This document shows, one piece after another, positions 1 through 64,000 of a DNA stretch of 64,000 nucleotides (position 1 is the first letter of the stretch; every line of letters begins with the position of its first letter). The position numbers and the translations under genes were made by a program. Location: positions 31,607 to 95,606 of the IMG/VR virus record IMGVR_UViG_3300021431_000095. One strand, written 5' to 3'. The stretch comes from a virus (taxonomy: Duplodnaviria > Caudoviricetes). The notes beneath the pieces were generated by a model. The model saw only the letters and a list, made by a program, of their open reading frames with translations, did no database searches and was not told the DNA's origin.

Positions 1-423
1 GTCGCCGAGGAGTATCAGTTTTCCAAAACAAAGATAATTCTCCAGTTCGAAGGCAGTGTGAATGAATCCGCATGGATGGATATGAATAAATATGGATATT
101 CACTTGACGGTCGTTACCATGGAGACTTTGTCTTTGTTCCTGAGAAAGATGTCATGATGACTGACTGGTTCATGTCGAGATTCAAAGGAGTCGATGTCGA
201 CGAAAATGATTTCGACACGGTTTATGAGAAGAAAACAGGGTGTTTCTATTTTGATGTAAACTGCAAGATTCCGACAAACATCTTTACAGAAGACAATGTG
301 AGATATAACCATGTTATGTTTGGAAGTATATTAAATCCGTTTGAGGTTATACTCAAATACAAAGGCAGGGAATGGTTTCCTTATATTAGATACAATATAG
401 GGGACTTGCAAATAAGGAGATAG
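1..423 (+). CDS. hypothetical protein, 5'-partial
   Basis: Frame is open from base 1 (VAEEYQFSKTK...) to TAG at 421-423. Confidence 0.55.
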   Translation, partial: VAEEYQFSKTKIILQFEGSVNESAWMDMNKYGYSLDGRYHGDFVFVPEKDVMMTDWFMSRFKGVDVDENDFDTVYEKKTGCFYFDVNCKIPTNIFTEDNVRYNHVMFGSILNPFEVILKYKGREWFPYIRYNIGDLQIRR

Positions 424-427
424 AATT

Positions 428-2047
428 TTGGACAGACCGGACAGAAATACAGGATCGTTCTACACGCCGAAACCGTTCGCAGATTTCGCACATTCGGTCA
501 TCTCTAAACACTTCGGGGATGACTGGAAATCACGTTATGTCGTCTGGGACTCCGCGTGGGGGAAGGGAAACCTCACAAAGGATTATACATTTGGCAATCT
601 TTTCGCTTCTACCATAGACGGATCTGACCTGCTGTCTGATGCCAACCACGAGGCGCACAAGTTCCAGTTTGACTTCCTAAACGACGAAATATCAAAAAAC
701 AGTGAAATCGAGGAACGGCTTCGCAACAACAGCCCGATAATTTTCTTTTTCAACCCTCCGTATGCAGCCCATTCGGAAATGATAAACGGCGTAAACCTGA
801 AGGATGACTTCAGTTCGGACACGATGATTAGCAGATCGATGGGGAAACTGGGAAAGTCCAAACAGAATCTTTTCGCACAGTTCCTGTATAGAGTGAAGAT
901 GATAAAGAACCAGTACTGTCTAACGGACTGTAACATCTGCGTGTTCTGTCCTCCTATATTCATGTCTGGATCTGGGTACGCGAAGTTTAGGAATGAGTTT
1001 CTTTCAGATTTCGAGTTTGTTGACGGATACTTGTTCAACGCATCGCATTTTGACGAGTGCTCTGACAGGTGGGGGATAAGTTTCTCTATATGGAAGCATG
1101 GATATTCCGTCGGTCAGTACAACTTTTTCCACAATGTGGTGGATGTTAAGGACGGTAATGTGGAGATTGTTGGGGAGAAGGACATCTACAACATAGACGG
1201 GGATCAAAGTTTGAGGGAATGGACGAAACTTCCCATAGTGTCACAGAAAACATATCCAGGAGTTACACTGAGGAGTGCGATAAACGTCGGTGACAGGGAG
1301 GGGAGCTGGAAGACTGAGGATGCGATAGGATTCTATGTGAATGACGGCAACAGCGTGTACCAGTCGATGAAGAACTGCTACATACAGAGCGCGTGTCCGA
1401 ATAGCAGGATATCGGGGTTCTCTGTGACACCTAGGAACTTCGACAGGGTATGCGTGGCGTTCGCGGCGAGGAACGTTATTCCGAACACATGGATGAACAA
1501 CAAGGATGAGTTCATTGCGCCTGACGATTACAAGTACGAATTGAAGGATATGTGGGAGGAATTCAAGGCTGACAGTGTAATATACAGTCTGTTAAACACT
1601 TCGTCGAACCAGTCGAGTCTGAAGAATGTGGAGTGGATGGGAGGAAGGTATGACATAAATAACGAGTTCTTCCCGTTCATGTCAACTCCGATTCTTGCGA
1701 TGGCTAATGCTTGTGGATACGATGAAATGTTGGAAACATACAATGGCGAAGAGAGGTTTACTGCAAAATATATAGAAGAAAACAATCTAATTGACAAGAT
1801 AAGCAATGAGGCGAATTTTGTGTGGAATGACTTTGTAAATTTTGTAATAAAAGGGATAGAATATAGAATAGAGTTTGGTAAAAGACATCCTGAATATCAA
1901 ATATGGAACTGGGACTGTGGGTACTATCAACAGAAGAGGATGTTCGAGGAGATGGATCCCGAGAGGTTCAAGAAATTCAGGAAACGCTACAAGGAACTTG
2001 GAATGAAACTCAGGGGTCAGGTTTATGAACTGGGTTTGTTAAAATAA
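428..2047 (+). CDS. N6-adenine DNA methyltransferase (gamma-class-like)
   Basis: GSFYTP, SAM-binding VWDSAWGKGN and catalytic NPPY motifs; TTG start preceded by AAGGAG. Confidence 0.8.
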   Translation: MDRPDRNTGSFYTPKPFADFAHSVISKHFGDDWKSRYVVWDSAWGKGNLTKDYTFGNLFASTIDGSDLLSDANHEAHKFQFDFLNDEISKNSEIEERLRNNSPIIFFFNPPYAAHSEMINGVNLKDDFSSDTMISRSMGKLGKSKQNLFAQFLYRVKMIKNQYCLTDCNICVFCPPIFMSGSGYAKFRNEFLSDFEFVDGYLFNASHFDECSDRWGISFSIWKHGYSVGQYNFFHNVVDVKDGNVEIVGEKDIYNIDGDQSLREWTKLPIVSQKTYPGVTLRSAINVGDREGSWKTEDAIGFYVNDGNSVYQSMKNCYIQSACPNSRISGFSVTPRNFDRVCVAFAARNVIPNTWMNNKDEFIAPDDYKYELKDMWEEFKADSVIYSLLNTSSNQSSLKNVEWMGGRYDINNEFFPFMSTPILAMANACGYDEMLETYNGEERFTAKYIEENNLIDKISNEANFVWNDFVNFVIKGIEYRIEFGKRHPEYQIWNWDCGYYQQKRMFEEMDPERFKKFRKRYKELGMKLRGQVYELGLLK

Positions 2048-2058
2048 AGGATAAAGAG

Positions 2059-2796
2059 ATGAATGTGGATTTGTATACGATTTGTTACAATGAGATTAAA
2101 ATCGCACCTTTCGTTGTTGACTACTGGAAAAGGTTCGTTAGAAAGGCTTATGTTTACGACAATGGATCTGATGATGGAACGGTAGAATATCTGTCGCAAT
2201 TTCCATTCATAGAGATGGGACATTTCGACAGTGATGGACTGGACGATATAATAAATGTGAAGATAAAGAATTCTGTGTGGAAGAACAGCGTCGGTACTGC
2301 CGATTTTGTGGTGGTGTGTGACTTCGACGAGTGTCTGTACTCGAAGGATCTGTTTAGAGAGTTGCAGTATATGAAGGACAACGCGATGTCGATGTGTAAA
2401 CCGATTGAGTATATGCTTCTTGGAAGGGAGTTTCCAAAGTATGACGGTGAGAGGCTAAGTCATGAAATTATGAATTCTGGTTACAGTGGAGATTCCAAAA
2501 TTATTCTTTTTGATCCAAATCTGATAGAGGAGACGAACTGGCTCCCATGGTGTCATGTCTGCCATCCTAAGGGTACAGTGAAGATGTATGACGGTGACAA
2601 GATTTTCACAATGCACCATTCCGAGATGTCGCCAGATTACTGCCTCGACAAGTTCAGAAGGAGAAGGAACAGGTTCTCCAGTACAAACATGAAATACGGA
2701 TATGGGACATTCTATTTCACCGACGATAAAAAGGTGGAAAGAGACTTGTATGAGAAACTCAGAACGAAATGTATAAACATAAATGACGTTATATGA
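2059..2796 (+). CDS. GT-A fold glycosyltransferase (GT2-like)
   Basis: CYNE, YDNGSDDGT, VCDFDE (DxD) motifs. Confidence 0.85.
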   Translation: MNVDLYTICYNEIKIAPFVVDYWKRFVRKAYVYDNGSDDGTVEYLSQFPFIEMGHFDSDGLDDIINVKIKNSVWKNSVGTADFVVVCDFDECLYSKDLFRELQYMKDNAMSMCKPIEYMLLGREFPKYDGERLSHEIMNSGYSGDSKIILFDPNLIEETNWLPWCHVCHPKGTVKMYDGDKIFTMHHSEMSPDYCLDKFRRRRNRFSSTNMKYGYGTFYFTDDKKVERDLYEKLRTKCININDVI

Positions 2797-3596
2797 AAGT
2801 TACAGTGTGCTGTATAGCAAAAATGGAAAATAGATATATCAGGGAATGGGTCGATTGGTACAAGAAACTGAATTTTGACAGGATAATAATAGTCGACAAC
2901 AACGATATCGACGGAGAGACATTCGTGGAATCTATACCTGACTACATCGAGGATGGGACGGTTGAAATTATCGACAGAAGAGGTGAGGAAAAGGCTCAGT
3001 TCGCTTCATACAATTACGTATATCAAAAGGTATTTAATGAAGACTGGATTGCGTTTTTTGATGTTGATGAATTTCTTGTGTTGGAAAAACACGATACGAT
3101 ACAGGAATATCTTTCTATGTTTGATGGAAACACAGATGTTGTCAAGATAAATTGGATGTGTTATGGGGATTGTGGAAATGTTTATTATGAGGACAAACTC
3201 GTGAACGAGAGATTCAAGGATCCTCTACCTTATGATTATTCAACAGGAAGAATTCCGAATAACTACCATACAAAATGCATAATCAGGTCTAATTGTTCGG
3301 AGAAAAACATTTCATATTGTGTGAATCCTCATGTTCCGTTAGGAAACAATATTGTTTATAGGAATTCCGCTGGAAAATTGACAGGATCGTCTCCGTTTGA
3401 AAAATACGATTTTAATTACTCATATCTTAAACATTTTACAACAAAGACTATACAAGAATTTATTGAGAATAAAATGGTGAGGGGTGTTCCTGATAGAAGC
3501 AGGGAAGACGCAAAGAGGGATGTTAATCTTGACATGTTTTTTGGATATAATGAAAAGACATATGAAAAACTAAAAGTAGTTGAACAATACAAATGA
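2793..3596 (+). CDS. GT-A fold glycosyltransferase (GT2/GT92-like)
   Basis: CIAKMENRYIREWV, VDNN, FFDVDEF (DxD), KCII motifs; ATGA overlap with upstream gene. Confidence 0.85.
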   Translation: MKVTVCCIAKMENRYIREWVDWYKKLNFDRIIIVDNNDIDGETFVESIPDYIEDGTVEIIDRRGEEKAQFASYNYVYQKVFNEDWIAFFDVDEFLVLEKHDTIQEYLSMFDGNTDVVKINWMCYGDCGNVYYEDKLVNERFKDPLPYDYSTGRIPNNYHTKCIIRSNCSEKNISYCVNPHVPLGNNIVYRNSAGKLTGSSPFEKYDFNYSYLKHFTTKTIQEFIENKMVRGVPDRSREDAKRDVNLDMFFGYNEKTYEKLKVVEQYK

Positions 3597-4591
3597 AAAG
3601 TGTCCTGATTACAGGAGTCGCCGGATTGATAGGGGCGAACATGGCTAATTGGATAATCGAAACTCATCCAGAGTACAATGTTGTAGGTATAGACAATTTG
3701 TTTGGTGGCTATATTGAGAATGTTAACCCTAAAGTCAAATTCCATAAAAGGGATTTGTCAATTGATCGGATAGATGATATATTTGATGAGAACGATATAG
3801 AGTATGTGTATCATTTTGCTGCATATGCTGCTGAAGGATTGTCTCCTTTTATAAGAAAATTCAATTACCAGAACAATGTCGTGTCCACGGCATCTATCAT
3901 AAATGAATGTATCAAACACAATATAAAACGGCTTGTGTTTACCTCATCCATGAGTGTATATGGTCATGGAAAATTGGACGGAAGCAGGTTCGATGAGGAT
4001 GATATTCCTTGCCCGATCGATCCATATGGTATAGCAAAGTATGCTTGTGAAATGGACATTCGCGTTGCAGGGGAGCAACATGGTATGGACTGGTGTATAA
4101 TACGTCCGCACAACGTTGTTGGTGTTCTTCAGAATATATGGGACAGATATAGAAATGTGATAGGTATATGGATGTATCAGATCCTTCACAACGAGCCCAT
4201 GCTGATATATGGTGATGGGAATCAAACAAGGGCATTTTCATATATAAAGGATAATATGGAACCTCTTTGGAATGCTGCGGTTTTTGATACAGCGTCAAAA
4301 CAGATAATAAATCTTGGAGGAACTGTTCCTTACACGATAAACGAGGCTGCTGAAGCTTTGTGTAAAATCACAGGATATGACAAAATTGAACACAGGGAGC
4401 AAAGACACGAAGTAAAATATGCAGTATCTACATATCAAAAATCAATTGATGTCCTTGGGTTCAAACAAACAACATCGCTTGAAGGAATGATGGTTGAAAT
4501 GTGGGAATGGGCTAAGACCCAGCCGAACAGAGAAAGATACAAATGGAACAATTACGAATTAAACAAAGGAATATACAGCTATTGGAAATGA
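3593..4591 (+). CDS. NAD-dependent nucleotide-sugar epimerase/dehydratase (extended SDR)
   Basis: TGVAGLIG Rossmann motif, TSSMSVYG, YGIAK (YxxxK), GDGNQTRAF. Confidence 0.92.
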   Translation: MKSVLITGVAGLIGANMANWIIETHPEYNVVGIDNLFGGYIENVNPKVKFHKRDLSIDRIDDIFDENDIEYVYHFAAYAAEGLSPFIRKFNYQNNVVSTASIINECIKHNIKRLVFTSSMSVYGHGKLDGSRFDEDDIPCPIDPYGIAKYACEMDIRVAGEQHGMDWCIIRPHNVVGVLQNIWDRYRNVIGIWMYQILHNEPMLIYGDGNQTRAFSYIKDNMEPLWNAAVFDTASKQIINLGGTVPYTINEAAEALCKITGYDKIEHREQRHEVKYAVSTYQKSIDVLGFKQTTSLEGMMVEMWEWAKTQPNRERYKWNNYELNKGIYSYWK

Positions 4592-5403
4592 AAAAGAAAA
4601 TGATATTTTATTGGTACGTTCCGTCATGCGGATGGCATGAAATATATGATTTGCATATAAAGAATCTGAACATTTACAAAGATCGTTTTGATGAAGTTTC
4701 TTTTATCATATCTGTTGACGATGTTGATGGCGATGGATACAAAAGAAATATAGAACTAACAATAGATAAACTTAGATGTATATTTCCAAATGCCGAATTT
4801 ATAATGTATAAGAACGATAAGGAATTAAGAGAGTCCGTTTATTTCTATAACGAAATCGTTATGAAACTAGATCAGTTTGATAACGATGTTATAATATTTT
4901 TTGCACACAATAAAGGAGTAGACAGCTGGTATGCAAATGATAGGCTTGACACATGGATAAATTTGATGTATTTTGAAAATCTATTTAATGTTGATCGTAT
5001 ATGTAATTATTTTTCAAAAGAAAGTGTGTGTTGTGCAGGAACATATACAATAATGAACCTTAAAGCTTGGAGTTTTCTTAAATATTCATGGCATTATAGT
5101 GGGACGTTTTTTTGGATATGTCCAAAAAGGATATTGAATATGATACATACTAATAATGAAGTTATTCCTCCAAACAACAGATATGCGACAGAAGGCTTTC
5201 TTGGAAGTGTTATACCGAATGATGACAAATACAGAATAGCTATTCTTGGAAGAGCGACAGAGGTTCATCTTGGAAACATGTGGATTGAAAATAATATGTC
5301 TTCTGAGGAAAAGAGAGTTTATGAAAATCTTTATGGGAAACTTGAATGTACAACAGGAAGATCCCAATTGTTTTCAAACCATGTTTACAAATTAATAAAA
5401 TGA
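4588..5403 (+). CDS. putative glycan-modifying/glycosyltransferase-like protein
   Basis: ATG at 4588 overlaps upstream stop; AHNKG and HYSGTFFW motifs; sits in the GT operon. Confidence 0.5.
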   Translation: MKKKMIFYWYVPSCGWHEIYDLHIKNLNIYKDRFDEVSFIISVDDVDGDGYKRNIELTIDKLRCIFPNAEFIMYKNDKELRESVYFYNEIVMKLDQFDNDVIIFFAHNKGVDSWYANDRLDTWINLMYFENLFNVDRICNYFSKESVCCAGTYTIMNLKAWSFLKYSWHYSGTFFWICPKRILNMIHTNNEVIPPNNRYATEGFLGSVIPNDDKYRIAILGRATEVHLGNMWIENNMSSEEKRVYENLYGKLECTTGRSQLFSNHVYKLIK

Positions 5404-6191
5404 GCAAGAAACTGAAAATATTCGTCTGTACATATAACCAACCAGTATGGTTTGACAAGGATCCTTTTGTACCGATGCAGGTGGGGAGAAGTTGTTCTTC
5501 GATGAAATTTGAGAATTATGTAGGTGATGATACGGGTGACAATATTTCTTACAAGAACAAGTATTATTCAGAACAAACAGGTGTGTACTGGGTTTGGAAG
5601 AACATGAAGGACAACCATCCAGACTATGTTGGGTTCTGTCACTACAGAAAACTTCCGTTACTTTTCGATTCAGACAGGACAGAGTTGAGGATGTCGCATG
5701 ACGAATATCTTGAGAAAAGTGGGATAAGCGAGAACTCCATCCTGAAGCTGCTCAAGAAATCGGATGTTGTTTGTATAAAACCGTTCTTCTATTTTAATAG
5801 ATCCCTTGAAGAATTCTACAGGGAAATCCATATATCCGAAGACTATGATTTGCTTTCGGATGCTATACGGAGAATAAAGCCTGACTATTATCCCGCTTTC
5901 TCTTATATAATGACACAGAAACCTTCAGGTTTCTTTCCGTACAACATATACATAATGAAATGGGAACGCTTCTGTGAATATTGCTCATTCATATTTCCAG
6001 TATTTGAACAGATTGAGAAATTGATAGACTATACCAAACACAATGGATATCAGTCAAGGGTGTTCGGTTATATGACAGAGAGACTTCTCACGGTATTCAT
6101 AGTAAAAAATGATTTATCAGTTTCGCCTGTTCCTTGCGCAATCATAGACGAGTACGAGAATCCAGATTACACTGTTCAAGATGAAAAATAA
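5400..6191 (+). CDS. DUF4422-like putative glycosyltransferase
   Basis: DDTGDNISYKNKYYSE, YWVWKN, GFCHYR, RVFGYMTERLL motifs; ATG at 5400. Confidence 0.85.
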   Translation: MSKKLKIFVCTYNQPVWFDKDPFVPMQVGRSCSSMKFENYVGDDTGDNISYKNKYYSEQTGVYWVWKNMKDNHPDYVGFCHYRKLPLLFDSDRTELRMSHDEYLEKSGISENSILKLLKKSDVVCIKPFFYFNRSLEEFYREIHISEDYDLLSDAIRRIKPDYYPAFSYIMTQKPSGFFPYNIYIMKWERFCEYCSFIFPVFEQIEKLIDYTKHNGYQSRVFGYMTERLLTVFIVKNDLSVSPVPCAIIDEYENPDYTVQDEK

Positions 6192-6217
6192 TCGTTTTTC
6201 TGTTTGCCGTATATAAT
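6189..6217 (+). promoter_or_regulatory. putative phage middle promoter TAATCG-N17-TATAAT
   Basis: One of 4 copies with identical 17-nt spacing; upstream of helicase. Confidence 0.7.
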
Positions 6218-6238
6218 TTTTAGAAGAAGTTTATTGAA

Positions 6239-7864
6239 ATGGCAAACGGATCAGCTTTTATACAGAACGTATATTACCATTACATATTGTCTGAACCATC
6301 TCTCGCACTGAGGTTTGAGCCTGATTTCTTTTCAGCGAAAGCTTTGCAGGTTGCGTTCAAGTTGGCCAAGGACTATGTAATCAAATACCACGTGGCTCCT
6401 ACATCGGATCAGATGAAGGAGCTTGTGCGCATAAACAACCTTGAGGAACAGCTCAAGGACGACATCATAGATGTACTGTATGCCCAGAAGCAGATGCTCA
6501 GCAGCTACACTGAGGAGTGGCTTTATGACGAAGCTACCAACTGGGCTATCATAGAGAACGTCAAGAAGGCGATTGTCGAGGCTGCAGCCTACCTGAAGCT
6601 GAACAAGGACAACATGGAGGCTGGCAAAGCCAAGGAGATTGTCGAGCACATCAAGACAATGTTCAACAGGACATGTGTGCTTGAGTTCACCGACGAGATT
6701 GACCACGGCTCCGATTTCTGGGATGCCGAGTCGCACAGGCAGAACAAATTGAAGAGATCCCCCACTGGATACGATTTTATAGACATGTGTCTGAACGGAG
6801 GTCGTTTTGAGGGATGTCTTGAATGCTATGTTGGTGCTCCAAAGATCGGTAAATCTCTTTGGATGCAGAACCTTTGTGCAAAGTCGGTTCTTCAGGGGGA
6901 GGACAACGCATACATCTCACTTGAGCTTCCAAAGGAGATGATTATAGCGAGAATCGGTGCTAATATGTTTTCCATACCTTCGCTGGAGTACGAGAAGTAC
7001 GCTAATGACACCGTCGCGTTTAGGGAGAAGATCAGGTCGTTTAGGAGCGGGTGTTTCAAGGAGCCGGGTGAACTTCTTGTTCAGGATTTTCCAACTTCAA
7101 CTCTTACTGTCATTGAACTTGAAAGTTATCTCTTACAGGAAGAAGAAAGAAGGAGTACCCCACAGAGGAAGTTCAAGTTCAAGAACATCTTCATCGACTA
7201 TTTGAACATCATGAAGAACTACAGGAATCCGAACTCCGAAAACACATATATGAAGATCAAACAGCTCGCTGAGGACTTGAAAGCTATGGGAAAGAAGAAT
7301 GGATGGGCAATAGTCACTGCGACACAGACTAACAGGACACAGTTCGACACAAACGACATCACAGCGAATCAAGTTTCCGAGTCATCTGCACTTGGAGCAA
7401 CAGTCGACATTATGTTTGGTATCATATCAGATCCTCTCATGAAGGCACAAGGAAAATATTATCTTAAATGCATCTATGACCGCGTGTCACCTCAGGAGAA
7501 TAAAAAGAAGCTTTATGACTGCAACTTCAATTTCCTCAGACTTATAGAGAATGTCGAAGAGGGTGTAATTGAAGTAAACATGAATCCATTCGCCACAGAT
7601 CACTCTGGAGACAAATTTATTGCCGAACAAGGAAGGAGGAATTCCAGGAAGGTAAACCAGACTTTCCATGACGGGCAGTATAATCCTACATCACAACCTT
7701 TGCAACCCAATACAAATTTCGATCAGCAACCGAGCCCACAGTCAGTATCGTTTCCTGAACAGGAATCACAGTCTGTCGGATTATTCAATCCTGGAAGTGT
7801 CGCTGGTCCACCTAACAACAATATAAGTCCCTTGATTAATGTGACGGGGGCTGGGATTTTCTAA
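6239..7864 (+). CDS. replicative DNA helicase (T4 gp41/DnaB-like)
   Basis: Walker A GAPKIGKS, YISLE, IFIDYLN, TATQTNR, SES motifs; low-complexity C-terminal tail. Confidence 0.9.
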   Translation: MANGSAFIQNVYYHYILSEPSLALRFEPDFFSAKALQVAFKLAKDYVIKYHVAPTSDQMKELVRINNLEEQLKDDIIDVLYAQKQMLSSYTEEWLYDEATNWAIIENVKKAIVEAAAYLKLNKDNMEAGKAKEIVEHIKTMFNRTCVLEFTDEIDHGSDFWDAESHRQNKLKRSPTGYDFIDMCLNGGRFEGCLECYVGAPKIGKSLWMQNLCAKSVLQGEDNAYISLELPKEMIIARIGANMFSIPSLEYEKYANDTVAFREKIRSFRSGCFKEPGELLVQDFPTSTLTVIELESYLLQEEERRSTPQRKFKFKNIFIDYLNIMKNYRNPNSENTYMKIKQLAEDLKAMGKKNGWAIVTATQTNRTQFDTNDITANQVSESSALGATVDIMFGIISDPLMKAQGKYYLKCIYDRVSPQENKKKLYDCNFNFLRLIENVEEGVIEVNMNPFATDHSGDKFIAEQGRRNSRKVNQTFHDGQYNPTSQPLQPNTNFDQQPSPQSVSFPEQESQSVGLFNPGSVAGPPNNNISPLINVTGAGIF

Positions 7865-7881
7865 AACCAACTGAATATGAA

Positions 7882-8340
7882 TTGGAAGACAAGATTTTCA
7901 ACAGCAGCTACAATAACGTAGAGTATGGCACAGACAGGACATCACAGCAGGAAATATCTATAAACCCTGCAGTAGCGGACAACTACGAGGAGAATGTGTC
8001 AGAGAACATAGAGGATGTGTATGTCAAGAAGAACATGATGGACCAGATGGAACAGTTCTATGAGGAATCAGAGTTTTTCGAGAAATACGGAAGGGAACCG
8101 AAAAGGATAGACAGGGGAGACTTCTTCAAGATATACTATTATTTTAAGGACAAGTTTAAGGAACTCGGACATTACAATGCGGTTCAGATATTCTGCACGA
8201 TAGCGGAATTCTTCGAGTTGAACTACAAACTGCTATACAGAGACATCATAACTTTGGAGGATAAAGTTGAGATACTTGACATCCTTGAAGAGCAATACGG
8301 GCTTGATAAACCACTACAGAATTCAAAAAGACTGTTTTAA
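7882..8340 (+). CDS. hypothetical protein
   Basis: 152-aa ORF between helicase and nuclease in the same operon. Confidence 0.7.
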   Translation: MEDKIFNSSYNNVEYGTDRTSQQEISINPAVADNYEENVSENIEDVYVKKNMMDQMEQFYEESEFFEKYGREPKRIDRGDFFKIYYYFKDKFKELGHYNAVQIFCTIAEFFELNYKLLYRDIITLEDKVEILDILEEQYGLDKPLQNSKRLF

Positions 8341-8351
8341 CAAATAAACCA

Positions 8352-9461
8352 ATGGCAATAAAATCAGCAAAGAAGCAAGACATCAACGACATTATATTCT
8401 TGTCGGATCCACATTTCGGAGCAAAGTCAGCGTCTGTGGAGTGGCTTGAAAACATGGTCGACTATTTCGAGAACTTTTTCTTTCCTCTGGTAAGGAAGGA
8501 GATTTCCGAAGGATACACCCCAGTTATCGTTGTGGCTGGAGACTATTTCGACAACAGGCAACATATAGACATAGATGTAATGAACAAGGCTATGGATATA
8601 ATGGAGAAGATGGAGAGTCTGTGTGATGTCTACATGATGATCGGAAACCATGACATATACAAAAAGAAGGAAACCGACATTACGTCGTTGAGAGTGTTTG
8701 ACAAATACAAGAATGTCACCGTTGTACCTGATACACTTGCACTGACCATAAAAGGGGATCACACTTTCCTGCTTGTGTCTTGGGTCGGTGACTTTGCGAA
8801 GGAGAACAAAATGATTGCGAAGTACAAGGACAAGTATGAGTACATCGTGATGCACACTGAAATATCTGGAATGACGTATGACAACAACAGACCTATCATA
8901 AACGGCGTGAATCTTTCTCCTGTTGACGAGAACTGTCATATAATATCTGGTCATATCCACAAGAGACAGGGAAATAAGAAAGCTATGTATCTCGGATCTC
9001 CTTATCAGCTGACAAAATCGGATGTCGGAAATGAGAAAGGAATATACTGCTTCAGGGTAAACGACGAAGGAGGAATCTCTGTGAACTTCACACAGAACGA
9101 CTATTCCCCGAAGTTCATCAAGGAGGATTTCTCGAAGTATGGGAAGAAGCCAGAAGCGTGGGCTGATATAGTGAAGAACAACTATGTGGAGATTGTATTC
9201 GAGGAAGAGGAACTTAACAGGTTCAACGTAAATGAGTTTGCCGATAAACTTAGACAATTCGAACCGAAGAAGATTGAATTCTCCTGCAGAAGGAAACAGA
9301 AGATCGAGGATCAGGAACCCCGTTATACGGAGGACTCGACGATAGAGGACATCTTCAAGGATCAGGTTTCCGAGAAGGGTCTGACTGAGGAACAGAACCA
9401 CAATATTATAGAGATGAACAATGATTACATGAAAAAAGCTGCGGAGGAGATGGCACAATGA
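8352..9461 (+). CDS. recombination endonuclease subunit (gp47/Mre11/SbcD-like)
   Basis: SDPHFG, AGDYFD, GNHD, GHIH, GSPYQ phosphoesterase motifs. Confidence 0.92.
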   Translation: MAIKSAKKQDINDIIFLSDPHFGAKSASVEWLENMVDYFENFFFPLVRKEISEGYTPVIVVAGDYFDNRQHIDIDVMNKAMDIMEKMESLCDVYMMIGNHDIYKKKETDITSLRVFDKYKNVTVVPDTLALTIKGDHTFLLVSWVGDFAKENKMIAKYKDKYEYIVMHTEISGMTYDNNRPIINGVNLSPVDENCHIISGHIHKRQGNKKAMYLGSPYQLTKSDVGNEKGIYCFRVNDEGGISVNFTQNDYSPKFIKEDFSKYGKKPEAWADIVKNNYVEIVFEEEELNRFNVNEFADKLRQFEPKKIEFSCRRKQKIEDQEPRYTEDSTIEDIFKDQVSEKGLTEEQNHNIIEMNNDYMKKAAEEMAQ

Positions 9462-11137
9462 AGATAACGAAACTTGAATTTAAGAACATATTCTCGTATG
9501 GAGACGAGACCACAACTATAGAGTTCGGAAACGATCCGAAACTTTGGCAGCTTTCCGGAAAATCAGGTTCCGGTAAGAGCAGCCTTCTATCCATACCTAA
9601 ACTTCTTCTGTTCGGAAAGACCGAGGGAAGCGGAGGCAAACCAGTGAAAGTCGCAAACATCGCCAATTGGATCAACAAAAAAGGTTGGATCCGTGGTACA
9701 ATCGAGAAAGGGAACGACCATTACATCATTGAGAGAACCTTCGCCCCCTCGGGGCTTACCGTTATCAAGAATGGTGTCATTCTCGACAAGGCTGGTATAG
9801 CGAACCTGCAGGCTGTTATAGACAATGAGATTCTCGACGGTATGCCTTACCATATATTCGCGAATGTGATGACTCTGTCACTTAACAATTTCAAGTCGTT
9901 CATCTCGATGACACCAGCAGATAAGAGACTCATTATAGATAAGATATTCTCTCTTGAGATTATAAACAAGGTGCATGAGCTCGTCAAGACTGATATGAAG
10001 GATCTCGGAAACGCTATAAATTCAAGCAACAGCCAGATATACGCTCTGGAGCAGACGATACAGACATCACAGGCTGAGCTCGACGCTATGAACTCTGGCG
10101 GAGAGTCTGTCGCTGTGGCAAAGATGGAGGAACTGAGCGGAAAGTTACAGAAGGTTCAGGAACTCTATACACAGCAGTCTACTCTTTATTCGACATATTA
10201 TGCAAAGTACAACGAATTGCAGCAGACAGAGAATCTTCTGAATGGACAAGTGTTCCAGAAGGGAATCGAAGCTGGAAACGTCCTGCAGAAAATAAACCTG
10301 TTCAATCAAGACAAATGCCCCACTTGTGGCACACCGTTCAATTCAGCGGAGTTTGTTGAATTGAAAGACAGACTTACAAATCAATACAACTCGCTGCTTG
10401 AAGAGAAGAGTGAACTGGAATCAAAAAAAGAAGAGATTGCGCTGGCGAAGAATGAATATGTTTCTAGTCTAAACACAATACAGGAGAACATAAACAAGAT
10501 ATATGCTAAACAAAGCGAGCTTATGGTTCAGTACAAGTCGATAGAGGCTGTGCAGAAAGCTGTGAACGAGTCGGTTTCCATAAAGAACATCATAAAGAGT
10601 ACAGAGGAGAGCAAGAAGAAACTTGAGGACAACATAAGGGAATCCGACGAGAAGATGAAGCTTCTCAACATCATGGAGGAGATGTATTCAGCCGACGGAA
10701 TCAAGCAGATTATGATGAGCAACTATATCCCTACTTTGAATAAGGAGATAAACGAGACCCTCTCGTTCCTTGGTTTCCCGTATACACTTACATTCGATAA
10801 CAACTTCAACGCCTCACTGCAGCATATGAACAAGGAGATTGAGACGGACAACCTTTCAACAGGTGAACACAAGAAAGTGGATATCGCTGTCCTTTGCTCC
10901 ATCCTGAAGATGGTCAAGCGTAAGTATCCGCAAATCAATCTCGTGTTTCTTGACGAGACGGTTTCTTCACTTGACTACGAAAGCTCAACTGACATTATAA
11001 GGCACCTGAAGGACATATCGAAGAAAATGGGACTTAACATATTCATCGTTAGCCACACCATGCTTGAGGAGACATTATTTGATGTTCATCTCAATGTAGA
11101 GAAGAAATACGGTTATTCTTTCCTTTCGGTCGTCTAA
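9458..11137 (+). CDS. recombination ATPase subunit (gp46/Rad50/SbcC-like)
   Basis: Walker A GKSGSGKS, coiled coil with CPTC zinc hook, LSTGE signature, FLDE, IVSH. Confidence 0.92.
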   Translation: MKITKLEFKNIFSYGDETTTIEFGNDPKLWQLSGKSGSGKSSLLSIPKLLLFGKTEGSGGKPVKVANIANWINKKGWIRGTIEKGNDHYIIERTFAPSGLTVIKNGVILDKAGIANLQAVIDNEILDGMPYHIFANVMTLSLNNFKSFISMTPADKRLIIDKIFSLEIINKVHELVKTDMKDLGNAINSSNSQIYALEQTIQTSQAELDAMNSGGESVAVAKMEELSGKLQKVQELYTQQSTLYSTYYAKYNELQQTENLLNGQVFQKGIEAGNVLQKINLFNQDKCPTCGTPFNSAEFVELKDRLTNQYNSLLEEKSELESKKEEIALAKNEYVSSLNTIQENINKIYAKQSELMVQYKSIEAVQKAVNESVSIKNIIKSTEESKKKLEDNIRESDEKMKLLNIMEEMYSADGIKQIMMSNYIPTLNKEINETLSFLGFPYTLTFDNNFNASLQHMNKEIETDNLSTGEHKKVDIAVLCSILKMVKRKYPQINLVFLDETVSSLDYESSTDIIRHLKDISKKMGLNIFIVSHTMLEETLFDVHLNVEKKYGYSFLSVV

Positions 11138-11152
11138 ACTAAATTCATTGAG

Positions 11153-12211
11153 ATGAGAAGCATTTTTGATCTTACAGATAAAGAGATAGAGAAATACAAG
11201 GAAACCCCTCTTGAAGTGTATGAGAAACTCGATATGATCTATTTCAAGGTTGACGTTTCTGAAGACGGATGGTCTGTCTTCAACTCGAAAGGAAGGGAGA
11301 TAGGTGATGTTGATATAATAGTGAATTCCATATATGGCGACATTATGGATTTCGCGGCATCCGCAGCAAGAGGTCTGTTCGACGGTTTCGGAAAGATGAA
11401 GATCGGATTCTTCTATCTTCCTGTGCAGAAGACAAGAACAATAACATATGAAATGAACGCAGAATGTTTCATTTTGTCTGATTATTACACGGCTGACAAG
11501 ACGAAAAGGGACGACAGCAAACTTATATCGATGCTTTCGGAGTCTCTTAAGGGAAGACATGTTATTCTTACAGGAAGTTACGGAAAGATAGGACCGTACA
11601 TAAGTTCTGTTACTCTCGGTAATTGGTTTGAACGTGGCATGGGATCGATTGAATGTGCTAGCAGGATAATGCGAGACATGGGTGTACACGAGACATTTTC
11701 TGGAAACGAGCTTACTGATATAGAAGGACTTGTGTTAAGAGACGGTTCAAAGACATATGAAGTTGCGATCAACAACACAAAATCTTACATAGAACCGTCG
11801 TCGAAACTTATTTACAGGGACACTTTCCTTGAGAGTTTCATTCACACCCTGCAGAAGGGAACCCGTGAGACGATACTGATGTCAAAGAAGGATTATGTCG
11901 GAAAGATATGTGACCTGTTCATCGAGTATATGAACAAGACTGACTTCTTCAACACAATGTGGTTCGAGGAGGAGGATTTGCTTCCCCCTGTCGAAGGATA
12001 CATTGGTGATGTCACATATTCCATGCTTCCTCCTATAGTCTCTGTGATATGCAAGAAGAATCCTGTCTACAAGAATGCACTCAGGACTCTGCTTGTGACT
12101 TTCAACTCAAATGTCTATTCGAACAAATTTAAGAGATTCAAGCCTGAGGAAAGGGCTGTTTTGATGGAGATTCTTGTGAAATCACATCTGTCAGAAATAA
12201 GAAATAAATAA
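11153..12211 (+). CDS. hypothetical protein, possibly divergent ATP-dependent ligase/nucleotidyltransferase fold
   Basis: YEKLDM resembles motif I (KxDG); IEGLVLR resembles motif IV. Confidence 0.4.
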   Translation: MRSIFDLTDKEIEKYKETPLEVYEKLDMIYFKVDVSEDGWSVFNSKGREIGDVDIIVNSIYGDIMDFAASAARGLFDGFGKMKIGFFYLPVQKTRTITYEMNAECFILSDYYTADKTKRDDSKLISMLSESLKGRHVILTGSYGKIGPYISSVTLGNWFERGMGSIECASRIMRDMGVHETFSGNELTDIEGLVLRDGSKTYEVAINNTKSYIEPSSKLIYRDTFLESFIHTLQKGTRETILMSKKDYVGKICDLFIEYMNKTDFFNTMWFEEEDLLPPVEGYIGDVTYSMLPPIVSVICKKNPVYKNALRTLLVTFNSNVYSNKFKRFKPEERAVLMEILVKSHLSEIRNK

Positions 12212-12225
12212 ATTTAAGGTTTTTC

Positions 12226-12254
12226 TAATCGTTTTGGAAAAACTGACGTATAAT
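12226..12254 (+). promoter_or_regulatory. putative phage middle promoter TAATCG-N17-TATAAT
   Basis: Copy upstream of the gp32-like gene. Confidence 0.7.
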
Positions 12255-12306
12255 TTATAGAAACAATAAAAAAACAAAATTCACAAAAGTAACAAAAATT
12301 AAAAAA

Positions 12307-13563
12307 ATGAGCAACAACACAATTAACGATCTATTCAATCCAACAGGAGCAGTAGAAACAGAACAAAAGAACACAGACGTTTACAAAGTATCATTCAAAG
12401 AAGGTCCGAACAAAATATATACTTCGGTCATCCGTTTTGTTCCTTGGCACGCTAACCCGTCCAAGAACATCATGAAGAAGTATACTTCATGGGTGAAGAA
12501 CCCAATGACCCAGAAGGGTATGTACGTAGATGATCCACGCGAGATTGGTCAACCTTCGCCTGTTGTGGATCTGTTTTTCGAACTGAAGAACACCAAGATT
12601 CCCACCTACGAGGATTATGCAAAGAATTATCTTTCGTCCAAGCTGAACTATTCGGCTCTCGTACAGATCATTAATGACCCACAGCATCCCAACCTCAATG
12701 GTCAGATTAAGGTCTTCACTTTCGGTAAGACCATCTGGGAGAAACTCCATCAGGAGGAATTCCCTGTGGTTCCCGGTCAGGTCGGCATCAACCCGTTCGA
12801 TCCATTCAGAGGCAGATATTTCTCCATTTACTGCACCGAGAAGTCAGGTTACAACAACTTCGACAACTCGCAGTTCTTCGACAACAAGGACGCTGCAGGA
12901 AACATTCTCCCCTCTGGTATCTGGTACACCAACCCCGAAACTGGTCAGATGGAGTATGCACAGGACGGCATGAACCGCCAGTACCTTGTCGACTACCTCG
13001 TGAAGAACTCACCAGATCTCGGCAAGTACGACTTCCAGCCTTGGAACGACAGCCAGACTCAGCATGTCAATGAAGTATGCACCATGATCCGCAACTTCAT
13101 GTCGACTGGTAGACTCGAAAGTCCTAACACGAGCGTGCAGCAGAATGCCATGAATGTTCTCCAGACTCCTACACAGCAACCCGTTGTGTTCCCTGGAGCG
13201 GCATATCAACCAACACCTGCACCTGCACCAGCAGCACAGCCGTCACCTGTACCTAATCCTCCTATGGGTGGATTTGCACCGATGACTCCCGCAGCACCTG
13301 CAGCACCTGCAGCACCTGCTGCTCCAGCTGCCCCCGTGACACCAACCGTTCCTGTGACACCGATGACTCCTGCAGCACCCGCTGCTCCTGTGCAGCCACA
13401 GTCTCCTGTTGGAGGTTTCGTCCCGACACCAGCCCCTGCAGCACCAGTTGCGACGGCAACCGTGACACCTCCACAGGTAACACCCGCTGCTCCAGCAGCA
13501 CAGCCGCAACCAAACACGGCTGCAGCTGGTATCAACATGGACGACATCCTCAATCAACTCTAA
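12307..13563 (+). CDS. single-stranded DNA-binding protein (T4 gp32-like)
   Basis: SVIRFVP, IINDPQHPNLNGQIKVFTFGKTI, NPFDP, GYNNFDNSQF; C-terminal MDDILNQL tip; long Pro/Ala-rich linker. Confidence 0.88.
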   Translation: MSNNTINDLFNPTGAVETEQKNTDVYKVSFKEGPNKIYTSVIRFVPWHANPSKNIMKKYTSWVKNPMTQKGMYVDDPREIGQPSPVVDLFFELKNTKIPTYEDYAKNYLSSKLNYSALVQIINDPQHPNLNGQIKVFTFGKTIWEKLHQEEFPVVPGQVGINPFDPFRGRYFSIYCTEKSGYNNFDNSQFFDNKDAAGNILPSGIWYTNPETGQMEYAQDGMNRQYLVDYLVKNSPDLGKYDFQPWNDSQTQHVNEVCTMIRNFMSTGRLESPNTSVQQNAMNVLQTPTQQPVVFPGAAYQPTPAPAPAAQPSPVPNPPMGGFAPMTPAAPAAPAAPAAPAAPVTPTVPVTPMTPAAPAAPVQPQSPVGGFVPTPAPAAPVATATVTPPQVTPAAPAAQPQPNTAAAGINMDDILNQL

Positions 13564-13580
13564 CCAAGAGTAGGTTGAAA

Positions 13581-13619
13581 AAGAAAACGAGGCTTAAATC
13601 AAGCCTCGTTTTTTCTTTT
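13581..13619. terminator. bidirectional intrinsic terminator
   Basis: AAAACGAGGCTT-loop-AAGCCTCGTTTT between convergent genes. Confidence 0.8.
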
Positions 13620-15803
13620 GTTGGATGTCGGATCTAGTTTCATTTTTTTCCTCAATGCTCTGATTGTTTCCATGTCGCTAGCAACTCCGACTGACAGATT
13701 GTAACAGTCTCTGTCTATCTGCTCTATCTGCTCGTTGATTTTGTTTATAGCCTCGTCGTTCGCTTTTATCAGCCCAATAACAGTTTCCTTTATAGGAATC
13801 ATTCCTGCGCTTATTACCAGACCAGACACTTTCTTCAACATGTCCACAGCGAGGTTTATCGGTGGGATTATACAAGCTGGCATGTCACCGACATTCACGA
13901 AATATATCATCGGTAACGGGCATATCCCACAAATACCAAGACCTATTACTGTTATCACCCTTCCAGGGATAACCACTATAGGTATGAATATTATTGGAAG
14001 AGTTATCGGTCCTGTTGGAGGTGGTACGCCTGTGCTCCAGTACATCGGTAGCATACAATTCACCAGAGTAGCAATCGTGCAGTATCTCAGCCAGTACATG
14101 TAGGATGTTATCCCATGCTTCGTCTTCACGGAATCTTCAGGCAGATCCCCCACAGACGAATCGGCTTCAATCTGTTCTTCGTTGGTCTTAGGTTCCTCTA
14201 TGTAGAAAAAATCGTGCGGGACACCGTCTTTTTGTATTGTTGTTGGGGACGGCCACTCCACCTGTCTGAACCTGTCGAATATGCTTCCAGAGTCTATTCC
14301 CTGATAGTTCTGCATGTACCAGTTTACAGCCCTGTCGGAAAGTTCTTTCAGTATCATAGCTTCGTTGTTCGTCAAGTCCCTCAACGCTCCTAGATACTTC
14401 TTCAACGGTTCGTTGTATGCGAGAAGTTCTGGATCGGTAGTAACCGATGAATAGTCCCCTATGTCGACAAACATGGCTTCAAGTGTGTTCTTTATTATGA
14501 AGGTTTGCTCCAAGTCTTCCTGTGAGATGTACTTTCCATAATAGTCTGCCGAATTCGATCCGACTTCTATTTTCCTCAGGTTTACGAAGTAGAGTGAAAT
14601 CTTCTTGAGTTTGTCGAGGAGTTCCTTGTTGGCTTTCTCTGAACTTGAGTCTTCAATCTCACCCATGTTCATCAGTGTCTGGGTGTCTATGTTTTTGTAT
14701 TTCTCCTCTGTTGAGGCTGGAGCTTGGTAGTGTGTGAGGTTTTTCAAGTAGTCTAGAACTTTCGAGTACAGAGTAACCCTGTTCTCGTCGTTCATTGCAG
14801 CCTGTATCAAGTCGTTGTCGTCATCTGTGAAGAAATCGTATTGGAATATCTGCTTGATTGCAGTGTAATAGTTTCTGTTGTGTGATTGCCAGTATATCCC
14901 TATCGTCTGGTTGCACAGAGTGTTGAAGTTTGAAATCAAGCCTTCTATGTTGGATCCGTTCAGTTCAAGTTTGCTCCTTACCTTCAGGAAGTTGTTTATG
15001 TTGTAGAACAGTTCAACTACATATGGGTTGTTGTCGTCGTACACGAAATCCTCGCTTGTGATGTATTCCATGTACATGTCATAAAGCATGTAGTCAGACA
15101 CTTTCCCTTTTGTGTATCCGTATGATGCTATGTTCCTGTACTGATTTATTATCCTGTTGAAGGCTACGATTCTTGCATTGTCAATCTGTATCTTCAGACC
15201 GAGAAGGTTGTCGTTCTCGCAGTAAGTCTGGACATTGCTTTTCTTGCATATCCTCTTGACATCATCCTCATAGTCCTCGTTTATATCGTCGGCATCGTCG
15301 ATGTAGTCCTCGACGATGTCCTCTGTGTCTTTGACTCCGTATGTGGCTGAGTGTGTGGCGATGTCTGCGAACCTGAACCTAAGGAGATACCCTTTTATGA
15401 AGGATGTCACATACTGATTTTCCTTCAATATGTCGTTCACCTCGTCGAAATCTGTCTTTTCATTGAGGTTGCTTTCATCGAGGTTGATGTCATATGCGCT
15501 TGAATCAATATCATAGTCCCCTATGATGTACCTGTCAGTTTTAGCTGTGATTGTTCCGTTCAATTGCGATTTGACGACAATTCCCCTCATATATGCGATA
15601 GGATCGTCTACGCTTATGTGCTGCCCTGGTGTAGCAAGAATCTCTGTCTGGGTTGAACCGAATTCGACGACAAAGTGAGTGCTGTCACCGTTGAAGCATG
15701 CGGCGTTTTCATCAAGATAGCTTGTGTCGGTGTTCACTTCAGGTGGGCACATCGACACCTTGCACAGTTGCATTATATTGTCTAGTTGTTCAGTTGGTGA
15801 CAT
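13599..15803 (-). CDS. hypothetical, probable virion/baseplate protein
   Basis: 734 aa; lipoyl-like hybrid motif near N-terminus, hydrophobic Pro-rich segment and coiled coil near C-terminus; in a late operon with a peptidase. Confidence 0.55.
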   Translation of the reverse strand: MSPTEQLDNIMQLCKVSMCPPEVNTDTSYLDENAACFNGDSTHFVVEFGSTQTEILATPGQHISVDDPIAYMRGIVVKSQLNGTITAKTDRYIIGDYDIDSSAYDINLDESNLNEKTDFDEVNDILKENQYVTSFIKGYLLRFRFADIATHSATYGVKDTEDIVEDYIDDADDINEDYEDDVKRICKKSNVQTYCENDNLLGLKIQIDNARIVAFNRIINQYRNIASYGYTKGKVSDYMLYDMYMEYITSEDFVYDDNNPYVVELFYNINNFLKVRSKLELNGSNIEGLISNFNTLCNQTIGIYWQSHNRNYYTAIKQIFQYDFFTDDDNDLIQAAMNDENRVTLYSKVLDYLKNLTHYQAPASTEEKYKNIDTQTLMNMGEIEDSSSEKANKELLDKLKKISLYFVNLRKIEVGSNSADYYGKYISQEDLEQTFIIKNTLEAMFVDIGDYSSVTTDPELLAYNEPLKKYLGALRDLTNNEAMILKELSDRAVNWYMQNYQGIDSGSIFDRFRQVEWPSPTTIQKDGVPHDFFYIEEPKTNEEQIEADSSVGDLPEDSVKTKHGITSYMYWLRYCTIATLVNCMLPMYWSTGVPPPTGPITLPIIFIPIVVIPGRVITVIGLGICGICPLPMIYFVNVGDMPACIIPPINLAVDMLKKVSGLVISAGMIPIKETVIGLIKANDEAINKINEQIEQIDRDCYNLSVGVASDMETIRALRKKMKLDPTSNKRKNEA

Positions 15804-16352
15804 TTACAATGAGAATCCGTTTTCTTTTGCGTTGCATAGCTGTAGGACTATGCTTTTCTGGAGTTGTTTTGTGGCATCTTCCTGAAACGATGGATCGTCA
15901 AGCGGGTTGTTTACGGGTTCCGCACATTCCGAATCCTTTTTCTCGAAATCCCTCTGTGCAAGAAGTGTCGCTGCGAGGGCACCGACAAGAGGAAGTAGTG
16001 TTGTAAGGAAAGCACTGAAGTCAAACCCAGACTTGTCTGGAAGTTTTACATCCTTCAGGCTGCTGAGTTTCCTTATCACTCTTTCCCACTCTTCTTTCGT
16101 TGTATTTTTCAAGTTTTTCATAGCGGATATTAAATCCATCAATGCATTCTGCTGTAGTATCTTGGTGAAGATTCTTTTTTCTATGGGTGACATCTTCTGT
16201 ATCCTTGAATACAGCTTCACTTTGTCCGATGTCGGATCAGCGTCGAGTTTCTCCGCGAGTTCCTCGCTTGGATCCACCGTCGGATACACATCCTGTTCTA
16301 CCTCAAAGACATCATATTCAGCCCAGTCCCCGTAATTTATTATATCAGCCAT
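15804..16352 (-). CDS. hypothetical protein with one hydrophobic helix
   Basis: 182-aa ORF abutting its neighbours; FLTTLLPLVGALAATLLA. Confidence 0.65.
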   Translation of the reverse strand: MADIINYGDWAEYDVFEVEQDVYPTVDPSEELAEKLDADPTSDKVKLYSRIQKMSPIEKRIFTKILQQNALMDLISAMKNLKNTTKEEWERVIRKLSSLKDVKLPDKSGFDFSAFLTTLLPLVGALAATLLAQRDFEKKDSECAEPVNNPLDDPSFQEDATKQLQKSIVLQLCNAKENGFSL

Positions 16353-16355
16353 CGA

Positions 16356-17813
16356 TTAACTCCCGTTTGCTTTTGAGAAATGCATGAAGTCTCCGTATCT
16401 TCCTCCCCACCCCCATTCATAGTTTCTGAATATCTTAACAACAGGATGATCGTTTGTCCATATGCACGTGCTTGGATTGTAGTTCTTTCCTTTCCAAGTT
16501 ACAGGTGCGTACTCGAACGGTCTTTTCTGTGACGCGGTGTATGGATTGGTAGAAGGATTTATGTCCAATGCACACCCGAAAGAGTGCATGGACAATGTCG
16601 GCTTGTCTGTTCCGTCGGGGTACTGTGCATGCCTGTACTTGTAGCCACCTGCGAATGTAACATTGAAGCCCGCGTTGTACATATCTCTGAATATTGATTG
16701 TATCTCTGCAGCGAGATCCCTGTGGACAGTCAGTCTTTTTTCTCCTGACATTGTCTGTACCTTTATCGTGACCATCAGTGAATCACAATATGACTTTGAG
16801 TCTGTCCCTGTGAATCCCAAGGCGCGGATCACTTCCGACTTGTTTCCTCCGCTTATCGTTTTTCCTGTATAAGTCTCTCCTGTGTTCTCGTCCGTATAAG
16901 TTTCGTCGCTTCCGTTATATTGAAGTGCCTCGGCAAGCACAGGTGGTTCGTAATCGACTACGTCGAATAGATAGAAATCTTCTGAATGTGTTTTAAGATA
17001 CTCTTCTCTTTCAGCGTCGAGTTCCCTGAAATATTCATATGTGTCATCGAAACTATCCTCAACTGGGCTGAATGACAATCCCGTCGCTTCCTGTTGTGCA
17101 TTGGCTACAGCTGTTGTGACAGAGGATATATTGTCCTTTCCAAGTTTTATATAATAGTTTGCCAGTTCAGCTGGGCTTGGAAGTCCGTTGATTCTAGATA
17201 TCGCAACCTTTGTTGCTTTTATTATGTTATTGACAAAATTACATGGATCTGTGGCGAGAGTCGGAATGGCTGTTTCAATCAGTGGAGGAATCAAATCAAA
17301 TTCGAGGGTGAACTGAGTGTCAAGTTTCGATATTGAGTTGTTTACATCGTTCATCCCACTTTTCATTTTGTCTGTAGACATTTCAATTCCATTGTTCTTC
17401 TTGTATTCGACTACAGCCTCGTCCCATGCCTCCCTTTCCCTCGGGAGCTCGAAATCCTTACCCCATCCAGTCCCTTCCTTTATGAGTTTTCCGTTGTAGT
17501 ATTCCTTGTACACAAAAGCGTATCTCGAATCCATTCCAGTTATCTCGAACCGTATGTCAAGTGAGTGACTTGCAAGATTCTCGTTGTGCGCATCTATATA
17601 GTCATAAAGTGCGTGCCTCACATCATCTATGTCTGACATCGGTATGTCTGTCAACCCCCTCTCTATCCTGACAATGGAAACCTCTCCGTCGAACACAAGT
17701 TTGTCGTTCTCGTACTTCTTCAGGTTGAACGATATTGTGTCGGAATAGTATACCACGGAAAGACTGTCTTCAATCCATTGACAGAATATTTCAAACGTGA
17801 CGTTATTTGCCAT
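16356..17813 (-). CDS. peptidoglycan peptidase (C-terminal M15 domain), likely virion-associated
   Basis: SMHSFGCALDINP and WGWGGRYGDFMHF motifs; long non-catalytic N-terminus. Confidence 0.85.
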   Translation of the reverse strand: MANNVTFEIFCQWIEDSLSVVYYSDTISFNLKKYENDKLVFDGEVSIVRIERGLTDIPMSDIDDVRHALYDYIDAHNENLASHSLDIRFEITGMDSRYAFVYKEYYNGKLIKEGTGWGKDFELPREREAWDEAVVEYKKNNGIEMSTDKMKSGMNDVNNSISKLDTQFTLEFDLIPPLIETAIPTLATDPCNFVNNIIKATKVAISRINGLPSPAELANYYIKLGKDNISSVTTAVANAQQEATGLSFSPVEDSFDDTYEYFRELDAEREEYLKTHSEDFYLFDVVDYEPPVLAEALQYNGSDETYTDENTGETYTGKTISGGNKSEVIRALGFTGTDSKSYCDSLMVTIKVQTMSGEKRLTVHRDLAAEIQSIFRDMYNAGFNVTFAGGYKYRHAQYPDGTDKPTLSMHSFGCALDINPSTNPYTASQKRPFEYAPVTWKGKNYNPSTCIWTNDHPVVKIFRNYEWGWGGRYGDFMHFSKANGS

Positions 17814-18465
17814 CTAGTTTTTCCTTTTCTATTGTTGTTTTCAGACACCAGTATGAGTCCGCTATGTCGTCGGAGCACATTACATATGCTGTTTTCTTCT
17901 TCAGGAGCTCAGGTTTTGTCCTTATGATATCTATGAACGGATGAATGTTCTCCGGTTCTTTTCCGAGAGAATTTATCATATCATCCTTGCCCATCCCTTT
18001 CTTTGAGCAACCTGCGGTCTTTTTCAAAGTAATCGGGGAATATGTCCTGAAGTTTTTGAACCCAGCTTCAATCAAATGATACATTAATATATATTTGTAC
18101 CCTGACAAATCGAGGGTTGCATCGCCTTTTGCTGAGAAGGCGAACGCCTCGTTAGATATGATGATATCATCATAAGGAACATCTGGAGCGTTTTCCTTCA
18201 GGAGTTCCTTTATCTTTTCCGTTATTCTTTTTGATAGGTCTGTCGATCTCCTTATATGCTCCAGTATGAGTTCATGGTCGTTGTATTCTCCGTCCTTCAT
18301 CTTTGGAAGTCCCCTGTCGACAACATTTATCCCACAGCTTGACAGAATCTCATATGACTTGGCATCTATAGAGGAAGCCCATACATAGAACGATAGTTTT
18401 CCGTCAATCAGTGCAGCCATTGCAGGCTTGTTCATCGAGAAATCAAAAGCGAATATCGGTTTCAA
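17803..18465 (-). CDS. RuvC-like Holliday junction resolvase
   Basis: AFDFS (D), ISNEAF (E), PITLKKTAG...KDDM, DDIADS motifs. Confidence 0.75.
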   Translation of the reverse strand: MKPIFAFDFSMNKPAMAALIDGKLSFYVWASSIDAKSYEILSSCGINVVDRGLPKMKDGEYNDHELILEHIRRSTDLSKRITEKIKELLKENAPDVPYDDIIISNEAFAFSAKGDATLDLSGYKYILMYHLIEAGFKNFRTYSPITLKKTAGCSKKGMGKDDMINSLGKEPENIHPFIDIIRTKPELLKKKTAYVMCSDDIADSYWCLKTTIEKEKLDGK

Positions 18466-18485
18466 TGCAGTTGATATAATTTCAA

Positions 18486-18530
18486 TATTTATTTTTTGTG
18501 AAATGCATCGTTCAAATTTAACGATAAATA
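18486..18530. promoter_or_regulatory. divergent pair of late-type promoters (ATAAATA)
   Basis: TATTTAT at 18486-18492 (minus strand) and ATAAATA at 18524-18530 (plus strand); resembles T4 late TATAAATA. Confidence 0.6.
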
Positions 18531-18554
18531 CAAAAACGAAATTTTTCTTTTTAG

Positions 18555-21500
18555 ATGAGCAATTCGAATAAAGTGAACGAAGATAACTGGACAGGATTCC
18601 ATTTCAACGGAATGACCAACGGTATAAACGAGGCTCCTGTTCCTTATGATGCTAACGTTCCAGTCGACGTGAATATACTTCATGGGACAGGTGCTCCTGG
18701 AGGATATGTCTGGGGTCGTCCTGGCAACACAAGCGTTTCTTTTGACATCAATCTGTTCAGCAACAACAGTAAGAGTACAGTTATAGATAAAACCGTAAGT
18801 GGAGCAGCCAGCGGAGGCGGAGCAGCAGCAAACGGTCTTGCATGGTTCGGAACACATTTCAAGGAGATTGCAATCGTAGCAGCAGGTTCAGCAATCCTTC
18901 TTGCTCTAATCAAGCTTATCAAAAAGGCTAACAGGGAGATCAAAATAAGGTACAACAAGGTTGTCAAAACTTTACAGAAGGCACAACAGGACTTCACTCT
19001 CAATCCTAATGGACTTGATTCTACGGCTGTTATGAAAGGACAGGGAAGCAAAATTGCCGACGCTTTCGCCAGACTGTTCACTTTGAACATATTCGACAAG
19101 GAAAGAAGAGAAGCAACAAGAACTACAAATATCGGGCTTTATCCTTTTTGTGACAGGTACAAAGAAGAAATTACAAAAGATTTCAAATGTGCTATAGAGG
19201 CGTTTAACAAAATCAAAGTTGCCTCAGAATCCGAAAAGGAAAACGGCGGAGTAGCCGATTCTGAGAACGAAAGTGCAAACGTGAAAGTTTATAACAGCTT
19301 CCATGAGGCTTTCGCGATGGATCCTATATTTGAAGGCGAGAAAGTGAATGAATCTGTCCTTGCTGCGATTAGTGCTGGTGTCGGTCTTGCAAGCCTCGCT
19401 GTCAGAGGAGGTCAGTTTGTTATGTCAAAACTCTCTAATAAGGGAAGATCTGTTGAAGGTTCCGAAAAGATTGTTCAGGTAACGAAAGAGTCAACTCGTG
19501 AAATTTGCTATTCAATTATCTACCAATATCTTGACAAATACGTCAATATGGATCGTGTGTTTAAGGAACTTGGTATATCATCTGAATCTCTCGCGGATCT
19601 CGACGCTTCTTCATGTGACAAGCTCAAGAACTTCCTTGAGAAGTATCAGAAACCTGAGAAAAACCAGTACAGCAAGCAGTATTTTCGTGTAAAGACTGCC
19701 TATGACAACATGCTCAAGCACTATTACAACATAGGTGATGGCATAATAAAGAATTTCGAGAAGTTTACTGAGGCTAAGGATGAGAAACATGCAAATCTTC
19801 TTGTTTCCGCTAAGGAGAAACTTCAGAATATGTGGGATGCACAGAAGGATATGTTCAACAGCAACTTCTCGCATGTTCTTATCGAGATTGTTTCAAGCGA
19901 TGTCTATATTGCATACCTCAATTTCATTCTTGAGAAGGTGATGCCTGTGTTTAAGACTGGACTCGCTGGTGACGCTGACTATGTTCTTGACATTATGCCT
20001 CAGAAGAACCAATACTACCTTGTCCGTCAAACTCAGGAGCAGCCTTGGCTTGGAGACGGTGAAGCCAACAACGGAAACGTCGCAATCGCCAAGGTAGAGT
20101 CTTTTGACAGGAGCAAACAGGAAATCAAGGTCAAGATCATCGGTCTTCTTAACGGCAACTATGAGGTTTCTAGCAACGGTATTGTTACTTTAGATAAAGA
20201 CGCTACTGTAGACTACAACGCCTACAAGAACGACGACGGTGCAAAGAAGGAAGTCATATTGAAATATGGCAAGTGGCTGTCTCTCGATCCTCTCCTGATG
20301 GACTGGAAGGAAAATATCGAATCTAACGTGTACGGAAGAATGGTTCCGAAAGAGAAACCAGAGTATGGGGAGTACATTTATGCATACGGATCAAAGGAGA
20401 ACAATGCCGAGTCTGGCAGAGAAGAATACAACAGGATCGTATTTGCTTCATATGATGCTAAGAAATACGAGTACAGGAAGACTGTTCTTATCAAACTCAA
20501 AAATCCTCTTACTGAGGAAGAGTTCAGATCTCTCTGTGAACAGACCAGTGACGAGTCCGACAAGAATATGGATTTTGACAATTATGGCAACAGCTCTGAG
20601 TCTTCGTGGGTTATGGGTATAATCAACAGAATCAATTCTCTGGAGAAAGAAGAAGTCGAAGCCAACAGCACTGAAGACATTGTGAAGATAGTGAACGAAA
20701 TTGGTGAGAGCATCAAAATCAAGGCTGCAACATCACTGTACAAGAGAACTACAAAGAATAGCAGAGGCAGGGATATCGACGAATATGTTTTTGCCGAAGT
20801 GTCAGGCGATCTTGAGTCGATGTACACAGAGAGTGGAGCACAGAGACTGAACGACAGGGTGAACGAGGCTGAAGATTCTTCGGCAAGCGTCGTGAAGCCT
20901 GGTGACAAAGGTGCAGACAAGAATCTTATCGCTAGAATATTCTGCGTTAACGTATCCGCAGGTAAACCTCTCACAGGCGACAGGAAGGAGAATCAGTTCT
21001 CTGGATCGATAATAAAAATTGATCCAGCTTGCTCGGTCGACGATCTCAATGCAGAGATGCAGAAGTTCGATCCTAAGTTTGAAATTGTCGAGAATAATGC
21101 CGACACTCTCAGGAAGGATATCATCGACGGTATACTTGAGAACAAAGGAAGCAGGGAGGTCACTCTCAGCGGAACATATGAAATCGGTAAGATCAATGAT
21201 GCTGTATCCGCTATCGAGAATAGGGAGAATACTGCAGAGCAGATTGATAATGAGATTGGAAACATAGCAAATAATATATTAAGTGATCTTGGCAAACTTA
21301 ATGTTAAAGAAAACGATTATGGACAAAGAAAATTTCAATTTAGAGGGGGTAAAGGATATGTTGGTGATAAGGAACATGTGTTTTTAGGTATAAAAGAAAA
21401 TACACCTAATATTTCTAATGATATTAAAAAGTACGGTTGTTTTTCTGTGAATACAGGAATAAAATATTATAACGAAGATATTACAATAGATGTTTACCCT

Positions 21501-22262
21501 GTTCTTTTAAGTCTAAATAAAAAAATGGAAAAGGGTGCAATTCTTGTAATCGAAAAATATCAACAAACCGTTCTTAGTACAGAGGAAGAAATGAAGAAAG
21601 GAATTTCTTTGTTGTTTACAGAATACAAGGACAAGAAGCATCTTGAAGATTCTAGATTTAACTCTGCTATTGCTGCGGGTCAAACAAATAATCAACAAAC
21701 AAATCAAACAAATAATAATCAAGTTGTGAACCAACAAACATCTCAGACAAACAACAATACAGACGCTTCCACAAACACAGATGCCTCGACCAACAACACA
21801 ACGGACGCTTCGACTAACGGAGGAAAGAACACCACGTTCAAGGCTGACGGGAACGGAAACTTCACCGATTCTGTCAATGTGAAGTACGACTCGGCAAAAT
21901 CAATCAAGGAAGGTCTCTACACCACAGTCACCGTCAGAAGATCCTACAGTGAGTATATGCCAAAATGGTATGTTGTTTCGGAATCTGTATACGATGACGG
22001 TTGCGGCAAATCGACTATGCTTGATTCTCCATCTGTCAGAAGGAAGATGAACACCAGATCCGACGTGATGAACTTCGTGAAGTCGCACGACAATACAAAG
22101 ATTATGCAGTTCGAGTCAAAGCACACCTACAGTATATCGAACGACAAGGGTTATGTTCCTTCGGTTGCTACGCCTCTCTATGAGTCGGTAATGTTCGTGA
22201 AGTTTGACAATGACGACAATATAATCGAGAAAATCTACGCAGGAAACACAAAGGTACAGTAA
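18555..22262 (+). CDS. large putative internal head/ejection protein
   Basis: 1235 aa in the head cluster; repeated [VIL]-x-E motifs; two N-proximal hydrophobic helices. Confidence 0.55.
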   Translation: MSNSNKVNEDNWTGFHFNGMTNGINEAPVPYDANVPVDVNILHGTGAPGGYVWGRPGNTSVSFDINLFSNNSKSTVIDKTVSGAASGGGAAANGLAWFGTHFKEIAIVAAGSAILLALIKLIKKANREIKIRYNKVVKTLQKAQQDFTLNPNGLDSTAVMKGQGSKIADAFARLFTLNIFDKERREATRTTNIGLYPFCDRYKEEITKDFKCAIEAFNKIKVASESEKENGGVADSENESANVKVYNSFHEAFAMDPIFEGEKVNESVLAAISAGVGLASLAVRGGQFVMSKLSNKGRSVEGSEKIVQVTKESTREICYSIIYQYLDKYVNMDRVFKELGISSESLADLDASSCDKLKNFLEKYQKPEKNQYSKQYFRVKTAYDNMLKHYYNIGDGIIKNFEKFTEAKDEKHANLLVSAKEKLQNMWDAQKDMFNSNFSHVLIEIVSSDVYIAYLNFILEKVMPVFKTGLAGDADYVLDIMPQKNQYYLVRQTQEQPWLGDGEANNGNVAIAKVESFDRSKQEIKVKIIGLLNGNYEVSSNGIVTLDKDATVDYNAYKNDDGAKKEVILKYGKWLSLDPLLMDWKENIESNVYGRMVPKEKPEYGEYIYAYGSKENNAESGREEYNRIVFASYDAKKYEYRKTVLIKLKNPLTEEEFRSLCEQTSDESDKNMDFDNYGNSSESSWVMGIINRINSLEKEEVEANSTEDIVKIVNEIGESIKIKAATSLYKRTTKNSRGRDIDEYVFAEVSGDLESMYTESGAQRLNDRVNEAEDSSASVVKPGDKGADKNLIARIFCVNVSAGKPLTGDRKENQFSGSIIKIDPACSVDDLNAEMQKFDPKFEIVENNADTLRKDIIDGILENKGSREVTLSGTYEIGKINDAVSAIENRENTAEQIDNEIGNIANNILSDLGKLNVKENDYGQRKFQFRGGKGYVGDKEHVFLGIKENTPNISNDIKKYGCFSVNTGIKYYNEDITIDVYPVLLSLNKKMEKGAILVIEKYQQTVLSTEEEMKKGISLLFTEYKDKKHLEDSRFNSAIAAGQTNNQQTNQTNNNQVVNQQTSQTNNNTDASTNTDASTNNTTDASTNGGKNTTFKADGNGNFTDSVNVKYDSAKSIKEGLYTTVTVRRSYSEYMPKWYVVSESVYDDGCGKSTMLDSPSVRRKMNTRSDVMNFVKSHDNTKIMQFESKHTYSISNDKGYVPSVATPLYESVMFVKFDNDDNIIEKIYAGNTKVQ

Positions 22263-23071
22263 TGGACAACAAACAGATTCAGAATATAGGGGAAAGCATA
22301 CTAGAGAAATACCAGTATGCTGACTCCGTCAGAAGGAAGGGTGGAATTCTTCCGAAGGAATTCCTTTCGGAACTCGTCGACTTGACAGAGGCTTTCTGCA
22401 TCCTCTCTTGTGAATCTGGTGACACCGATCTTTCAGAGGAGGCTGAATCGTACAGCAGGATAACCGAGAGCATCGTCACTGAGTCGACATACCACAAGCT
22501 TTATGAATCGGGTTTCACTAATCCTTTCGACGACGATCTTTCCACCGAAGGGATGAATGCCGCAGCAATGGAATACGACACGGATCCTGAGGAGAAGGAC
22601 GACGAACTCAGGATAAGGAGGGTGAGGATGTGGAATTCCGATACAAAGAACAAAATAATGTTCGTCAACGGCAAGATGATAGCAGGGCAGCATTTCGACA
22701 AAGGGGACATAATCGAAAGGTGTCCATGTCAACTCATCAGTGCAAAAAGTCTATATTCGGAAGAAGTAAGAAAGTTTGCTTTTACTATAGACTATGCAAG
22801 ACGGATATATGCCATACCATTCGGTTACGGAACATGCTACAGAAATTCTCAAGAATATGGTGTTGATGGAAACGCTGCATACTATTTCGATTCTTCAAAT
22901 CCTCAGTTTCCGTGCATCGTAATAGTTGCAACAAAGAGAATAAAGAAGGGGCACGAGATAGTCTTACTCTCTACCGACGAGGATTTCGAGAACGAGATAA
23001 AACCAGGTCAGTTCGAGTACGATCAGGGGGTTGAACCCTATTATGCAATCAAGTCGGCCAGAATTGCTTAA
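22262..23071 (+). CDS. divergent SET-domain-like protein
   Basis: AGQHFDKGDIIERCP, FGYGTCYRNS, VATKRIKKGHEIVL match the SET pattern, but NHS and the terminal Tyr are altered. Confidence 0.65.
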   Translation: MDNKQIQNIGESILEKYQYADSVRRKGGILPKEFLSELVDLTEAFCILSCESGDTDLSEEAESYSRITESIVTESTYHKLYESGFTNPFDDDLSTEGMNAAAMEYDTDPEEKDDELRIRRVRMWNSDTKNKIMFVNGKMIAGQHFDKGDIIERCPCQLISAKSLYSEEVRKFAFTIDYARRIYAIPFGYGTCYRNSQEYGVDGNAAYYFDSSNPQFPCIVIVATKRIKKGHEIVLLSTDEDFENEIKPGQFEYDQGVEPYYAIKSARIA

Positions 23072-23126
23072 TTTTGTGTTGCTTTTTTGCAAATAAATAA
23101 GGAAACGGAAAATTATATAAACAACA

Positions 23127-23612
23127 ATGAAGTCATATAATTCAGTTTATAATAACCAAAGGAGAAACGCAATTAACGAGCAGAGATCTGTTATTGACAA
23201 CGATCGTGCAAGATTGGTTGCAGCCATCAAGAAGGAATATGGCATCAATGATTTCTCGTCTCTAGATGAATCCTCGAAGACCATGTACAAGAACATGATC
23301 AACGAGATGTGGACAAAAGAGAACGGTCTCACCGAGAAAGGAACCGCTTTTGTTAACGAGGCGTCTGCTGTCTTGACTCCAGCATCCGACGAGGAAGCAA
23401 TCCATAAATATGTCACCCGTACAATCAAGGCTAACGCTGACGCTATTCTGCAGTGCGCCGTATCTGGAAAAGAGTGTAAGGTTCTTTCAAATCTCAAGGC
23501 TACTGTCGAACAGGATACCAAGAAGAAACTTTCGAAGAAAAACTTTGTGAAGTGGATAGGGGAAGTCATTATTCCTGTACTTAGCAAAAAAGTGAACGCA
23601 ATGCAATTCTAA
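23127..23612 (+). CDS. hypothetical head-cluster protein
   Basis: ATAAATA at 23093-23099 upstream; INE/LDE/VNE motifs. Confidence 0.65.
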   Translation: MKSYNSVYNNQRRNAINEQRSVIDNDRARLVAAIKKEYGINDFSSLDESSKTMYKNMINEMWTKENGLTEKGTAFVNEASAVLTPASDEEAIHKYVTRTIKANADAILQCAVSGKECKVLSNLKATVEQDTKKKLSKKNFVKWIGEVIIPVLSKKVNAMQF

Positions 23613-23630
23613 ACAAACACGGATCTGGTC

Positions 23631-24137
23631 ATGAAATTTAATAAAGATACATTCCTTAATGATATTACGGACAAAGTACAGTCCGCTATTGACAAAAACC
23701 TTATCACAACAGAGGATGTCGATTCCAACAACCTTGAGAGGCTTCATGGTTTCATCAAGTATGCTCTGGCTGAACTTATCGAGGACAGGAAATTCGCCCT
23801 TGATGTTTTGAAGGATTTCAACTACGACGAGAAGACACCTTGGGATTCCTTGCAGGACAAGTATGGAATCTTCAAGTCGCTTATGGACATCGCTCTTGTG
23901 AATCTCTGGAAGTTTCTCCAGTCTGAAGGATGTACTGAGTATAAATATTACAAATATGACAACCGTCAGAGTGGTAGTATGCTCGATGTCATCAGAGACG
24001 AAAATGATGAGGCACAGGCTGGTGTATCGCATGATAACGGGTATGTAGACGATATGCCTTCTGCAGAAGGTATGGATACACATGAAACGGAAGGCGAGGA
24101 ACAGCCGAGGAGAAGAAAACTCCGCATCGCCAGATAA
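23631..24137 (+). CDS. hypothetical head-cluster protein
   Basis: 168-aa ORF directly upstream of the protease. Confidence 0.65.
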   Translation: MKFNKDTFLNDITDKVQSAIDKNLITTEDVDSNNLERLHGFIKYALAELIEDRKFALDVLKDFNYDEKTPWDSLQDKYGIFKSLMDIALVNLWKFLQSEGCTEYKYYKYDNRQSGSMLDVIRDENDEAQAGVSHDNGYVDDMPSAEGMDTHETEGEEQPRRRKLRIAR

Positions 24138-24158
24138 AATCAACTCTATGAATTCGAA

Positions 24159-25886
24159 ATGAACAAGAATTTGCTTGTATGCGCAAACGCAACTCATGCG
24201 CTTCATAAGATAAACGAGTCCGAAAACACAGGGGGAGGATATTTCCTTGAGGGTGTTTTTGCGGAACTCGATTCGCTTAATCGCAACAAGAGGATTTATC
24301 CAAAAGAAGAGTACCTCAAGCATCTTGCTTATCTTAGGGACGACATCAAGAAAGGTGAACCTCTTCTTGGTGAATTGGATCATCCAGAAGATAGGTTTGA
24401 GGTTAAATTGAAGGAAGCGTCGCACAAAATCGTCGATTTGTGGTATGATGCAAACACGAACTGTGTGATGGGAAAAATAGAACTTCTCAACACTCCAAAC
24501 GGAAAACTTGCACAGTCTCTCGTCGATCAGGGCATTCCTCTGCATATTTCGTCAAGGGCTGCTGGAACCGTCGGGAACGACTCAAAGGTTTCGATTCAGC
24601 AGATATATACATATGACCTTGTATGTAAACCTGGTTTTGCAGGAGCTGTCCTGCACAGGGTGAACGAATCCGAAGGCGGTAGCAAATACAACAGTGAGGC
24701 TACAAAGTTCCTTGAGGAGTCAAACAGAATCGAGTCGATGAATGCCGCTCCGCAGTACGGAATCAACGAAAATGAAGTTTCAATCCGCGAGGTTTCATAT
24801 GATGCCAGCCTCAGGAAAGAAGCTGCCGCTTTGAAAGAAAACGACACCAAAGAAGAAAATATGGAAATAAATAAGACCACGGAGGAGAATCTTGAAGAGA
24901 AGAAAAAGGTTGCTCCAGTAACCGACAAGCCGATGAAATCCGTATTCGAGGAAGGTGACGACGAAGAGAAGAAGGATGATGAGAACTCAGACGACTCTTC
25001 AGACGACACCAACGACGAGAAGAAGGACGGTGACGAGGAAGGAGTCGAAATCCTTTCGGTAAAAGCCGTAACCGACGACGATGAAGACGATGTCGAAATC
25101 AAGGATGTCAAGTCCGAGGAAGGTGATTCCGACGAAGACAAAAAAGACAACGACGAAGAGTCTTCAGACGAAAATTCGGACGAGAACTCCGACGACAATA
25201 AGGAGGAGAAGAACGAAGAGAAGACCGACGAATGCGGTGACAAGAAAGAGGATAAGAAGGAAACCGAACCTGATGTAAAGAAGGACGCGCTCTTCGATTG
25301 CTCAGACTTGAGAAAGAAACGTGAAAATTTCGAGGATAAGTTCGCAGAACTTGTGGATCGCCACAAAAGAAAAGACGAATGCAGGAAAGCCGACGAATCC
25401 CTCACCATACAGAAACATCCGAATCTCTCGATGCTCAACAAGGACAATATGACCGAGCTGTTGAAATTGGACGAATCACAGAAAAGCAAAGTGGCTGACT
25501 ATTTAAACGCCAACAATTATTGTACACCTGAGCTCGTAAACGAGAATTGGAAAGCTGGGATCAACTACACAGAGGAAGTGTGGCTCAAGTACGCACCTGA
25601 GTCCTACAGAAAACTCTACGAGACCAGCGAACAGTCCGTGAAAGACTCCATAAAGAACACTGCCGCGTACTGCCTCTTCGAGACACAGTCCGACATAAAC
25701 CACTTCTGGGAGAACACTGGACTTATGGAATCCAACGAGAGAAGGATTCTCAATGAAAAATTCATCAACAACATGCCAAAACTCGATGAAGGTCTGAATG
25801 AAAGCAAGAACGACAACAACGGTCTGCCTTATTCAAAGGAATTCATACAGATGGTCACAGAGATGGCTTGCGAGTACAACGACTAA
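24159..25886 (+). CDS. prohead protease (gp21-like) with acidic scaffold-like C-terminal extension
   Basis: NRNKRIYP, GELDHP (His), ISSRAAG (Ser), YDLV; D/E/K-rich linker. Confidence 0.9.
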   Translation: MNKNLLVCANATHALHKINESENTGGGYFLEGVFAELDSLNRNKRIYPKEEYLKHLAYLRDDIKKGEPLLGELDHPEDRFEVKLKEASHKIVDLWYDANTNCVMGKIELLNTPNGKLAQSLVDQGIPLHISSRAAGTVGNDSKVSIQQIYTYDLVCKPGFAGAVLHRVNESEGGSKYNSEATKFLEESNRIESMNAAPQYGINENEVSIREVSYDASLRKEAAALKENDTKEENMEINKTTEENLEEKKKVAPVTDKPMKSVFEEGDDEEKKDDENSDDSSDDTNDEKKDGDEEGVEILSVKAVTDDDEDDVEIKDVKSEEGDSDEDKKDNDEESSDENSDENSDDNKEEKNEEKTDECGDKKEDKKETEPDVKKDALFDCSDLRKKRENFEDKFAELVDRHKRKDECRKADESLTIQKHPNLSMLNKDNMTELLKLDESQKSKVADYLNANNYCTPELVNENWKAGINYTEEVWLKYAPESYRKLYETSEQSVKDSIKNTAAYCLFETQSDINHFWENTGLMESNERRILNEKFINNMPKLDEGLNESKNDNNGLPYSKEFIQMVTEMACEYND

Positions 25887-25979
25887 AAAAATCCAAGACA
25901 AAACGAAAAAAATTCAGTTGTATCCGCTAATTCTTGGGTGTCGAAAGCGATTTTTCAATTTTTTTTGAAAGAAAGGAAA

Positions 25980-25986
25980 ATAAATA
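25980..25986 (+). promoter_or_regulatory. late-type promoter ATAAATA
   Basis: Upstream of the major capsid gene. Confidence 0.65.
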
Positions 25987-26035
25987 GCTTAGACAACACC
26001 AAAGAATAAAATCAAAACAAAACAAACAAGCTAAA

Positions 26036-27814
26036 ATGGCTAAGAATAACAAAAACAACATTGCTCAGATTTGCGAGTCTTGGGGTCCTATGGTGAAAGC
26101 CATTACCAAGAATACCGTAAATGAGTCGAGCGCAAGGTTCGAGTGGATGTGCGAATATGCACACAACCACGCTATGGCTCTTAACGAGGAGTCAATCGGC
26201 GGTGCATCATTCCCATTCAACACTCTTTACAACACCAACGGTGTCGGTAACGCAGTTCCTGCACAGCAGGCTGGTATGACCGCCGCTGATCAGGCTTCAA
26301 CCGCTTCCAACGGTTCTGGCGACAAATGGCCTGCCCTGCTTCCTATGGCACTTCAGGTCGCTGCACGTACCATCGGTTTCGACCTCGTGAACACCCTTCC
26401 TATGCAGGGTCCTACCTACGTCATTCCTTTCCTGGATTACGTATACGCAGGTTCGAAAGATGCTTACGGCGCAACTCCTTCGTACAACGGTGCTACTGCC
26501 AATCCTAAGATCGGCACCAAGCTCGGTAACGAAGTTGATCCCGCCTACAGCCTGTACGAGGCTCCTCACGCCTTCCGTTGCAAGCTCACCAAGGACGCTT
26601 CAACCAGCGAGTACATCCAGGCTATGAAGGATGCTTCTACCGGTTTCGAAATCGGCACAGATCCTAAAGTTAAGGTGTACTTCATCGGTCTCAGCCGTAT
26701 TGCTGCTGATCCTATGTTCAAGGTCGACGGCAACTCGAAGAACGTCTCTCTCGGTTCAGTGTTCGGTCCTACCGCAGAGGTCAGCGTGACCGTCGGTGGA
26801 AAGACCTTCACCCTCTCACGTCCTCGCTTCATCAGCGCACTTGAGGATCAGGTCCTCGGTTTCACTGGTGCTGGCAAGTACGACAGCGACGCTTGGACTG
26901 GAACATTCCAGAGCGACGAGCACCTCTACGAGCCTATGACCCGTGCAACTGGTGAGATGCAGTATCCTCGCCAGATGTCTCTGAAGGTGTTCACCAAGTT
27001 CGGTCAGGTCGGAACCCAGAGCGTGGCAGTCGCCGTGACTCAGGAGCAGGTTCAGGATCTCCAGAAGCAATGGGGTATCGATGTTCTCAAGCTCGTCGAG
27101 ACCGCAGCTATCAACGAACTCTCTCAGAGCATCAACAAGCACATCCTCAGCCGTCTGTTCGCACTTGGTTGGAGAAACCACGTCGAGGCTTACCAGTCTG
27201 AAGGTGTCAACCTCAACATCAGCCTCACTGGTGTCGAAGGAACCAAGACCTGCGTCACCTACTTCGAGACCGATGCACAGGATGCTCCTAAGGAGGTTCA
27301 GGTCGAGATGCCTGTCCCAGCCATCGTGAAATACGGTGACTTCGAGAACAGCGACACCGTGTTCAAGAAAGTTGGTGTCAACCTGCTTTATGCTGGCAAC
27401 ATCATCATGAACCGTGGTCGTAGAGGACCTGCCAACTTCATCGTCACCAACGCCAAGATCGCTACCATGCTCCAGAGCAACGCACAGTACGCTTTCAGCC
27501 CTGTCGCCAACACTCTGAACCAGAACAACGGCAGCCTGTATCCTGTTGGCACCATCATGGGTATGACCCTCTATGTCGATCCTCTGATGGCTCTGTACGA
27601 TACCAGAATCCTCGTTGGTCGTAAGGGTGGCAAGGAAGAGCCAGGTGTTGTGTTCGCTCCTTACATCATGGCTGAGTCAGTCCGCCTGATTGCTGAGCAC
27701 ACCGCAGCTCCTAAGGTGATTGTGAAATCTAGGTACAGTTTGGTCGATTGCGGCTGGTACCCTGAGCTCAACTATATCACCTTCTATGTTAACACTCCTG
27801 ACACGATCGTCTAA
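26036..27814 (+). CDS. major capsid protein (gp23-like)
   Basis: Follows protease; PMQGPT, EQVQDLQ, INKHIL, RRGPANFIV, FAPY, KSRY motifs; strong codon bias. Confidence 0.92.
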   Translation: MAKNNKNNIAQICESWGPMVKAITKNTVNESSARFEWMCEYAHNHAMALNEESIGGASFPFNTLYNTNGVGNAVPAQQAGMTAADQASTASNGSGDKWPALLPMALQVAARTIGFDLVNTLPMQGPTYVIPFLDYVYAGSKDAYGATPSYNGATANPKIGTKLGNEVDPAYSLYEAPHAFRCKLTKDASTSEYIQAMKDASTGFEIGTDPKVKVYFIGLSRIAADPMFKVDGNSKNVSLGSVFGPTAEVSVTVGGKTFTLSRPRFISALEDQVLGFTGAGKYDSDAWTGTFQSDEHLYEPMTRATGEMQYPRQMSLKVFTKFGQVGTQSVAVAVTQEQVQDLQKQWGIDVLKLVETAAINELSQSINKHILSRLFALGWRNHVEAYQSEGVNLNISLTGVEGTKTCVTYFETDAQDAPKEVQVEMPVPAIVKYGDFENSDTVFKKVGVNLLYAGNIIMNRGRRGPANFIVTNAKIATMLQSNAQYAFSPVANTLNQNNGSLYPVGTIMGMTLYVDPLMALYDTRILVGRKGGKEEPGVVFAPYIMAESVRLIAEHTAAPKVIVKSRYSLVDCGWYPELNYITFYVNTPDTIV

Positions 27815-27834
27815 GTGTGAACAACATAGCAACG

Positions 27835-27871
27835 ATAAAGCTGGATTCGAAAGAGTCCAGCTTTATTTTTT
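27835..27871 (+). terminator. intrinsic terminator
   Basis: ATAAAGCTGGATTC-GAAA-GAGTCCAGCTTTAT followed by T-run. Confidence 0.85.
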
Positions 27872-27958
27872 ATTTGTCTTTTTTAAACGTTTATTGTAAC
27901 CTCCGTTACCACAATTGAATTATTTTATGTTTTATTTTCAATTTTGATAAATAATCAG

Positions 27959-27966
27959 TATCTTTG
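27959..27966 (+). promoter_or_regulatory. Bacteroidota-type -7 promoter element TATCTTTG
   Basis: Matches TAnnTTTG; the ATC[AG]GTATCTTTG context recurs 4 times in the window. Confidence 0.7.
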
Positions 27967-27996
27967 CAGCAGTAAAACATAAAATAATTTATAAAA

Positions 27997-29562
27997 ATGG
28001 CATACAGACCACCAGAGAAATGGACATATGAGTCCTGTTACGAAGAAGCAAAGAAGTACACAACTCGCTCGGAATTTAAGAAAGGATGTGAGTGTGCATA
28101 TGACAAATCCAGAAAGATGAACTGGATTGATGACTACACATGGCTCGCCGCCCCATCCAACAAGAAGTATACATACGACGAAGTCAAACTGATAGCCGAA
28201 CAATACGACTCTCTCGCAGAGTTTACCAAGAACAGTGTCGGAGCTTATCAAGCAGCCCTAAAGAATGGATGGCTCGATTCATTCACACATCTCAAACGTC
28301 GCAACAAGGATTTGACTGCAGAAGACATTATAGAACGGGCAAAACAATTCTCTTCTTATAAGGAATTCATTAATTCAAACGAGAGTCTATACAACGCTTT
28401 CCTGAAATTCTACAACTCTGGAAAGATTTCTGACAACGATCTCCCTTGGGAAGTCACTAAACGCAAATCCGAATGGACACACGAGGATTGCTACAACGAA
28501 GCAAAGAAATACGACTCCTCATGGCATTTCAAACTTGGAAACGAAAGCGCGTACAACAGGGCAAGGATTGAAGGGTGGCTCGACGAGTACACTTGGTTCA
28601 GAAATCCAAAGGCATATACGTTCGAGGAATGCGAGGAACTCGCCAAGGATTTCGATGCACCATATGCTTTCGCCAAAGCGCACCCGGGAGCATACGGTGC
28701 TGCGAAGAACAACGGATGGCTCGACAAACTTGATTTTCCCAACAGAGTTCATGAGTGGACAAAGGAGGAAGTGATTGAAAGATGTTCCAAATATGGAACG
28801 AAGAGAGACACTCTCGAAAACGACAAACGGGCATATTACGCATTCTGCAGGTTCAGGGACAAGGGAATCCTTTCAGACGAGGATATGAACTGGCAACCAG
28901 CGGAACGCACACGAGGCGACGAGTCGGATCCAATCCATTCCGTCTATGTATACGACTTCGGCGACAACACAGCCTATGTCGGCAGGACTATGAATCCCAA
29001 GAAACGCGACTCACAACACAGGAGACCGCATCATGCACATGGCAGAAGCGATCCGGACTCTGTACTTCAGCATTCTATTGACACAGGGCTTCCTATACCA
29101 GAGATGGTCATCCTTGAGGAGGGACTCGACATGCAGGAAAGCCGCCGTCAGGAGGACAGTTGGTACAATGCCTACAAGGATCTCGGCTATACAATGCTCA
29201 ACAAGGGAGCCACAGGCGAGTATGTCGGATCGGTTGGTGGATTTTCTGTGAAATGGACAAGGGAAAGGGTGACAGAGTTCGCCAAGAAATTCAACACCGT
29301 CAACGACATGCTCAACGAGGACGAGAGTGCGTACAGGGCTATGATGAGGTACAAACTTGCTGACGAGCTGTTCCCGAACAGGAGGTTCACCCACAAGTGG
29401 AGTTTCGACGAGGTCAAGGAAGCTGCTTCCAAGTATCCGACGAGGACAAGGTTCCAGAAACTTGACCAGAACATGTACTACATAGCCCGCAAGAATGGTT
29501 GGCTCGACATCCTGTTCCCGAAGAAAGAAAAACCACAGGAAAACCAAACACAGTTATTCTAA
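27997..29562 (+). CDS. free-standing GIY-YIG homing endonuclease with helical repeats
   Basis: VYVY...AYVGRT..PKKRDSQH and LNK motifs; 6 N-terminal and 2 C-terminal ~47-aa repeats. Confidence 0.82.
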   Translation: MAYRPPEKWTYESCYEEAKKYTTRSEFKKGCECAYDKSRKMNWIDDYTWLAAPSNKKYTYDEVKLIAEQYDSLAEFTKNSVGAYQAALKNGWLDSFTHLKRRNKDLTAEDIIERAKQFSSYKEFINSNESLYNAFLKFYNSGKISDNDLPWEVTKRKSEWTHEDCYNEAKKYDSSWHFKLGNESAYNRARIEGWLDEYTWFRNPKAYTFEECEELAKDFDAPYAFAKAHPGAYGAAKNNGWLDKLDFPNRVHEWTKEEVIERCSKYGTKRDTLENDKRAYYAFCRFRDKGILSDEDMNWQPAERTRGDESDPIHSVYVYDFGDNTAYVGRTMNPKKRDSQHRRPHHAHGRSDPDSVLQHSIDTGLPIPEMVILEEGLDMQESRRQEDSWYNAYKDLGYTMLNKGATGEYVGSVGGFSVKWTRERVTEFAKKFNTVNDMLNEDESAYRAMMRYKLADELFPNRRFTHKWSFDEVKEAASKYPTRTRFQKLDQNMYYIARKNGWLDILFPKKEKPQENQTQLF

Positions 29563-29581
29563 AACCAAACTTATCCGAACG

Positions 29582-29977
29582 ATGAAACAAATAGACAAGG
29601 ACAAATATTCGGTCGAAGAGTACAGGAAAGGGAGCGAGAAGCGATACAGGATAGTCGACTCCAAGAGAAAAGTCTTCGACGACGCTCAGGGATACGGCTA
29701 CAAGTCGAGTCAGAACGCTATGAAAGCCCTGTACTACAAGATAAACAAGGGAGAGATAGAGTCTCGGAACGCTGAGTTCAGGAAAATTCTGGACAGGATA
29801 AAGCCGCAGCTCAAGGAATTCGAATGGATTCTGGAGGATGTGTCGTATCTCAAGGACGGGGACTACAAGTACGACATATTCGAGGAGTTCTGGAACGCTG
29901 TGATTGAGAAATATCCTGAACTTTCCGAATACAGGACAAAGTCTTTCACAAACTATCTCAAAAACAACATCTGGTAA
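29582..29977 (+). CDS. hypothetical protein
   Basis: ATG at 29582 downstream of the HEG stop. Confidence 0.65.
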   Translation: MKQIDKDKYSVEEYRKGSEKRYRIVDSKRKVFDDAQGYGYKSSQNAMKALYYKINKGEIESRNAEFRKILDRIKPQLKEFEWILEDVSYLKDGDYKYDIFEEFWNAVIEKYPELSEYRTKSFTNYLKNNIW

Positions 29978-29978
29978 C

Positions 29979-30920
29979 ATGCTCAAATCCGAAGACTTTT
30001 TCAAGACATACATGCCGTGTACCTTGAAGTACAACGTGTTCCCCAAACTATCATATCTTCTGGAGAGCCACGGTCACTCGGACGCTGTCCTCTCAAGCGC
30101 GGAGTATGTCGCCGACATGTTCCTGCAGGACTTCGATAAAAGGAAACCCTCGTTCGCACAGCACAAGGAACAACCCTACATCGTCGAGATTCAGGGAAGG
30201 AAAGATGACTTCTTCAACAAAGTTGTCATCCACGCCAAGTATTTCGGCATGGAGGACGGATACGCCCCTGTGATGTGCTTCCTGAAGGAAAGCGGTTTCC
30301 ACGACGGGGAATACACAGTCGAGATAGCAGTAGCCATGTCGTGTGATCCATCGCTGTTCAAACCGCATGTTTTCTCGTGCTTCGGTCACGAGCTGGCTCA
30401 CGGGTACGACGAGTACATGGAGTTGAAATCGACGGGAGGGAGGCACTCGAAGTTCAGGGACTTCGAGAAAAACGAGAGGAACCAAGAATTACAGAACAGG
30501 ATTATGGACAGTCCAGACAAGAATGTCAGGGATTTCGGGCTTTTACTTCATTTCATAGACGAGACGGAGACGCAGAGCTACCAGCATGAGGTGTGTGCCG
30601 AGATTAAGGACACGTTCAATGGAAACGAGGATCTGACGACGTTCAAAACGTGCAACGACATAATGATGGGGACTGGTGTCATGAAAGTCGTGAAGGAAAA
30701 CGAGAAGTTCCTTTCGAGGATGAAGGACGGGAGCCTTGACATGTACAGGGAGATATTCCTGCAGCTGTTCGGGTATGTGTATTTCACGAGGGGGAATTTC
30801 TCGTATGAGGACATGGTGGTTTTCATAGGCAGAAGGTTCATCAAGGTCAGGAAAAAGATTGTGGAGGCGGCAGGCGGGATGTTCGTGATGAAGTATACCG
30901 ACAGGATGAGATGGAGATGA
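29979..30920 (+). CDS. putative zincin-like (HExxH) protein
   Basis: HELAHG plus downstream Glu (DETETQS); ATG at 29979. Confidence 0.55.
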   Translation: MLKSEDFFKTYMPCTLKYNVFPKLSYLLESHGHSDAVLSSAEYVADMFLQDFDKRKPSFAQHKEQPYIVEIQGRKDDFFNKVVIHAKYFGMEDGYAPVMCFLKESGFHDGEYTVEIAVAMSCDPSLFKPHVFSCFGHELAHGYDEYMELKSTGGRHSKFRDFEKNERNQELQNRIMDSPDKNVRDFGLLLHFIDETETQSYQHEVCAEIKDTFNGNEDLTTFKTCNDIMMGTGVMKVVKENEKFLSRMKDGSLDMYREIFLQLFGYVYFTRGNFSYEDMVVFIGRRFIKVRKKIVEAAGGMFVMKYTDRMRWR

Positions 30921-30946
30921 AATTTTCAAATTAGGAAAATAATCGG

Positions 30947-30954
30947 TATCTTTG
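30947..30954 (+). promoter_or_regulatory. Bacteroidota-type -7 promoter element TATCTTTG
   Basis: AATCGGTATCTTTGCA upstream of a run of small ORFs. Confidence 0.7.
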
Positions 30955-30977
30955 CAGTGTAGTGATAATTATATAAT

Positions 30978-31178
30978 ATGGATCTCGGAATAGTATACTG
31001 CCCCCACTGCGGGAATCCTTTCATAGGGACGGCGAACCTGAAGAGGCACATGAAAGCCTGTAAGCGAAAGTTGTGTGAAACGTGCGAGAGGAAAGAAGTG
31101 TGCATCAGCTCGTATGGGAGGGATCCGTACAACTGGATTGTCGCCTGCGACAAATCTGAAGAAAATAAAAAGAAATGA
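30978..31178 (+). CDS. small zinc-finger protein
   Basis: CPHC...HMKAC, CETC. Confidence 0.6.
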   Translation: MDLGIVYCPHCGNPFIGTANLKRHMKACKRKLCETCERKEVCISSYGRDPYNWIVACDKSEENKKK

Positions 31179-31423
31179 CAATGGATACATTGATGGTTTT
31201 GGTGATGCTCTATGCTGTTCCTCTGGTTTTCAACCTTGTGTACAGCATAACAACGGAATGGAAATCCCTTCATACCGTTCGTGACTTCATGTTCCCACTG
31301 GACGGCGATGAAAATATCCTGATATGGTTCCCTCTTGTGAACGCCGCCTGCATGGTTATTATGTTAGTTACATGGCTGGTTGACTGTATAGAATGGTTTA
31401 TGGATTTGAAGATAAAGAAGTAG
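31175..31423 (+). CDS. small membrane protein
   Basis: Two hydrophobic segments; ATGA overlap. Confidence 0.6.
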   Translation: MTMDTLMVLVMLYAVPLVFNLVYSITTEWKSLHTVRDFMFPLDGDENILIWFPLVNAACMVIMLVTWLVDCIEWFMDLKIKK

Positions 31424-31471
31424 TGTAGAAATGATCTCGGAATACACCGCAAATCGAAAAATACAATATAA

Positions 31472-31657
31472 ATGTTAATCGAAAAAGAAACAAAACGATA
31501 TCCCCATGCATTGAGGAACAATGTTTGCCCGATATGCAATTGTCCTGACATCATTCATGGTTTTCGCATAGGTACGTACATATGCGAAAACTGTGGTTAT
31601 GTCATAGAAGAAGAAAAGGTATGTGGCAACGAATCGATATCGATATTTAAACTCTAA
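31472..31657 (+). CDS. small zinc-ribbon protein
   Basis: CPIC...CENC. Confidence 0.55.
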   Translation: MLIEKETKRYPHALRNNVCPICNCPDIIHGFRIGTYICENCGYVIEEEKVCGNESISIFKL

Positions 31658-31844
31658 AAAGATGGAAGTGACATCTGAAAAACTGGAAATCCTTAAGAAA
31701 AGGAACTGCGGCAAGGGGAAACACAGGATACGGGAAAACAAATTCGGTGTGTGCTGGTGCATACTCTGCGGATTGCTGTCCAACACAGTGAACGCCTCTC
31801 CGTTGGGGGATGGAGAAAGTATTGTTGTCAAAAACGAAAACTGA
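31623..31844 (+). CDS. small hypothetical protein
   Basis: C..H..CILC motif; start uncertain. Confidence 0.45.
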   Translation: MATNRYRYLNSKKMEVTSEKLEILKKRNCGKGKHRIRENKFGVCWCILCGLLSNTVNASPLGDGESIVVKNEN

Positions 31845-31848
31845 AGAA

Positions 31849-32040
31849 ATGAGACATTTTGTAGACGACTACGACTCCATGGAGGAGTACGAGAGCGGAC
31901 TGGCGCACAGCAAGTGCAAGGAAGCGAATGAATATGGTGATGTTCCTTATGGCAAGGCTATGTTTTCACCAATACATACAGAGGACGGATACGACTCGAT
32001 GAAGGAATACGAGAGTAGCATAAAACATTTTCAGGAATAA
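31849..32040 (+). CDS. small hypothetical protein with duplicated YDSMxEYES motif
   Basis: DYDSMEEYES and GYDSMKEYES. Confidence 0.55.
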   Translation: MRHFVDDYDSMEEYESGLAHSKCKEANEYGDVPYGKAMFSPIHTEDGYDSMKEYESSIKHFQE

Positions 32041-32295
32041 ATGAGGAGATACATAGACGAATATCTTGAGACCCCTGATCGTGAATGGCTTTCCCCGAAC
32101 TTTTCTGAGATAAAGGAGAAAGTGCTTGAGATGCACAGGGACGGAGCAGGTGTCGACACGATTGTTAAACACCTTCAGGACTGGATGTATATTTTTAACG
32201 ACGAGGAAGAGGAGAACTGGGAGAGGGAGGTTGTGGAAAACATAATCGTGGGGAAACCTGTAGTCAACAGGTGGACAAAGGTTGAGTTTGAGTAA
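32041..32295 (+). CDS. hypothetical protein
   Basis: 84-aa ORF abutting both neighbours. Confidence 0.6.
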   Translation: MRRYIDEYLETPDREWLSPNFSEIKEKVLEMHRDGAGVDTIVKHLQDWMYIFNDEEEENWEREVVENIIVGKPVVNRWTKVEFE

Positions 32296-33092
32296 TGAAT
32301 ATAGAGATTGACAACATATATAACATGGACTGTGTCGACGGGTTATCCTGCATGGAGAAGGAATCCGTCGATTTGACTGTGACATCGCCTCCATACGACA
32401 ACATAAGATCGTATAACGGAAACATAGATCAATGGAGCTTTGAAAAGTTCAAGAAAATAGCAGACGAACTCTACAGGGTGACTAAGGACGACGGGGTTGT
32501 CGTATGGATTGTGTCCGATGGGACAGAGAACGGATCTGAGAGCCTGACGAGTTTCAAACAGGCTATCTACTTCAGGGAAATAGGTTTTTCTTTGTACGAC
32601 ACGATGATATGGGAGAAGCCGAGTCCTGCGGTTCCTACGGAGGGAAGGTATTACGACGTATTCGAGTACATGTTCGTGTTCTGCAAGGGAAACAAGCCGA
32701 AGAGCATGAACCTGATATGCGACAGACTGAACTCGTCAGCAGGAAGTGTGGCGAGGAAGGAGACGAGGAGTGCAAGGGAAGACAGGAAATACAAAGGTGA
32801 AAAAAGAGTTGTAGCAGACATGTCGAGAAGATTCAATGTATGGAATATAGGGAGAGGGAAGAATTTGAGTTCGCATCCTGCTGTGTTTCCATACGAATTG
32901 GCGAGGGATCACATAAGGAGTTGGAGCGAAGAAGGCGATATTGTTCTGGATCCGTTCATGGGGAGTGGAACGACGGCTCTGGCTGCAAAGAACAACGGGA
33001 GGCACTTCGTCGGATTCGAGATAGACAAGTCGTATTTTGAGGAAAGCGAAAGCGTTGTCGAAGCTGCCAAAAAACAAACAAGACTTTTTTGA
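32295..33092 (+). CDS. N4-cytosine/N6-adenine DNA methyltransferase (beta class)
   Basis: TSPPY precedes HPAVFP and DPFMGSGTT. Confidence 0.92.
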   Translation: MNIEIDNIYNMDCVDGLSCMEKESVDLTVTSPPYDNIRSYNGNIDQWSFEKFKKIADELYRVTKDDGVVVWIVSDGTENGSESLTSFKQAIYFREIGFSLYDTMIWEKPSPAVPTEGRYYDVFEYMFVFCKGNKPKSMNLICDRLNSSAGSVARKETRSAREDRKYKGEKRVVADMSRRFNVWNIGRGKNLSSHPAVFPYELARDHIRSWSEEGDIVLDPFMGSGTTALAAKNNGRHFVGFEIDKSYFEESESVVEAAKKQTRLF

Positions 33093-33946
33093 TGAAGACA
33101 CCATTGAGATATCCAGGAGGAAAAAGCAGAGTAGCCGAATATCTTGTTTCGCTGTTTCCTGAGTACAGGGATTACAGGGAACCTTTTCTTGGCGGCGGGA
33201 GTGTGTTTCTTGAGGCTATAGAAAAGAGACCGGATGTTCTGTACACTGTAAACGATCTTTATTATGATCTATACTGTTTTTGGAAATCGATGATTGACAG
33301 CCCGAAGTCGACTGTGGCTGAAGTGAAGAGGATAAAGGATATGTACACTGACGGAAAGGTTCTGTACAGCAAGACGATGTCTGACATATCGGCAGACAGG
33401 GAATTCGGAAAGACGATAGACGTTGCTGCGGAATTCTTCGTTCTGAACAGGATAACGTTCTCAGGAACATCGTTGAGCGGTGGATATTCCGACGAGTCGT
33501 TCAGGAAACGGTTCACTGAGTCGTCTGTTGAAAGACTTGGGGAGATGGGAAAGTTCCTTGAAGGGAAAGGGAATGTTTCTGTGTGCAACTTAGACTTCTC
33601 TGTGATTCTCGGCATGGAAGTGTATGATCCAAACCTGACGTTCGCATTCTTGGATCCGCCTTACTACAGTGCGGAGGATTCTGCCCTGTACGGAAGAAAC
33701 GGGGACAAACACAAGGGGTTCGATCATGAGAGATTGAAGAAATGCTTGGATAATTGCAATTACAAATGGTTGATGACATATGATGATTGCGGGTATATCA
33801 GGAATTTGTATAAAGATTATAACGTGAGGGAATTTGAATTCTCATACGGGATGAGGAACGCTGGTGGCGGAAACGACATGAAGGGTAAGGAGCTGCTGAT
33901 AAGCAACTATGACATAAGCGAAAGGAAAAGTGTGGAATTGTTTTAA
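33089..33946 (+). CDS. Dam-like DNA adenine methyltransferase (alpha class)
   Basis: LRYPGGKS, EPFLGGGSV, DPPY. Confidence 0.92.
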   Translation: MMKTPLRYPGGKSRVAEYLVSLFPEYRDYREPFLGGGSVFLEAIEKRPDVLYTVNDLYYDLYCFWKSMIDSPKSTVAEVKRIKDMYTDGKVLYSKTMSDISADREFGKTIDVAAEFFVLNRITFSGTSLSGGYSDESFRKRFTESSVERLGEMGKFLEGKGNVSVCNLDFSVILGMEVYDPNLTFAFLDPPYYSAEDSALYGRNGDKHKGFDHERLKKCLDNCNYKWLMTYDDCGYIRNLYKDYNVREFEFSYGMRNAGGGNDMKGKELLISNYDISERKSVELF

Positions 33947-33972
33947 TCGATATGAAAAATTGACCATATAAT
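33944..33972 (+). promoter_or_regulatory. putative phage middle promoter TAATCG-N17-TATAAT
   Basis: Copy upstream of the polymerase operon. Confidence 0.7.
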
Positions 33973-33984
33973 TTATAGAACGAA

Positions 33985-34236
33985 ATGGAAAGAGTTTATC
34001 ATCCAGCATTTGGCTGGCTGACAGATGAAGAAGATATACGAGTCTATCGACATCAATTGGAGCAGGAGGAGTATGAGGCTATGATGCAGAAAGCCTATGA
34101 TGAAGAATATAACAGGATGATGGAGAAAGAAGCAGAGGATTACTACGAGTATGAATCTGAAATGTACGAGAATCCTGATTATGAGGGGAAGCCTATATCG
34201 TTTGAAAAATGGTTGAAAATAAAATATAAAAGATAA
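33985..34236 (+). CDS. small acidic hypothetical protein
   Basis: 83 aa, E/Y-rich, ends 1 nt before the polymerase start. Confidence 0.6.
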   Translation: MERVYHPAFGWLTDEEDIRVYRHQLEQEEYEAMMQKAYDEEYNRMMEKEAEDYYEYESEMYENPDYEGKPISFEKWLKIKYKR

Positions 34237-34237
34237 C

Positions 34238-36733
34238 ATGGCTTTAATGAAATTGAAATGCCTTGATGGGAAGGAAATCGATCCAGAGACCTGTCCGATA
34301 GAGGAACTTGAGAGTATAAAGGATGCCTGCAAGAGGGAGGAGGACTACTGGAACACCATGCAGCTGAGTGCTAAGACTTTCATTAACAGTGTGTACGGTG
34401 TGTTTGGTACGAGTTACTTCAATCTGGCGAATATCGACATTGCTGAAAGCATCACTTTGCAGGGTCAGGACTTGATCAAGTACAGCGTTATAAAGGTGGA
34501 CGACTACTTCAAGAACATGTGGCATTTGGATTACGAAGGTCACAAGAGGGTGTCTGACATCATGATAAACGAGTATGGATTCAAGGATTTCGACAGGGAG
34601 AATTTCGAGAGGATGGCAAGGACACCTCTTCAGTTCAATACTCTTCAAATATACGGCGACTCAGTTGCAGGCGACAGCCGAATTCTGCTGAAATACGGAG
34701 ACAACTATTTTACAAAGGAGATTCAGGAACTGTTCAATGAGTTCTGTGACAGCGACAGTGGCGACAAGATCCGCGTCAAAGTAGGTAGCAAGTATCTGGT
34801 CGGTACTTATGATCCTGAAACAGACAAACCGATATACAGAGGAATCGACTATGTCATGCGCCATAAGACGAATAAACGCAGATTCCGTATATGTCTTGAT
34901 GGAGGAAACAGTGTTGTTGTCACAGAGGATCATTCCATCATGGTGCTCAAAGACGATAATCTTGTCGAGGCTGCCGTCAAGGATCTGCATATAGGCGATA
35001 AACTTATTGTCTATGCAAACAGAGAAAGTGTTGTCCAAAAAGACATACATTCCATTATATATGTTGGGTGTGACGATGAATATGTGTACGATCTGTGTGT
35101 ATTTGCAGATAAAGATATCCAGCATACATTTTTTGCTGACAATATACTTGTTCACAATACCGACAGTGTGTCTGGCGACACCGTTGTTGTGACTAAGAAT
35201 CACCCGAATGGTATATCGATAGAGCGACTGTATGGAGAGAATGCAGAGTATGCAGTTGAATTCGGAGACAATCACGAGTCGGTGCTGACAGGGGATATGG
35301 TTTTAAATTACTATGACAACGAATTGTATGTCGCTCCCGTGTCAAGAATAATCCGACACAAAGTCACAAAGGATAAGTATTTGTTAAAAGCGTTCAACTC
35401 AGGAAACGCGGTCGAATGCACATCAGATCATTCGCTTGTCGTATACAGACAGAATGGAGACGAGGGCAAATATGTTTCTGCTGTAGTGAAACCGTATGAA
35501 ATCAGGAATGGGGATCTTGTCGTCACATGCAAGAACGATTCATATACATTCGAGGAAGCAACCTGTGAGAAGATCGGGGAATATAATGATGAATATGTAT
35601 ACGACATAGAGATGGACGACTTGACTTCCACATTTGTGGCAAACGGAATACTGGTTCACAACTCCGCATACCTGACAATGGAGCCTCTGTTGAACTTGTA
35701 CGGTATACCAGACGATCAGATGGTCAAGTTCTGTCTCGCTGTCTACAAGGCTGTCATGGAGAAGTACCTTGACGACAAATTCGACGAGTACGCCGCACAT
35801 TTCCACTGCAAGGAGAACCTTGAGAAGTTCGAGTTGGAAAAGGTATCGCGTGCAGTCATCATGCTCGCCAAGAAGAACTATATGTGCGATGTTGCATGGA
35901 TTGACTCGGGTGTGTTTTTCGAGCAGGGACACCACATCACATACACAGGCTACGATGTCGTGAAGGGAGCAACAACAAACTTCTGCAGGGAGGAGATGAA
36001 GAATTTCACCAACTTCTGCTTCCAGAAAATACATGAGGGAAGAATCCCGACACAGGGAGAATGTGTGCAGCTTCTCAGGGGAATGAAGCAGAGGTTCGCC
36101 ATGCAATCACCTAACGAGATTGGAAAGACTGTCAGTATATCGGAATATGAGAAGTTCGTGAAAGCCGACAACAAGCCACAGATTGAATATTTCAACTATT
36201 CATCGGCCACAGTGATGGAGGCTTCCCCATCGTCCGACAAAATTGTGTTCGCTTCTGTCCCTGGAAACTGGAAGAAGGACGACATTGTCTCGTTCTACAC
36301 TAACGTCGGTGGGCAGGTCAGCAAAATAAGCACATTGAAGATAGCGGCTATACATGGCAACACAGTGACGTTCTCTTCTCTGTACGCGAACATACCTAAC
36401 GGTTGCGAGGCTATCAACGAGAACAGGAAGACACCTGTGCCCATACATGTGAGGGCTGCAGCGGTGTACAACAACACCATACTTGTGAAGAACAGGAAAT
36501 ACCTGAGTAAGTACGAGCTTCTGAAGTCCGGAGACAAGATCAGGTTCTACTACACAAGCGAGGACGAGGTGTTCGGGTTCATCCCCGACAACTTCCCCTA
36601 TGAGTTCGCGCCTCCTGTGGATGTGGACGTACAGTTTGACAAGAGCCTACTGTCTCCGATAAATAGGATTATTGTGGCACTCGGACTGAACGAGGTTCCG
36701 CCGAGCCTTACATATTCGGTCGGATTGTTCTAA
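34238..36733 (+). CDS. family B DNA polymerase, C-terminal subunit (gp43B-like), with two inteins
   Basis: Motif B KTFINSVYG, motif C YGD/TD/S interrupted twice, KKNY, PIHVRAA; no exonuclease domain or motif A. Confidence 0.92.
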   Translation: MALMKLKCLDGKEIDPETCPIEELESIKDACKREEDYWNTMQLSAKTFINSVYGVFGTSYFNLANIDIAESITLQGQDLIKYSVIKVDDYFKNMWHLDYEGHKRVSDIMINEYGFKDFDRENFERMARTPLQFNTLQIYGDSVAGDSRILLKYGDNYFTKEIQELFNEFCDSDSGDKIRVKVGSKYLVGTYDPETDKPIYRGIDYVMRHKTNKRRFRICLDGGNSVVVTEDHSIMVLKDDNLVEAAVKDLHIGDKLIVYANRESVVQKDIHSIIYVGCDDEYVYDLCVFADKDIQHTFFADNILVHNTDSVSGDTVVVTKNHPNGISIERLYGENAEYAVEFGDNHESVLTGDMVLNYYDNELYVAPVSRIIRHKVTKDKYLLKAFNSGNAVECTSDHSLVVYRQNGDEGKYVSAVVKPYEIRNGDLVVTCKNDSYTFEEATCEKIGEYNDEYVYDIEMDDLTSTFVANGILVHNSAYLTMEPLLNLYGIPDDQMVKFCLAVYKAVMEKYLDDKFDEYAAHFHCKENLEKFELEKVSRAVIMLAKKNYMCDVAWIDSGVFFEQGHHITYTGYDVVKGATTNFCREEMKNFTNFCFQKIHEGRIPTQGECVQLLRGMKQRFAMQSPNEIGKTVSISEYEKFVKADNKPQIEYFNYSSATVMEASPSSDKIVFASVPGNWKKDDIVSFYTNVGGQVSKISTLKIAAIHGNTVTFSSLYANIPNGCEAINENRKTPVPIHVRAAAVYNNTILVKNRKYLSKYELLKSGDKIRFYYTSEDEVFGFIPDNFPYEFAPPVDVDVQFDKSLLSPINRIIVALGLNEVPPSLTYSVGLF
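34661..35158 (+). mobile_element. mini-intein 1 (166 aa) at YGD|TDS
   Basis: Starts SVAGDS, block B TEDH, block F VYDL, ends VHN followed by Thr. Confidence 0.92.
35165..35662 (+). mobile_element. mini-intein 2 (166 aa) at YGDTD|S
   Basis: Starts SVSGDT, block B TSDH, block F VYDI, ends VHN followed by Ser. Confidence 0.92.
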
Positions 36734-36757
36734 AAATAAAACAAAAGCAATATAAAA

Positions 36758-37636
36758 ATGGATATCAAAAATTATAGTAGAGAAAATATAGGATGGAAGG
36801 ATTTCATCGCAACAAATAAAAAATTTATCTGGAATTTCTTAAACGACGGATACAAATCCGCAGGATACGATGGATTCTATGGTTGTTACGACGAACGAAG
36901 TTTGTCGAGAAACACATGCCAAGTAACATTTGTTGAGGACAACAATAAAATTGTAGCGGTTTCTGTATATACAGATTATCAAGAAGGAAAGAAGTGTGTT
37001 GGAATATCTAAAACAACAGATCCAAAATTATCACGAGCTGGTTCGGAAGGAGTAAAGAAAATCATAAGGAGAGATATTGGGTTATATAGTGATTTTTATT
37101 GGTGTGAGTGCAGTGGAGCTATTGAACATCTGTATGAAAAATATCATGGCATTAAAATACCTGTTGAATATGCTCCTATGATTCTCGGGAAAAAACAGAT
37201 AAGCTTTATAGAGGGAGACGATTATCATTATACTAGAGAAATTAACGGAGAGCAAGAAACTAAAATTATATTTGGGTTTAACAGCAAGGATACATATAAT
37301 CTTGTGATAGAAAAATATAGAGAATATGTAAAAGAGTCAACAAAATGGATTGATGAACACCAAGATCTTTTGGAATCTGATGATTCTGAATTGAGTAAAC
37401 AGATAAAGAAAGCAAAGGGGGTTGTCAAGATTTTTGTTGGAATGAGAATAGAGGATGGGGTGTATGAATTTCCGGATGATTGTTTGAGTCTATTAAAGGA
37501 TAATATTGATTTTCTTGAAAATGTTATAGAAAAAAATATTTGTCCAGATGAACTGAAACACTCAGTGAATGTTATGATTGATTATGGGAAAGATGTATAT
37601 GATTCATCTACTTCTTTAGAAATTAATAAGTTATAA
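36758..37636 (+). CDS. hypothetical protein (AT-rich gene)
   Basis: 292-aa ORF visibly lower in GC than its flanks. Confidence 0.7.
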   Translation: MDIKNYSRENIGWKDFIATNKKFIWNFLNDGYKSAGYDGFYGCYDERSLSRNTCQVTFVEDNNKIVAVSVYTDYQEGKKCVGISKTTDPKLSRAGSEGVKKIIRRDIGLYSDFYWCECSGAIEHLYEKYHGIKIPVEYAPMILGKKQISFIEGDDYHYTREINGEQETKIIFGFNSKDTYNLVIEKYREYVKESTKWIDEHQDLLESDDSELSKQIKKAKGVVKIFVGMRIEDGVYEFPDDCLSLLKDNIDFLENVIEKNICPDELKHSVNVMIDYGKDVYDSSTSLEINKL

Positions 37637-37637
37637 A

Positions 37638-37883
37638 ATGAAAAACGAGGAAATAGAGAAGAAACTTGAAAACATAGAGAAGACTCTGCAGGAGCTGAAG
37701 GAAGCTTCGCCGCAGCCTTATGTAAGACCGTATCAGGTAATCGTTCCTGTTATAGTTCAGGACAACTACGACTATGACGATCCGTGCAGGAACTGTCCGA
37801 GCAACCCGATGAACAACCCGTTCGCATCGGGGTTCTGCAACTGTGTTCTTCCATATATGGGAAGAAGGGGGATATATTGTTAA
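37638..37883 (+). CDS. small Cys-rich hypothetical protein
   Basis: PCRNCPSNP...SGFCNCVLP. Confidence 0.65.
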   Translation: MKNEEIEKKLENIEKTLQELKEASPQPYVRPYQVIVPVIVQDNYDYDDPCRNCPSNPMNNPFASGFCNCVLPYMGRRGIYC

Positions 37884-38017
37884 TGAAACACAGAACAACG
37901 AATATGAATAAAAGGAGATTTTCGCGGATATAATTTCTCTTATACACTGCTTCGCTATGAGGATGTATTCGCAGAGAAGAAAAAAGAAGATGACTCTCGT
38001 GGAAGAGGATTTGCAGA

Positions 38018-39271
38018 ATGAGATTGGTCTATAAATTCAACAACTATCAAAACAACGAAGAGTTATTCAGGTTGTGCAGGATCTCCAAGGATCTGTATAA
38101 CCAGGCTCTTTATATCATAAAGACCAATCTCAAAAATGAGAACAGATTCACATTCTATAATGAACTTGACAAAATATTGAAAGAAACACCAAACGCAGAA
38201 GGAGAGATAAACTACAGAAAGCTGAAGGCTCAGGTTTCACAACAGTGTCTTAAAGTTCTTGACAAAAGCGTAAAGGGATATGTGAAATCCATAAAGGACT
38301 GGTCGAAACACAAGGAGAAATACAAAGGTATGCCGAAACTTCCGTCATACAAGAAGAAAGACGGGTACAACCAGTTGATTTATCCAAATCAGAGTTCTTC
38401 TATAAAAGACGGGAAGATATTTTTCTCAAGGGAACTTTCTATATCGATTCCACAATGGGATGAATACAAAGACAAACTGAAAGATTTCCAGCAGATAAGG
38501 GTCAATCCAAAGAGCGGATACACAGAGATTGAAATTGTTTACAACTACCAAACGTACAATGAATCTGTGGATCAGAAAAGATTTGCGTCTATAGATCTCG
38601 GACTAGGTAATCTTGTCACGATGGTAACTGATTTCTCCGAACCGATAATTTATTCAGGAAGGCAGATTAAGTCAAAGAACCAGTTCTTCAACAAAAGAAT
38701 TTCTTTATTGAAAAGCATAGCAGAAACAAACAACAATAAACATACGACAAAACAAATAAAAAATCTATGGGATAAGAGAGACAAGCAGATGAACGACGTT
38801 TTCCACAAAGTCAGCAGGCATATCGTGAACACACTCGTCCAGAACAAGGTTGGGAACCTTATTATCGGTCATAACAATGGATGGAAAGACTCCATCGACA
38901 TTGGTAAGGTAAACAACCAGAATTTCGTGATGGTTCCGTTTGACAAACTGATATCGTATCTCAAATACAAATGCGAGATGGCTGGTATAATTGTTGTTGA
39001 ACACGAGGAGTCATATACGAGCAAATGTGACGCTCTGTGTCTTGAGAAAGTCTGCAAACATGATGTATACAAAGGGAAGCGTGTAAAGAGGGGACTGTTC
39101 CAGAGTTCAGTGGAAAAACTGGTAAACGCAGACGTAAACGGTGCCCTTAACATAATGAGAAAAGTAGTCGGTGATTCCTACGTAAGCAGGATAATCGATA
39201 GCGGTCGGTTGTTCCGACCTGTAAAGTTTAACAATCTTTATTTGTTGGGGATTGTTAAGGTTTATGAATAA
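38018..39271 (+). mobile_element. tnpB: TnpB-family RNA-guided endonuclease, no adjacent transposase
   Basis: N-terminal LYNQALY; RuvC IDLG, EESYTSK, NADVNGALNI; hairpins at the 3' end. Confidence 0.88.
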
Positions 39272-39300
39272 AATTTATCGAATTTGATAATTTTTAGAAC

Positions 39301-39738
39301 ATGCAGTTCTTCACTTCTTATTACGGAAACTACAAGAACATCCCGAAGGACTACGTCTGTATAGGGATATCAAGATACTGTCCAGAATGGTTCAAGAAAG
39401 GGAACTACGACAATTTCGTATTTGTCGAGGATAATATTCTTGCTCCAGACAAGGATCTTCTCGACGACATGAAGTCTGGAAGGGAAACCGAGGAAGGATA
39501 TAAAAGGAGATATGTAGAGGGACTGTTTAAGAAACTCGGGAACATCACGTTCAATGACTATATTGAATCATTTTCCGATTCATACAAAGACTACAAAGCA
39601 ATAGTGTTCCTGTGTTATGAGAAGCCAGAGGACTTCTGTCACAGACACATTCTGAGAAAACTTATGAACAATGTATTCAATATTCCGTGTGAGGAATTGG
39701 AAACTGAAAAGAAGCAAAAAGAAATAGCATTATTTTAA
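39301..39738 (+). CDS. DUF488-family protein
   Basis: TSYY, ISR, LAP, LCYEKPEDFCHRH. Confidence 0.8.
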   Translation: MQFFTSYYGNYKNIPKDYVCIGISRYCPEWFKKGNYDNFVFVEDNILAPDKDLLDDMKSGRETEEGYKRRYVEGLFKKLGNITFNDYIESFSDSYKDYKAIVFLCYEKPEDFCHRHILRKLMNNVFNIPCEELETEKKQKEIALF

Positions 39739-40598
39739 TGTCACCAGATAACGTAAGATATTTGATTATACCTGATGTCCACGGAAGGACATTCTGGAAA
39801 CACATGGTAGAGGAGTGCCTCAAAAACCATCCGCATATAAAGATAATATTCCTAGGGGACTACCTTGATCCGTACCAGTACGAGGGTATAACCCCAGAGG
39901 ATGCAATAGAGGTGTTTGACGAGATCATAGAACTCAAACACCAATATCCTGACAGGATTATACTTCTTCTTGGAAACCATGATCTTCACTATGTCATGAA
40001 CGACAGGAGAGGATGCAGGATGGACTACAGGAACAAGGGAAGAATCGTCGACACATTCAGGAAAGAGTTCGATAACTTCGATTTGTGCTGGTTCGATGAG
40101 ATTGTAGGGAAGAACATCATATTCTCACACGCTGGGTTCACAAGGGGATGGCTTAATCATAGGATAAAATGGATAAATCCAGAAATGCTCGAGAAATATA
40201 CCTCGAATGAGATATACTACAGTATAGACTACAGGATGATTAAGGAAACCGACTGGAAAGATCTTCTGAAAAGATCACATATCTTCAGCGATGTTTCATA
40301 CTACCGTGGGGGTGACGACTCCTTCTCAAGTTTTCTGTGGACCGATGTGAACGAGATGATAGAGGCTGCTGATCCGATAAACGCCATGCAGATTTTCGGT
40401 CACTCGCAGCAGGAGAAGGATCCTGTGAAGTATAAGGATTTCTATTGTCTTGACTGCAGGAAACCTTTTCTTCTTACAGACGACGCTGTCGTGAGGACTG
40501 AGTATTATCTTGCGTTGGACGACAATACGGCGGAGATCGATGAAAGGATGAAAAAGAAAGCAGAGTCTTTGTCAAAATATATGGGTTTCTTCATGTAA
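39738..40598 (+). CDS. calcineurin-like metallophosphoesterase
   Basis: PDVHG, GDYLD, GNHD, SHAG, GHS. Confidence 0.9.
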   Translation: MSPDNVRYLIIPDVHGRTFWKHMVEECLKNHPHIKIIFLGDYLDPYQYEGITPEDAIEVFDEIIELKHQYPDRIILLLGNHDLHYVMNDRRGCRMDYRNKGRIVDTFRKEFDNFDLCWFDEIVGKNIIFSHAGFTRGWLNHRIKWINPEMLEKYTSNEIYYSIDYRMIKETDWKDLLKRSHIFSDVSYYRGGDDSFSSFLWTDVNEMIEAADPINAMQIFGHSQQEKDPVKYKDFYCLDCRKPFLLTDDAVVRTEYYLALDDNTAEIDERMKKKAESLSKYMGFFM

Positions 40599-40667
40599 TT
40601 AGGCTTTTATAAATTTGCTTGCAACAAATTAAAATAAATAGTAAAAGCAAAACTTCATTTTTGGCAA

Positions 40668-41600
40668 ATGAGAAGAGTATACAACTATAACACTGGAAAA
40701 CTTTACGAGTCAGACGGAACATACACCATAACAGTTACCGAGAAGGCTCTGTCGCCAGATGTCGAGGTCAATCCAGACGACAACGGCGAAATCGATCAGA
40801 AATATCTTTCATACGACGAGGCTATCGACGCTCTTGACGAGATTGTCGACGAACTTTGCAAGAACGAGGGATTCAACAGGGAGGATGCGGATATCGTCGA
40901 GACTGACAACGGATTCTGTGTGACTGTTCCTGAGTATAAGCAGTGGTGCTTCGTAATTTCTGGTGACGTTGCGGAAAGTGTCAATGAGGAGAAAAAGGAC
41001 GATCCTGAGAAGAAGGAAGATGTTTCGGAGAAGAACGAGTCGGTTTCCACTAGGTTCTCGAAACTCCGCGAGATGTTCGAGGCTGCAGGTCTGAACGAGG
41101 AAGAGGATGACGAGAAGAAAGACGACGAAAAGAAGGATTCCGATGAAGACGATAAATCGGATGATGACAAGAAAGACGATGAGAAAAAGGATTCCGATGA
41201 TGAGAAGAAGGATTCCGACGACGATGATGAGGAGAAGGAGATGAAGGCAATTGTCATCACCGTGAAGAAAGGTGACGAGGACAAGTGCAAGGAAGAACTC
41301 ATTGAGGCTGGTGTCGCCGACGAGGATATCGAGATTCTTGATGGAGAGGAAGACGATGAGAATATCGACATCAGGATTGATGTTAACTCAGTATTTGAAC
41401 TGAAGGACTACCTTGAGAAGAAGGGAATCGATCTAGAAGAGGAAATCGGCGGAGAGATTGTCGACGACAGTGACGACGAGAACGGTGGCGAGAACTCTGA
41501 TGACAACAATGACGAGAACGGTGAGGAAGGCGAAGAGGAAGCCGAATTCAACTTCGATGACCTTGGAGATCTCTTCGGTGCCGATGAAGGGGATGAATAG
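40668..41600 (+). CDS. very acidic late protein (scaffold/core-like)
   Basis: ATAAATA at 40634-40640; D/E/K repeats; LYE/VNE/LNE motifs. Confidence 0.6.
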   Translation: MRRVYNYNTGKLYESDGTYTITVTEKALSPDVEVNPDDNGEIDQKYLSYDEAIDALDEIVDELCKNEGFNREDADIVETDNGFCVTVPEYKQWCFVISGDVAESVNEEKKDDPEKKEDVSEKNESVSTRFSKLREMFEAAGLNEEEDDEKKDDEKKDSDEDDKSDDDKKDDEKKDSDDEKKDSDDDDEEKEMKAIVITVKKGDEDKCKEELIEAGVADEDIEILDGEEDDENIDIRIDVNSVFELKDYLEKKGIDLEEEIGGEIVDDSDDENGGENSDDNNDENGEEGEEEAEFNFDDLGDLFGADEGDE

Positions 41601-41621
41601 CATATAATCGCAATAACATGT

Positions 41622-41652
41622 AAAAGGAGCTTCAAAACGAGGCTCCTTTTTT
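41622..41652 (+). terminator. intrinsic terminator
   Basis: AAAAGGAGCTTC...GAGGCTCCTTTT. Confidence 0.8.
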
Positions 41653-41730
41653 GTTTATATGCAATTTTCCAAAAAATTACACTGTCCTCAAAGATAAATA
41701 CAGAAAAGACAAAAACAAATAGCTAGAAAA

Positions 41731-44220
41731 ATGTCACAGAAAATAAATTTTTCAGACTACACTGCTTCTGGTGTCTACTTCATTGAGATAGACAATTCTA
41801 TCGTCACTGGGTCATCAATTCAGGCAGCGCTTCGTCTAGCTGTCGGTTTCAACATGAGAGGTCCTTTCAACCGTCCAGTCTATCTCGCCGACACCGAGAC
41901 CTGCACAAGGCTCTTCGGCGGAATCGACAGGAAACTTGAGAGAAGGGGATGCTTCACTAACAGGAACGTGAGGACTATGATTCCAAAGGCTCCTGTGTAT
42001 GTCCTTAATCTTCTCAACGTTGACACTAGCAATAAGGAAAGCAACAAGGATACTGTCGGGTTCACCCTTCTGTCACTTAAGCCGACTATGGACTCGTCTA
42101 CCTTCAAGACCCCTTATGCCTACATGTACGACAGGACGAAGTTCTGGATTGCAGACGACGGAGCTTTTGTAGACAACACGTTCCAAGCAGCATCTGAAAA
42201 GATGGACGGAAACGTTTCCTCAATAGAGGAATCGGCTATGTTCGGAATTTCAAACTGCGGTACAAAGGACATTTCGGTGATTATCAGGAAATCTGAGAAT
42301 GTTCAGGGCTACAACCTTAGCTTCCTTGATTTCTACGGCAATCAGGACGACATCCCTTATCCATGGATCAACCCGAACGACTTCGTTTCTGATTATTTCG
42401 TGGATGTGTACATCATCGCAGGCGACTGGGGTGAGGATAAGTACGCCTCTTTTGCAGGCGATGTCGTTTGGTCGAACTACTTCACTGAAAAAGGTTTGAA
42501 GAAGGACACCTTCAAGAAATTCCTCAGACTCGACGCTGTGAACGTGATCGCACAGTACACTGGTTGTATTCTGCCTAACTTCCTTGACAAACAGGGTAAT
42601 CTGAAGTCAATCAATTACCTTGTAAACAAGTCCAGCAATGAGACGGGTCTGCTCTTCGGTATCAACGAGAAAGCTATGGATGCTGTCGCGCTTGACGGTT
42701 CCACATTCTTCATCGACAGCGACGGTAGCGGAGACTATGATCCTTCTACCGACAAGATCGCAGCTTTTGCACCAGACTTTGTCGGACACATGCTTACCAC
42801 TACAATAGCAAGCGATCCTACCAAGAGCAAGTTCACCTACATGTCGTGCAATATCGACGCTAGTGGAAATGTGTTCAATGCAAGTACGTTTACCGACGCT
42901 TCTTCCAACATCGATTCAAGCACCAAGTTTGCACTTGATGCAGCAACCGGTGAGAAGATCAATATCGGCGACTATGTGCGTGCAAACAATGGATTGATGG
43001 CTAGGATTATCAAGAAACGCGGAACAAGAGTCAATCCCGATAACGAAGACAGTTCGACATATTATATGTTTACTGCAACAGATGTTGTAAATGGAGACAC
43101 GCTTGCTTCTGAAGTTGAGATTCACAAGTCATACACAGAGATGTACGACACCATGAAGCTCTACTCGCTCGCAGGTCTTAAGATTTGCAACAGACACATG
43201 CCTGGTTATGACAGTGACGGTAAAGTTGACAACGAGGCTGGTGTTGAGAAGATTTACTCGATGCTCAAGGATCCTGGTATCCAGAAGGGTCTCTTGAATA
43301 ATGACTCGATCGACTTCCGCTATGTTGTAGATACTATGGCTTACGGTCTGAAGGCTAACTGTGGAGGCAAGGTGCATCTCGCAGATCTTGCAAACGCCAA
43401 GGGACACTGTACCGCTTTCATCAACGCTCCTTCGATGTCACAGTTTGCTGCATCCGATGCTCCTTTCTTCGGTGACAACTGGATGGACAAGACAGATCCG
43501 AGACCTGTATTCGACATCAAGTACATCCAAGAAGGCGGAAACCAGGATATGATCTACTCACCTGACACTGAGTCCTTCAGTCTTCCTGATGAAGAACATG
43601 GCGCAAACCATGTTGGAGTGTTCGCGCCTTTCTTCAGATATACTGAAGGAAACAGGTTCGTTCTCGTTCCTCCTGCAGCAGATGTCTGCAACACATTCAT
43701 GAACAAATTCACCGGTGGCGATCCTTACAAGACCGTGGCCAACACTAACGGTGTCATTGACAATCCAGCCATTGCTGGTGTGGAGTTCGAGTTCGACGAG
43801 ACCGACAGGGGCTACCTTGAGAACATGGGTATCAACCCAATCATCAACCGTGGTGGCACTATCATGATCTACGGCGACAGAACTGCTTACCAGACCGTGA
43901 ACAGCGATCTCAGCTTCCTGCATGTCCGCGAGCTCCTGAACACCATCGAGATCAGCTGCAAGTCAGTCCTCGACGACTATGTGTTCACCTACAACATCCC
44001 GACTACAAGGGCTGAAATCGTGACGAGGATCAATCCTATCCTGTCTGCAATGCAGGATTCTGGTGCCCTCGTGAAGTACGAGATTGAATGTGACGACCTC
44101 AACAATGACAAGGATGTAATCGACAACAAGTTCTGCATCGTCGACATCGGCGTGTGGATCTCACAGAACATGGAGAAGATTGTTGTGCCGATTACCTTAA
44201 ACCGTTCAACTACGGCTTAA
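41731..44220 (+). CDS. tail sheath protein (gp18-like)
   Basis: SGVYFIEID, RGPFNRP, VPPAA, INPI, IYGDRT, LHVRELL, CDDLNN; ATAAATA at 41694-41700. Confidence 0.92.
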   Translation: MSQKINFSDYTASGVYFIEIDNSIVTGSSIQAALRLAVGFNMRGPFNRPVYLADTETCTRLFGGIDRKLERRGCFTNRNVRTMIPKAPVYVLNLLNVDTSNKESNKDTVGFTLLSLKPTMDSSTFKTPYAYMYDRTKFWIADDGAFVDNTFQAASEKMDGNVSSIEESAMFGISNCGTKDISVIIRKSENVQGYNLSFLDFYGNQDDIPYPWINPNDFVSDYFVDVYIIAGDWGEDKYASFAGDVVWSNYFTEKGLKKDTFKKFLRLDAVNVIAQYTGCILPNFLDKQGNLKSINYLVNKSSNETGLLFGINEKAMDAVALDGSTFFIDSDGSGDYDPSTDKIAAFAPDFVGHMLTTTIASDPTKSKFTYMSCNIDASGNVFNASTFTDASSNIDSSTKFALDAATGEKINIGDYVRANNGLMARIIKKRGTRVNPDNEDSSTYYMFTATDVVNGDTLASEVEIHKSYTEMYDTMKLYSLAGLKICNRHMPGYDSDGKVDNEAGVEKIYSMLKDPGIQKGLLNNDSIDFRYVVDTMAYGLKANCGGKVHLADLANAKGHCTAFINAPSMSQFAASDAPFFGDNWMDKTDPRPVFDIKYIQEGGNQDMIYSPDTESFSLPDEEHGANHVGVFAPFFRYTEGNRFVLVPPAADVCNTFMNKFTGGDPYKTVANTNGVIDNPAIAGVEFEFDETDRGYLENMGINPIINRGGTIMIYGDRTAYQTVNSDLSFLHVRELLNTIEISCKSVLDDYVFTYNIPTTRAEIVTRINPILSAMQDSGALVKYEIECDDLNNDKDVIDNKFCIVDIGVWISQNMEKIVVPITLNRSTTA

Positions 44221-44243
44221 TTAAAACGAACAATAGATAAGAA

Positions 44244-44861
44244 ATGCCAGATACACCAATTTCTTCGGTAGGAACTCTCGGTCTTCCTCACTTCAGGACA
44301 TCAAGAGTGTCTCGCGAGCTCTACGAGCCAGTCTATCTTAACTTGTTCACTGTTGAGATCCAGCTTCCTTCGAAGCTCTCATATTCGACCAATGAAACCA
44401 ACCTTCTCCTCGAAGGTGTTACAAGGGTCGGAGGTCTCGACACCAACAAGAATCCGGGAGTGTCTGAACTCCAGCACTACAAATACTCTGATAGGAGCTT
44501 CGCAGCTTCGGGCACACAGCAGACGTTCATCGACCTGCAGCTCGACTTCGAAATCAACGTCAGGGGCAGTGCTCAGGGTTCGCCAGACATGTACACTCTC
44601 AAGATGCTCCGCGCATGGAACGATCTGATTTGGGATCCACTTACTGGTCGTCAGGGTTTGAAGGTCGACTATGTTGCACCTACCATGACAATCACGATGC
44701 ACGACAAGATCAACCAACCATTTTGGCAGTGGATCTGCTACAACGTGTTCCCGACAACCAACCTTACCATCCCCGACCTTAACTACCAGAGCAAGACTCA
44801 GTTGTACAAGGTCACGGGCTTCACACTTAGATGTGACTGGTGGAACGAGGTTATGCTCTAA
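44244..44861 (+). CDS. tail tube protein (gp19-like)
   Basis: Follows sheath; 205 aa; NLFTVEI, LRAWNDLI, VFPT, CDWW. Confidence 0.8.
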   Translation: MPDTPISSVGTLGLPHFRTSRVSRELYEPVYLNLFTVEIQLPSKLSYSTNETNLLLEGVTRVGGLDTNKNPGVSELQHYKYSDRSFAASGTQQTFIDLQLDFEINVRGSAQGSPDMYTLKMLRAWNDLIWDPLTGRQGLKVDYVAPTMTITMHDKINQPFWQWICYNVFPTTNLTIPDLNYQSKTQLYKVTGFTLRCDWWNEVML

Positions 44862-44886
44862 TTCATTGAATATTAACAACTTAAAA

Positions 44887-44919
44887 GAGAAACGACTGAA
44901 ATTAATCAGTCGTTTCTTT
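44887..44919 (+). terminator. intrinsic terminator
   Basis: AGAAACGACTGA-loop-TCAGTCGTTTCT followed by T-rich run. Confidence 0.8.
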
Positions 44920-44992
44920 GTTTGTGTTGTACCGAAAAAATAATTTCACTGAAATTACAGATAAATACAGAAAGACCATAGACTTCTATTAA

Positions 44993-47900
44993 ATGGCGAA
45001 CAACACCATAGAGATATTAACCAGTATAAACAAACAGGTTTCGACAATTGCAAACTACCTTGCCCCGAAGAACGGAAACGGGAAGGAAGCCACAGCGAAG
45101 TTGTCTAAAGGAAACATTTCGACAACAGACGACATCGACAGCTCGAAATCGATCAAATGGAATCTTAGTTCAAAAAGTCTCAACGAATTCATCAAGATAA
45201 TCGGCGGACTTCCATGTGCGGTTAAGGCTGTTGCTGGATTGTCTGGGAAGACGATGAATAAGTTTAAGTCGACTATGGAGACCATATCTAAAATTATGGT
45301 TGAGGTCGACAAAACCGGGAAAGACATAAACACAAAGAATTCTGAAAATTACATAAAGAATGTAAAAAGTCTTGCAGAAATAAACAAGAGTTCAGCGAAG
45401 AATGTGCTGATTGCTCCAGCTGCTTTACTCGGTGCAACACTGACATATCCAGTGATTATGATGTATGCTGGGATATTCAGTATGGTTGATGTGCTGATGA
45501 AAACCAAAGGACTGAGAACACTTCTCAACATAAAAGTGCTGACCAAGTCTGTGAAGATGATTACAAATCTCATGATGCAGTCGGCGTTGCTGGTTGTGGC
45601 GTGTATAGCCATCGGTGCTCTCGTTTCCCGTGCAGATACACAGAAGATACTTCTTAACGGTCTCGCTGTTCTTGGCGGAACGCTCGCTACGTTAAGCGTC
45701 ATAATCCTTTTGACAGGCATGATTGGCAAGATGGCGAAGGCAGTGGGTGCTGTACGTGCAGTAAAAGAGATAACATTCCTTACACTGGTTTCTATAGGTC
45801 TTGTGTCTGTATGCTTGGCTCTCGGTGCATTGCTGGCGCAGGGTGACATGGGAAAAATACTTCTCGGAGGTCTCGCTGTTCTCGGCGGAACGCTCGTGAC
45901 ATTGTCGTTGATCATACTCTTGACGGGTATGGCTGGCGTATTGATAAAGGAAACTGGTGCTATCCGCGCCGTCAAGGATATTGTGTTTATGACATTCGGT
46001 GTGATGGCTATATTGATTGCATCGAAGTTCCTTGCCGATTTTATTTCTGATCACCATGAGAAGATATTGGTTGGATTTGGAGCCACTGCATCCGTAATGG
46101 TGAGCCTTGTCGGTATCGGGTGGCTTGCAGGTAAACTTCTCGGTAGTGCAAAGAAAGGAATAATTGCCCTTGGTGTTATTGAGATTCTGGCTGCCGGTGC
46201 AATGGGACTCATGTTTATGGCATCTTCTCTTTCCGAAAAGCTCGAAGGAAGATACGATCAAGTCACATATGCACTTCTGATGACAACTGGTGTGATAGTC
46301 TTGTTCGGCGGACTTGCGGCTGCAGCCAGCTTCATAATGCCAGAGATTATAATGGGGAGTGTAGCTATAGGGCTTGCCTTGTTGATGGGAGCAGGGGCGA
46401 TTAAATTGATAGGGTCTATACTTGAGCTTGACAAGAAAAAGGATGAGTATGGTGTTTCGTGGGGTCAACTTGCTAAAGATGTTCTTGGAATAAACGGGGT
46501 GATAGCCGCTTTCGGGCTCACTGCGGCAGCATTCTCGCTTCTTACTGTACCAATACTTTTTGCTATACCTGCAATGGTTATAACAATAGGGTTTAGTAGA
46601 AAAGTAATCGGTGTGGTGAGCAGCGTTGTTGATGTTGCGAAGAAGATAGATGAAGCTGGTGGTATACAGAGAGTGAACGCTGTGCTGAACAGGGATATTC
46701 CGTCAATGATGAAGGGATTCAATAAGAAAAACTTCGATATGGATCTTTCTTTGTTCCAAATTGCAAAACTAGGAATAAAGTATGCCGCTGTAGCAAAACT
46801 TTCCAAAAACCTTCTTAGTACAGCTGAGGCTATATCCAAAATAGCAAACATAGGAACAATGACAGAAGGCGGCCTGATTAGACCAGTGCTTTCGATAGAC
46901 AAAGAAACAGGAAAAATTGTTTATGGAGAAGCTGTGGATGTCGTTGGTGTTTCACGTGTAATATGCAATACATTGAAGGTGTTTGTCGAAAGCATGGACT
47001 ACAACTTCAAGGACTTGCTGAAAATGATGATTGGTGCCCAGATGTTCAAAATTATGGGTTCAATCACAGAGCCGATATCGACGTTCCTTGATATGCTTAC
47101 TGGATTTGTTGGCGGAACAAATTCTGAAGGAAACTATACGTTGACACCAGTAAGAATTGGTGATGATGGCAAGATTACATATGGTGCTCCTGTTCCAGTA
47201 AGGGACACTGCAATCACAATAATGAAAGCTGTCAATGCTTTTGTGAGCGAACTCTACAGCAAGGAGAACGCCGAGACTTGGTCAGAGATGGTTTACGGAG
47301 ACAGGACAGGTTGGCAGAAATTCTGGGGATCTACAAACACAAAGACGGACGCTATAAACGAGATAGGCGGAATGCTCGGAGTGTTCGTTTCCCCTGTGGT
47401 CGATTTTATAAACATGCTGTCACAGTTCGAGAGTGCTGGACCAGGAAAACTGACAAAACTGATTGTAGATCATGACGGAACCGTCAAGAAAGGCGGGACT
47501 GTCGATGTCAACTCCATAGCTAATACGATCGCTGGATCGATAACTTCATTTGTGACGAAGATATACAATATGCCTGACATCGACGGCATCGATGACAAGA
47601 CTGAGCAGCTTCAGAAGGTTGTCGAAGGTGTAGGAAACGTATCCAAGGCATTCGCAGATTTGAGCAACAACAAGGATATCGACACTGTCAAACTGTCTGG
47701 ATTGTACGACAACTTCAACAAGGGATCTAAATCCATAATAAGAGTTGCTGGTGCGATATCGGTGCTTGACAAGACAATCGAGGCTAACAACGCTAAGAGA
47801 AAGAAAAACATAAAGGAACTTGGCAACGCAATCGAGGAACTCATGAACAAGTTCAAGGACGACGGTAACTCAATAAGGAACCTTTATGGATTGGTCAACG

Positions 47901-48190
47901 CCCTGCAGAACATGGATGCTGAGGAGATATCAAGAAGAATAGGCGCTGTAAGGTCTGGTGCTGCTTCGTCGGCTATCGGCACAGCACAACAGACAGGTGG
48001 TTATCGTGGTCCGGTTGCGAATGTTCCTTCTTATTATGGTCTTACGCAGCAGCAGGTTGAAAAAGCAATTGAGAATGTATTGAAGGATCTTGTGATACAA
48101 GGAAAGACAAATAAGGCATACAGCAGCGAGGACGAAGGTATAAACGACATCCTCGAAGCGATGAACAACATGACATTTGAAATAAATTAA
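44993..48190 (+). CDS. tape-measure-like tail protein with hydrophobic repeats
   Basis: 1065 aa after the tube gene; repeated GLAVLGGTL helices; ATAAATA at 44961-44967. Confidence 0.6.
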   Translation: MANNTIEILTSINKQVSTIANYLAPKNGNGKEATAKLSKGNISTTDDIDSSKSIKWNLSSKSLNEFIKIIGGLPCAVKAVAGLSGKTMNKFKSTMETISKIMVEVDKTGKDINTKNSENYIKNVKSLAEINKSSAKNVLIAPAALLGATLTYPVIMMYAGIFSMVDVLMKTKGLRTLLNIKVLTKSVKMITNLMMQSALLVVACIAIGALVSRADTQKILLNGLAVLGGTLATLSVIILLTGMIGKMAKAVGAVRAVKEITFLTLVSIGLVSVCLALGALLAQGDMGKILLGGLAVLGGTLVTLSLIILLTGMAGVLIKETGAIRAVKDIVFMTFGVMAILIASKFLADFISDHHEKILVGFGATASVMVSLVGIGWLAGKLLGSAKKGIIALGVIEILAAGAMGLMFMASSLSEKLEGRYDQVTYALLMTTGVIVLFGGLAAAASFIMPEIIMGSVAIGLALLMGAGAIKLIGSILELDKKKDEYGVSWGQLAKDVLGINGVIAAFGLTAAAFSLLTVPILFAIPAMVITIGFSRKVIGVVSSVVDVAKKIDEAGGIQRVNAVLNRDIPSMMKGFNKKNFDMDLSLFQIAKLGIKYAAVAKLSKNLLSTAEAISKIANIGTMTEGGLIRPVLSIDKETGKIVYGEAVDVVGVSRVICNTLKVFVESMDYNFKDLLKMMIGAQMFKIMGSITEPISTFLDMLTGFVGGTNSEGNYTLTPVRIGDDGKITYGAPVPVRDTAITIMKAVNAFVSELYSKENAETWSEMVYGDRTGWQKFWGSTNTKTDAINEIGGMLGVFVSPVVDFINMLSQFESAGPGKLTKLIVDHDGTVKKGGTVDVNSIANTIAGSITSFVTKIYNMPDIDGIDDKTEQLQKVVEGVGNVSKAFADLSNNKDIDTVKLSGLYDNFNKGSKSIIRVAGAISVLDKTIEANNAKRKKNIKELGNAIEELMNKFKDDGNSIRNLYGLVNALQNMDAEEISRRIGAVRSGAASSAIGTAQQTGGYRGPVANVPSYYGLTQQQVEKAIENVLKDLVIQGKTNKAYSSEDEGINDILEAMNNMTFEIN

Positions 48191-48199
48191 CAAAGGATA

Positions 48200-50065
48200 A
48201 TGGCAAAATTAGACTGGAAAATTTTCAACACTAACAGGATAGGTCTGTCGCAGATGTACGACGACGCTATGAACTACGTCAAGAACGTGTACAATGCAAA
48301 CGGGCAGGAGTTCTCGATGGCTTCTCCGTTCGCGCAGATTATAAACGTGGTGGTGAACCTCGGAAGAATGATTCTGTTCTATATAGAGACATCAATCACA
48401 GAACTAAACATAGAGACCGCTTACCAGGCAAGGTCTATAAAAGGTCTTTCCGAACTCACTGGCCACGTCCCTTCAAGCGGGTGTGCCGCAAGGGGAACAT
48501 TGTACATGACATATAATATGAACTCTGACTATCAGGGAGAGACCATATTTATGAAGAACTACACCAAGATAAAGAACACAGCGAACGGACTGACGTATCT
48601 TGCAATATTGCCTACCAACACCATGCAGATTACCGTAGGAGCATACGACTCGAAGATAGAGATTCCTATCATTCAGGGAGAACTCAAGTACCAGCAGGGT
48701 ACAGGCACAGGGGAGGCGCTGCAGTCGTTTAATTTTGCCAACAAGACTGACAACATTGTGGACAATTTCTTCGTGAATGTGTATGTGAATGGAAAGAGAT
48801 GGGAAAGTGTCGATTCCATACTTGACATGGCATACGAACAGGAAGCCTGTATAATAAAGAACAGTATCAACGGCGGAATCGATGTGTTCTTCGGTACAGG
48901 AAATAACGGAAAAATACCTATTGTCGGTTCGACAATCCTGTGTGAGTATATAGTTTGTTCAGGAGCTGCTGGAAACATCAACTCCGAGGATCAGGACAAT
49001 TATTGGGAGTTCGCCGACAGCGGATATGATATAAACAGGGACTATGTGGATCTGAATTCGATATACAACCTGACATCTGGGTCTGATATCATATTCGGTA
49101 CATACGGGGAGAGTATAGAGATGACAAGGAAGCTCGCTCCACACATGTCTAGGAGTTTTGTTCTTGCCAACCCAGTAAACTACAAAACATTCCTTTCCAA
49201 GTTGAACATGTTCTCCGTTATAGACGTTTTCTCTGGGTTCAATACATCTGAGGACAGGAAAGCTGAAGAGGCTTACAGCAACGCGAAGATTGAGTACCAG
49301 CAGCTGAAGTCAAAATACGCTTCACAGATTAACCTTACTGGAAAATCATCGTATATGGCACGAGACCTGTATACCAGACTGATAGAGAAGAGGAACGAGG
49401 TTGACGCTTTGAAGGTGAAATACGACAACGCGAAACTCGATGACAATGTGATATACCTGTATCTCATTCCAGACATATCAAAGAGGGTTTCCTCGTCCGA
49501 CAACTATTTCACCTGCTCGTTGTCAAGGTTCAAGCTGACAGACGACGAGAAGCAGGGAATCCTGAATCTCATAGAGGACTCTGGAAAGAGGGTTATCACT
49601 GTTGAGAACAGGATACTGGATCCAATTTATGCGAAGTTCTCGATGAACATCTTCATAAGGATGTGGAGCAACTACAACTTCAACTCTGTGAAGAGCTCGA
49701 TAATATCGGCAATATCGGACTATGCTATAAACATGAACAGAAGGGACAGGATTCCTGTGTCTGATATAATGAAGGTCGTCGAGGCTGTCGACGGTGTGGA
49801 TTCCGTCAGTGTGTATTTCGATGCCGACAGGAACAACCAGAATGTATTCGGCGAGGGAAACTACGGCATAGACGAGTACGGTGACATCGTGCTGCAGAGG
49901 AAACTGTCCGATGTGTTTGGTAACGCCATTGAGATAAAAGATGTGCAACCGTTGTTCAGAGGAGATTTCACGTCACCGAACGGAGTGTACTATGAGGACG
50001 ATCTGAACGGTATACTCTGTCCCGTGAACATAACACTGCGAGGGAAATCCTACAAAGAAAAATAA
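48200..50065 (+). CDS. baseplate wedge subunit (gp6-like)
   Basis: TELNIETA..ARSI, FFGTGNNGKIP, GAAGN, ESIEMTRKLAP. Confidence 0.8.
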   Translation: MAKLDWKIFNTNRIGLSQMYDDAMNYVKNVYNANGQEFSMASPFAQIINVVVNLGRMILFYIETSITELNIETAYQARSIKGLSELTGHVPSSGCAARGTLYMTYNMNSDYQGETIFMKNYTKIKNTANGLTYLAILPTNTMQITVGAYDSKIEIPIIQGELKYQQGTGTGEALQSFNFANKTDNIVDNFFVNVYVNGKRWESVDSILDMAYEQEACIIKNSINGGIDVFFGTGNNGKIPIVGSTILCEYIVCSGAAGNINSEDQDNYWEFADSGYDINRDYVDLNSIYNLTSGSDIIFGTYGESIEMTRKLAPHMSRSFVLANPVNYKTFLSKLNMFSVIDVFSGFNTSEDRKAEEAYSNAKIEYQQLKSKYASQINLTGKSSYMARDLYTRLIEKRNEVDALKVKYDNAKLDDNVIYLYLIPDISKRVSSSDNYFTCSLSRFKLTDDEKQGILNLIEDSGKRVITVENRILDPIYAKFSMNIFIRMWSNYNFNSVKSSIISAISDYAINMNRRDRIPVSDIMKVVEAVDGVDSVSVYFDADRNNQNVFGEGNYGIDEYGDIVLQRKLSDVFGNAIEIKDVQPLFRGDFTSPNGVYYEDDLNGILCPVNITLRGKSYKEK

Positions 50066-50070
50066 ATCGA

Positions 50071-50100
50071 GAACCGGACTGAAAAGTTCGGTTTTTCTTT
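50071..50100 (+). terminator. intrinsic terminator
   Basis: AACCGGACT-GAAA-AGTTCGGTT followed by T-run. Confidence 0.7.
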
Positions 50101-50129
50101 TAATCGTTTTTGAAATCCGTCTATATAAT
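50101..50129 (+). promoter_or_regulatory. putative phage middle promoter TAATCG-N17-TATAAT
   Basis: Copy upstream of the clamp-like/rpS1 operon. Confidence 0.7.
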
Positions 50130-50186
50130 TTTTGAAAGGGTTTCCTTTCACCGAGTAACATTTTGTTTCACTTAATTACAAATTAA

Positions 50187-51071
50187 ATGCAGTTAAAACT
50201 AAGATTGAACGGTAGTGCCGAGCCGTTTACAAAGTATCTGGTAAGCTACTCAAGGATCAGGGAGTCGCTTCTTCTGGAAATCGACACAGCACAGAGGGCT
50301 TTCGTTGCGAAGACCTTCACCGAGGACAAGTCTGCAATCCGATTCGCTTCGTTGACATTCGACGAGGCGAACATCCAGATTGTGTCAGACAACGGGGAGG
50401 AGGAACGCGCAGGAAAGCGAATCAAGGTTGGAATCCTCATCCAGCTAAAGAAACTGATCCAGATTGTCGAACGCTTCGGTTCCGAAGTTGACAAGGACGG
50501 CAAAGCCGACTTTGAAATCAACATCGACTATGAGCCTTACGTAGACAAGGACAAGAATGTCGATTTCGTTTCGACTCAAATCCAGTTCAAGTCGAAGACT
50601 CTTAAGATGAAGATGGACGGGTTCAGAATCACCGAGCTTGCATATCTCTCAGACGAGGTTTTCGCTAACAACATCTTCAATGTTTCAGATCCAGTCTCTG
50701 TGGAAATCAGTTCGTCAAAGATTTCAGACATTGCCAAGATCTCGGATATCATCAAACTTGACCCGAGAAAAGACGCTCTTGTATTCTTTGTCAACGGAAA
50801 GACTCTCAGCGTAAAGAATCAGGGGTTGAGCAAGGACAAGGAGCCTGACTTCGAGTTTGTAATCGGTGAGCTCGACAATGAGCCGAACTATGAAATCAGC
50901 CTTCCTGTGAACCGCGAGAAGTTCATCAAGATGCTCGACAAGTCGACTGACAATTTCAAGCTCATCCTCGGCAGATACACCGTGGGTGGAAAGAACGACA
51001 TCGATCGAATCATGTTCGATTCACTGAACAGCACCACCAAGATCATCATCGGCGGTCTGAAGGACAGTTAA
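50187..51071 (+). CDS. possible sliding clamp (gp45/PCNA-like)
   Basis: 294 aa, alternating alpha/beta pattern, shares the replication-gene promoter; no diagnostic motif. Confidence 0.4.
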   Translation: MQLKLRLNGSAEPFTKYLVSYSRIRESLLLEIDTAQRAFVAKTFTEDKSAIRFASLTFDEANIQIVSDNGEEERAGKRIKVGILIQLKKLIQIVERFGSEVDKDGKADFEINIDYEPYVDKDKNVDFVSTQIQFKSKTLKMKMDGFRITELAYLSDEVFANNIFNVSDPVSVEISSSKISDIAKISDIIKLDPRKDALVFFVNGKTLSVKNQGLSKDKEPDFEFVIGELDNEPNYEISLPVNREKFIKMLDKSTDNFKLILGRYTVGGKNDIDRIMFDSLNSTTKIIIGGLKDS

Positions 51072-51100
51072 TCTATTGTTTCACTTAAAACCTACTCACA

Positions 51101-52174
51101 ATGATTGAGAAGAAAACATCGTACACTCCCAACGACGACTTCAATTGGGACTTATACGAAAACGGTTACAACGGCGGAACCAAGCTCGTCATCAACAGAC
51201 GAGTGAAAGCCAAGAAAGGTGACAAAGTGTATTGCCACGAACCTTATGCGCAGGAGCTCTATGATCGCATGGAGGCTTGTATGAGCGGAGTGAAGCTCGC
51301 TCCTAAGGATTCCATGGAGGGTGCCCTGTACAGCGTCGACGACATTTATGCTGTATCGGATCATGAAATCATGATTGATTCGAATAACGGTATGTCCAAT
51401 GTTGTCGATCTCAACAAGGAAACCCAGTTCATCCACTCCATCGGGTTGAATGACGCAAAACAGTTCGTGCAGGCAATCAAGCAGAACCAGCAGTTCAAGA
51501 AGGATCTTCTCAACGCTGATCTGTTCGCCAAGGTTGTCGACAACAACCGCGTGTCTATCTGGGACGGATATCGTGCCAAGATTGAATCCGGATTCTTCGA
51601 GGAACTCAACCGCAAGGATGGACCGAAGTATGCCTACACCGCCAAGATTATCAGCCTGAACAACGGAGGTTACAACGTCGACATCATGGGTGTCAACTGC
51701 TTCCTTCCTAGTTCGTTGGCCGCAAGCGGTCCAATCGCAGACTATTCGAGCCTGCTCGGAAAGGATGTCATGGTCTGTGTCGTCAACTACTCGGCGAACA
51801 CGAAGAACTTCGTTGTGTCTCATAAGAAGTATCTCGAAATCACATTGCCTTCGCGTATAGCTGAGGAACTCTATGTCGGCAAGGATGTGTTCGTGAAGGT
51901 CACTGGAATCTCGAAGAACGGTCTGTTCTGTGCTATCAAGGACAAGAACGGGGACTATGTGTTCGCAAGTCTTATGCACAGGAGCGTTATGAGCAGCGAT
52001 ACAGAATCATCGTTCGATCGCCATGAGTTCAGAATTGGGGACATGTTCAAGGCTTATGTTCACAAGATCAACTGGGTGAACCCGAAGAACTGCAGGATTG
52101 TCATCGGCGACACTGTACCTACACCAGAAAAAGAAGAAATCAAAAAGGAGGAAAACGATGGAAATGAACAATGA
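51101..52174 (+). CDS. phage-encoded ribosomal protein S1-like protein (short form)
   Basis: N-terminal DFNWDLYENG; S1 domain GGYNVDIMGVNCFLPSS...FVVSHKKYLE; second S1 domain VKVTGISKNGLF. Confidence 0.8.
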   Translation: MIEKKTSYTPNDDFNWDLYENGYNGGTKLVINRRVKAKKGDKVYCHEPYAQELYDRMEACMSGVKLAPKDSMEGALYSVDDIYAVSDHEIMIDSNNGMSNVVDLNKETQFIHSIGLNDAKQFVQAIKQNQQFKKDLLNADLFAKVVDNNRVSIWDGYRAKIESGFFEELNRKDGPKYAYTAKIISLNNGGYNVDIMGVNCFLPSSLAASGPIADYSSLLGKDVMVCVVNYSANTKNFVVSHKKYLEITLPSRIAEELYVGKDVFVKVTGISKNGLFCAIKDKNGDYVFASLMHRSVMSSDTESSFDRHEFRIGDMFKAYVHKINWVNPKNCRIVIGDTVPTPEKEEIKKEENDGNEQ

Positions 52175-52430
52175 TCTTCAAGGCATCAACACAGCCAAGA
52201 TTGTCATGGATTCCCCCAACGTGGTCTGCGAGTGCGGATGCAAGACCTTCATTCCGGCTGTATTGCTGAAGAAGGTGTCCGCACTCGTGTCCCCCACGGG
52301 AAACGAGGAACTTATAGACATCCCTGTGTATGTATGCTCGAAGTGCGGAAAGATTCCGCAGGTCTATAGAAACAAGCCTAATTTCGACAAGATTTACGGC
52401 GAAGACACAGAAAACAAAATTAAAATGTAA
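52158..52430 (+). CDS. zinc-ribbon protein
   Basis: CECG...CSKCG; ATG at 52158. Confidence 0.7.
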   Translation: MEMNNDLQGINTAKIVMDSPNVVCECGCKTFIPAVLLKKVSALVSPTGNEELIDIPVYVCSKCGKIPQVYRNKPNFDKIYGEDTENKIKM

Positions 52431-52432
52431 CA

Positions 52433-52675
52433 ATGGAACTTAGTGGTTTTTACAGAGTAAACGTAAAAATAGAGAAAGAGGTCATCGACGGCAAGGGTGG
52501 AACCAAGACTAAGAAGTCAAAGGAAATCTACATCGTTGAGAACTGCGGTGATCCGCAGACTGCAGCAAACGTCGTTGAAAAGGAAATGCAGGGTTGCCTT
52601 GACACGTGGGCTATCGAGTCCGTGAAAGAGGAGAAGATTACCGCAACACTGAAAGCTCACTCTCAGGAGGACTAA
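52433..52675 (+). CDS. DUF4494-like protein
   Basis: FYRVNVKIE...KKSKEIYIV...VEKEM pattern. Confidence 0.55.
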   Translation: MELSGFYRVNVKIEKEVIDGKGGTKTKKSKEIYIVENCGDPQTAANVVEKEMQGCLDTWAIESVKEEKITATLKAHSQED

Positions 52676-52677
52676 CC

Positions 52678-53037
52678 ATGCCTTTCGTCTACGATTTCAA
52701 TTCATCCATTTCGGGTATATCTACAGTTGAGGTATACCCGAAAGGATGGAAATCTCCCGTTGTTGTGGAATACACGGTAGCCCAAGCCCACATGTATGAT
52801 CCGACGTTGAGTGTAGTGTGGAGAGTCAAGGGGACTCAACACTGTTTCACGATAGGGGAGCAAAGGTTGAACGTACTGTCCAATGGAGACTATAAGAAGC
52901 ATTTTACGCAGACTCTTGAGAATTTTCGGGAGGACTACCTGTCGTGGTTCAGGGAAAAGGAGTACGAAAACGCCGAGTGGAAGTACGAATACAGGGATCA
53001 GTTCGGAGGACTCATCGAAGAAGATAAAGATAACTGA
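52678..53037 (+). CDS. hypothetical protein
   Basis: ATG at 52678 after AGGAGG. Confidence 0.65.
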   Translation: MPFVYDFNSSISGISTVEVYPKGWKSPVVVEYTVAQAHMYDPTLSVVWRVKGTQHCFTIGEQRLNVLSNGDYKKHFTQTLENFREDYLSWFREKEYENAEWKYEYRDQFGGLIEEDKDN

Positions 53038-53064
53038 CGTAAAAGTAAACAAGTTTGAAATCAA

Positions 53065-53877
53065 ATGAAGAGAAAACGATATTTCCAATGGCTCGACGGC
53101 GAGTACAAGGGCGATGTTGTCGTGCTTGAAAGTATAAGCGAACTCGACGGTGAGGTATTCTATAACTTCGAGGACGGTGAGGCGTGCAATCTCAGGTTCA
53201 TATCCAAGATGACGAACAACATCGTCGATCTGAAAGGGAAGTTCATGGTAGAAGTCGAGAATCCTGGAAACGCTTGGACTTTCGGCGTGAACGAGACAAG
53301 CATGCCGCAGGGGATAAAGGCAGACAGCGACGATGTAATACCTACGCTGCACGATTTCCTGAACTCCAACGCTGGAGCTGGTGCTTCACAGGCTGAGATA
53401 AACGACAGCGATTTCGGAAAGGACAAACTTATTCCACCGAAGAAAAGACAGAACCTGTGCCCTTTGCCTGACATAGAGGAATACAGGGAGATTCTTGAAA
53501 GCCCCGTTGAGAAGAAACCCGCGCAACAGGAGCAGAAAGTCACGGAAGAGCCTGTACAGACTGTTTCGCAGCAGGAGGAAGAGAACAAACCTGTACAGAA
53601 GATCGAGAAGAAGGTCAGCCCTCTGGATCCTGTCGCAATATTGGTCGACACCTGCAAGAAACATCCTACAGAGATTCCTATAACTCTGACGATAGATCTC
53701 CCTGTGAAGACTCTGTACTATATAGCCGAGAGCGAGTTCGAGAATGGCGGGCAGAAGTTCGTCGACTATATTGTCGAAGGGCTGGACACCAAAAAGATTG
53801 TGGAGGCAATCAGACTCTCGTTGTTTGGTGCATATGGAGTCGGTGTTGCTGAAAATATTGTTTCCGACGATGAATGA
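53065..53877 (+). CDS. hypothetical protein
   Basis: 270-aa ORF. Confidence 0.7.
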   Translation: MKRKRYFQWLDGEYKGDVVVLESISELDGEVFYNFEDGEACNLRFISKMTNNIVDLKGKFMVEVENPGNAWTFGVNETSMPQGIKADSDDVIPTLHDFLNSNAGAGASQAEINDSDFGKDKLIPPKKRQNLCPLPDIEEYREILESPVEKKPAQQEQKVTEEPVQTVSQQEEENKPVQKIEKKVSPLDPVAILVDTCKKHPTEIPITLTIDLPVKTLYYIAESEFENGGQKFVDYIVEGLDTKKIVEAIRLSLFGAYGVGVAENIVSDDE

Positions 53878-54187
53878 TCTTCAGTTATACGAATATTACA
53901 AAACCATCCCTCTCGCAGAGATAGGTGTGTTTTCATGGATCTACCCTAACTATGTCAAGATAACAGGAAGGAGCATCACTCGTCCACATCCTCACAGGCA
54001 TTATACCTTGGATGAATTTCTCGACAGGTTATACGAGGAAGGATCTGGTTTCAGGGAAAGACTTGAAAGCGGGAAAAAGGAGGTATACACTGTTCCATCC
54101 ATAAACAAGGACAAAATAGCGGAGGTGTTCAAAGGGTACTTCGAAAAACCGATAATAAATACAATTGACTCTACAAAAGAAAGTTGA
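53870..54187 (+). CDS. hypothetical protein
   Basis: ATG at 53870 overlapping the upstream gene end. Confidence 0.6.
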   Translation: MNDLQLYEYYKTIPLAEIGVFSWIYPNYVKITGRSITRPHPHRHYTLDEFLDRLYEEGSGFRERLESGKKEVYTVPSINKDKIAEVFKGYFEKPIINTIDSTKES

Positions 54188-54635
54188 TTGTGTTTTGAAT
54201 TGTTACATAACAATAGAACCTTGCCGAAGACTGAAAAACCTATTTTCCAATTTAAGTTCGTTCTATATAATAGACGTTGACACTATATTGGAGGAATCTG
54301 GATTGGATGTCGAGAAGAAATCCCACCAGTATTTGATAAACACGGAGCTTGAAAGACTTCTTGTCACTGGTGCCAAGTCGAAAAGATACGTCGGGATAAT
54401 CTACATAAACAGCAACATCGGGATAGATACCATAGATTCCGTCAAATCCATAATGATGGAAACAGAGAACAGCAATGTCGACAGTATGGTTATACTTGAC
54501 GACTGTGACGCTCCGAAACTGTCTGACTATTATGAGATGTTCGACGAGGTGATATTCTTTCCTGCAATAAAGAAAGCGAGAGTCATAAACTGCGTTCCGA
54601 GAAACGCCCCAAAACTAGATATCAAGTTGAAGTGA
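54165..54635 (+). CDS. hypothetical protein
   Basis: 156-aa ORF; start uncertain. Confidence 0.6.
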   Translation: MTLQKKVDCVLNCYITIEPCRRLKNLFSNLSSFYIIDVDTILEESGLDVEKKSHQYLINTELERLLVTGAKSKRYVGIIYINSNIGIDTIDSVKSIMMETENSNVDSMVILDDCDAPKLSDYYEMFDEVIFFPAIKKARVINCVPRNAPKLDIKLK

Positions 54636-54835
54636 TGAAGAAAAAGATCATAGGTTGGCTACACTGGCTTCTGTACGGAGAATGGAAAATGCAGATTCCT
54701 GAAAGGAAGGAGAGGAAGATAAAAGAGAAATGTGTAACACACAACTTGTCGGATTTGATAGAGGAGAAAGAATTGGTCGCTACACCGTTCATAGTCGGAG
54801 GTTACAACCAGAGAATGAAAAAGGAAGTCGAATGA
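54632..54835 (+). CDS. small hypothetical protein
   Basis: 67 aa; ends in a terminator. Confidence 0.55.
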   Translation: MMKKKIIGWLHWLLYGEWKMQIPERKERKIKEKCVTHNLSDLIEEKELVATPFIVGGYNQRMKKEVE

Positions 54836-54845
54836 CTTCCTTTTA
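54818..54845. terminator. bidirectional terminator
   Basis: AAAAGGAAGTC-GAAT-GACTTCCTTTT between convergent genes. Confidence 0.8.
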
Positions 54846-55040
54846 TTGTTTATTCGCGAAATGATTTATATCTTTCGGCAACTTCATCCACCATTTCACG
54901 TGGGTTCGATCGTATAAGCAGAAATGCCCGTTTGAGAAACGGTTGATGTCTACTGCATGTTCGTCACAATCAAGCATGGTTATATAGTATCCTTCTTCCG
55001 TCGGATATTCGGATTCTTTTGGATGATAAGGATTCACCAC
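54843..55040 (-). CDS. small hypothetical protein (DUF551-like)
   Basis: EYPTEEGYYI...VKWWMKLP. Confidence 0.55.
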   Translation of the reverse strand: MVNPYHPKESEYPTEEGYYITMLDCDEHAVDINRFSNGHFCLYDRTHVKWWMKLPKDINHFANKQ

Positions 55041-55231
55041 TTCTGATTCCCATGGAAGGGATTCAAGGGATTTTTTGCCTTGTTGTAAAACTCAGAATAT
55101 TGATCTCCTGTCATGTGTGTCAGGCAATAAGCCTTGGTTATGGATCCAGATCCTACTATGGTTTTGTTTGTTTCGCGAATTGAAATTCCCGTAAACTCTT
55201 TCAGTATGTTGAAGATATTATTTGTATCCAT
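55034..55231 (-). CDS. small hypothetical protein
   Basis: ATG at 55231 directly after the upstream stop. Confidence 0.5.
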   Translation of the reverse strand: MDTNNIFNILKEFTGISIRETNKTIVGSGSITKAYCLTHMTGDQYSEFYNKAKNPLNPFHGNQKW

Positions 55232-55232
55232 T

Positions 55233-55694
55233 TTACAATCCAATTATGTCAAAAATTTCATCGAGCGACTTTCTGTCCTTGTCGTAAAGTTTCTGCATAT
55301 ATTTTACGAACTCCTTTCTGCTTCCCTGCATGGAAAAGCATAGGATTGAATCTGGGAACTTCTTCCTTGCTTCCTTGATAATCGATATGATAGACGGGAA
55401 CCTTATTGTCCCTTCCTTGCACATGTCGTCTATCATTCTTGATTTCTCCCTCTGGAAGAACTGGTTGTCTATTCCATTGTTGTCCTTCAGCCACATCTTT
55501 TCGGCTTCGTATTGTGTGGGATAATATTTCAGATCCTGCTTGTTAATGAAACACACACCGTCTTTCAGATCACATGAAAGTGATGTGACGGCGTTTTCCT
55601 GAACATATTCCGGATCTCCTATCTTTGCGTAGTAATGTTCCGCGTTGGAGGATATTCCCCTGTAGGATGTAATGTCTATAAATTGTATGTCCAT
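55233..55694 (-). CDS. hypothetical protein
   Basis: ATG at 55694 downstream of a host-type promoter. Confidence 0.65.
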   Translation of the reverse strand: MDIQFIDITSYRGISSNAEHYYAKIGDPEYVQENAVTSLSCDLKDGVCFINKQDLKYYPTQYEAEKMWLKDNNGIDNQFFQREKSRMIDDMCKEGTIRFPSIISIIKEARKKFPDSILCFSMQGSRKEFVKYMQKLYDKDRKSLDEIFDIIGL

Positions 55695-55712
55695 AACAAA
55701 TGTTTTACAGTG

Positions 55713-55720
55713 CAAAGATA
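55713..55720 (-). promoter_or_regulatory. Bacteroidota-type -7 promoter element TATCTTTG
   Basis: Minus strand reads ATCGGTATCTTTGCA. Confidence 0.7.
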
Positions 55721-55842
55721 CCGATAAAAAATGAAAGTTGAAAATAAGGATGAAATGATCAATGAAATTTTTATTTATAATATTATATCGTATAATTAAA
55801 AGAAATGATTGTTAATGTGTAAAACAAGCATATTTATAAAGT

Positions 55843-55875
55843 AAAAGGACTACACCTTTTAGTGATGTAGTCCTT
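55843..55875 (-). terminator. terminator hairpin sharing its stem with 61685-61711
   Basis: AAGGACTACA...TGTAGTCCTT. Confidence 0.7.
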
Positions 55876-55987
55876 AATGGAATTTCAAATTTTTACTATT
55901 TACTACTTATATAAATCTGTCATCTTTAGAAAGTTGCCGAAGTGACTGCTTTTTGTACCTACTTATTACAATAACACTATACTTACT

Positions 55988-58900
55988 TTATTCTTTTACA
56001 ATACTAAAGTTCTTCATCGTAAGACCAGAAGAATACTCGATATATAACCCGACTATCTTCTCACCATAACCAGCACATAGTCCTTCATAAGCAGTCAGAC
56101 CATTGTCAGAAACGATAAATTCTGCTGATTGATTAACATAATCTGTACCACTAACATTTATAGTACACAGAACATCACCATACTGCTTCTGTGTGAGTGG
56201 GGTCTTATTCTTTATTGAACGAATTGTGATAGTACCACTGCCCTTCGCATCAACAGAATATTTAATTGTTCCGTATGGTATGCCGTAGTGCTGATATACT
56301 ACGCTTCCAGTTGTGATAAGAACAGGAACACCATCAACCATTGAAACACTACAATCACCGATATAACCATCAGGATTAGATGGAACAGTTAGGGCGGTTG
56401 GCATAAATTCCTTAGCGGTATTCCTTAATCTTGGATTATATATTAGATTACCATCATACATCGGATGTTTAAAGCATACATCATAAGCCTCGGCTTTTGT
56501 GAACAGCTCAATGCCTGTCTTGTACGCATATTTCAGCAAGCCCTCCAATATAAGTCTGAAGCTCCAAGTATCATCGCTGTCAATAACCTCTCCCCAGACA
56601 ACACCGTTTGCTGTGTTATGCCTCCATGCTTCTATTGCATTCCTGAAGCTATCTTTCGTATTGTCGTTGGCACCACCGTCATACATCTGTACCTCATACG
56701 GTTCGCTGCCTTGCAGGTCAATACCTTCAGTATATTCTGTCCACGCACGGCTAAAACTGAAACTTCTGTTAGTATGATATGGTAGAGCATCAGGTCTTGA
56801 CAGATGGGAGTTGAGAATAAACTGCAAAGACATGCAGGGTTCTTTCTGCCCATCATAGCGTCCTGGGCTTGCAGAATCATGAGTTGTCTTGTAGCCATAC
56901 TCTTTGAGAACATCCGTCCAGCTTCTTATCTTTCCACTATAAAGAGAAGATTCAAACTTTGCAAGACAGTTCATTAATTTGGTATGTTCGGCATCAAAAT
57001 AATACTTACCGTCTTGTTCAAACCAACAATGACTTGCCTTACTTCCAGGCAGTGACCACGTGAGATAATTGTAGTTAATTCTGAATCTTTCTTTCAACAA
57101 CATATTGGTTATCTCCAGTATTCTTTCCCACACTTCATGATTGGCAGATGTTGCGCAACCAGTGAATATACCACCTGTGTATATGCTTCCATTCCAGCTT
57201 CCTCTTGAACTTCCTGTTGTACCAAGATACTTGTTTGAAAGTGTGTCAAACAGCACAATCAAGTCGTTTGCACCTCCATAAAGGCTGAAATACTCTCGGA
57301 ATTGCTGACATTGTGCATCAGTCATCGAACCCCATGCTACATTAATGTCTGGAGCCTGATAACCGATAGTGTCTTTTACTATGTCGGTCAGAGTAATACC
57401 AAATACATTCTTTCCATCTCCTCTGTCATTCCTCAGTTGGTCATTGCTTGGGAAAGGCACCTGATTTCCGTCAGGACTTGATGGATTCTGACCATTGAAC
57501 ATCGGCTCGTCATAAGGGAATTTCTGGTGAATCCATGTGTGGTCGCCAAGTTCACTTCCACTGTTCATTACAGCATTTACTTCACAATTCTTTGCCTTGA
57601 CATCTGCTTCATTATCAGAAATATCAACTGCACGATGAACTTTGTTAAACTCAGCCCTGAATCCGTATTTCTGCAAAAGAGGAATCACGACAGAAAAATC
57701 AGAAGGCACATAATCGTCAAATCCAAGGGCAACAAAACGTCTCTCAGGGGTTACACTTCCTTGATAATTGTGGGTTATACGTTTTTGTCCTGGGTAATAG
57801 GTCAATGGAGTATCATTTGCAATCCACGCATCCTTGTCGATGCTGTAGAACTTCATAGCCACCTCGTCTTTTGTTGATGTGACATCAAATAATCCTTCTA
57901 TATTCTTATCTGTCGAATTTTTAAACTTTTTCTCCTGATATGCATATAGCTTCCCTTCAAGTTCAGAATATCTTTCTGTAGAGAATCTTGCATATTTGGC
58001 ATCATTTGGTACAATTATGCCATTTGATATGTCACCCTGACCAATTCCAATAAGGGTGTCTTTGTCACTTGCATAGAAACAAACAGACGCACCAGTACCA
58101 CTGGTTTGCATGTTGGTCTTAACTTTTAATCCAGACTTTACAGCAAAGAAATTAGGAGTGTATCTGTAGTTTGTACCATCTTTAGCAAACGGCTTTCCTG
58201 TTGTAGACCTTAATAATCCCTGTTCAAGTTCTGTTACATCAAACACTATTTCAGTGTTATCAAGCAACTCATGGACTATTATAGATTGATCCACTGCTTC
58301 AGCAACTTGATTTTCCAAGTCCTCTAATGATGTACTCTTCCATTTTGCATTAGGTGAAGTATTGTATTGATTTCTATTGGAAAACCTTAGATAACCGTTA
58401 TGTGGTATTGTCAGTTCTCCATAACTACCATCTACCAACTCAAAATTGTAACCTTGGTCATATACTTTGCTATCATCATAAAGAGCCACTACAACATTTC
58501 CAGATGCCCAAACAGACACAAGTAACACATCTCCTTTAAACACTCTTGTATAATCTGTTGTGTAATTGAATCCGTTTTCGCTTGAAATGGCTCCGCTTGC
58601 ATTTCCATTAATAAAACCATTTCCGTCAAAGACAAGGTTCAAATTACTTTCCTTGACTTTAGATATTTCGTGGTTTTCTTTTTCTTCCATATTTTTAATG
58701 GCTTTATATACACCGCCACTTCTCGTCAATCCTTTACTATACTCCGTTGGCATGTCATCAACACTACCACCTATCATTAGCAGTTGCAAAGCATACAAAT
58801 TTGCTTTTTCATAGCATATCCTCATGTAGCTTGCACCACTTGGTACTGTAAATTCTTCAAATCTATAGATGTCTGACGCACCATCTATTGCTGACAGCAA

Positions 58901-60187
58901 AGTCTTTGAACTGTTGTAATAACAAATACCTCTTCCAGTTCCTGTAGACCTTGCATTAGTTTTGAATTTCTGACCTTCTTTGACAGGTATGTAATCTACG
59001 CTATACTTATAGTTTGGATTGTCTGTGTTATTTGGAAGTCCGTTAGAGCCAAGCAATCCGTTTGAAAGTGTGATAGAACCAATTATATTTATATCAATAG
59101 TTTCCCCAATTATTAGGGACATGTCTTTCAATTCTGATTCTTTAGCTCCCCCACTTCCAACAAGATTCTTACTTCCCGCAGTAGGCTCATTATCCACACC
59201 TTGCCAATCACTTTCAGTAGTGCTAAAAGTATCAGACATAAGTCTGTATTGCACATACTTGTTGTCAGAACTCGGTACAGAGCCTTGTATAAACTTAATG
59301 CTCATACCACCCTTTCTAACTGCAGTAGGAATAAGAGTATTCAAATTAGCATTACTTAACAAAGCAGAAAGAGATTCAAAAACAGCACCACCATTATGAG
59401 CAGATACATCGTAAACAGCTCCTAAAGCAAGTTCATTCTGTATTCCTCCACTCTTAACTAAATTATTAGAACCAACAGTAGGTTCATTGTCAATACCTAC
59501 ATTCTTCACCTTTTGTCCCGTTGCAAAAGTACCACCTCCAGAGACATTATTAGCTTGGTAATATTGACCATCATAATAACACTCAACAGTCTCACCGTCT
59601 TCCCAAGTATTCGTAGAACTACAGATCGAGCCGTCATATATTATACTCTTCGCTCCCTGCCCGTTTATATTCAGCGTCGGTGTACTATTACCTGTGTGCT
59701 TGTTGGTAAACCTGATCTTCATCGATCCACCCAAACTCAACACATAACCGCTTGCATCGTTGACTGTTTTTGCTGCAGTACCTCCGCTTGTTGTACAGGT
59801 ATAATACCCTACCATTGCATTGCTACCTTCTTCATACCAAGACTTGACATTGCCTGTCCACACACTCGAATCGAGTACATAGTTTCTCACACAATTCACT
59901 CCAAGCATGTCGGAATTAAACGTCAGTTTTAATCCACCATGCTTATACTCCTCAGGAACCTGTGCGATAGCCTCGCTCAAAGTGAAGATTGAGGTGTCCC
60001 TTCTCGGCGAGTCTACACCTGCAGTCTTGTTAACTTGGTGCAGCGAGATGTTATATTCGGTTATATAAGTGGTGAGATCGTCGCCGTCTGGCTTGTCCAC
60101 TATAGCCTTCTGTATTGAAATAGGATAGACAGAACTGTCTTTGTTTCCCCTGTCCTTGAACTGGATCATGCTGGAATCTATTGTCAT
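55988..60187 (-). CDS. tail fibre/tailspike-like receptor-binding protein with polysaccharide deacetylase-like domain
   Basis: DNEPTxGSxNLVxSGG repeats, three beta-rich repeat modules, LGFDDY and GDHTWIH (NodB/CE4-like); minus-strand ATAAATA at 60240-60246. Confidence 0.72.
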   Translation of the reverse strand: MTIDSSMIQFKDRGNKDSSVYPISIQKAIVDKPDGDDLTTYITEYNISLHQVNKTAGVDSPRRDTSIFTLSEAIAQVPEEYKHGGLKLTFNSDMLGVNCVRNYVLDSSVWTGNVKSWYEEGSNAMVGYYTCTTSGGTAAKTVNDASGYVLSLGGSMKIRFTNKHTGNSTPTLNINGQGAKSIIYDGSICSSTNTWEDGETVECYYDGQYYQANNVSGGGTFATGQKVKNVGIDNEPTVGSNNLVKSGGIQNELALGAVYDVSAHNGGAVFESLSALLSNANLNTLIPTAVRKGGMSIKFIQGSVPSSDNKYVQYRLMSDTFSTTESDWQGVDNEPTAGSKNLVGSGGAKESELKDMSLIIGETIDINIIGSITLSNGLLGSNGLPNNTDNPNYKYSVDYIPVKEGQKFKTNARSTGTGRGICYYNSSKTLLSAIDGASDIYRFEEFTVPSGASYMRICYEKANLYALQLLMIGGSVDDMPTEYSKGLTRSGGVYKAIKNMEEKENHEISKVKESNLNLVFDGNGFINGNASGAISSENGFNYTTDYTRVFKGDVLLVSVWASGNVVVALYDDSKVYDQGYNFELVDGSYGELTIPHNGYLRFSNRNQYNTSPNAKWKSTSLEDLENQVAEAVDQSIIVHELLDNTEIVFDVTELEQGLLRSTTGKPFAKDGTNYRYTPNFFAVKSGLKVKTNMQTSGTGASVCFYASDKDTLIGIGQGDISNGIIVPNDAKYARFSTERYSELEGKLYAYQEKKFKNSTDKNIEGLFDVTSTKDEVAMKFYSIDKDAWIANDTPLTYYPGQKRITHNYQGSVTPERRFVALGFDDYVPSDFSVVIPLLQKYGFRAEFNKVHRAVDISDNEADVKAKNCEVNAVMNSGSELGDHTWIHQKFPYDEPMFNGQNPSSPDGNQVPFPSNDQLRNDRGDGKNVFGITLTDIVKDTIGYQAPDINVAWGSMTDAQCQQFREYFSLYGGANDLIVLFDTLSNKYLGTTGSSRGSWNGSIYTGGIFTGCATSANHEVWERILEITNMLLKERFRINYNYLTWSLPGSKASHCWFEQDGKYYFDAEHTKLMNCLAKFESSLYSGKIRSWTDVLKEYGYKTTHDSASPGRYDGQKEPCMSLQFILNSHLSRPDALPYHTNRSFSFSRAWTEYTEGIDLQGSEPYEVQMYDGGANDNTKDSFRNAIEAWRHNTANGVVWGEVIDSDDTWSFRLILEGLLKYAYKTGIELFTKAEAYDVCFKHPMYDGNLIYNPRLRNTAKEFMPTALTVPSNPDGYIGDCSVSMVDGVPVLITTGSVVYQHYGIPYGTIKYSVDAKGSGTITIRSIKNKTPLTQKQYGDVLCTINVSGTDYVNQSAEFIVSDNGLTAYEGLCAGYGEKIVGLYIEYSSGLTMKNFSIVKE

Positions 60188-60268
60188 ATTCTTAGAAACT
60201 TATTTTCGTTTTCGTAGCACACCATTATGCGCCTTTTTGTATTTATCTTTCTTTTCGCAGTTCTCCTT

Positions 60269-60710
60269 TCAAAATTCTATGTTGTTTCTCCTCAACCAGT
60301 CGTACAGTGTGGAAACGTTGACTTTGAATTTCTTCGCTATGATCTTCTTTGACTTCCCGCTTCTTAGCATCTTTTCGATCTTCTCCCTGTGATCGTCGAG
60401 TTTGTATTTCCTGTTCGTGGATCCGTTCGGTCTCCCCATTTTGTATCCAGCCCTCTTCTTCGCAGCCAGTCCTTCTTTCGTCCTTTCCACGATGTACTCC
60501 CTCTCCTGTTCGGCTACGAAACTGTATACCGTGAGAATGAGTTTCGATATACAGTCGTCCCTCAAAGTGTAGTTTTCCTTGAGGGCTACAATGGAGACTC
60601 CTTTTTTCGAGACAGGAGTTCATGACCTGAGAAACGATCTGGATGCTTCTTCCGAGACGCGAGCACTCCGTGACTATGATTGTGTCGCCGCGTTTCGATT
60701 TCCTGATTAT
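60269..60710 (-). pseudogene. serine recombinase (resolvase/invertase), 5'-truncated and frameshifted
   Basis: KRGDTIIVTECSRLGRS...CLEK / GVSIVALKE...AEQERE.I.ERTKEGL...GRP plus HTH; one extra base in the T6 run at 60602-60607; catalytic YxRVS N-terminus absent. Confidence 0.85.
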
Positions 60711-61679
60711 GCTGCTGGTTCATTCCCACCGAATATGTCAAGAATGATTGTTGCAAGGAAGTTTTATGATAAGTATAAGTTTTCCGATGAAGATACAGTA
60801 TTTAGGAATTTAAAACATTCTGGCTGGACTAAAACAGGAAACTGGAATACTGCTAATGGATTTGACAATACGTCTTTCTTTAATAAATCTGAAGTATGGT
60901 CTTGTGAGGAAGGTGCTACTGCAATAATTGATACTTTTGGGTATAAATATGTTAAAGCCATTTGGAGTGAGTATTTAAATGTTCCTGGCAGTGACGCTAA
61001 TGATTATAGTTTTACTATTGAATTTTCTAAAGATAATTTTAGTACAATTGCAAAAACTGACACGTATACTGTAACTAACACAAGCAAGATATTGCAGAAA
61101 ATTAGGATATATGATATGTCGTATTATTTTTCTGATTGGCAATCGGAACATTATAAGATGAGAATAACCCCAACAAGTAACTATGGAAAAGCACTTATTT
61201 GGGGGTGTGAAATGTGGAATAATCCAAGACTTGATGTTACGGTTGAAGCATTTAGTGGTTCTACAGCATTGATGCACAAACTTTATATGTTAGACTCTTA
61301 CGTTAATGGTAAAGATTTTAAACCGCAGTTAATAATATGTGATACTCTTGTTACTAACGATAGCGATTATATTCATAGAGGTATTTATTATGGAGAAAAA
61401 CATACAATTTCTAATTGGTTTACTTCCTATAAGGCAATTTTTGATAAAATTAATACTTTAGGAATTCCAGTCCTTATGTTTGCTCCTCATTATGCCAATA
61501 CGTGGCTTACTTCTGGTGCTGAATCAATTATTAAAAAATATAACACTGGAGTTATAGACATTTATAAAAAGATGCAATATGTAACACCAAGAAGTAAAGT
61601 GACTGGAGCAGATGGAACTCATTTATCGAATTATGGAATTTCTTATTACTTTGAAGAACTTGAAAAAATATTTGATTAA
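60700..61679 (+). pseudogene. 5'-truncated SGNH-esterase tailspike-like cassette
   Basis: FSGS, TND and DGTHLS (blocks II, III, V) present, block I GDS absent; the ORF-track start at 60579 is antisense recombinase sequence; AT-rich. Confidence 0.6.
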
Positions 61680-61684
61680 AAAGT

Positions 61685-61711
61685 AAGGACTACACCAAGT
61701 AGTCCTTTTTT
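61685..61711. terminator. terminator hairpin sharing its stem with 55843-55875
   Basis: AAGGACTAC-ACCAA-GTAGTCCTT followed by T-run. Confidence 0.75.
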
Positions 61712-61712
61712 C

Positions 61713-62150
61713 TCAATATTTCACTTTTCCGTAATAGAAGAAATCCGGCTCGAATATCGTGTCGAACGTCGGTGCGTTCAGCAGCAGCTTGTTCCTCAGA
61801 GCATGTTTTATCATGTCGAATACGTCCTTGGCAAGCAGCCCGCTCTGCAATATCGGTATGATGAACCTGAATTTGAAATTCGCTATACAGATGTACTCGT
61901 AGTACCTCAACACTATTATTATGGAGCTGTCCTCACTCAGCTTCCCCATGTCGAAGTGATCCTTCTCCTTCTTCATGTCGAAATTCTCGTATCCTTCGAA
62001 CAGCAGCCTCCCTGGATCCTGCAGCAGGTTTGAACTCTCTATGTGGAAATCCTCCCTGTTGTCTATCTTCAGCAAAGGATTCTCCTCAAGGTTCTCGCTG
62101 TCCTTGACCTGCTTCTTCTGACCTTTCAGTTTACCTTTCTTTTCAGCCAT
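61713..62150 (-). CDS. hypothetical protein
   Basis: 145-aa ORF downstream of the GNAT gene. Confidence 0.65.
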   Translation of the reverse strand: MAEKKGKLKGQKKQVKDSENLEENPLLKIDNREDFHIESSNLLQDPGRLLFEGYENFDMKKEKDHFDMGKLSEDSSIIIVLRYYEYICIANFKFRFIIPILQSGLLAKDVFDMIKHALRNKLLLNAPTFDTIFEPDFFYYGKVKY

Positions 62151-62154
62151 TTGT

Positions 62155-63192
62155 TTACAGTTTCTTTTTCATCCACACATGATCTTTGTCATCACTGTCG
62201 GACTGGAAGTCCACGTATCCTTTCCTTCTATACCATTGATGTACGAAGGAGTCTCTCTTTACTTTCAGACATAAAGTTTCAGCCCCGATCTTTCTAGCCA
62301 TCTCGTCGGCTTTGCCGAGTATGATGTTTCCGATTCCGTTCCCGCGCATCTTCTCGTCCACAAACACATTGGAGAGATATGCTGTTTTCGGATCATCATC
62401 GTACATGTAAAGCGCGAACCTGAAAGATCCGTCTGGTGAATTGACATGCCATGTTTTTCCGAAATCTGTTGTTTCTTCCTTTACATTGACATCTGTTATA
62501 TTGTCATGGACATTTCTACTGTAGTTTACGAAATGGTAGATCATTTTCTTAAACTGGTCGAATGACATCATCAGTGAGTTATCCCTGTCGTACCACCTCT
62601 TTATCTCTTTGTCTAGATCATCACTCTCTTCCTCGTTCAGTTTATTATTGTTTTCTTCTTGCTTGCCTTCGTAATAAACATCGTCGTTCCTCAGCAACTC
62701 GTCGGACATCTTCTCCATGTTCTCCTCTGGATTCTCCCTCTCTTTCTCGTCCCTTTCCTTCATCTCGGCTTCCAGTTTCCTCCTCATCATATCTTCGTAT
62801 CTTTTCTTCCTTTCCTGATCTTTTTTCTCCCATTCAGTCTGTATCTCGTCCATGCTCCTGTTGTCGAACTCCGTCTTCTGTTTCTTGCCCATCTGTTGGA
62901 TCTTCATGGCAGCAACCTTCGAGTCATATTCCCTTCTTTCGCGGAGCTTGTCCAGTATCTCACCCTTTCTGTTTTTTATCCAGCTTTCTATAAGGTTCGA
63001 GTCGTACAGTCCATAGGCTTTCATATTGTCGCCGCTCTTTTCGACATAGCTCACTATGGGAAACCTCATTTTGCTAAGCACCGACGACACTTCGTTGTCG
63101 GTGAAGTTCGGATCTATCGCTTCCCTGAACCTTTTGACCACGCCTCTTCTCCAGTAGTGCGGTTTTCCGTTGTATATCGTATATCCAGTCAT
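62155..63192 (-). CDS. protein with C-terminal GNAT acetyltransferase domain
   Basis: AYLSNVFVDEKMRGNGIG (motif A), WYRRKGY; charged coiled linker. Confidence 0.8.
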   Translation of the reverse strand: MTGYTIYNGKPHYWRRGVVKRFREAIDPNFTDNEVSSVLSKMRFPIVSYVEKSGDNMKAYGLYDSNLIESWIKNRKGEILDKLRERREYDSKVAAMKIQQMGKKQKTEFDNRSMDEIQTEWEKKDQERKKRYEDMMRRKLEAEMKERDEKERENPEENMEKMSDELLRNDDVYYEGKQEENNNKLNEEESDDLDKEIKRWYDRDNSLMMSFDQFKKMIYHFVNYSRNVHDNITDVNVKEETTDFGKTWHVNSPDGSFRFALYMYDDDPKTAYLSNVFVDEKMRGNGIGNIILGKADEMARKIGAETLCLKVKRDSFVHQWYRRKGYVDFQSDSDDKDHVWMKKKL

Positions 63193-63211
63193 TGTTTTAC
63201 TTTGTTTTTAT

Positions 63212-63285
63212 TATTTATCAGTTGCAGTCATGTACAAAGATACCGATTATTTGCAAAATATGAAAACCAAACACTCAAATAAATA
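63212..63285. promoter_or_regulatory. divergent promoter region
   Basis: Minus-strand ATAAATA (63212-63218) and TATCTTTG (63235-63242); plus-strand ATAAATA (63279-63285). Confidence 0.6.
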
Positions 63286-63306
63286 CAGTAAAAGCAAAAT
63301 GCAGAA

Positions 63307-63591
63307 ATGGATACACAGAAGATAAAGGCGACAACATGGAAACCTGTCGAGAAGGTGGCCAAGGAAATGACAGTGGTAGGTGACGAGCACTTCAAGATCG
63401 ACGCTCCGAAGTTCATCGTTTCTCCGCTGCAGTCTGCAGCTGATCTCCACATCATATCCATACACAACGGTGTGGAAAACGATCAGGTGATGGACACTAT
63501 AAACGCCAACGAATACACACAGATTCAAGGACTGGTAAACAACGTCGAGATGTACATACAGACATCGGAGACATTCTACATAAAATTCTAA
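63307..63591 (+). CDS. small late hypothetical protein
   Basis: 94 aa after a late-type promoter. Confidence 0.6.
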   Translation: MDTQKIKATTWKPVEKVAKEMTVVGDEHFKIDAPKFIVSPLQSAADLHIISIHNGVENDQVMDTINANEYTQIQGLVNNVEMYIQTSETFYIKF

Positions 63592-63601
63592 GTTTGGAGA
63601 T

Positions 63602-64000
63602 ATGGCAGGATTCAGGGTAATAGACTTGAGCAATTCGATGAACGGGATAAACCCGGATGACATAGTGACGAAGGATGAACTGTTCGATCCCGAGACGGGG
63701 AAGATCGACCAGAGATATATAGACGCTTCGATATCCGCACAAGTGGATCTGTCGAAACCGTCGACGACCGCCAACACAACACCTGCGGGTGTATCGTGGA
63801 AATCAAGCGAACAGACGACGGTTCAGGGAAGCCTTGTTGCCGACAAAACAACAATGTCGAAGATATATCTGGTGAAGGACTATGATTCTTCGATTTACAC
63901 ATCGTACATAACGATGGAGACAGGTGGAGTGTATAGATGGGTTGAACTTTCTTCGGATTCTGGGTTGAAGTTCAACTACGTCGCCCCCCCCCCCAGCCCA
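63602..64000 (+). CDS. probable virion protein, 3'-partial
   Basis: MAGFRVIDLSN... open to the window end; missing from the ORF track because it has no stop. Confidence 0.6.
   Translation, partial: MAGFRVIDLSNSMNGINPDDIVTKDELFDPETGKIDQRYIDASISAQVDLSKPSTTANTTPAGVSWKSSEQTTVQGSLVADKTTMSKIYLVKDYDSSIYTSYITMETGGVYRWVELSSDSGLKFNYVAPPPSP

Follow-up and report, generated by a model that had tools for sequence, protein, structure and literature searches.

Two inteins interrupt motif C of a split family B DNA polymerase

The window analysed here, a 64,000-nucleotide stretch of DNA from a huge uncultured phage, encodes half of a family B DNA polymerase in which two inteins interrupt catalytic motif C, two residues apart. 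The inserts are very likely two independent, selfish class 1 mini-inteins that occupy neighbouring sites, both of which must splice to rebuild the active site. Each insert is of a known kind and lies at a known site. No description of simultaneous occupancy of YGD/T and DTD/S (slashes mark insertion points) was found in the literature searched, a body of work outside which most subscription journals fall.

The polymerase gene (34238..36733, plus strand) encodes an 831-residue precursor that matches the Pfam DNA_pol_B profile from position 145 onward only. It is the C-terminal half gene of a split polymerase, which the sequence-only reading of this DNA had not mentioned. No exonuclease domain was found in the 95.6-kb source record, which is about 21% complete; near-complete relatives encode the exonuclease half in a gene of its own (470-510 aa), 18-180 kb away.

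Translation and coordinate arithmetic gave the order YGD / intein 1 / TD / intein 2 / SAY. The N-extein (residues 1-141; 34238..34660, plus strand) ends in the YGD of motif C (codons at 34652-34660), matches DNA_pol_B profile positions 143-228 (E = 1.7e-9), includes an NSVYG stretch that is invariant across the homologue alignment, and is colinear with homologues that lack inteins. Intein 1 (34661..35158, plus strand; SVAGDS...ILVHN) lies at YGD/TDS and intein 2 (35165..35662, plus strand; SVSGDT...ILVHN) at DTD/S, 6 bp downstream. Each is 498 nt, or 166 aa, in length. Between them is an internal extein of two residues, Thr-Asp (35159..35164, plus strand). Its Thr takes the +1 nucleophile position of intein 1, and its Asp, at position -1 of intein 2, is also the second Asp in the catalytic motif DTD, a residue that coordinates catalytic metal in family B polymerases. 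The TD dipeptide was retained at this position in all 17 double alleles found. Both inteins are contiguous within one 831-codon frame, and the arrangement is not that of a fractured gene with split inteins. These results bear out the sequence-only reading, which had described back-to-back mini-inteins of this size two residues apart in YGDTDS, each with Ser1, TxxH and a terminal HN, endonuclease-free and diverged from one another, and had placed the second Asp of motif C in the internal extein. The end coordinate given in that reading, 35665, belongs to the +1 Ser codon.

The C-extein (35663..36730, plus strand; 356 aa), delimited by alignment to the intein-free homologue P0108, comprises the rest of the palm and the thumb and begins with the Ser of YGDTDS. 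Its first residue aligns to residue 144 of P0108, directly behind the YGDTD of that protein, and the two are 66% identical overall and 82% identical when one 71-aa insertion is set aside. Against DNA_pol_B, the C-extein covered profile positions 249-353 at 15.1 bits, below the 23-bit cut-off, whereas the flank preceding the inserts (profile positions 143-228) scored above it. Removal of both inserts in silico gave a predicted polymerase half of 499 aa that is 84.6% identical to P0108 and, as had been anticipated, colinear with homologues that lack inteins and have an uninterrupted YGDTDSAY.

Each insert has the sequence and predicted fold of an intein

Each insert was scanned alone against the Pfam Intein_splicing profile (PF14890; cut-off 35.8 bits), and both exceeded the cut-off, with 44.6 bits for intein 1 (E = 1.7e-11) and 47.2 bits for intein 2 (E = 2.7e-12). 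A profile scan detected no homing-endonuclease domain in either insert. The residue set of class 1 inteins (a nucleophile at position 1, TxxH, HN, and Ser, Thr or Cys at +1) is present in both. Intein 1 carries Ser1, RH at 67-68 (NX-type His68), T88xxH91, VYD, H155, H165-N166 and a +1 Thr; intein 2 carries Ser1, R64-H65, T86xxH89, EYVYD, H165-N166 and a +1 Ser. The inserts lie in frame within a conserved motif, and colinear insert-free homologues were found in 105 clusters, which read YGDTDS(A/S)Y.

An AlphaFold2 model of the inserts (mean pLDDT 87.4) contained two all-beta domains, and the pTM of 0.55 leaves their placement relative to one another uncertain. The top Foldseek matches were inteins (9HTH, E = 9.5e-12, TM 0.83-0.84; 7OEC, TM 0.88), as were, together with Hint-type domains, all of the best 50 of 63 matches at E <= 0.001. 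The intein 7oec matched model residues 12-160, which is most of intein 1, and 9hth covered part of intein 1 (residues 46-179), while the structure of the Pho RadA intein matched intein 2 (residues 194-348). The model thus indicates that each insert folds as its own Hint domain.

The residues required for splicing were conserved among related inteins. Ser1, TxxH, the R/K-His motif, block F and HN were retained in 29-30 of 30 site-1 inteins and 44-45 of 45 site-2 inteins, and overall identity among the surveyed inteins was only 30-55%. Retention of these residues at such low identity indicates selection for splicing, and on this basis both inserts presumably excise autocatalytically and ligate their exteins.

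One departure from the consensus was found in intein 2, which has Ser in place of the block F His. In its sub-clade (P0001, P0004, P0005 and P0006), TSTF stands instead of xHTF, and the His is present in 40 of 45 relatives. The substitution might slow the C-terminal step of splicing. It could even be read as a sign that one of the inteins, most likely intein 2, is splice-dead and that the gene is dead or heading for loss. We consider this very improbable. Its persistence in four sequences that have diverged from one another argues that it is tolerated, and their intein 2 copies, 64-85% identical, have intact junction and block B residues. The reading frame is open through all 831 codons. The block F His is also not universal among inteins. 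The relative P0004, from the Logan assemblies, has the same 831-aa layout and is 97% identical to the window in the extein, 96% in intein 1 and 85% in intein 2; an extein conserved to this degree gives no sign of decay.

Proposed route to an active polymerase

We propose that the precursor is translated as a single chain in which each Hint domain would fold alone and excise in cis. Splicing of intein 1 would join Asp to Thr, splicing of intein 2 would join Asp to Ser, and the catalytic YGDTDS strand would exist only once both reactions were complete; that both are needed to restore the motif, as the earlier reading held, follows logically from the layout. With Ser at position 1, both inteins would use oxyester chemistry and need no cysteine at 1 or +1. 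Intein 1 would encounter a native TDS sequence, because Ser1 of intein 2 occupies the position of the extein Ser, and intein 2 would likewise be preceded by its native TD. The -1 and +1 residues are unchanged whichever intein leaves first, and therefore the junctions would impose no order of splicing; the fixed order that had been raised as a possibility is not supported. The recurrence of the layout suggests that neither active site hinders the other despite a spacing of only two residues.

Occupancy of the two sites varies among close relatives

Among 157 related polymerase clusters, 105 were empty at both sites, 6 carried an intein at site 1 only, 29 at site 2 only, and 17 at both, and 8 further clusters had intein 1 and, of intein 2, just the N-terminal piece; classing was based on motifs, and 120 of the 309 proteins, being fragments or having diverged motifs, were left unclassed. 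A survey for alleles with no, one or two inteins, which had been proposed as a check, thereby recovered all three kinds. The double-allele relatives come from assemblies other than IMG/VR and are represented by protein sequences only. At 80 IMG/VR loci, two matches were long enough to accommodate one intein, L006 (site 1 only, on the same contig as L002) and L007 (site 2 only), and L034 was a fractured form; loci other than L034 were judged by match length only. One relative, P0309, carried a full-size intein with a LAGLIDADG domain at site 1.

Differences in occupancy were found between nearly identical exteins. P0016 (site 2) and P0019 (both sites) are 99.8% identical in their exteins, P0122 (empty) and P0013 (site 1) 99.3%, P0118 (empty) and P0009 (both) 97.9%, and P0025 (site 2) and P0035 (both) 97.2%. 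On the extein tree, occupancy changed at least 21 times at site 1 and at least 23 times at site 2, with at least 11 separate label changes involving double occupancy. These comparisons of sequences indicate that both elements come and go within the phage population.

This variability bears on the proposal that the pair acts as an adaptive post-translational AND gate, in which two conditional splicing events, perhaps in a fixed order, would time or license replication. Both inserts lie within the catalytic motif, and hence activity would wait for both reactions; conditional protein splicing is also known for some other inteins. However, relatives with exteins 97-99.8% identical lack one or both inteins, and occupancy that varies in this manner is that of dispensable selfish elements rather than of a conserved control device. 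Since neither intein has a cysteine at 1 or +1, the splicing chemistry offers no redox-sensitive nucleophile, and no order is imposed by the junction residues. We therefore regard a regulatory role as quite unlikely; the gate holds in the trivial sense only that both inteins have to leave.

The sequence-only reading had also predicted that insertion at one site would disrupt the homing target of the other. This is plausible for endonuclease recognition, but the survey argues against strong exclusion, because double occupancy accounts for at least 11 changes on the tree and intein 1 is commoner together with intein 2 than alone. Intein 1 occurred with intein 2 in 17 clusters and alone in 6 (odds ratio 10.3, Fisher p = 2e-6, uncorrected for phylogeny). 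A phylogeny-aware test of co-occurrence was not significant (median p = 0.065), and independent pairs on the tree favoured co-occurrence by 8.3 to 1.7.

Among related phages, the two inteins fall into separate site-specific families

Intein 1 and intein 2 of the window share 30% identity (BLASTP, E = 1e-12), and in all 16 double alleles compared, the two inteins of the same protein were 31-40% identical. Of the 48 site-2 inteins in the intein tree, 47, including intein 2 of the window, formed a single clade (SH-aLRT 98), and the site label changed 3 times compared with 24.6 times when labels were shuffled. One intein grouped oddly, that of P0242, which was classed as site 1 yet lies inside the site-2 clade. 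These results indicated two site-specific intein families, where the kinship of intein 1 was compared within phages and the site grouping of intein 2 holds within the huge-phage clade.

At long range the families blur. Among GenBank phage inteins, intein 1 is closest to the one at site 1 of Salicola phage SCTP-2 (36% identity, E = 9e-26), which also matches intein 2 (E = 3e-12). The N-terminal intein piece of L034 is closer to intein 2 (43% identity) than to intein 1 (29%), and Lak-A1 gave mixed results. The N-piece of Aes517 scored slightly higher against intein 1 (49 bits) than against intein 2 (38 bits), and so showed no closer kinship to the intein at its own site.

The two inteins are equal in length (166 aa) and have similar ends (SVxGD... 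and ...ILVHN), as would be expected had one intein been duplicated in tandem or had two alleles been joined in a chimeric assembly. Such an origin is exceedingly improbable, since the inteins are only 30-34% identical, each groups with inteins from its own site in other phages, and alleles with only one of the two occur for either site. Independently assembled sequences, P0004 among them, show the layout in at least 16 other clusters.

Spread of the inteins

Both elements probably spread by recombination during co-infections, and spread of the site-2 family was probably aided by the free-standing VSR-type endonuclease gene of its split relatives. In L034 and Lak-A1, the order is intein-N piece, free-standing ORF, intein-C piece, and the ORF product shares 34% identity with the Aes517 protein annotated as a VSR endonuclease (E = 4e-37); in Lak-A2, the two intein pieces have no endonuclease ORF between them. 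No VSR-type endonuclease gene was found in the 95.6-kb record, approximately one-fifth of the genome.

An extension of this explanation, rather than a replacement for it, is that the two inteins move as a composite mobile unit. Intein 1 lacks an endonuclease and lies 6 bp from site 2, and would therefore be carried along by co-conversion with a homing site-2 element, so that an empty allele became double in one step. Splicing between the two outermost junctions would remove the catalytic TD, and this would keep the inteins orthogonal to each other. Consistent with a one-step gain, the nearest extein neighbours of several double alleles are empty (P0118 for P0009, P0190 for P0042, P0139 for P0038, P0203 for P0043, and both P0108 and P0111 for P0001, P0004, P0005 and P0006), and intein 1 occurs mostly with intein 2, as described above. 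Identity between the inteins of one protein never exceeded 40%, and published site-2 split inteins are mutually orthogonal (PMC10189870, PMC12707363). In opposition to this, the co-occurrence test that accounts for phylogeny fell short of significance, and identities of intein 1 and of intein 2 among double alleles were uncorrelated (rho = 0.02); intein 1 followed the extein (rho = 0.50) and intein 2 did not (rho = -0.01), which argues that the pair does not always travel together. P0016 and P0019, and likewise P0025 and P0035, differ by intein 1 alone, with intein 2 copies 91-97% identical. On balance, a composite unit of this kind appears less likely than not. Similarly tentative is the stronger view that the inteins are co-adapted and orthogonal to each other, operate with only two residues between their active sites, and spread as one element; selection against a lethal outer splice, with loss of the catalytic Asp, would then keep the two families diverged.

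Comparison with known inteins

The insertion point of intein 1, as the sequence-only reading had recognised, is a known one: YGD/TDS is the published pol-c site of PolB inteins, which is occupied in archaeal PolB (position III), in the Mimivirus PolB and in the split Pol of Nanoarchaeum equitans (PMC549080). Intein 1 shares the insertion point and the +1 Thr with these inteins, but the adjoining DTD/S site, empty in the pol-c systems, is filled in the window. Salicola phage SCTP-2, like the window, has a mini-intein at site 1.

Site 2 is also a known and experimentally tested intein site, which the sequence-only reading had not noted. Split inteins of the Aes123 PolB1 type, from T4-like Aeromonas phages, lie at the same DTD/S site as intein 2; that of Aes517 has Ser1 and a +1 Ser (junctions YIDTD/SVVGDT... 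and ...LVHN/SVYLNME), and the host gene of Aes517 is likewise a phage family B polymerase split into gene halves. An intein of the Aes123 PolB1 type, 9HTH, was the best structural match of the window model. The Aes123/Aes517 PolB1, CP21 PolB1 and LCGC14 PolB2 inteins are trans-split, their halves flanking a VSR-type endonuclease gene (PMC11923092, PMC12707363), and stand alone in the motif, whereas intein 2 is contiguous and endonuclease-free and follows another intein at a distance of two residues. Dassa et al. 2009 (PMC2677866) described fractured genes, in which a free-standing gene for a VSR-like endonuclease accompanies split inteins. This layout is found at site 2 in L034 and Lak-A1; the window copy is unfractured, with no endonuclease gene nearby.

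PolB16 OarG, from a sheep gut metagenome (PDB 8CPN/8CPO), shares site 2 with intein 2, has the N-extein SGDTD, Ser1 and Ser+1, and trans-splices in vitro (PMC10189870). The R/K-His 'NX' motif given there is present in both window inteins (RH at 67-68 and 64-65). PolB16 is split after 15 residues and was described as a single intein, and the available part of its report (PMC10189870) mentions no YGD/T neighbour. The relatives P0120 and P0137 start inside the N-terminal part of intein 2, which resembles the atypical PolB16 split as described there.

Neighbouring inteins are known from other proteins. [quoted passage not shown] As in the window, the insertion sites cluster in one catalytic region, and single and double alleles coexist in the population. 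The window differs in that its sites are 6 bp apart and both filled, and in that the inteins tend to co-occur.

Implications

Inteins are usually flanked by real host protein, whereas here each neighbours the other, separated by the dipeptide that holds the catalytic Asp. Recurrence of this layout in many independent phage lineages, with every splicing residue retained, suggests that two Hint domains can function back to back, and bears on how much extein context an intein needs. It bears as well on whether neighbouring mobile elements help or hinder one another, where MCM is a case of interference and the present survey hints at co-occurrence, and on where inteins that are orthogonal and independent of cysteine might be found for ligating proteins from three pieces, a search that recent work has pursued one intein at a time (PMC12707363). 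If the inteins were a co-adapted pair, these alleles would form a natural library of orthogonal Ser-intein pairs without Cys at 1 or +1, proven in tandem, and a natural test case of neighbouring inteins that favour, rather than hinder, one another. For annotation, the layout is a warning that polymerase genes of huge phages may consist of two or three genes plus two inteins.

Two further features of the locus were noted. Minus-strand ORFs at 34661-35275 and 35540-36106 overlap the inteins; they match no PHROG family and were taken as chance. The thumb region contains a lineage-specific insertion of about 71 aa (approximate limits 36209..36421, plus strand), seen as a 71-residue gap in the alignment to P0108. 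It is not an intein, as it is without splice-junction residues. Judging from protein lengths and full-coverage matches, the same insertion is probably present in P0004, P0106 and P0107.

Two inteins interrupt the catalytic motif of the polymerase

The sequence-only reading described two back-to-back mini-inteins within the polymerase motif YGDTDS, and translation and coordinate arithmetic located every sequence detail that it listed. Within the polymerase ORF (34238-36733, + strand, 831 residues by translation), YGD (34652-34660) is followed by intein 1 (34661-35158; 166 aa, SVAGDS...ILVHN), a Thr-Asp dipeptide (35159-35164), intein 2 (35165-35662; 166 aa, SVSGDT...ILVHN) and SAY (from 35663), all on the + strand. 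The sequence shows the catalytic strand YGDTDS interrupted twice, with the Thr between the inteins as the +1 nucleophile of intein 1 and the Asp as the -1 residue of intein 2. In family B polymerases, this Asp is an active-site metal ligand. The double-intein layout is real and unusual, and was reproduced in other assemblies.

When each insert was scanned singly, the Pfam Intein_splicing profile (cut-off 35.8 bits) matched both intein 1 (44.6 bits) and intein 2 (47.2 bits), and no endonuclease domain was matched in either, as had been proposed. The two inteins share 30% identity (BLASTP, E 1e-12). Sequence matches to inteins in the PDB included 9HTH and 7OEC for the first half and the Pho RadA intein for the second. 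An AlphaFold2 model of residues 129-486, based on an alignment of 40 relatives, predicted two separate all-beta domains (mean pLDDT 87.4), and the top Foldseek matches of the model were inteins (9HTH, E 9.5e-12; 7OEC, TM 0.88). With a pTM of only 0.55, the modeled placement of the two domains against each other is tentative.

The interrupted gene and its relatives

The flanks of the inserts matched DNA_pol_B only from profile position 143-145 onward, and no exonuclease domain was found across the 95.6-kb IMG/VR record (~21% complete by CheckV). In four near-complete relatives (genomes G001-G004; loci L090-L093), the exonuclease half is a gene of its own that encodes 470-510 aa and lies 18-180 kb away. 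Since the domain match is partial and relatives carry a separate exonuclease gene, the window gene encodes the C-terminal half of a polymerase that this huge phage makes from two genes. In the C-terminal halves read from G001-G004, no intein was seen at the gene boundary, so the two polymerase halves presumably associate without covalent joining. Genes in the neighborhood, for a capsid protein of the gp23 type, a prohead protease and a tail sheath protein, fit a large myovirus-like phage. The closest named polymerase relatives were those of the Lak megaphages (~31% identity).

In silico removal of both inserts gave a product colinear with the intein-free homologue P0108 (84.6% identity). The first residue of the C-extein aligned to residue 144 of P0108, which directly follows the YGDTD of that protein, and the sole gap in this alignment was a 71-aa lineage-specific insertion farther downstream. 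This thumb insertion (approximately 36209-36421) is absent from P0108 and most relatives, and looks like a small beta-rich domain without intein features.

Occupancy and mobility of the two sites

Three protein searches yielded several hundred relatives, of which 157 clusters with complete exteins were counted. All allele states were present: YGDTDS was uninterrupted in 105 clusters, 6 carried only the YGD|T intein, 29 only the DTD|S intein, and 17 had both sites filled. The distant relative P0309 carries a 397-aa pol-c-site intein with a LAGLIDADG domain, a full-size form of the site-1 element in this polymerase family.

Intein 1 occurred with intein 2 in 17 clusters and alone in 6 (odds ratio 10.3), and a phylogeny-aware test gave a median p of 0.065; co-occurrence after allowing for phylogeny is therefore only suggestive. 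Of the 48 site-2 inteins in a 79-intein tree, 47 formed one clade (SH-aLRT 98), and the site label required 3 changes, compared to 24.6 when shuffled. Inteins 1 and 2 of the same double allele shared 31-40% identity. Given this grouping by site and the low identity within alleles, origin of the pair by intein duplication was ruled out.

Occupancy states were scattered over the extein tree, and the double state required no fewer than 11 changes, even when only well-supported branches were counted. Near-identical exteins (97-99.8%) differed in state: P0016 (site 2) and P0019 (both), P0118 (empty) and P0009 (both), P0122 (empty) and P0013 (site 1), and P0134 (empty), P0025 (site 2) and P0035 (both). 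In the double alleles, the identity of intein 1 tracked that of the extein (rho 0.50), whereas the identity of intein 2 did not (rho -0.01), which points to greater mobility of the site-2 element. The proposal that the pair acts as an AND gate on replication was not supported, since empty, single and double alleles occur among such closely matching exteins. The distribution of these sequences instead lends good support to the two inteins being selfish elements; they may, with lower probability, also form a composite, co-mobilized and mutually orthogonal pair.

Intein 2 is often naturally split in relatives, as indicated by its end-pieces in N- and C-terminal proteins. In 8 further clusters, intein 1 is followed by a protein end ~116-119 residues into intein 2, and at least 12 inspected proteins, drawn from 37 that showed the site-2 C-junction only, consist of Met plus 44-50 residues of the C-terminal part of intein 2, then the C-extein. 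The relative L034 is a full "fractured gene", in which the N-piece and C-piece of intein 2 flank a 382-aa free-standing ORF. The same order is found, unannotated, in the published genome of the Prevotella phage Lak-A1 (MK250016.1), and that of Lak-A2 (MK250019.1) has both pieces, likewise unannotated, without the intervening ORF; in both phages the split intein sits at the polymerase DTD|S site. The free-standing ORF is of the VSR endonuclease type; it shares 34% identity (E 4e-37) with the enzyme annotated as such in Aeromonas phage Aes517, where the gene sits between the intein halves.

Predicted splicing and comparison with known inteins

Ser1, the R/K-His motif, TxxH, the block F core and the terminal His-Asn were conserved in 29-30 of 30 site-1 and 44-45 of 45 site-2 inteins, at an overall identity of just 30-55%, a pattern that points to selection for splicing. 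The block F His, present in 40 of 45 site-2 inteins, is replaced by Ser (residue 155) only in intein 2 of the window and of its three closest relatives, P0004, P0005 and P0006. As this Ser is kept across diverged sequences, it is taken as tolerated, and it may point to a variant chemistry of C-terminal cleavage.

Polymerase activity would require both predicted cis-splicing reactions. Ser1 of intein 2 would give intein 1 the TDS context of the empty allele, and TD would precede intein 2 with or without intein 1. Each intein would thus have its native junction context either way, so the junction residues would impose no order, and the fixed splicing order suggested earlier is not borne out. Were the two outer junctions to react with each other, TD would be lost and the polymerase inactivated, which may be why paired inteins are always of different families.

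Each component belongs to a familiar type and occupies an established insertion site. Intein 1 is at YGD|TDS, known as pol-c, where archaeal PolB, Mimivirus and the Nanoarchaeum split intein have their insertion (PMC549080). Intein 2 lies at DTD|S, which two experimentally tested split inteins also occupy: the Aes123-type PolB1, read from the Aes517 junctions, and the sheep gut metagenome intein PolB16 OarG, which has the native N-extein SGDTD and trans-splices in vitro (PMC10189870). Novikova et al. described four PolB intein sites, and two DnaB sites two residues apart, with simultaneous occupancy reported for another pair only (PMC4760082). Neighboring MCM inteins of Haloferax interfere with each other (PMC10643990). 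Jumbo gut phages were reported to have endonuclease-split polymerase genes and 26 intein-domain proteins, and the double-site layout was not analyzed there (PMC12880540). No published account of both motif C sites filled simultaneously was found, and this arrangement is new as far as the literature was searched.

Other features of the genome

Six + strand ORFs of the window end in Leu-Phe before the stop (7882-8340, 27997-29562, 32295-33092, 33089-33946, 34238-36733 and 39301-39738); they encode the polymerase half, two DNA methyltransferases, a GIY-YIG-like protein and two unknowns. The polymerase halves of relatives likewise end in SLF or SLW. We would guess that these ends are a common C-terminal docking tail, e.g. 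a clamp-binding peptide.

The polymerase gene is followed, after 1.3 kb, by a gene of the TnpB/OrfB_IS605 type (38018-39271) whose product has a Cas12f-like TNB domain, and a phage ORF at 22262-23071 had a weak SET-domain match (E 4.3e-5). Paralogous ORFs with a HELxH-like motif, without a Pfam or PHROG family match, were located at 29904-30920, L089:5976-6953 and L002:1270-2232, and both the window and the relative L002 have one copy a few kb upstream of the gene for the polymerase half. Outside the window, the same genome carries a third intein, with Cys1, a LAGLIDADG motif and Cys at +1, in a 1081-aa anaerobic ribonucleotide reductase-like gene (G000:C1:26709-29954; L089:2710-5955).

Follow-up and report, generated by a model that had tools for sequence, protein, structure and literature searches.

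An Asp-x-Ser motif on the outward-facing parts of megaphage sheath and capsid proteins that behaves like a modification signal

Short sequence motifs direct protein glycosylation in several described systems. The general O-glycosylation sequon of Bacteroidota is D-(S/T)-(A/I/L/V/M/T), broadened to include S, C, G and F at the last position in Tannerella forsythia, and the system acts only on exported proteins (PMC8550257). In mycobacteriophages, phage-encoded glycosyltransferases (GTs) are thought to coat the outer virion proteins, capsid and tail, with O-linked glycans in the cytoplasm, and the glycans reportedly sit on C-terminal extensions of the capsid and tail-tube subunits (Freeman et al. 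2023, as summarised in PMC12619734). The bacterial N-glycosylation sequon of PglB, D/E-X-N-X-S/T, has an acidic residue at -2 from the acceptor as its specificity determinant and is served by a periplasmic membrane oligosaccharyltransferase with a lipid-linked donor. In the glycan shields of enveloped animal viruses, N-X-S/T sequons used by the host ER machinery come and go at individual positions while their number is maintained. Our literature searches found no report of virion glycosylation or of a D-x-S sequon in Lak or Bacteroidota phages.

Here, we analyzed a window of 64,000 nucleotides (positions 31,607 to 95,606 of IMG/VR record IMGVR_UViG_3300021431_000095) from a Lak-related gut megaphage. 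A preliminary description of the window proposed that the motif D-[ASGP]-S-T is concentrated in exposed regions of virion proteins, is nearly absent from the replication enzymes, and may be a cytoplasmic sequon modified by a GT cluster of the phage, giving a glycan-coated virion. We find that the observation holds, given that every listed instance is present in the sequence, whereas the interpretation is only partly supported: the motif, its location and its sequon-like behavior are borne out, but the link to the GT cluster of the window is not supported.

Enrichment in the window and in relatives

The main features are listed in Table 1. In addition, the N-terminal part of the fibre carries DSSM, DSSV, DTSI, DSSV, DASG and DGSI, the open reading frame (ORF) at 63602 carries DASI and DSSI, and the ORF at 36758 carries one DSST. 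In the window, D[ASGP]ST occurs 11 times against 1.22 in within-protein shuffles (0 of 5000 shuffles reach 11), and in the sheath 5 times against 0.10. However, with position 2 left open, D.ST (15 against 5.4, p=5e-4) is only the fourth-ranked of 8000 a.bc motifs, and the 31.6 kb upstream, which the preliminary description did not cover, shows no excess (1 against about 0.6). The window alone is therefore suggestive but not conclusive, and only borderline once the post-hoc choice of motif is allowed for. Annotated virion proteins of the contig show 10 against 1.8 expected, and annotated enzymes 1 against 1.7. A DNA-level repeat or slippage explanation was rejected because the Ser and Asp codons differ between copies, including AGC against TCN for Ser. 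Genetic code 15 does not lengthen ORFs on this contig, although true Lak sheath genes need it.

Table 1 Features of the window (positions in the 64,000-nucleotide stretch).
Position	Strand	Feature	Evidence
2059..6191	+	Five-gene glycan cluster: GT2, GT2/GT92-like, NAD epimerase/dehydratase, a 286-aa unknown, and DUF4422 (like the WbbM N-domain); candidate, not demonstrated, modifying system	Pfam; WbbM match E=3e-28; patchy among relatives
21762..21815	+	TDASTN three times (residues 1070, 1076 and 1084) in an Asn/Gln/Thr-rich linker of the 1235-aa head-module protein (18555-22262)	Codons differ; DAST in the same linker of a 34%-identical homologue in the Lak-like genome G003
26036..27814	+	Major capsid protein, gp23 type (592 aa)	PHROG major head protein; PF07068 in homologues
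26594..26641	+	Two KDAST motifs (residues 187 and 199) in the capsid insertion domain	Domain at 170-265 is the only well-predicted part of the model
41731..44220	+	Tail sheath gene (829 aa); outer middle domains (about residues 100-500) carry the motif	PHROG tail sheath E=3.6e-95; AF2 model pLDDT 78.5; Foldseek matches T4 gp18-type sheaths
42091..42102	+	DSST, sheath residue 121	Coil running into strand 123-128
42694..42705	+	DGST, sheath residue 322	Site shared by 43 of 120 homologues
42739..42750	+	DPST, sheath residue 337	Coil
42856..42924	+	Cluster DASG (376), DASS (389) and DSST (395), sheath residues 376-398	Long coil 387-398 before strand 399-403
43048..43059	+	DSST, sheath residue 440	Coil before strand 443-449
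44244..44861	+	Tail tube, buried inside the sheath; no motif (negative control)	PHROG tube
59624..60139	-	DSSV (residues 17 and 106) and DGSI (residue 185) in the N-terminal part of the 1399-aa fibre (55988-60187)	

The decisive evidence comes from relatives. In 120 sheath homologues D[ASGP]ST occurs 207 times against 9.2 expected, in 80 IMG/VR loci the sheath shows 87 against 7.0, and in the insertion region of the capsid family it is 61 against 0.9. The refined motif, D-[A/S/P/G]-S-[T/V/A/I], occurs 644 times against 42.5 expected in the outer middle domains of 197 sheath homologues, compared with 3 against 6.1 in the N-terminal core and 5 against 18.7 in the C-terminal core. The capsid family, tested independently, shows 107 against 5.6 in its insertion region (28-46% of the protein) and 5 against 11 in the rest. 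Hence, the outward-facing parts of both proteins carry the motif 15-19 times more often than chance. Buried or internal proteins lack this excess, with 0 against 3.0 in 76 tube homologues and 4 against 5.4 in the protein in the tape-measure position.

We also looked for co-variation between capsid and sheath across phages, but a polymerase-centred locus search in IMG/VR found no relatives and only 3 of 28 sheath contigs also hold the capsid gene. Five further pairs, linked only by identical lengths of the contigs that carry them and too few for a test, agree with co-variation (sheath 4-5 with capsid 2-3; sheath 2 with capsid 0). PHROG and Pfam searches of the other motif-rich proteins, namely the 640-aa, 1235-aa and 734-aa proteins of this contig, a 776-aa protein of G003, and the Lak-A1 proteins of 1271 and 2698 aa, gave nothing useful.

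Specificity, location and turnover of the sites

The motif is specific in order and residue. D[ASP]S[TVAI] has 182 distinct sequence contexts, against 15-43 for non-overlapping permutations of the same composition, and the number falls to 8 with Glu in place of Asp, 22 with Asn in place of Asp and 11 with Thr in place of Ser. The capsid family shows the same pattern. Among 307 distinct contexts, position 2 is Ala in 131, Ser in 100, Pro in 45 and Gly in 31, so the conserved hydroxyl residue is at position 3. The core is therefore D-[A>S>P>G]-S, specific for Ser, and position 4 is T>V>A>I and not Thr only, as first described. An unbiased tripeptide scan finds DAS as the top hit and the only multi-copy one (41 in 20 non-redundant sheaths, 21 in 14 capsids), and among all a-[ASGP]-b-c motifs the top 7 by number of distinct sites are all D-x-S-x.

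The sheath has a predicted T4 gp18-type fold with a conserved N/C-terminal core and inserted outer domains, matching the T4, P1, phiKZ and KP1 sheaths in Foldseek with E as low as 1e-19, and PF17482 is found in homologues. About 83% of sites lie in coil or loop insertions, against 47% coil in the background. The capsid AF2 model was poor (pLDDT 45.9) outside the insertion domain. The sheath N-terminus has no hydrophobic signal-like segment.

Individual sites drift at a neutral rate. Below 60% identity only 6-11% of sites persist at the same column, which is no better than arbitrary 4-mers (10-15%), yet the count stays at 3-4 per sheath against about 0.35 expected. Some sublineages have lost every site through changes of the Ser or the Asp; motif-free sublineages are represented by the sheath homologues P0021, P0068, P0086, P0109 and P0114. 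The excess is also lineage-specific, given that the proteome of Sphingomonas phage PAU has 11 against 15.6 and the PAU, MaF61 and true Lak sheaths have 0. The fold therefore does not need the motif.

Candidate modifying genes

Phage-encoded GTs are present: the cluster in Table 1 includes two GT-A genes (2059-2796 and 2793-3596), a GT111-like gene and an epimerase, although PDB sequence searches of the two small GT-A proteins gave no informative relative. GT-A genes are present in every Lak-like genome searched (G000, G001, G003, G004, G006 and Lak-A1/B2/C1, the G numbers being our labels) and were not found in PAU or MaF61, but this contrast rests on two distant outgroups and is confounded by phylogeny, and true Lak phages have a GT-A gene but a motif-free sheath. 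In G003 and G004 the GT genes sit in the same portal/UvsX core neighborhood.

However, the cluster of the window is patchy among motif-bearing relatives. DUF4422 is found only in G000 and G001, and G004, which is 87% complete and has a sheath with 3 motifs, lacks all five genes. The GT92-like gene falls to 46% identity or less after three homologues, is not found on the other long contigs that carry motif-rich sheaths, and looks recently acquired from Bacteroidales. No orthologous enzyme shared by all motif-bearing genomes was found: a screen for orthogroups present in G001, G003, G004 and Lak-A1 but absent from PAU and MaF61 gave 18 families, and those examined were structural proteins, a sigma factor or unknowns, and none was a transferase. 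The GT clusters could instead modify DNA or host glycans.

Interpretation and comparison with known systems

We interpret D-[Ala/Ser/Pro/Gly]-Ser-[Thr/Val/Ala/Ile] as a short linear motif under selection at the protein level on the outward-facing loops of virion proteins, namely the sheath outer domains, the capsid insertion domain, a head-module linker and fibres, in a clade of Lak-related megaphages. The motif itself, its specificity, its location and its evolutionary behavior rest directly on our data, whereas it is inferred that the Ser is modified at all, that the modification is a sugar, and which enzyme adds it. The most likely role is as the acceptor sequon of a Ser-directed post-translational modification made in the cytoplasm, and the most probable chemistry is O-glycosylation started by a phage GT-A glycosyltransferase and extended by the variable GT islands these phages carry, which would give a glycan-coated tail and head. 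On present evidence, with no modification observed and no enzyme identified, this remains tentative.

Alternative readings remain, although we consider each of them less likely. The sequon-like behavior says nothing about the chemistry, and no conserved phage GT tracks the motif, so the Ser could instead carry a phosphate, phosphoglycerol, acyl or similar group, or be modified by a host-encoded cytoplasmic enzyme; an acidic residue at -2 with a hydrophobic residue at +1 is also a kinase-type consensus. We regard this as unlikely, given that no kinase or other Ser-modifying enzyme was seen among the Pfam hits of this contig, that MaF61, also a Bacteroidota phage, has no motif in its sheath, so that a general host enzyme is not enough to explain the pattern, and that GT-A genes are the only transferases found in all Lak-like genomes examined.

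Equally unlikely, in our view, is an unmodified functional or structural motif, such as a favored Asx/ST-type loop that starts a strand or helix, or a surface ion- or ligand-binding patch used repeatedly in the outer domains and fibres of this lineage. In the sheath model the motif often sits just before a beta strand, position 4 favors beta-branched residues, and in fibrous, coiled-coil-like proteins (Lak-A1 2698 aa, G003 776 aa) it recurs with periods of 7, 11 or 14 residues, for example DSS[IV]xN[YF][IV] every 11 residues, where it could be structural. Against this, positions are not conserved beyond the neutral rate while the number is kept, homologous sheaths with the same fold carry none, whole sublineages lose all sites at once, and the motif also occurs in a low-complexity linker. 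Chance, or a composition artefact of Asp/Ser/Thr-rich variable regions combined with post-hoc motif choice, draws some support from the window and its upstream flank alone but is refuted by the family-level tests, which used region-specific composition and permuted-order controls.

If the motif is a glycosylation sequon, it would be a defined acceptor signal for phage virion glycosylation, of which we found none described in the literature searched, and it would extend the phenomenon from mycobacteriophages to the large, abundant and uncultured gut megaphages of Prevotella and other Bacteroidota. A four-residue tag that can be read from sequence would let glycan-coated virions be predicted from metagenomes, point to the virion surfaces that meet mucus, proteases and antibodies in the gut, and give an engineering handle for glycan display on phage particles. 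Even if the chemistry turns out to be different, the motif marks an unrecognized selective constraint acting on several hundred capsid and sheath homologues.

Compared with the Bacteroidota sequon, the phage motif shares an Asp anchor upstream of the hydroxyl acceptor, the same class of residue after it (Thr, Val, Ala, Ile) and many occurrences per protein in exposed regions, and the presumed hosts belong to this phylum. It differs in that one small residue separates Asp from the Ser, Thr is not accepted, and sheath and capsid are cytoplasmic. The canonical host motif is not enriched in these sheaths (781 observed against about 680 expected from composition, the expectation being our own estimate). 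The near-identity apart from a one-residue spacer raises the question of whether phage and host enzymes may recognize the same Asp-plus-methyl-bearing-residue determinants. It is possible, although we hold it to be somewhat less likely than not, that Lak-related megaphages of Bacteroidota run a cytoplasmic, sequon-directed Ser O-glycosylation system with an Asp(-2) determinant as a shifted-register counterpart of the periplasmic D-S/T-X sequon of their hosts, laying a glycan coat over sheath and capsid.

The mycobacteriophage system shares with this locus the presence of phage-encoded GTs, but here the candidate sites are a defined four-residue motif in internal insertion domains of sheath and capsid, the C-terminal parts are at or below expectation, the tube has none, the host phylum differs and a glycan is only inferred. 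With PglB the phage motif shares the acidic residue at -2, but that system is N-linked and no such oligosaccharyltransferase is apparent here. With the glycan shields of enveloped animal viruses it shares the maintenance of number despite turnover of positions, but here the particle is a tailed phage and the enzyme would be cytoplasmic.

Motif enrichment in the window and in relatives

The window, the last 64 kb of a 95.6-kb viral contig (G000), encodes a T4-type sheath, a tube, a gp23-type capsid protein, a prohead protease, a baseplate wedge, replication enzymes and a five-gene glycan cluster, and a gp15-like neck protein lies upstream. The cluster consists of GT2, GT2/GT92-like, NAD epimerase, an unknown protein and DUF4422, of which the DUF4422 protein matches the N-terminal domain of WbbM (E=3e-28). 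This WbbM domain is the galactofuranosyltransferase of the GT111 family. The nearest named relatives of the sheath are the Prevotella Lak megaphages, at about 39-42% identity. In contrast to the sheath genes of true Lak phages, which are open only under code 15 (1243-1311 aa), this contig uses the standard genetic code. TAG ends only 2 of 59 called genes in the window, and reading TAG as Gln does not lengthen ORFs here.

We first evaluated the preliminary description, which had listed D[ASGP]ST-type motifs in exposed virion proteins and proposed them as a sequon for phage-encoded glycosylation. Every listed instance is present at the stated coordinates, and the observation is confirmed and greatly strengthened by what follows. 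In the window, D[ASGP]ST occurs 11 times against 1.22 in within-protein shuffles, and in the sheath 5 times against 0.10. However, with position 2 left open, D.ST (15 against 5.4) is only the fourth most enriched of 8000 gapped tripeptides, in a scan whose top-ranked tripeptides are accounted for by a long Pro/Ala-rich low-complexity tail in the C-terminal third of the 12307-13563 protein. In addition, three of the copies are one local TDASTN repeat and two are a KDAST pair, and the 31.6 kb upstream, which the preliminary description did not cover, has 1 against about 0.6. On the window alone the case is suggestive only. The upstream part does encode a 640-aa protein of unknown family in the neck/tail module with four motif copies (DSST, DSSI, DPSI and DGSV) against 0.22 expected, which makes it a further candidate substrate.

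Relatives provide the replication. A database search returned 120 sheath homologues at 50-100% identity, which hold 207 D[ASGP]ST against 9.2 expected, at many different alignment positions. Among all 8000 motifs of the form a-[ASGP]-b-c, the seven with the most distinct sites are all D-x-S-x, with T, V, A, S, N, I or G in last place. The refined motif is D-[A>S>P>G]-S-[T>V>A>I], with only weak flanking preferences. It is order-specific, with 182 distinct contexts against 15-43 for non-overlapping same-composition permutations, as well as Asp-specific (Glu gives 8 contexts, Asn 22) and Ser-specific (Thr gives 11). In 80 IMG/VR loci, which may overlap with the first set and include a clade only about 40% identical, sheaths hold 237 against 28 expected, whereas tube homologues hold 0 against 3.0 and the long protein in the tape-measure position holds 4 against 5.4.

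As an independent test, the motif defined on the sheath was applied to 120 capsid homologues, which hold 112 against 16.6 expected, with 27 distinct contexts against 0-8 for the controls. By region, the sheath middle part holds 644 against 42.5, the N-terminal core 3 against 6.1 and the C-terminal core 5 against 18.7, and the capsid 28-46% segment holds 107 against 5.6, with 5 against 11 in the rest of the capsid protein. An unbiased tripeptide scan on non-redundant sequences puts DAS first in the sheath outer part, with 41 copies in 20 sequences against 4.7 expected, and it is the only top-ranked tripeptide present in more copies than there are sequences. DAS also reaches 21 copies in 14 capsids.

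Coordinates of features in the window, the contig and related genomes
Feature	Sequence	Coordinates	Strand	Content
Glycan cluster	window	2059-6191		five genes
Low-complexity tail	window	13210-13500	+	C-terminal third of the 12307-13563 protein; PAAPAAPAAPAAP...
TnpB/IS605 OrfB-type gene	window	38018-39271	+	PF01385 E=8e-23, plus a Cas12f-like TNB domain; between the polymerase region and the sheath operon
Asp-rich protein	window	40668-41600	+	310 aa, 19.4% Asp; directly upstream of the sheath gene; conserved in G001, G003 and G004; no family assignment
Calcium-loop-like stretch	window	42709-42738	+	sheath residues 327-336, IDSDGSGDYD
640-aa neck/tail-module protein	contig, upstream of the window (L001)	873-2795	+	four motif copies
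GT-A locus (L134)	G003	220001-240000		T4-type portal, TnsA-like endonuclease, UvsX/RecA-like, with NrdG and NrdD adjoining
GT-A locus (L100)	G004	40001-60000		T4-type portal, TnsA-like endonuclease, UvsX/RecA-like
2698-aa protein (L148/L149)	Lak-A1 MK250016.1	138748-146844		read with code 15; 12 motif copies

Location and turnover of the motif sites

The AF2 sheath model (pLDDT 78.5) has the T4 gp18 fold, in which the conserved N- and C-terminal parts form the inner core and the inserted middle domains face outward. About 83% of motif sites map to coil or to loop insertions, against 47% coil in the background, and they often lie just before a strand. Between the DGST and DPST motifs, the sheath outer domain also contains a stretch that looks like a DxDxDG-type calcium-binding loop. 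The capsid model is poor overall, but the motif-bearing 170-265 segment folds as a separate, confidently predicted domain, which matches the external insertion domain of gp23/gp24-type capsids. On this contig, annotated enzymes hold 1 against 1.7 and annotated virion proteins hold 10 against 1.8. All ten are in the sheath, capsid and fibre, and none is in the tube, the tape-measure-position protein, the gp15-like protein or the wedge.

As the sheath outer part diverges below 60% identity, only 6-11% of sites remain a motif at the same column, which is no better than arbitrary 4-mers (10-15%), yet the mean count stays at 3-4 per protein against about 0.35 expected. A few sheath sublineages (P0021, P0068, P0086 and P0109/P0114) have lost every site. 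In the three of these compared site by site (P0021, P0109 and P0114), each site was destroyed separately by a change of the Ser or the Asp, while sister sequences up to 84% identical (P0021) keep four. The three TDASTN copies of the 1235-aa protein lie in an Asn/Gln/Thr-rich linker and are written with different codons, and the 34%-identical homologue in the Lak-like genome G003 has DAST in the same, otherwise unalignable, linker. The excess is lineage-specific, with proteome-wide observed/expected values of 24/8.1, 36/15.2, 63/29.9, 55/31.7 and 58/26.2 for five Lak-like genomes, compared with 11/15.6 for Sphingomonas phage PAU and 22/14.4 for Flavobacterium phage MaF61. The PAU, MaF61 and true Lak sheaths, which have the same fold, carry none.

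Candidate modification and enzyme

The inferred link between the motif and the glycan cluster of the window is where the preliminary interpretation weakens. The cluster is not conserved among motif-bearing relatives: DUF4422 is found only in G000 and the Lak-like genome G001, and the Lak-like genome G004, which is 87% complete and whose sheath has 3 motifs, has none of the five genes. The homologues of the GT92-like enzyme drop to 69%, 58%, 51% and then 46% identity or less, at least one lower-ranked homologue (37% identical) is annotated as a Bacteroidales protein, and none lies on the other long contigs that carry motif-rich sheaths. A presence/absence screen found no transferase shared by all Lak-like genomes.

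On the other hand, every Lak-like genome searched has at least one GT-A gene. G001 has a fused pair, G003 has five or more plus an epimerase, G004 has a 442-aa GT2 protein, and G006 and the three Lak genomes have at least one each, whereas none was found in PAU and MaF61. In G003 and G004 the non-orthologous GT-A genes are inserted at the same place in a conserved core neighbourhood, between the portal and UvsX genes, and in G003 and G000 the island adjoins the anaerobic ribonucleotide reductase, which the GT cluster follows in this contig. This is compatible with an old GT locus whose content is exchanged over time, although it is weak evidence and is confounded by phylogeny. True Lak phages add a complication, given that they have a GT-A gene and motifs in the capsid and in long fibrous proteins but none in the sheath. 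In the fibrous proteins the motif recurs with periods of 7, 11 or 14 residues, for example DSS[IV]xN[YF][IV], and there it could be structural. In the 2698-aa protein of Lak-A1, eight of the 12 copies lie in runs with an 11-residue period, D-[SGA]-S-[IV]-[ILV]-N-[YFS]-[IVL], a fibre-like repeat of unknown structure.

Interpretation and comparison with known systems

Together, the replication in relatives, the location and the evolutionary behaviour of the motif exclude chance, composition and DNA slippage, and they argue strongly against a position-fixed structural motif. This is how a sequon behaves. That the motif is real and under selection is shown by the analysis and is nearly certain, whereas any modification of the Ser, its chemistry and the responsible enzyme are inferred from sequence alone. 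A sequon for some Ser modification is more likely than not, O-glycosylation by a phage GT-A enzyme remains a tentative reading at somewhat less than even odds, and it is unlikely, although possible, that the window's own cluster carries it out. The interpretation in the preliminary description is partly supported.

The general O-glycosylation of the host phylum uses D-(S/T)-(A/I/L/V/M/T), broadened to include S/C/G/F in the third place, and acts only on exported proteins (PMC8550257). The phage motif shares the Asp anchor and the class of residue after the acceptor, but differs in having a one-residue spacer, in rejecting Thr and in lying on cytoplasmic proteins. The canonical host motif is not enriched in these sheaths, with 781 observed against about 680 expected by our own estimate. 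Literature searches returned no paper describing the phage motif. The closest functional precedent is mycobacteriophage virion glycosylation (as summarised in PMC12619734), which places glycans on C-terminal extensions of capsid and tube subunits, and not on an internal sequon.

Follow-up and report, generated by a model that had tools for sequence, protein, structure and literature searches.

Bacteriophages Mu and P1 carry tail-fibre inversion systems, the G segment flipped by Gin and the C segment flipped by Cin. In Salmonella, Hin and the H segment switch transcription only, not coding ends. Other tail-fibre loci are mosaics that retain leftover gene fragments, their tips being exchanged modularly by homologous recombination, and one tailocin study reportedly gives an example of such exchange. 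In the Rin shufflon of Bifidobacterium prophages, a phage-encoded recombinase diversifies a receptor-binding protein by inversion (PMC6109161).

Here we analysed a fibre locus in a window of 64,000 nt from a metagenomic contig that is a piece of a Lak-like gut megaphage genome. The locus is like those of Mu and P1 in having the gene of a small serine invertase next to a fibre gene, a constant N-terminus and alternative C-termini in opposite orientations; it differs in that the invertase is dead and gix- or cix-like inverted repeats are absent. The broken DNA-invertase gene and the broken second fibre-tip piece beside the fibre gene are a real rearrangement scar, and nothing in the data demonstrates that this scar was ever a working switch. 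We hold, with moderate confidence, that the locus is a mosaic receptor-binding fibre locus of the megaphage with an inert rearrangement scar. All six items of a preliminary description of this DNA are present in the sequence, and the features of the locus are as follows.

55845-55875, minus strand: intrinsic terminator at the end of the fibre gene, with a 12-bp stem and then a U-tract (-17 kcal/mol, z -6.0)
55988-60187, minus strand: receptor-binding fibre gene, intact, 1399 aa (ORF call; identical protein on a 286,399-nt assembly)
55991-56458, minus strand: C-terminal CBM6-like beta-sandwich of the fibre, about aa 1244-1399 (Foldseek, VIA-align)
56456-57748, minus strand: CE4 (NodB-type) polysaccharide deacetylase domain of the fibre, about aa 814-1244 (Pfam PF01522, VIA-align, motifs)
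59441-60187, minus strand: N-terminal anchor of the fibre, aa 1-249 (identity to P0059, GC3 profile)
60269-60716, minus strand: pseudogene of a small serine recombinase of the invertase/resolvase type, keeping aa 54-201 of a 201-207-aa protein
60602-60608, minus strand: +1 frameshift, one extra A in an A-run (the base at 60602 is missing from the relative X6; contigs X1 and X2 read as the window)
60702-60716, no strand: head-to-head junction of recombinase (minus) and SGNH fragment (plus) (tblastn end-points, divergence of X6, drop in GC)
60702-61679, plus strand: 3' fragment of a second fibre gene, coding for an SGNH O-acetylesterase tip that is Ape1-like and lacks block I (homology, GC3, alignment)
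61685-61707, plus strand: terminator hairpin after the SGNH fragment, with the stem of the fibre terminator (-12.4 kcal/mol, z -4.7)
61713-62150, minus strand: flanking gene of 145 aa with no assigned function, conserved in relatives (contigs X5 and X6 cover 61707-62151)

The two ends of the fibre have separate relatives: 73 proteins match its N-terminal part, and the C-terminal module, with the CE4 tip, is found on 65 different proteins of 770-1570 aa. The anchor terminates in the junction motif GIDNEPxxGSxNLVKSGGI (59441-59500) and is conserved at the nucleotide level in X5 and X6 from 59718 or 59901 upward. Fibre alleles with a common N-terminus and different tips do exist, since P0059 is 86% identical to the fibre over aa 1-249 and unrelated past that point. 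P0059 carries a GDSL domain, which we considered as the missing allele and rejected because it cannot be aligned with the SGNH fragment of the window. Near 59600, where a switch to AT-rich codons had been suspected, the GC3 of the fibre gene indeed changes: it is about 0.5 over codons 1-200 and 0.14-0.20 over codons 201-300, the shift lying at about nt 59590. The Bacteroidota -7 box TAnnTTTG showed no enrichment in the window and was absent between the recombinase and the fibre start.

The CE4-like C-terminus that had been assigned to this minus-strand gene was recovered by Pfam (Polysacc_deac_1, PF01522, at fibre aa 813-891, with 25.4 bits against a cut-off of 23.1), by structural matches and by invariant FDD and HxxxH motifs. 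A structure model of fibre aa 780-1399 (pLDDT 91.4) found its best structural matches in CE4 deacetylases (VIA-align Z 13.4-11 over model residues 35-465), including HP0310 at Z 13.4 and PdaC and chitin deacetylase at Z 12.4, and superposed on them with an rmsd of about 3 Angstrom over 190-230 residues as a distorted (beta/alpha) barrel. The Asp-His-His metal site is present, in the window as the motifs GFDDY and HTWIH, and its residues D45, D46, H104 and H108 (620-aa tip numbering) are invariant in 28 sequences. The sandwich behind it (model residues 465-620) matched CBM6, CBM4 and tailspike C-terminal domains in Foldseek and VIA-align.

Both the fibre gene and the SGNH fragment end in hairpins with the properties of intrinsic terminators. 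The matching hairpins noticed earlier on the two cassettes share the stem AAGGACTACACC..GTAGTCCTT (55845-55875 and 61685-61707), and the common 9-mer occurs 6 times against 0.42 expected. The left-hand hairpin starts 113 nt past the fibre stop; the right-hand one starts 6 nt past the SGNH stop and could act in both directions. An unrelated phage contig of 31% GC in IMG/VR (L011) carries an identical 33 nt of the terminator together with 24 of the 25 nt of trailer 55951-55975, showing that 3' fibre ends and this hairpin travel as one.

Directly upstream of the fibre gene lies the invertase remnant (GC3 0.63), which matches phrog_125 'DNA invertase' with an E-value of 2e-22. The intact 207-aa protein of a relative, P0056, aligns to it in two pieces, aa 54-91 at 60716-60603 and aa 90-201 at 60607-60272, and Pfam Resolvase likewise matches in two frames, with positions 58-92 at 60603-60701 and 89-144 at 60443-60613. 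The ORF at 60269-60565, 98 aa long and present in three assemblies, retains Resolvase positions 109-144 with the HTH_7/HTH_38 region, that is, the E-helix and HTH. The preliminary description had reported a lost catalytic N-terminus and a +1 frameshift, and both are borne out. Residues 1-53 are missing, including the catalytic Ser10 and the YIRVSTEKQ of P0056, and with them the nucleophile-serine domain that P0056, P0132 and P0133 possess; the frame is interrupted by the extra A at about 60602-60608. TAG is recoded in Lak phages, and we considered an alternative genetic code as an explanation of the broken ORFs. It was rejected, as codes 15 and 4 repair neither the recombinase nor the SGNH head.

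A search of relatives for an intact recombinase had been suggested, and three were found: P0056, P0132 and P0133 are invertases of 201-207 aa at the same site in close relatives with other fibre tips. The best family of P0056 is the Mpi master invertase NF009949 (residues 4-200 of 207, E 1.6e-61), of which its score of 207.6 bits, below the cut-off of 272, does not make it an equivalog; its best PDB matches are the Gin structures 4m6f and 3uj3. The window recombinase is a decayed copy of this gene, which is intact in close relatives at the same position directly upstream of the fibre. Another relative has a second truncated recombinase ORF (P0135), which hints at recurrent breakage of the gene that could reflect recombinase-driven events.

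Facing the remnant is a plus-strand ORF (60579-61679; 55 homologues), of which the SGNH fragment makes up 975 nt with a GC3 of 0.22. It had been called headless, and it is: its closest full-length homologues (P0002-P0015) align only from query aa 41-45 onward, and the GDS block is missing. These homologues are long proteins that align through their C-terminal end or a stretch close to it; more distant matches cover the N-terminal half and extend past it. The block-I motif GDSI(x)G stands about 20 aa before the alignment start in almost all of the listed full-length homologues, two of which substitute one residue. At its near-invariant residues G44, D45 and S46 (26 sequences), the window has T, R and A, encoded by the antisense of the recombinase. 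P0014 alone aligned back to ORF aa 32 (DYDCVAAF against DYNCVNAF), and we treated this as a chance match because the stretch is the exact antisense of recombinase KRGDTIIV and the other homologues lack it. Blocks II, III (GxND) and V (DxxH) are kept, with G231, N263, D264, D345 and H348. All near-invariant residues after block I are in fact retained, and the frame stays open over 326 codons at 31% GC, a state of preservation that suggests a recent event.

A Pfam search with the SGNH ORF gave no match. The family profile matched the GDSL proteins 7ddy and 1yzf and the tail fibres 9lna and 9d80, and a model of the complete homologue L005:9821-10930 (pLDDT 92) adopts the SGNH alpha/beta/alpha fold, with Ape1 and CE2 esterases as top matches (Foldseek E 7e-12). 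The closest homologues of the tip are proteins of 443-1048 aa, four of which match fibre aa 247-365 at 55-65%. These comparisons support reading the plus-strand ORF as an alternative fibre tip that has been truncated, and not as an independent gene.

The fusion point, previously placed at about 60700-60715, maps to 60702-60716. SGNH homology begins at 60702-60708 and overlaps the recombinase homology by 9-15 nt (tblastn), and GC falls from 0.45 to 0.31. At the junction the SGNH domain is cut after block I, and the recombinase within its catalytic domain. Such breaks are typical of illegitimate recombination, not of site-specific exchange, and they do not lie at a cassette boundary. The relative X6 matches 60622-60707 exactly and then differs from the window, homology resuming only at 61707; both X5 and X6 share 59718-60707 and 61707-62151 with the window and not 60708-61706. 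The gene at 61713-62150, for which family searches gave no match, marks the right-hand edge of this window-specific block, and in relatives the DNA between it and the intact invertase includes at least 563 nt that do not resemble the window. Among the Logan contigs, the SGNH fragment and its hairpin have no counterpart of at least 85% identity in the relatives whose recombinase is intact; the uncovered parts of 55962-59657 and 60813-61274 in X5 and X6 are likewise to be read as not shared at that identity, not as absence. Two further Logan contigs (X1, 42 kb; X2, 4.8 kb), from two samples of one study, cross 59204-62400 without differences, A-run included. Joints at 55916>61519, 55974>59159 and 59352>59403 were rejected as rearrangements, their 22-40-nt sides lying in low-depth contigs of other strains or in AT-rich DNA.

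Neither at the nucleotide nor at the protein level did the locus, the fibre or the SGNH ORF match anything in a phage collection. When IMG/VR was scanned, the SGNH ORF, the neighbouring GNAT gene, the recombinase remnant and a degenerate DNA pattern for the recombinase were all without a match, and the fibre N-terminus had a sole match there, at 39% (L004). A 40% recombinase at a contig end (L009) came from an IMG/VR scan and a 45% recombinase in a bacterial context (L010) was the sole match of a genome scan; two metagenome scans gave nothing usable.

We propose that the working fibre gene combines a lineage-specific N-terminal anchor with a horizontally exchanged distal part, joined at DNEPxxGSxNLVxSGG, and that its ancestor had a 201-207-aa Mpi/Gin-like serine invertase gene directly upstream, as close relatives do. 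One illegitimate, not site-specific, recombination would have taken out at least about 0.56 kb, including the invertase promoter and codons 1-53, and brought in, in reverse orientation, about 1 kb from the 3' end of another, AT-rich fibre gene, terminator included. The 9-15-nt overlap of the two homologies would mark the join, and the invertase would have acquired its frameshift afterwards. Because the nucleophile Ser10 is gone, the invertase is predicted to be inactive, as is the SGNH esterase fragment, which has neither GDS block nor anchor; the phage would now be fixed with its CE4 tip. Starting from the observed anatomy (two truncations and their junction, an intact gene in relatives, modular fibre alleles), we infer that the scar arose in a single event and that the SGNH piece was never a switch cassette here.

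A decayed inversion switch, the explanation offered in the preliminary description, is a possible but somewhat unlikely alternative. A segment made up of promoter, fibre anchor and invertase would have flipped between outward-pointing CE4 and SGNH tips until a deletion took the 5' end of the invertase along with one of the crossover sites and the start of the SGNH cassette, locking the CE4 state; in a variant, a Mpi/Hin-like invertible promoter would have chosen between two divergent fibre genes, and the deletion would have removed that promoter and most of the second gene. The observed arrangement is what a decayed switch would be expected to look like: the central block is native in composition with low GC3 on both flanks, a second tip of the same fibre superfamily abuts the invertase in the opposite orientation, and hairpins with a common stem close both tips. 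Relatives with different tips conserve an intact invertase immediately upstream of the fibre, with Bacteroides Mpi as its best family and Gin as its best solved structure, and a full second cassette with crossover sites might lie between it and the gene at 61713.

Of this proposal, the invertase, the truncated tip and the fibre alleles stood; crossover sites and a junction at a cassette boundary were not found. The locus has no paired inverted crossover sites of the kind that bound Gin, Cin or Hin segments: apart from the two hairpins, no inverted repeats of at least 14 nt with up to 2 mismatches link 59380-59780, 60600-60800, 61600-61760 and 55700-56000. The Mpi-type repeat, which we take to be ARACGTWCGT, has no exact match in the window and 8 one-mismatch matches against 13 expected, none of them in the locus. 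Nor are there two complete in-frame alternative ends, since the second starts within the SGNH domain after block I, without linker or junction motif, and a deletion of at least 1.3 kb would have had to end there by chance. A Fis-bound recombinational enhancer of such a system would belong in the 5' part of the invertase gene, which the window has lost. Only one orientation, with no credible joint, is seen in X1 and X2, which are contigs and as such drop rare variants. Further points against a switch are that the SGNH fragment and hairpin fail to recur in relatives at the 85% threshold, that intact SGNH-tipped fibres on three phage contigs (L005-L007) have neither recombinase nor inverted repeats, that head-to-head tips with the invertase and the constant coding part inside the flipping segment do not match the Gin or Cin topology, and that in other phages, Bacteroides phage B124-14 among them, fibre genes are not the neighbours of homologous invertases. 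The narrower claim that a flipping segment of Mpi-like invertase, promoter and anchor joins either outward tip in intact relatives, the window being a recently locked copy, we consider unlikely. More remotely, by analogy with Mpi, the phage invertase may possibly act in trans on host capsule promoters.

A large reciprocal inversion, with breaks in the invertase and in a complete SGNH-tipped fibre gene elsewhere, is a distinctly improbable origin of the scar. It would account for two cleanly cut partners with a short overlap in an otherwise undisturbed locus, and its mirror junction would lie elsewhere in a genome of at least 286 kb; the search covered 95.6 kb, and the fibre protein also sits on the 286-kb assembly. 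Against it, neither the N-terminus of the invertase nor the SGNH head was found in these 95.6 kb; moreover, the gene at 61713-62150 neighbours the invertase in relatives, which would require the inverted segment to end exactly at the hairpin. An assembly chimera or homopolymer error, conceivable because the contig is metagenomic and repeats at 59204-59280 and 55702-55745 interrupt Logan contigs nearby, can practically be dismissed as the source of the apparent junction and frameshift, given the full agreement of the contigs from two samples and the recurrence of the remnant ORFs in NCBI, ENA, Logan and JGI assemblies.

On the mosaic reading, the locus documents how gut megaphage fibres are built, from an anchor that stays fixed, a junction motif that is conserved and enzyme tips that phages trade along with the terminators. 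The lead for further work comes from the relatives rather than from the window, namely the conserved intact Mpi/Gin-like invertase upstream of the fibre in ruminant-gut Lak-like phages. If that invertase flips fibre parts or promoters, it would constitute a host-range switch in a megaphage lineage with an unusual layout, outward tips being the reverse of Gin and Cin, and the window would illustrate the death of such a switch.

Set against the known systems, the locus departs from Mu and P1 in its geometry. In those phages the invertible segment contains both tips, tail to tail, and excludes the invertase; here the tips face outward on either side of the constant part and the invertase, and the second tip is cut short within its enzyme domain. 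Mpi of Bacteroides fragilis (NF009949) aligns with P0056 from end to end and shares the host phylum Bacteroidota, but flips capsule-locus promoters in trans, and the Mpi-type repeat, taken as ARACGTWCGT, is not at this locus. An invertase and promoter inside the flipping segment, as the preliminary description envisaged, would resemble the H segment of Hin, which has flanking repeats that this locus does not. The Rin shufflon has multiple cassettes, clear repeats and an active recombinase, none of which occurs here (PMC6109161). Like Ape1 (8gkd, 4k3u) and the CE2 esterases, the complete SGNH tip is an SGNH domain with a beta-sandwich inserted after block I; identity is about 10%, the module forms the C-terminal end of phage fibres, and the window copy is the one without block I. 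From mosaic fibre loci the locus differs in having an inverted fragment that is fused with the pseudogene of a recombinase, an arrangement for which we know of no standard precedent. What it shares with them is a conserved anchor and junction motif, freely swapped enzymatic tips and a fragment of another allele lying beside the gene.

The locus at 55843-61711, which the preliminary description had read as a decayed invertase-driven switch between CE4-deacetylase and SGNH-esterase fibre tips, comprises the following features, and every observation made on it was confirmed:

55845-55875, minus strand: fibre terminator, a strong hairpin after the fibre gene
55988..60187, minus strand: fibre gene, an ORF of 1399 aa
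60269-60716, minus strand: serine recombinase remnant, residues 54-201 in two frames, upstream of the fibre gene and on the same strand
60579..61679, plus strand: SGNH ORF with 55 homologues
61685-61707, plus strand: hairpin of the SGNH fragment, beginning 6 nt past the ORF end

The recombinase had been described as lacking its catalytic N-terminus and carrying a +1 frameshift, and both defects hold: residues 1-53 are missing, and the frameshift is one extra A inside an A-run. This base is missing from a relative's contig in sequencing run X6; runs X1 and X2 read as the window does. The intact recombinase sought in relatives does exist in the protein database. P0056, P0132 and P0133 (201-207 aa, at least 93% identity to the remnant) have both the YIRVSTEKQ catalytic segment and a complete Resolvase domain. 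Relatives also differ by 1 nt at 60271, which makes their recombinase 6 codons longer (..EFERRIGK); the window copy ends ..IEF (60269-60272). In another relative (P0135, 4090-nt Logan contig), a second truncated recombinase ORF of 104 aa opens with an unrelated MKIGT and has homology only from near residue 109, suggesting an independent break of the gene.

The plus-strand ORF has no match among Pfam, PHROG or NCBIfam families, and its homologues come from an exhaustive phmmer search. In the closest full-length ones (P0002-P0015, 394-1048 aa) the matched part is C-terminal or nearly so; in more distant homologues the protein continues past it. Homology to P0002-P0015 begins at ORF residue 41-45 (nt 60699-60711), and in almost all full-length homologues listed a GDSI(x)G block-I motif lies about 20 residues ahead of this start. 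The window copy has no block I and its first 40 codons are antisense of the recombinase; past the homology start it keeps all near-invariant residues, including the block II Gly, block III ND and block V DxxH. The family profile matches GDSL proteins and two solved tail fibres. Fibre residues 247-365 are common to four family members (55-65%), and the fibre N-terminus is weakly common to two. The homology start, the lost block I and the shared fibre segments show this ORF, rightly called headless, to be the 3' portion of a different fibre gene from the same superfamily, truncated within its enzyme domain.

Recombinase homology on the minus strand extends to 60710-60716 and SGNH homology on the plus strand starts at 60702-60708, an overlap of 9-15 nt. 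The two meet at 60702-60716, where the fusion had been placed (~60700-60715), and GC changes across the junction from 0.45 to 0.31. Logan contigs from runs X5 and X6, whose samples are of ruminant gut type, match the window at ~93% over 59718/59901-60707 and 61707-62151, and leave the distal part of the fibre, the SGNH fragment and its hairpin unmatched. One X6 contig is exact over 60622-60707 and continues with 167 nt unlike the window, approximately the length of the missing 53 recombinase codons; another matches from 61707, followed by 427 nt unlike the window. Since X6 diverges at 60707 and 61707, the window-specific block is 60708-61706, in place of at least ~563 nt in the relative. Recombinase and fibre remain neighbours in relatives, since individual contigs extend over the two genes. 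P0132 and the relative's fibre P0059 each derive from a 9182-nt Logan contig, apparently the same one, and P0056 from an ENA contig of 5720 nt. Scans of the phage, IMG/VR, metagenome and genome collections turned up no close relative.

We lean modestly towards a single illegitimate recombination event, in a fibre locus that is mosaic, which would leave an inert scar. The decayed inversion switch is a doubtful second reading. In its favour, the invertase adjoins the fibre, a second tip lies in opposite orientation, and a native centre sits between foreign flanks. Terminators are also shared: the two hairpins have identical stems and first loop bases, as had been noted for the ends of both outward-pointing cassettes. 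However, we found no inverted repeats between any pair of candidate borders and no credible inversion joint in Logan contigs, which cannot show minority forms, and the break cuts into each of the two enzyme domains, not between cassettes. Furthermore, three phage contigs have complete SGNH-tipped fibres with neither a recombinase nor inverted repeats, and homologues of the recombinase from other phages or genomes (40-45% identity) occupy replication or unrelated contexts; that of Bacteroides phage B124-14 lies among anti-repressor, nuclease and replication genes. Among families, the Bacteroides master invertase Mpi comes nearest to the intact recombinase, with a score of 207.6 bits that falls short of the 272-bit cut-off; among solved structures, Gin does. 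What stood of the earlier interpretation is the joining of truncated remnants at one break and the existence of related alleles with other tips; we saw no sign that inversion ever operated. A still less probable source of the locus would be a reciprocal inversion involving a second fibre gene at some other genomic position. The junction is real, and an assembly artefact, a possibility raised at the outset, is highly improbable: 42-kb (X1) and 4.8-kb (X2) Logan contigs, which represent two samples within a single study, run through 59204-62400 without differences, and assemblies from NCBI, ENA, Logan and JGI contain the remnant ORFs as well.

The fibre anchor (aa 1-249) has 86% identity to P0059 (1194 aa, from a close relative), and the similarity ends abruptly past the motif GIDNEPxxGSxNLVKSGGI (fibre aa 230-249, nt 59441-59500). 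Within the contig, the form D-x-x-P-x-x-x-S-x-x-L-V-x-S-G-G is confined to the fibre protein, which has three copies of it (minus strand; 59491, 59194 and 58759), and it resembles a common recombination point at which modules are swapped. In several strains, Logan contigs end or fork within 59159-59280. GC3 drops from ~0.5 in codons 1-200 to 0.14-0.20 in codons 201-300, so the codon shift noticed near 59600 is real. An exact copy of the 33-nt fibre hairpin, together with 24 of the trailer's 25 nt, also stands at the start (1-100) of IMGVR_UViG_3300021387_000500, an unrelated 16-kb, 31%-GC IMG/VR contig that lacks the 75 nt between hairpin and trailer in the window and whose end cuts off the upstream gene. 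This finding supports the idea that fibre 3' ends travel between phages along with this terminator, and it offers a simple reason for the same hairpin on both window tips.

The window covers bases 31607-95606 of a linear 95.6-kb IMG/VR virus record (CheckV completeness 21%). A short S1-domain protein neighbouring the locus (51101-52174) has matches in Prevotella Lak megaphages alone (15 Lak records, 36-37% identity), and the window's fibre protein is present on a 286,399-nt assembly; on these two grounds the DNA is a fragment of a Lak-like megaphage. Among the genes tested, the S1-domain protein is the sole link to Lak; fibre, SGNH fragment and recombinase have no Lak matches. The locus reads normally with table 11, and codes 15 and 4 bring no relevant change. 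A motif, ATCGGTATCTTTGCA(C/G)TGTA, which includes the Bacteroidota -7 box TAnnTTTG, occurs at 55699-55746 and 63235-63247, directly upstream of minus-strand genes 55233..55694 and 62155..63192, and in a plus-strand copy at 30942-30961. Many otherwise unrelated Logan contigs from four runs match 55699-55746, and the motif probably serves this megaphage group as a promoter present in multiple copies. Gene 62155-63192 (minus), two genes upstream of the deacetylase-tipped fibre, encodes 345 aa: a long stretch in the middle is rich in Lys and Glu, and a GNAT acetyltransferase domain forms the C-terminus.

The last 620 aa of the fibre form a module in which 65 different proteins end (770-1570 aa, 38-68% identity). 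A Pfam match, invariant FDD and HxxxH motifs and a model at pLDDT 91.4 identify the tip as a CE4 deacetylase followed by a CBM6-like sandwich, in agreement with the deacetylase C-terminus first proposed. For the other tip, we modelled the complete SGNH module of an IMG/VR phage locus, L005 (pLDDT 92). The model matches Ape1, a peptidoglycan O-acetylesterase, as well as CE2 esterases; all of these are SGNH domains with an inserted sandwich.
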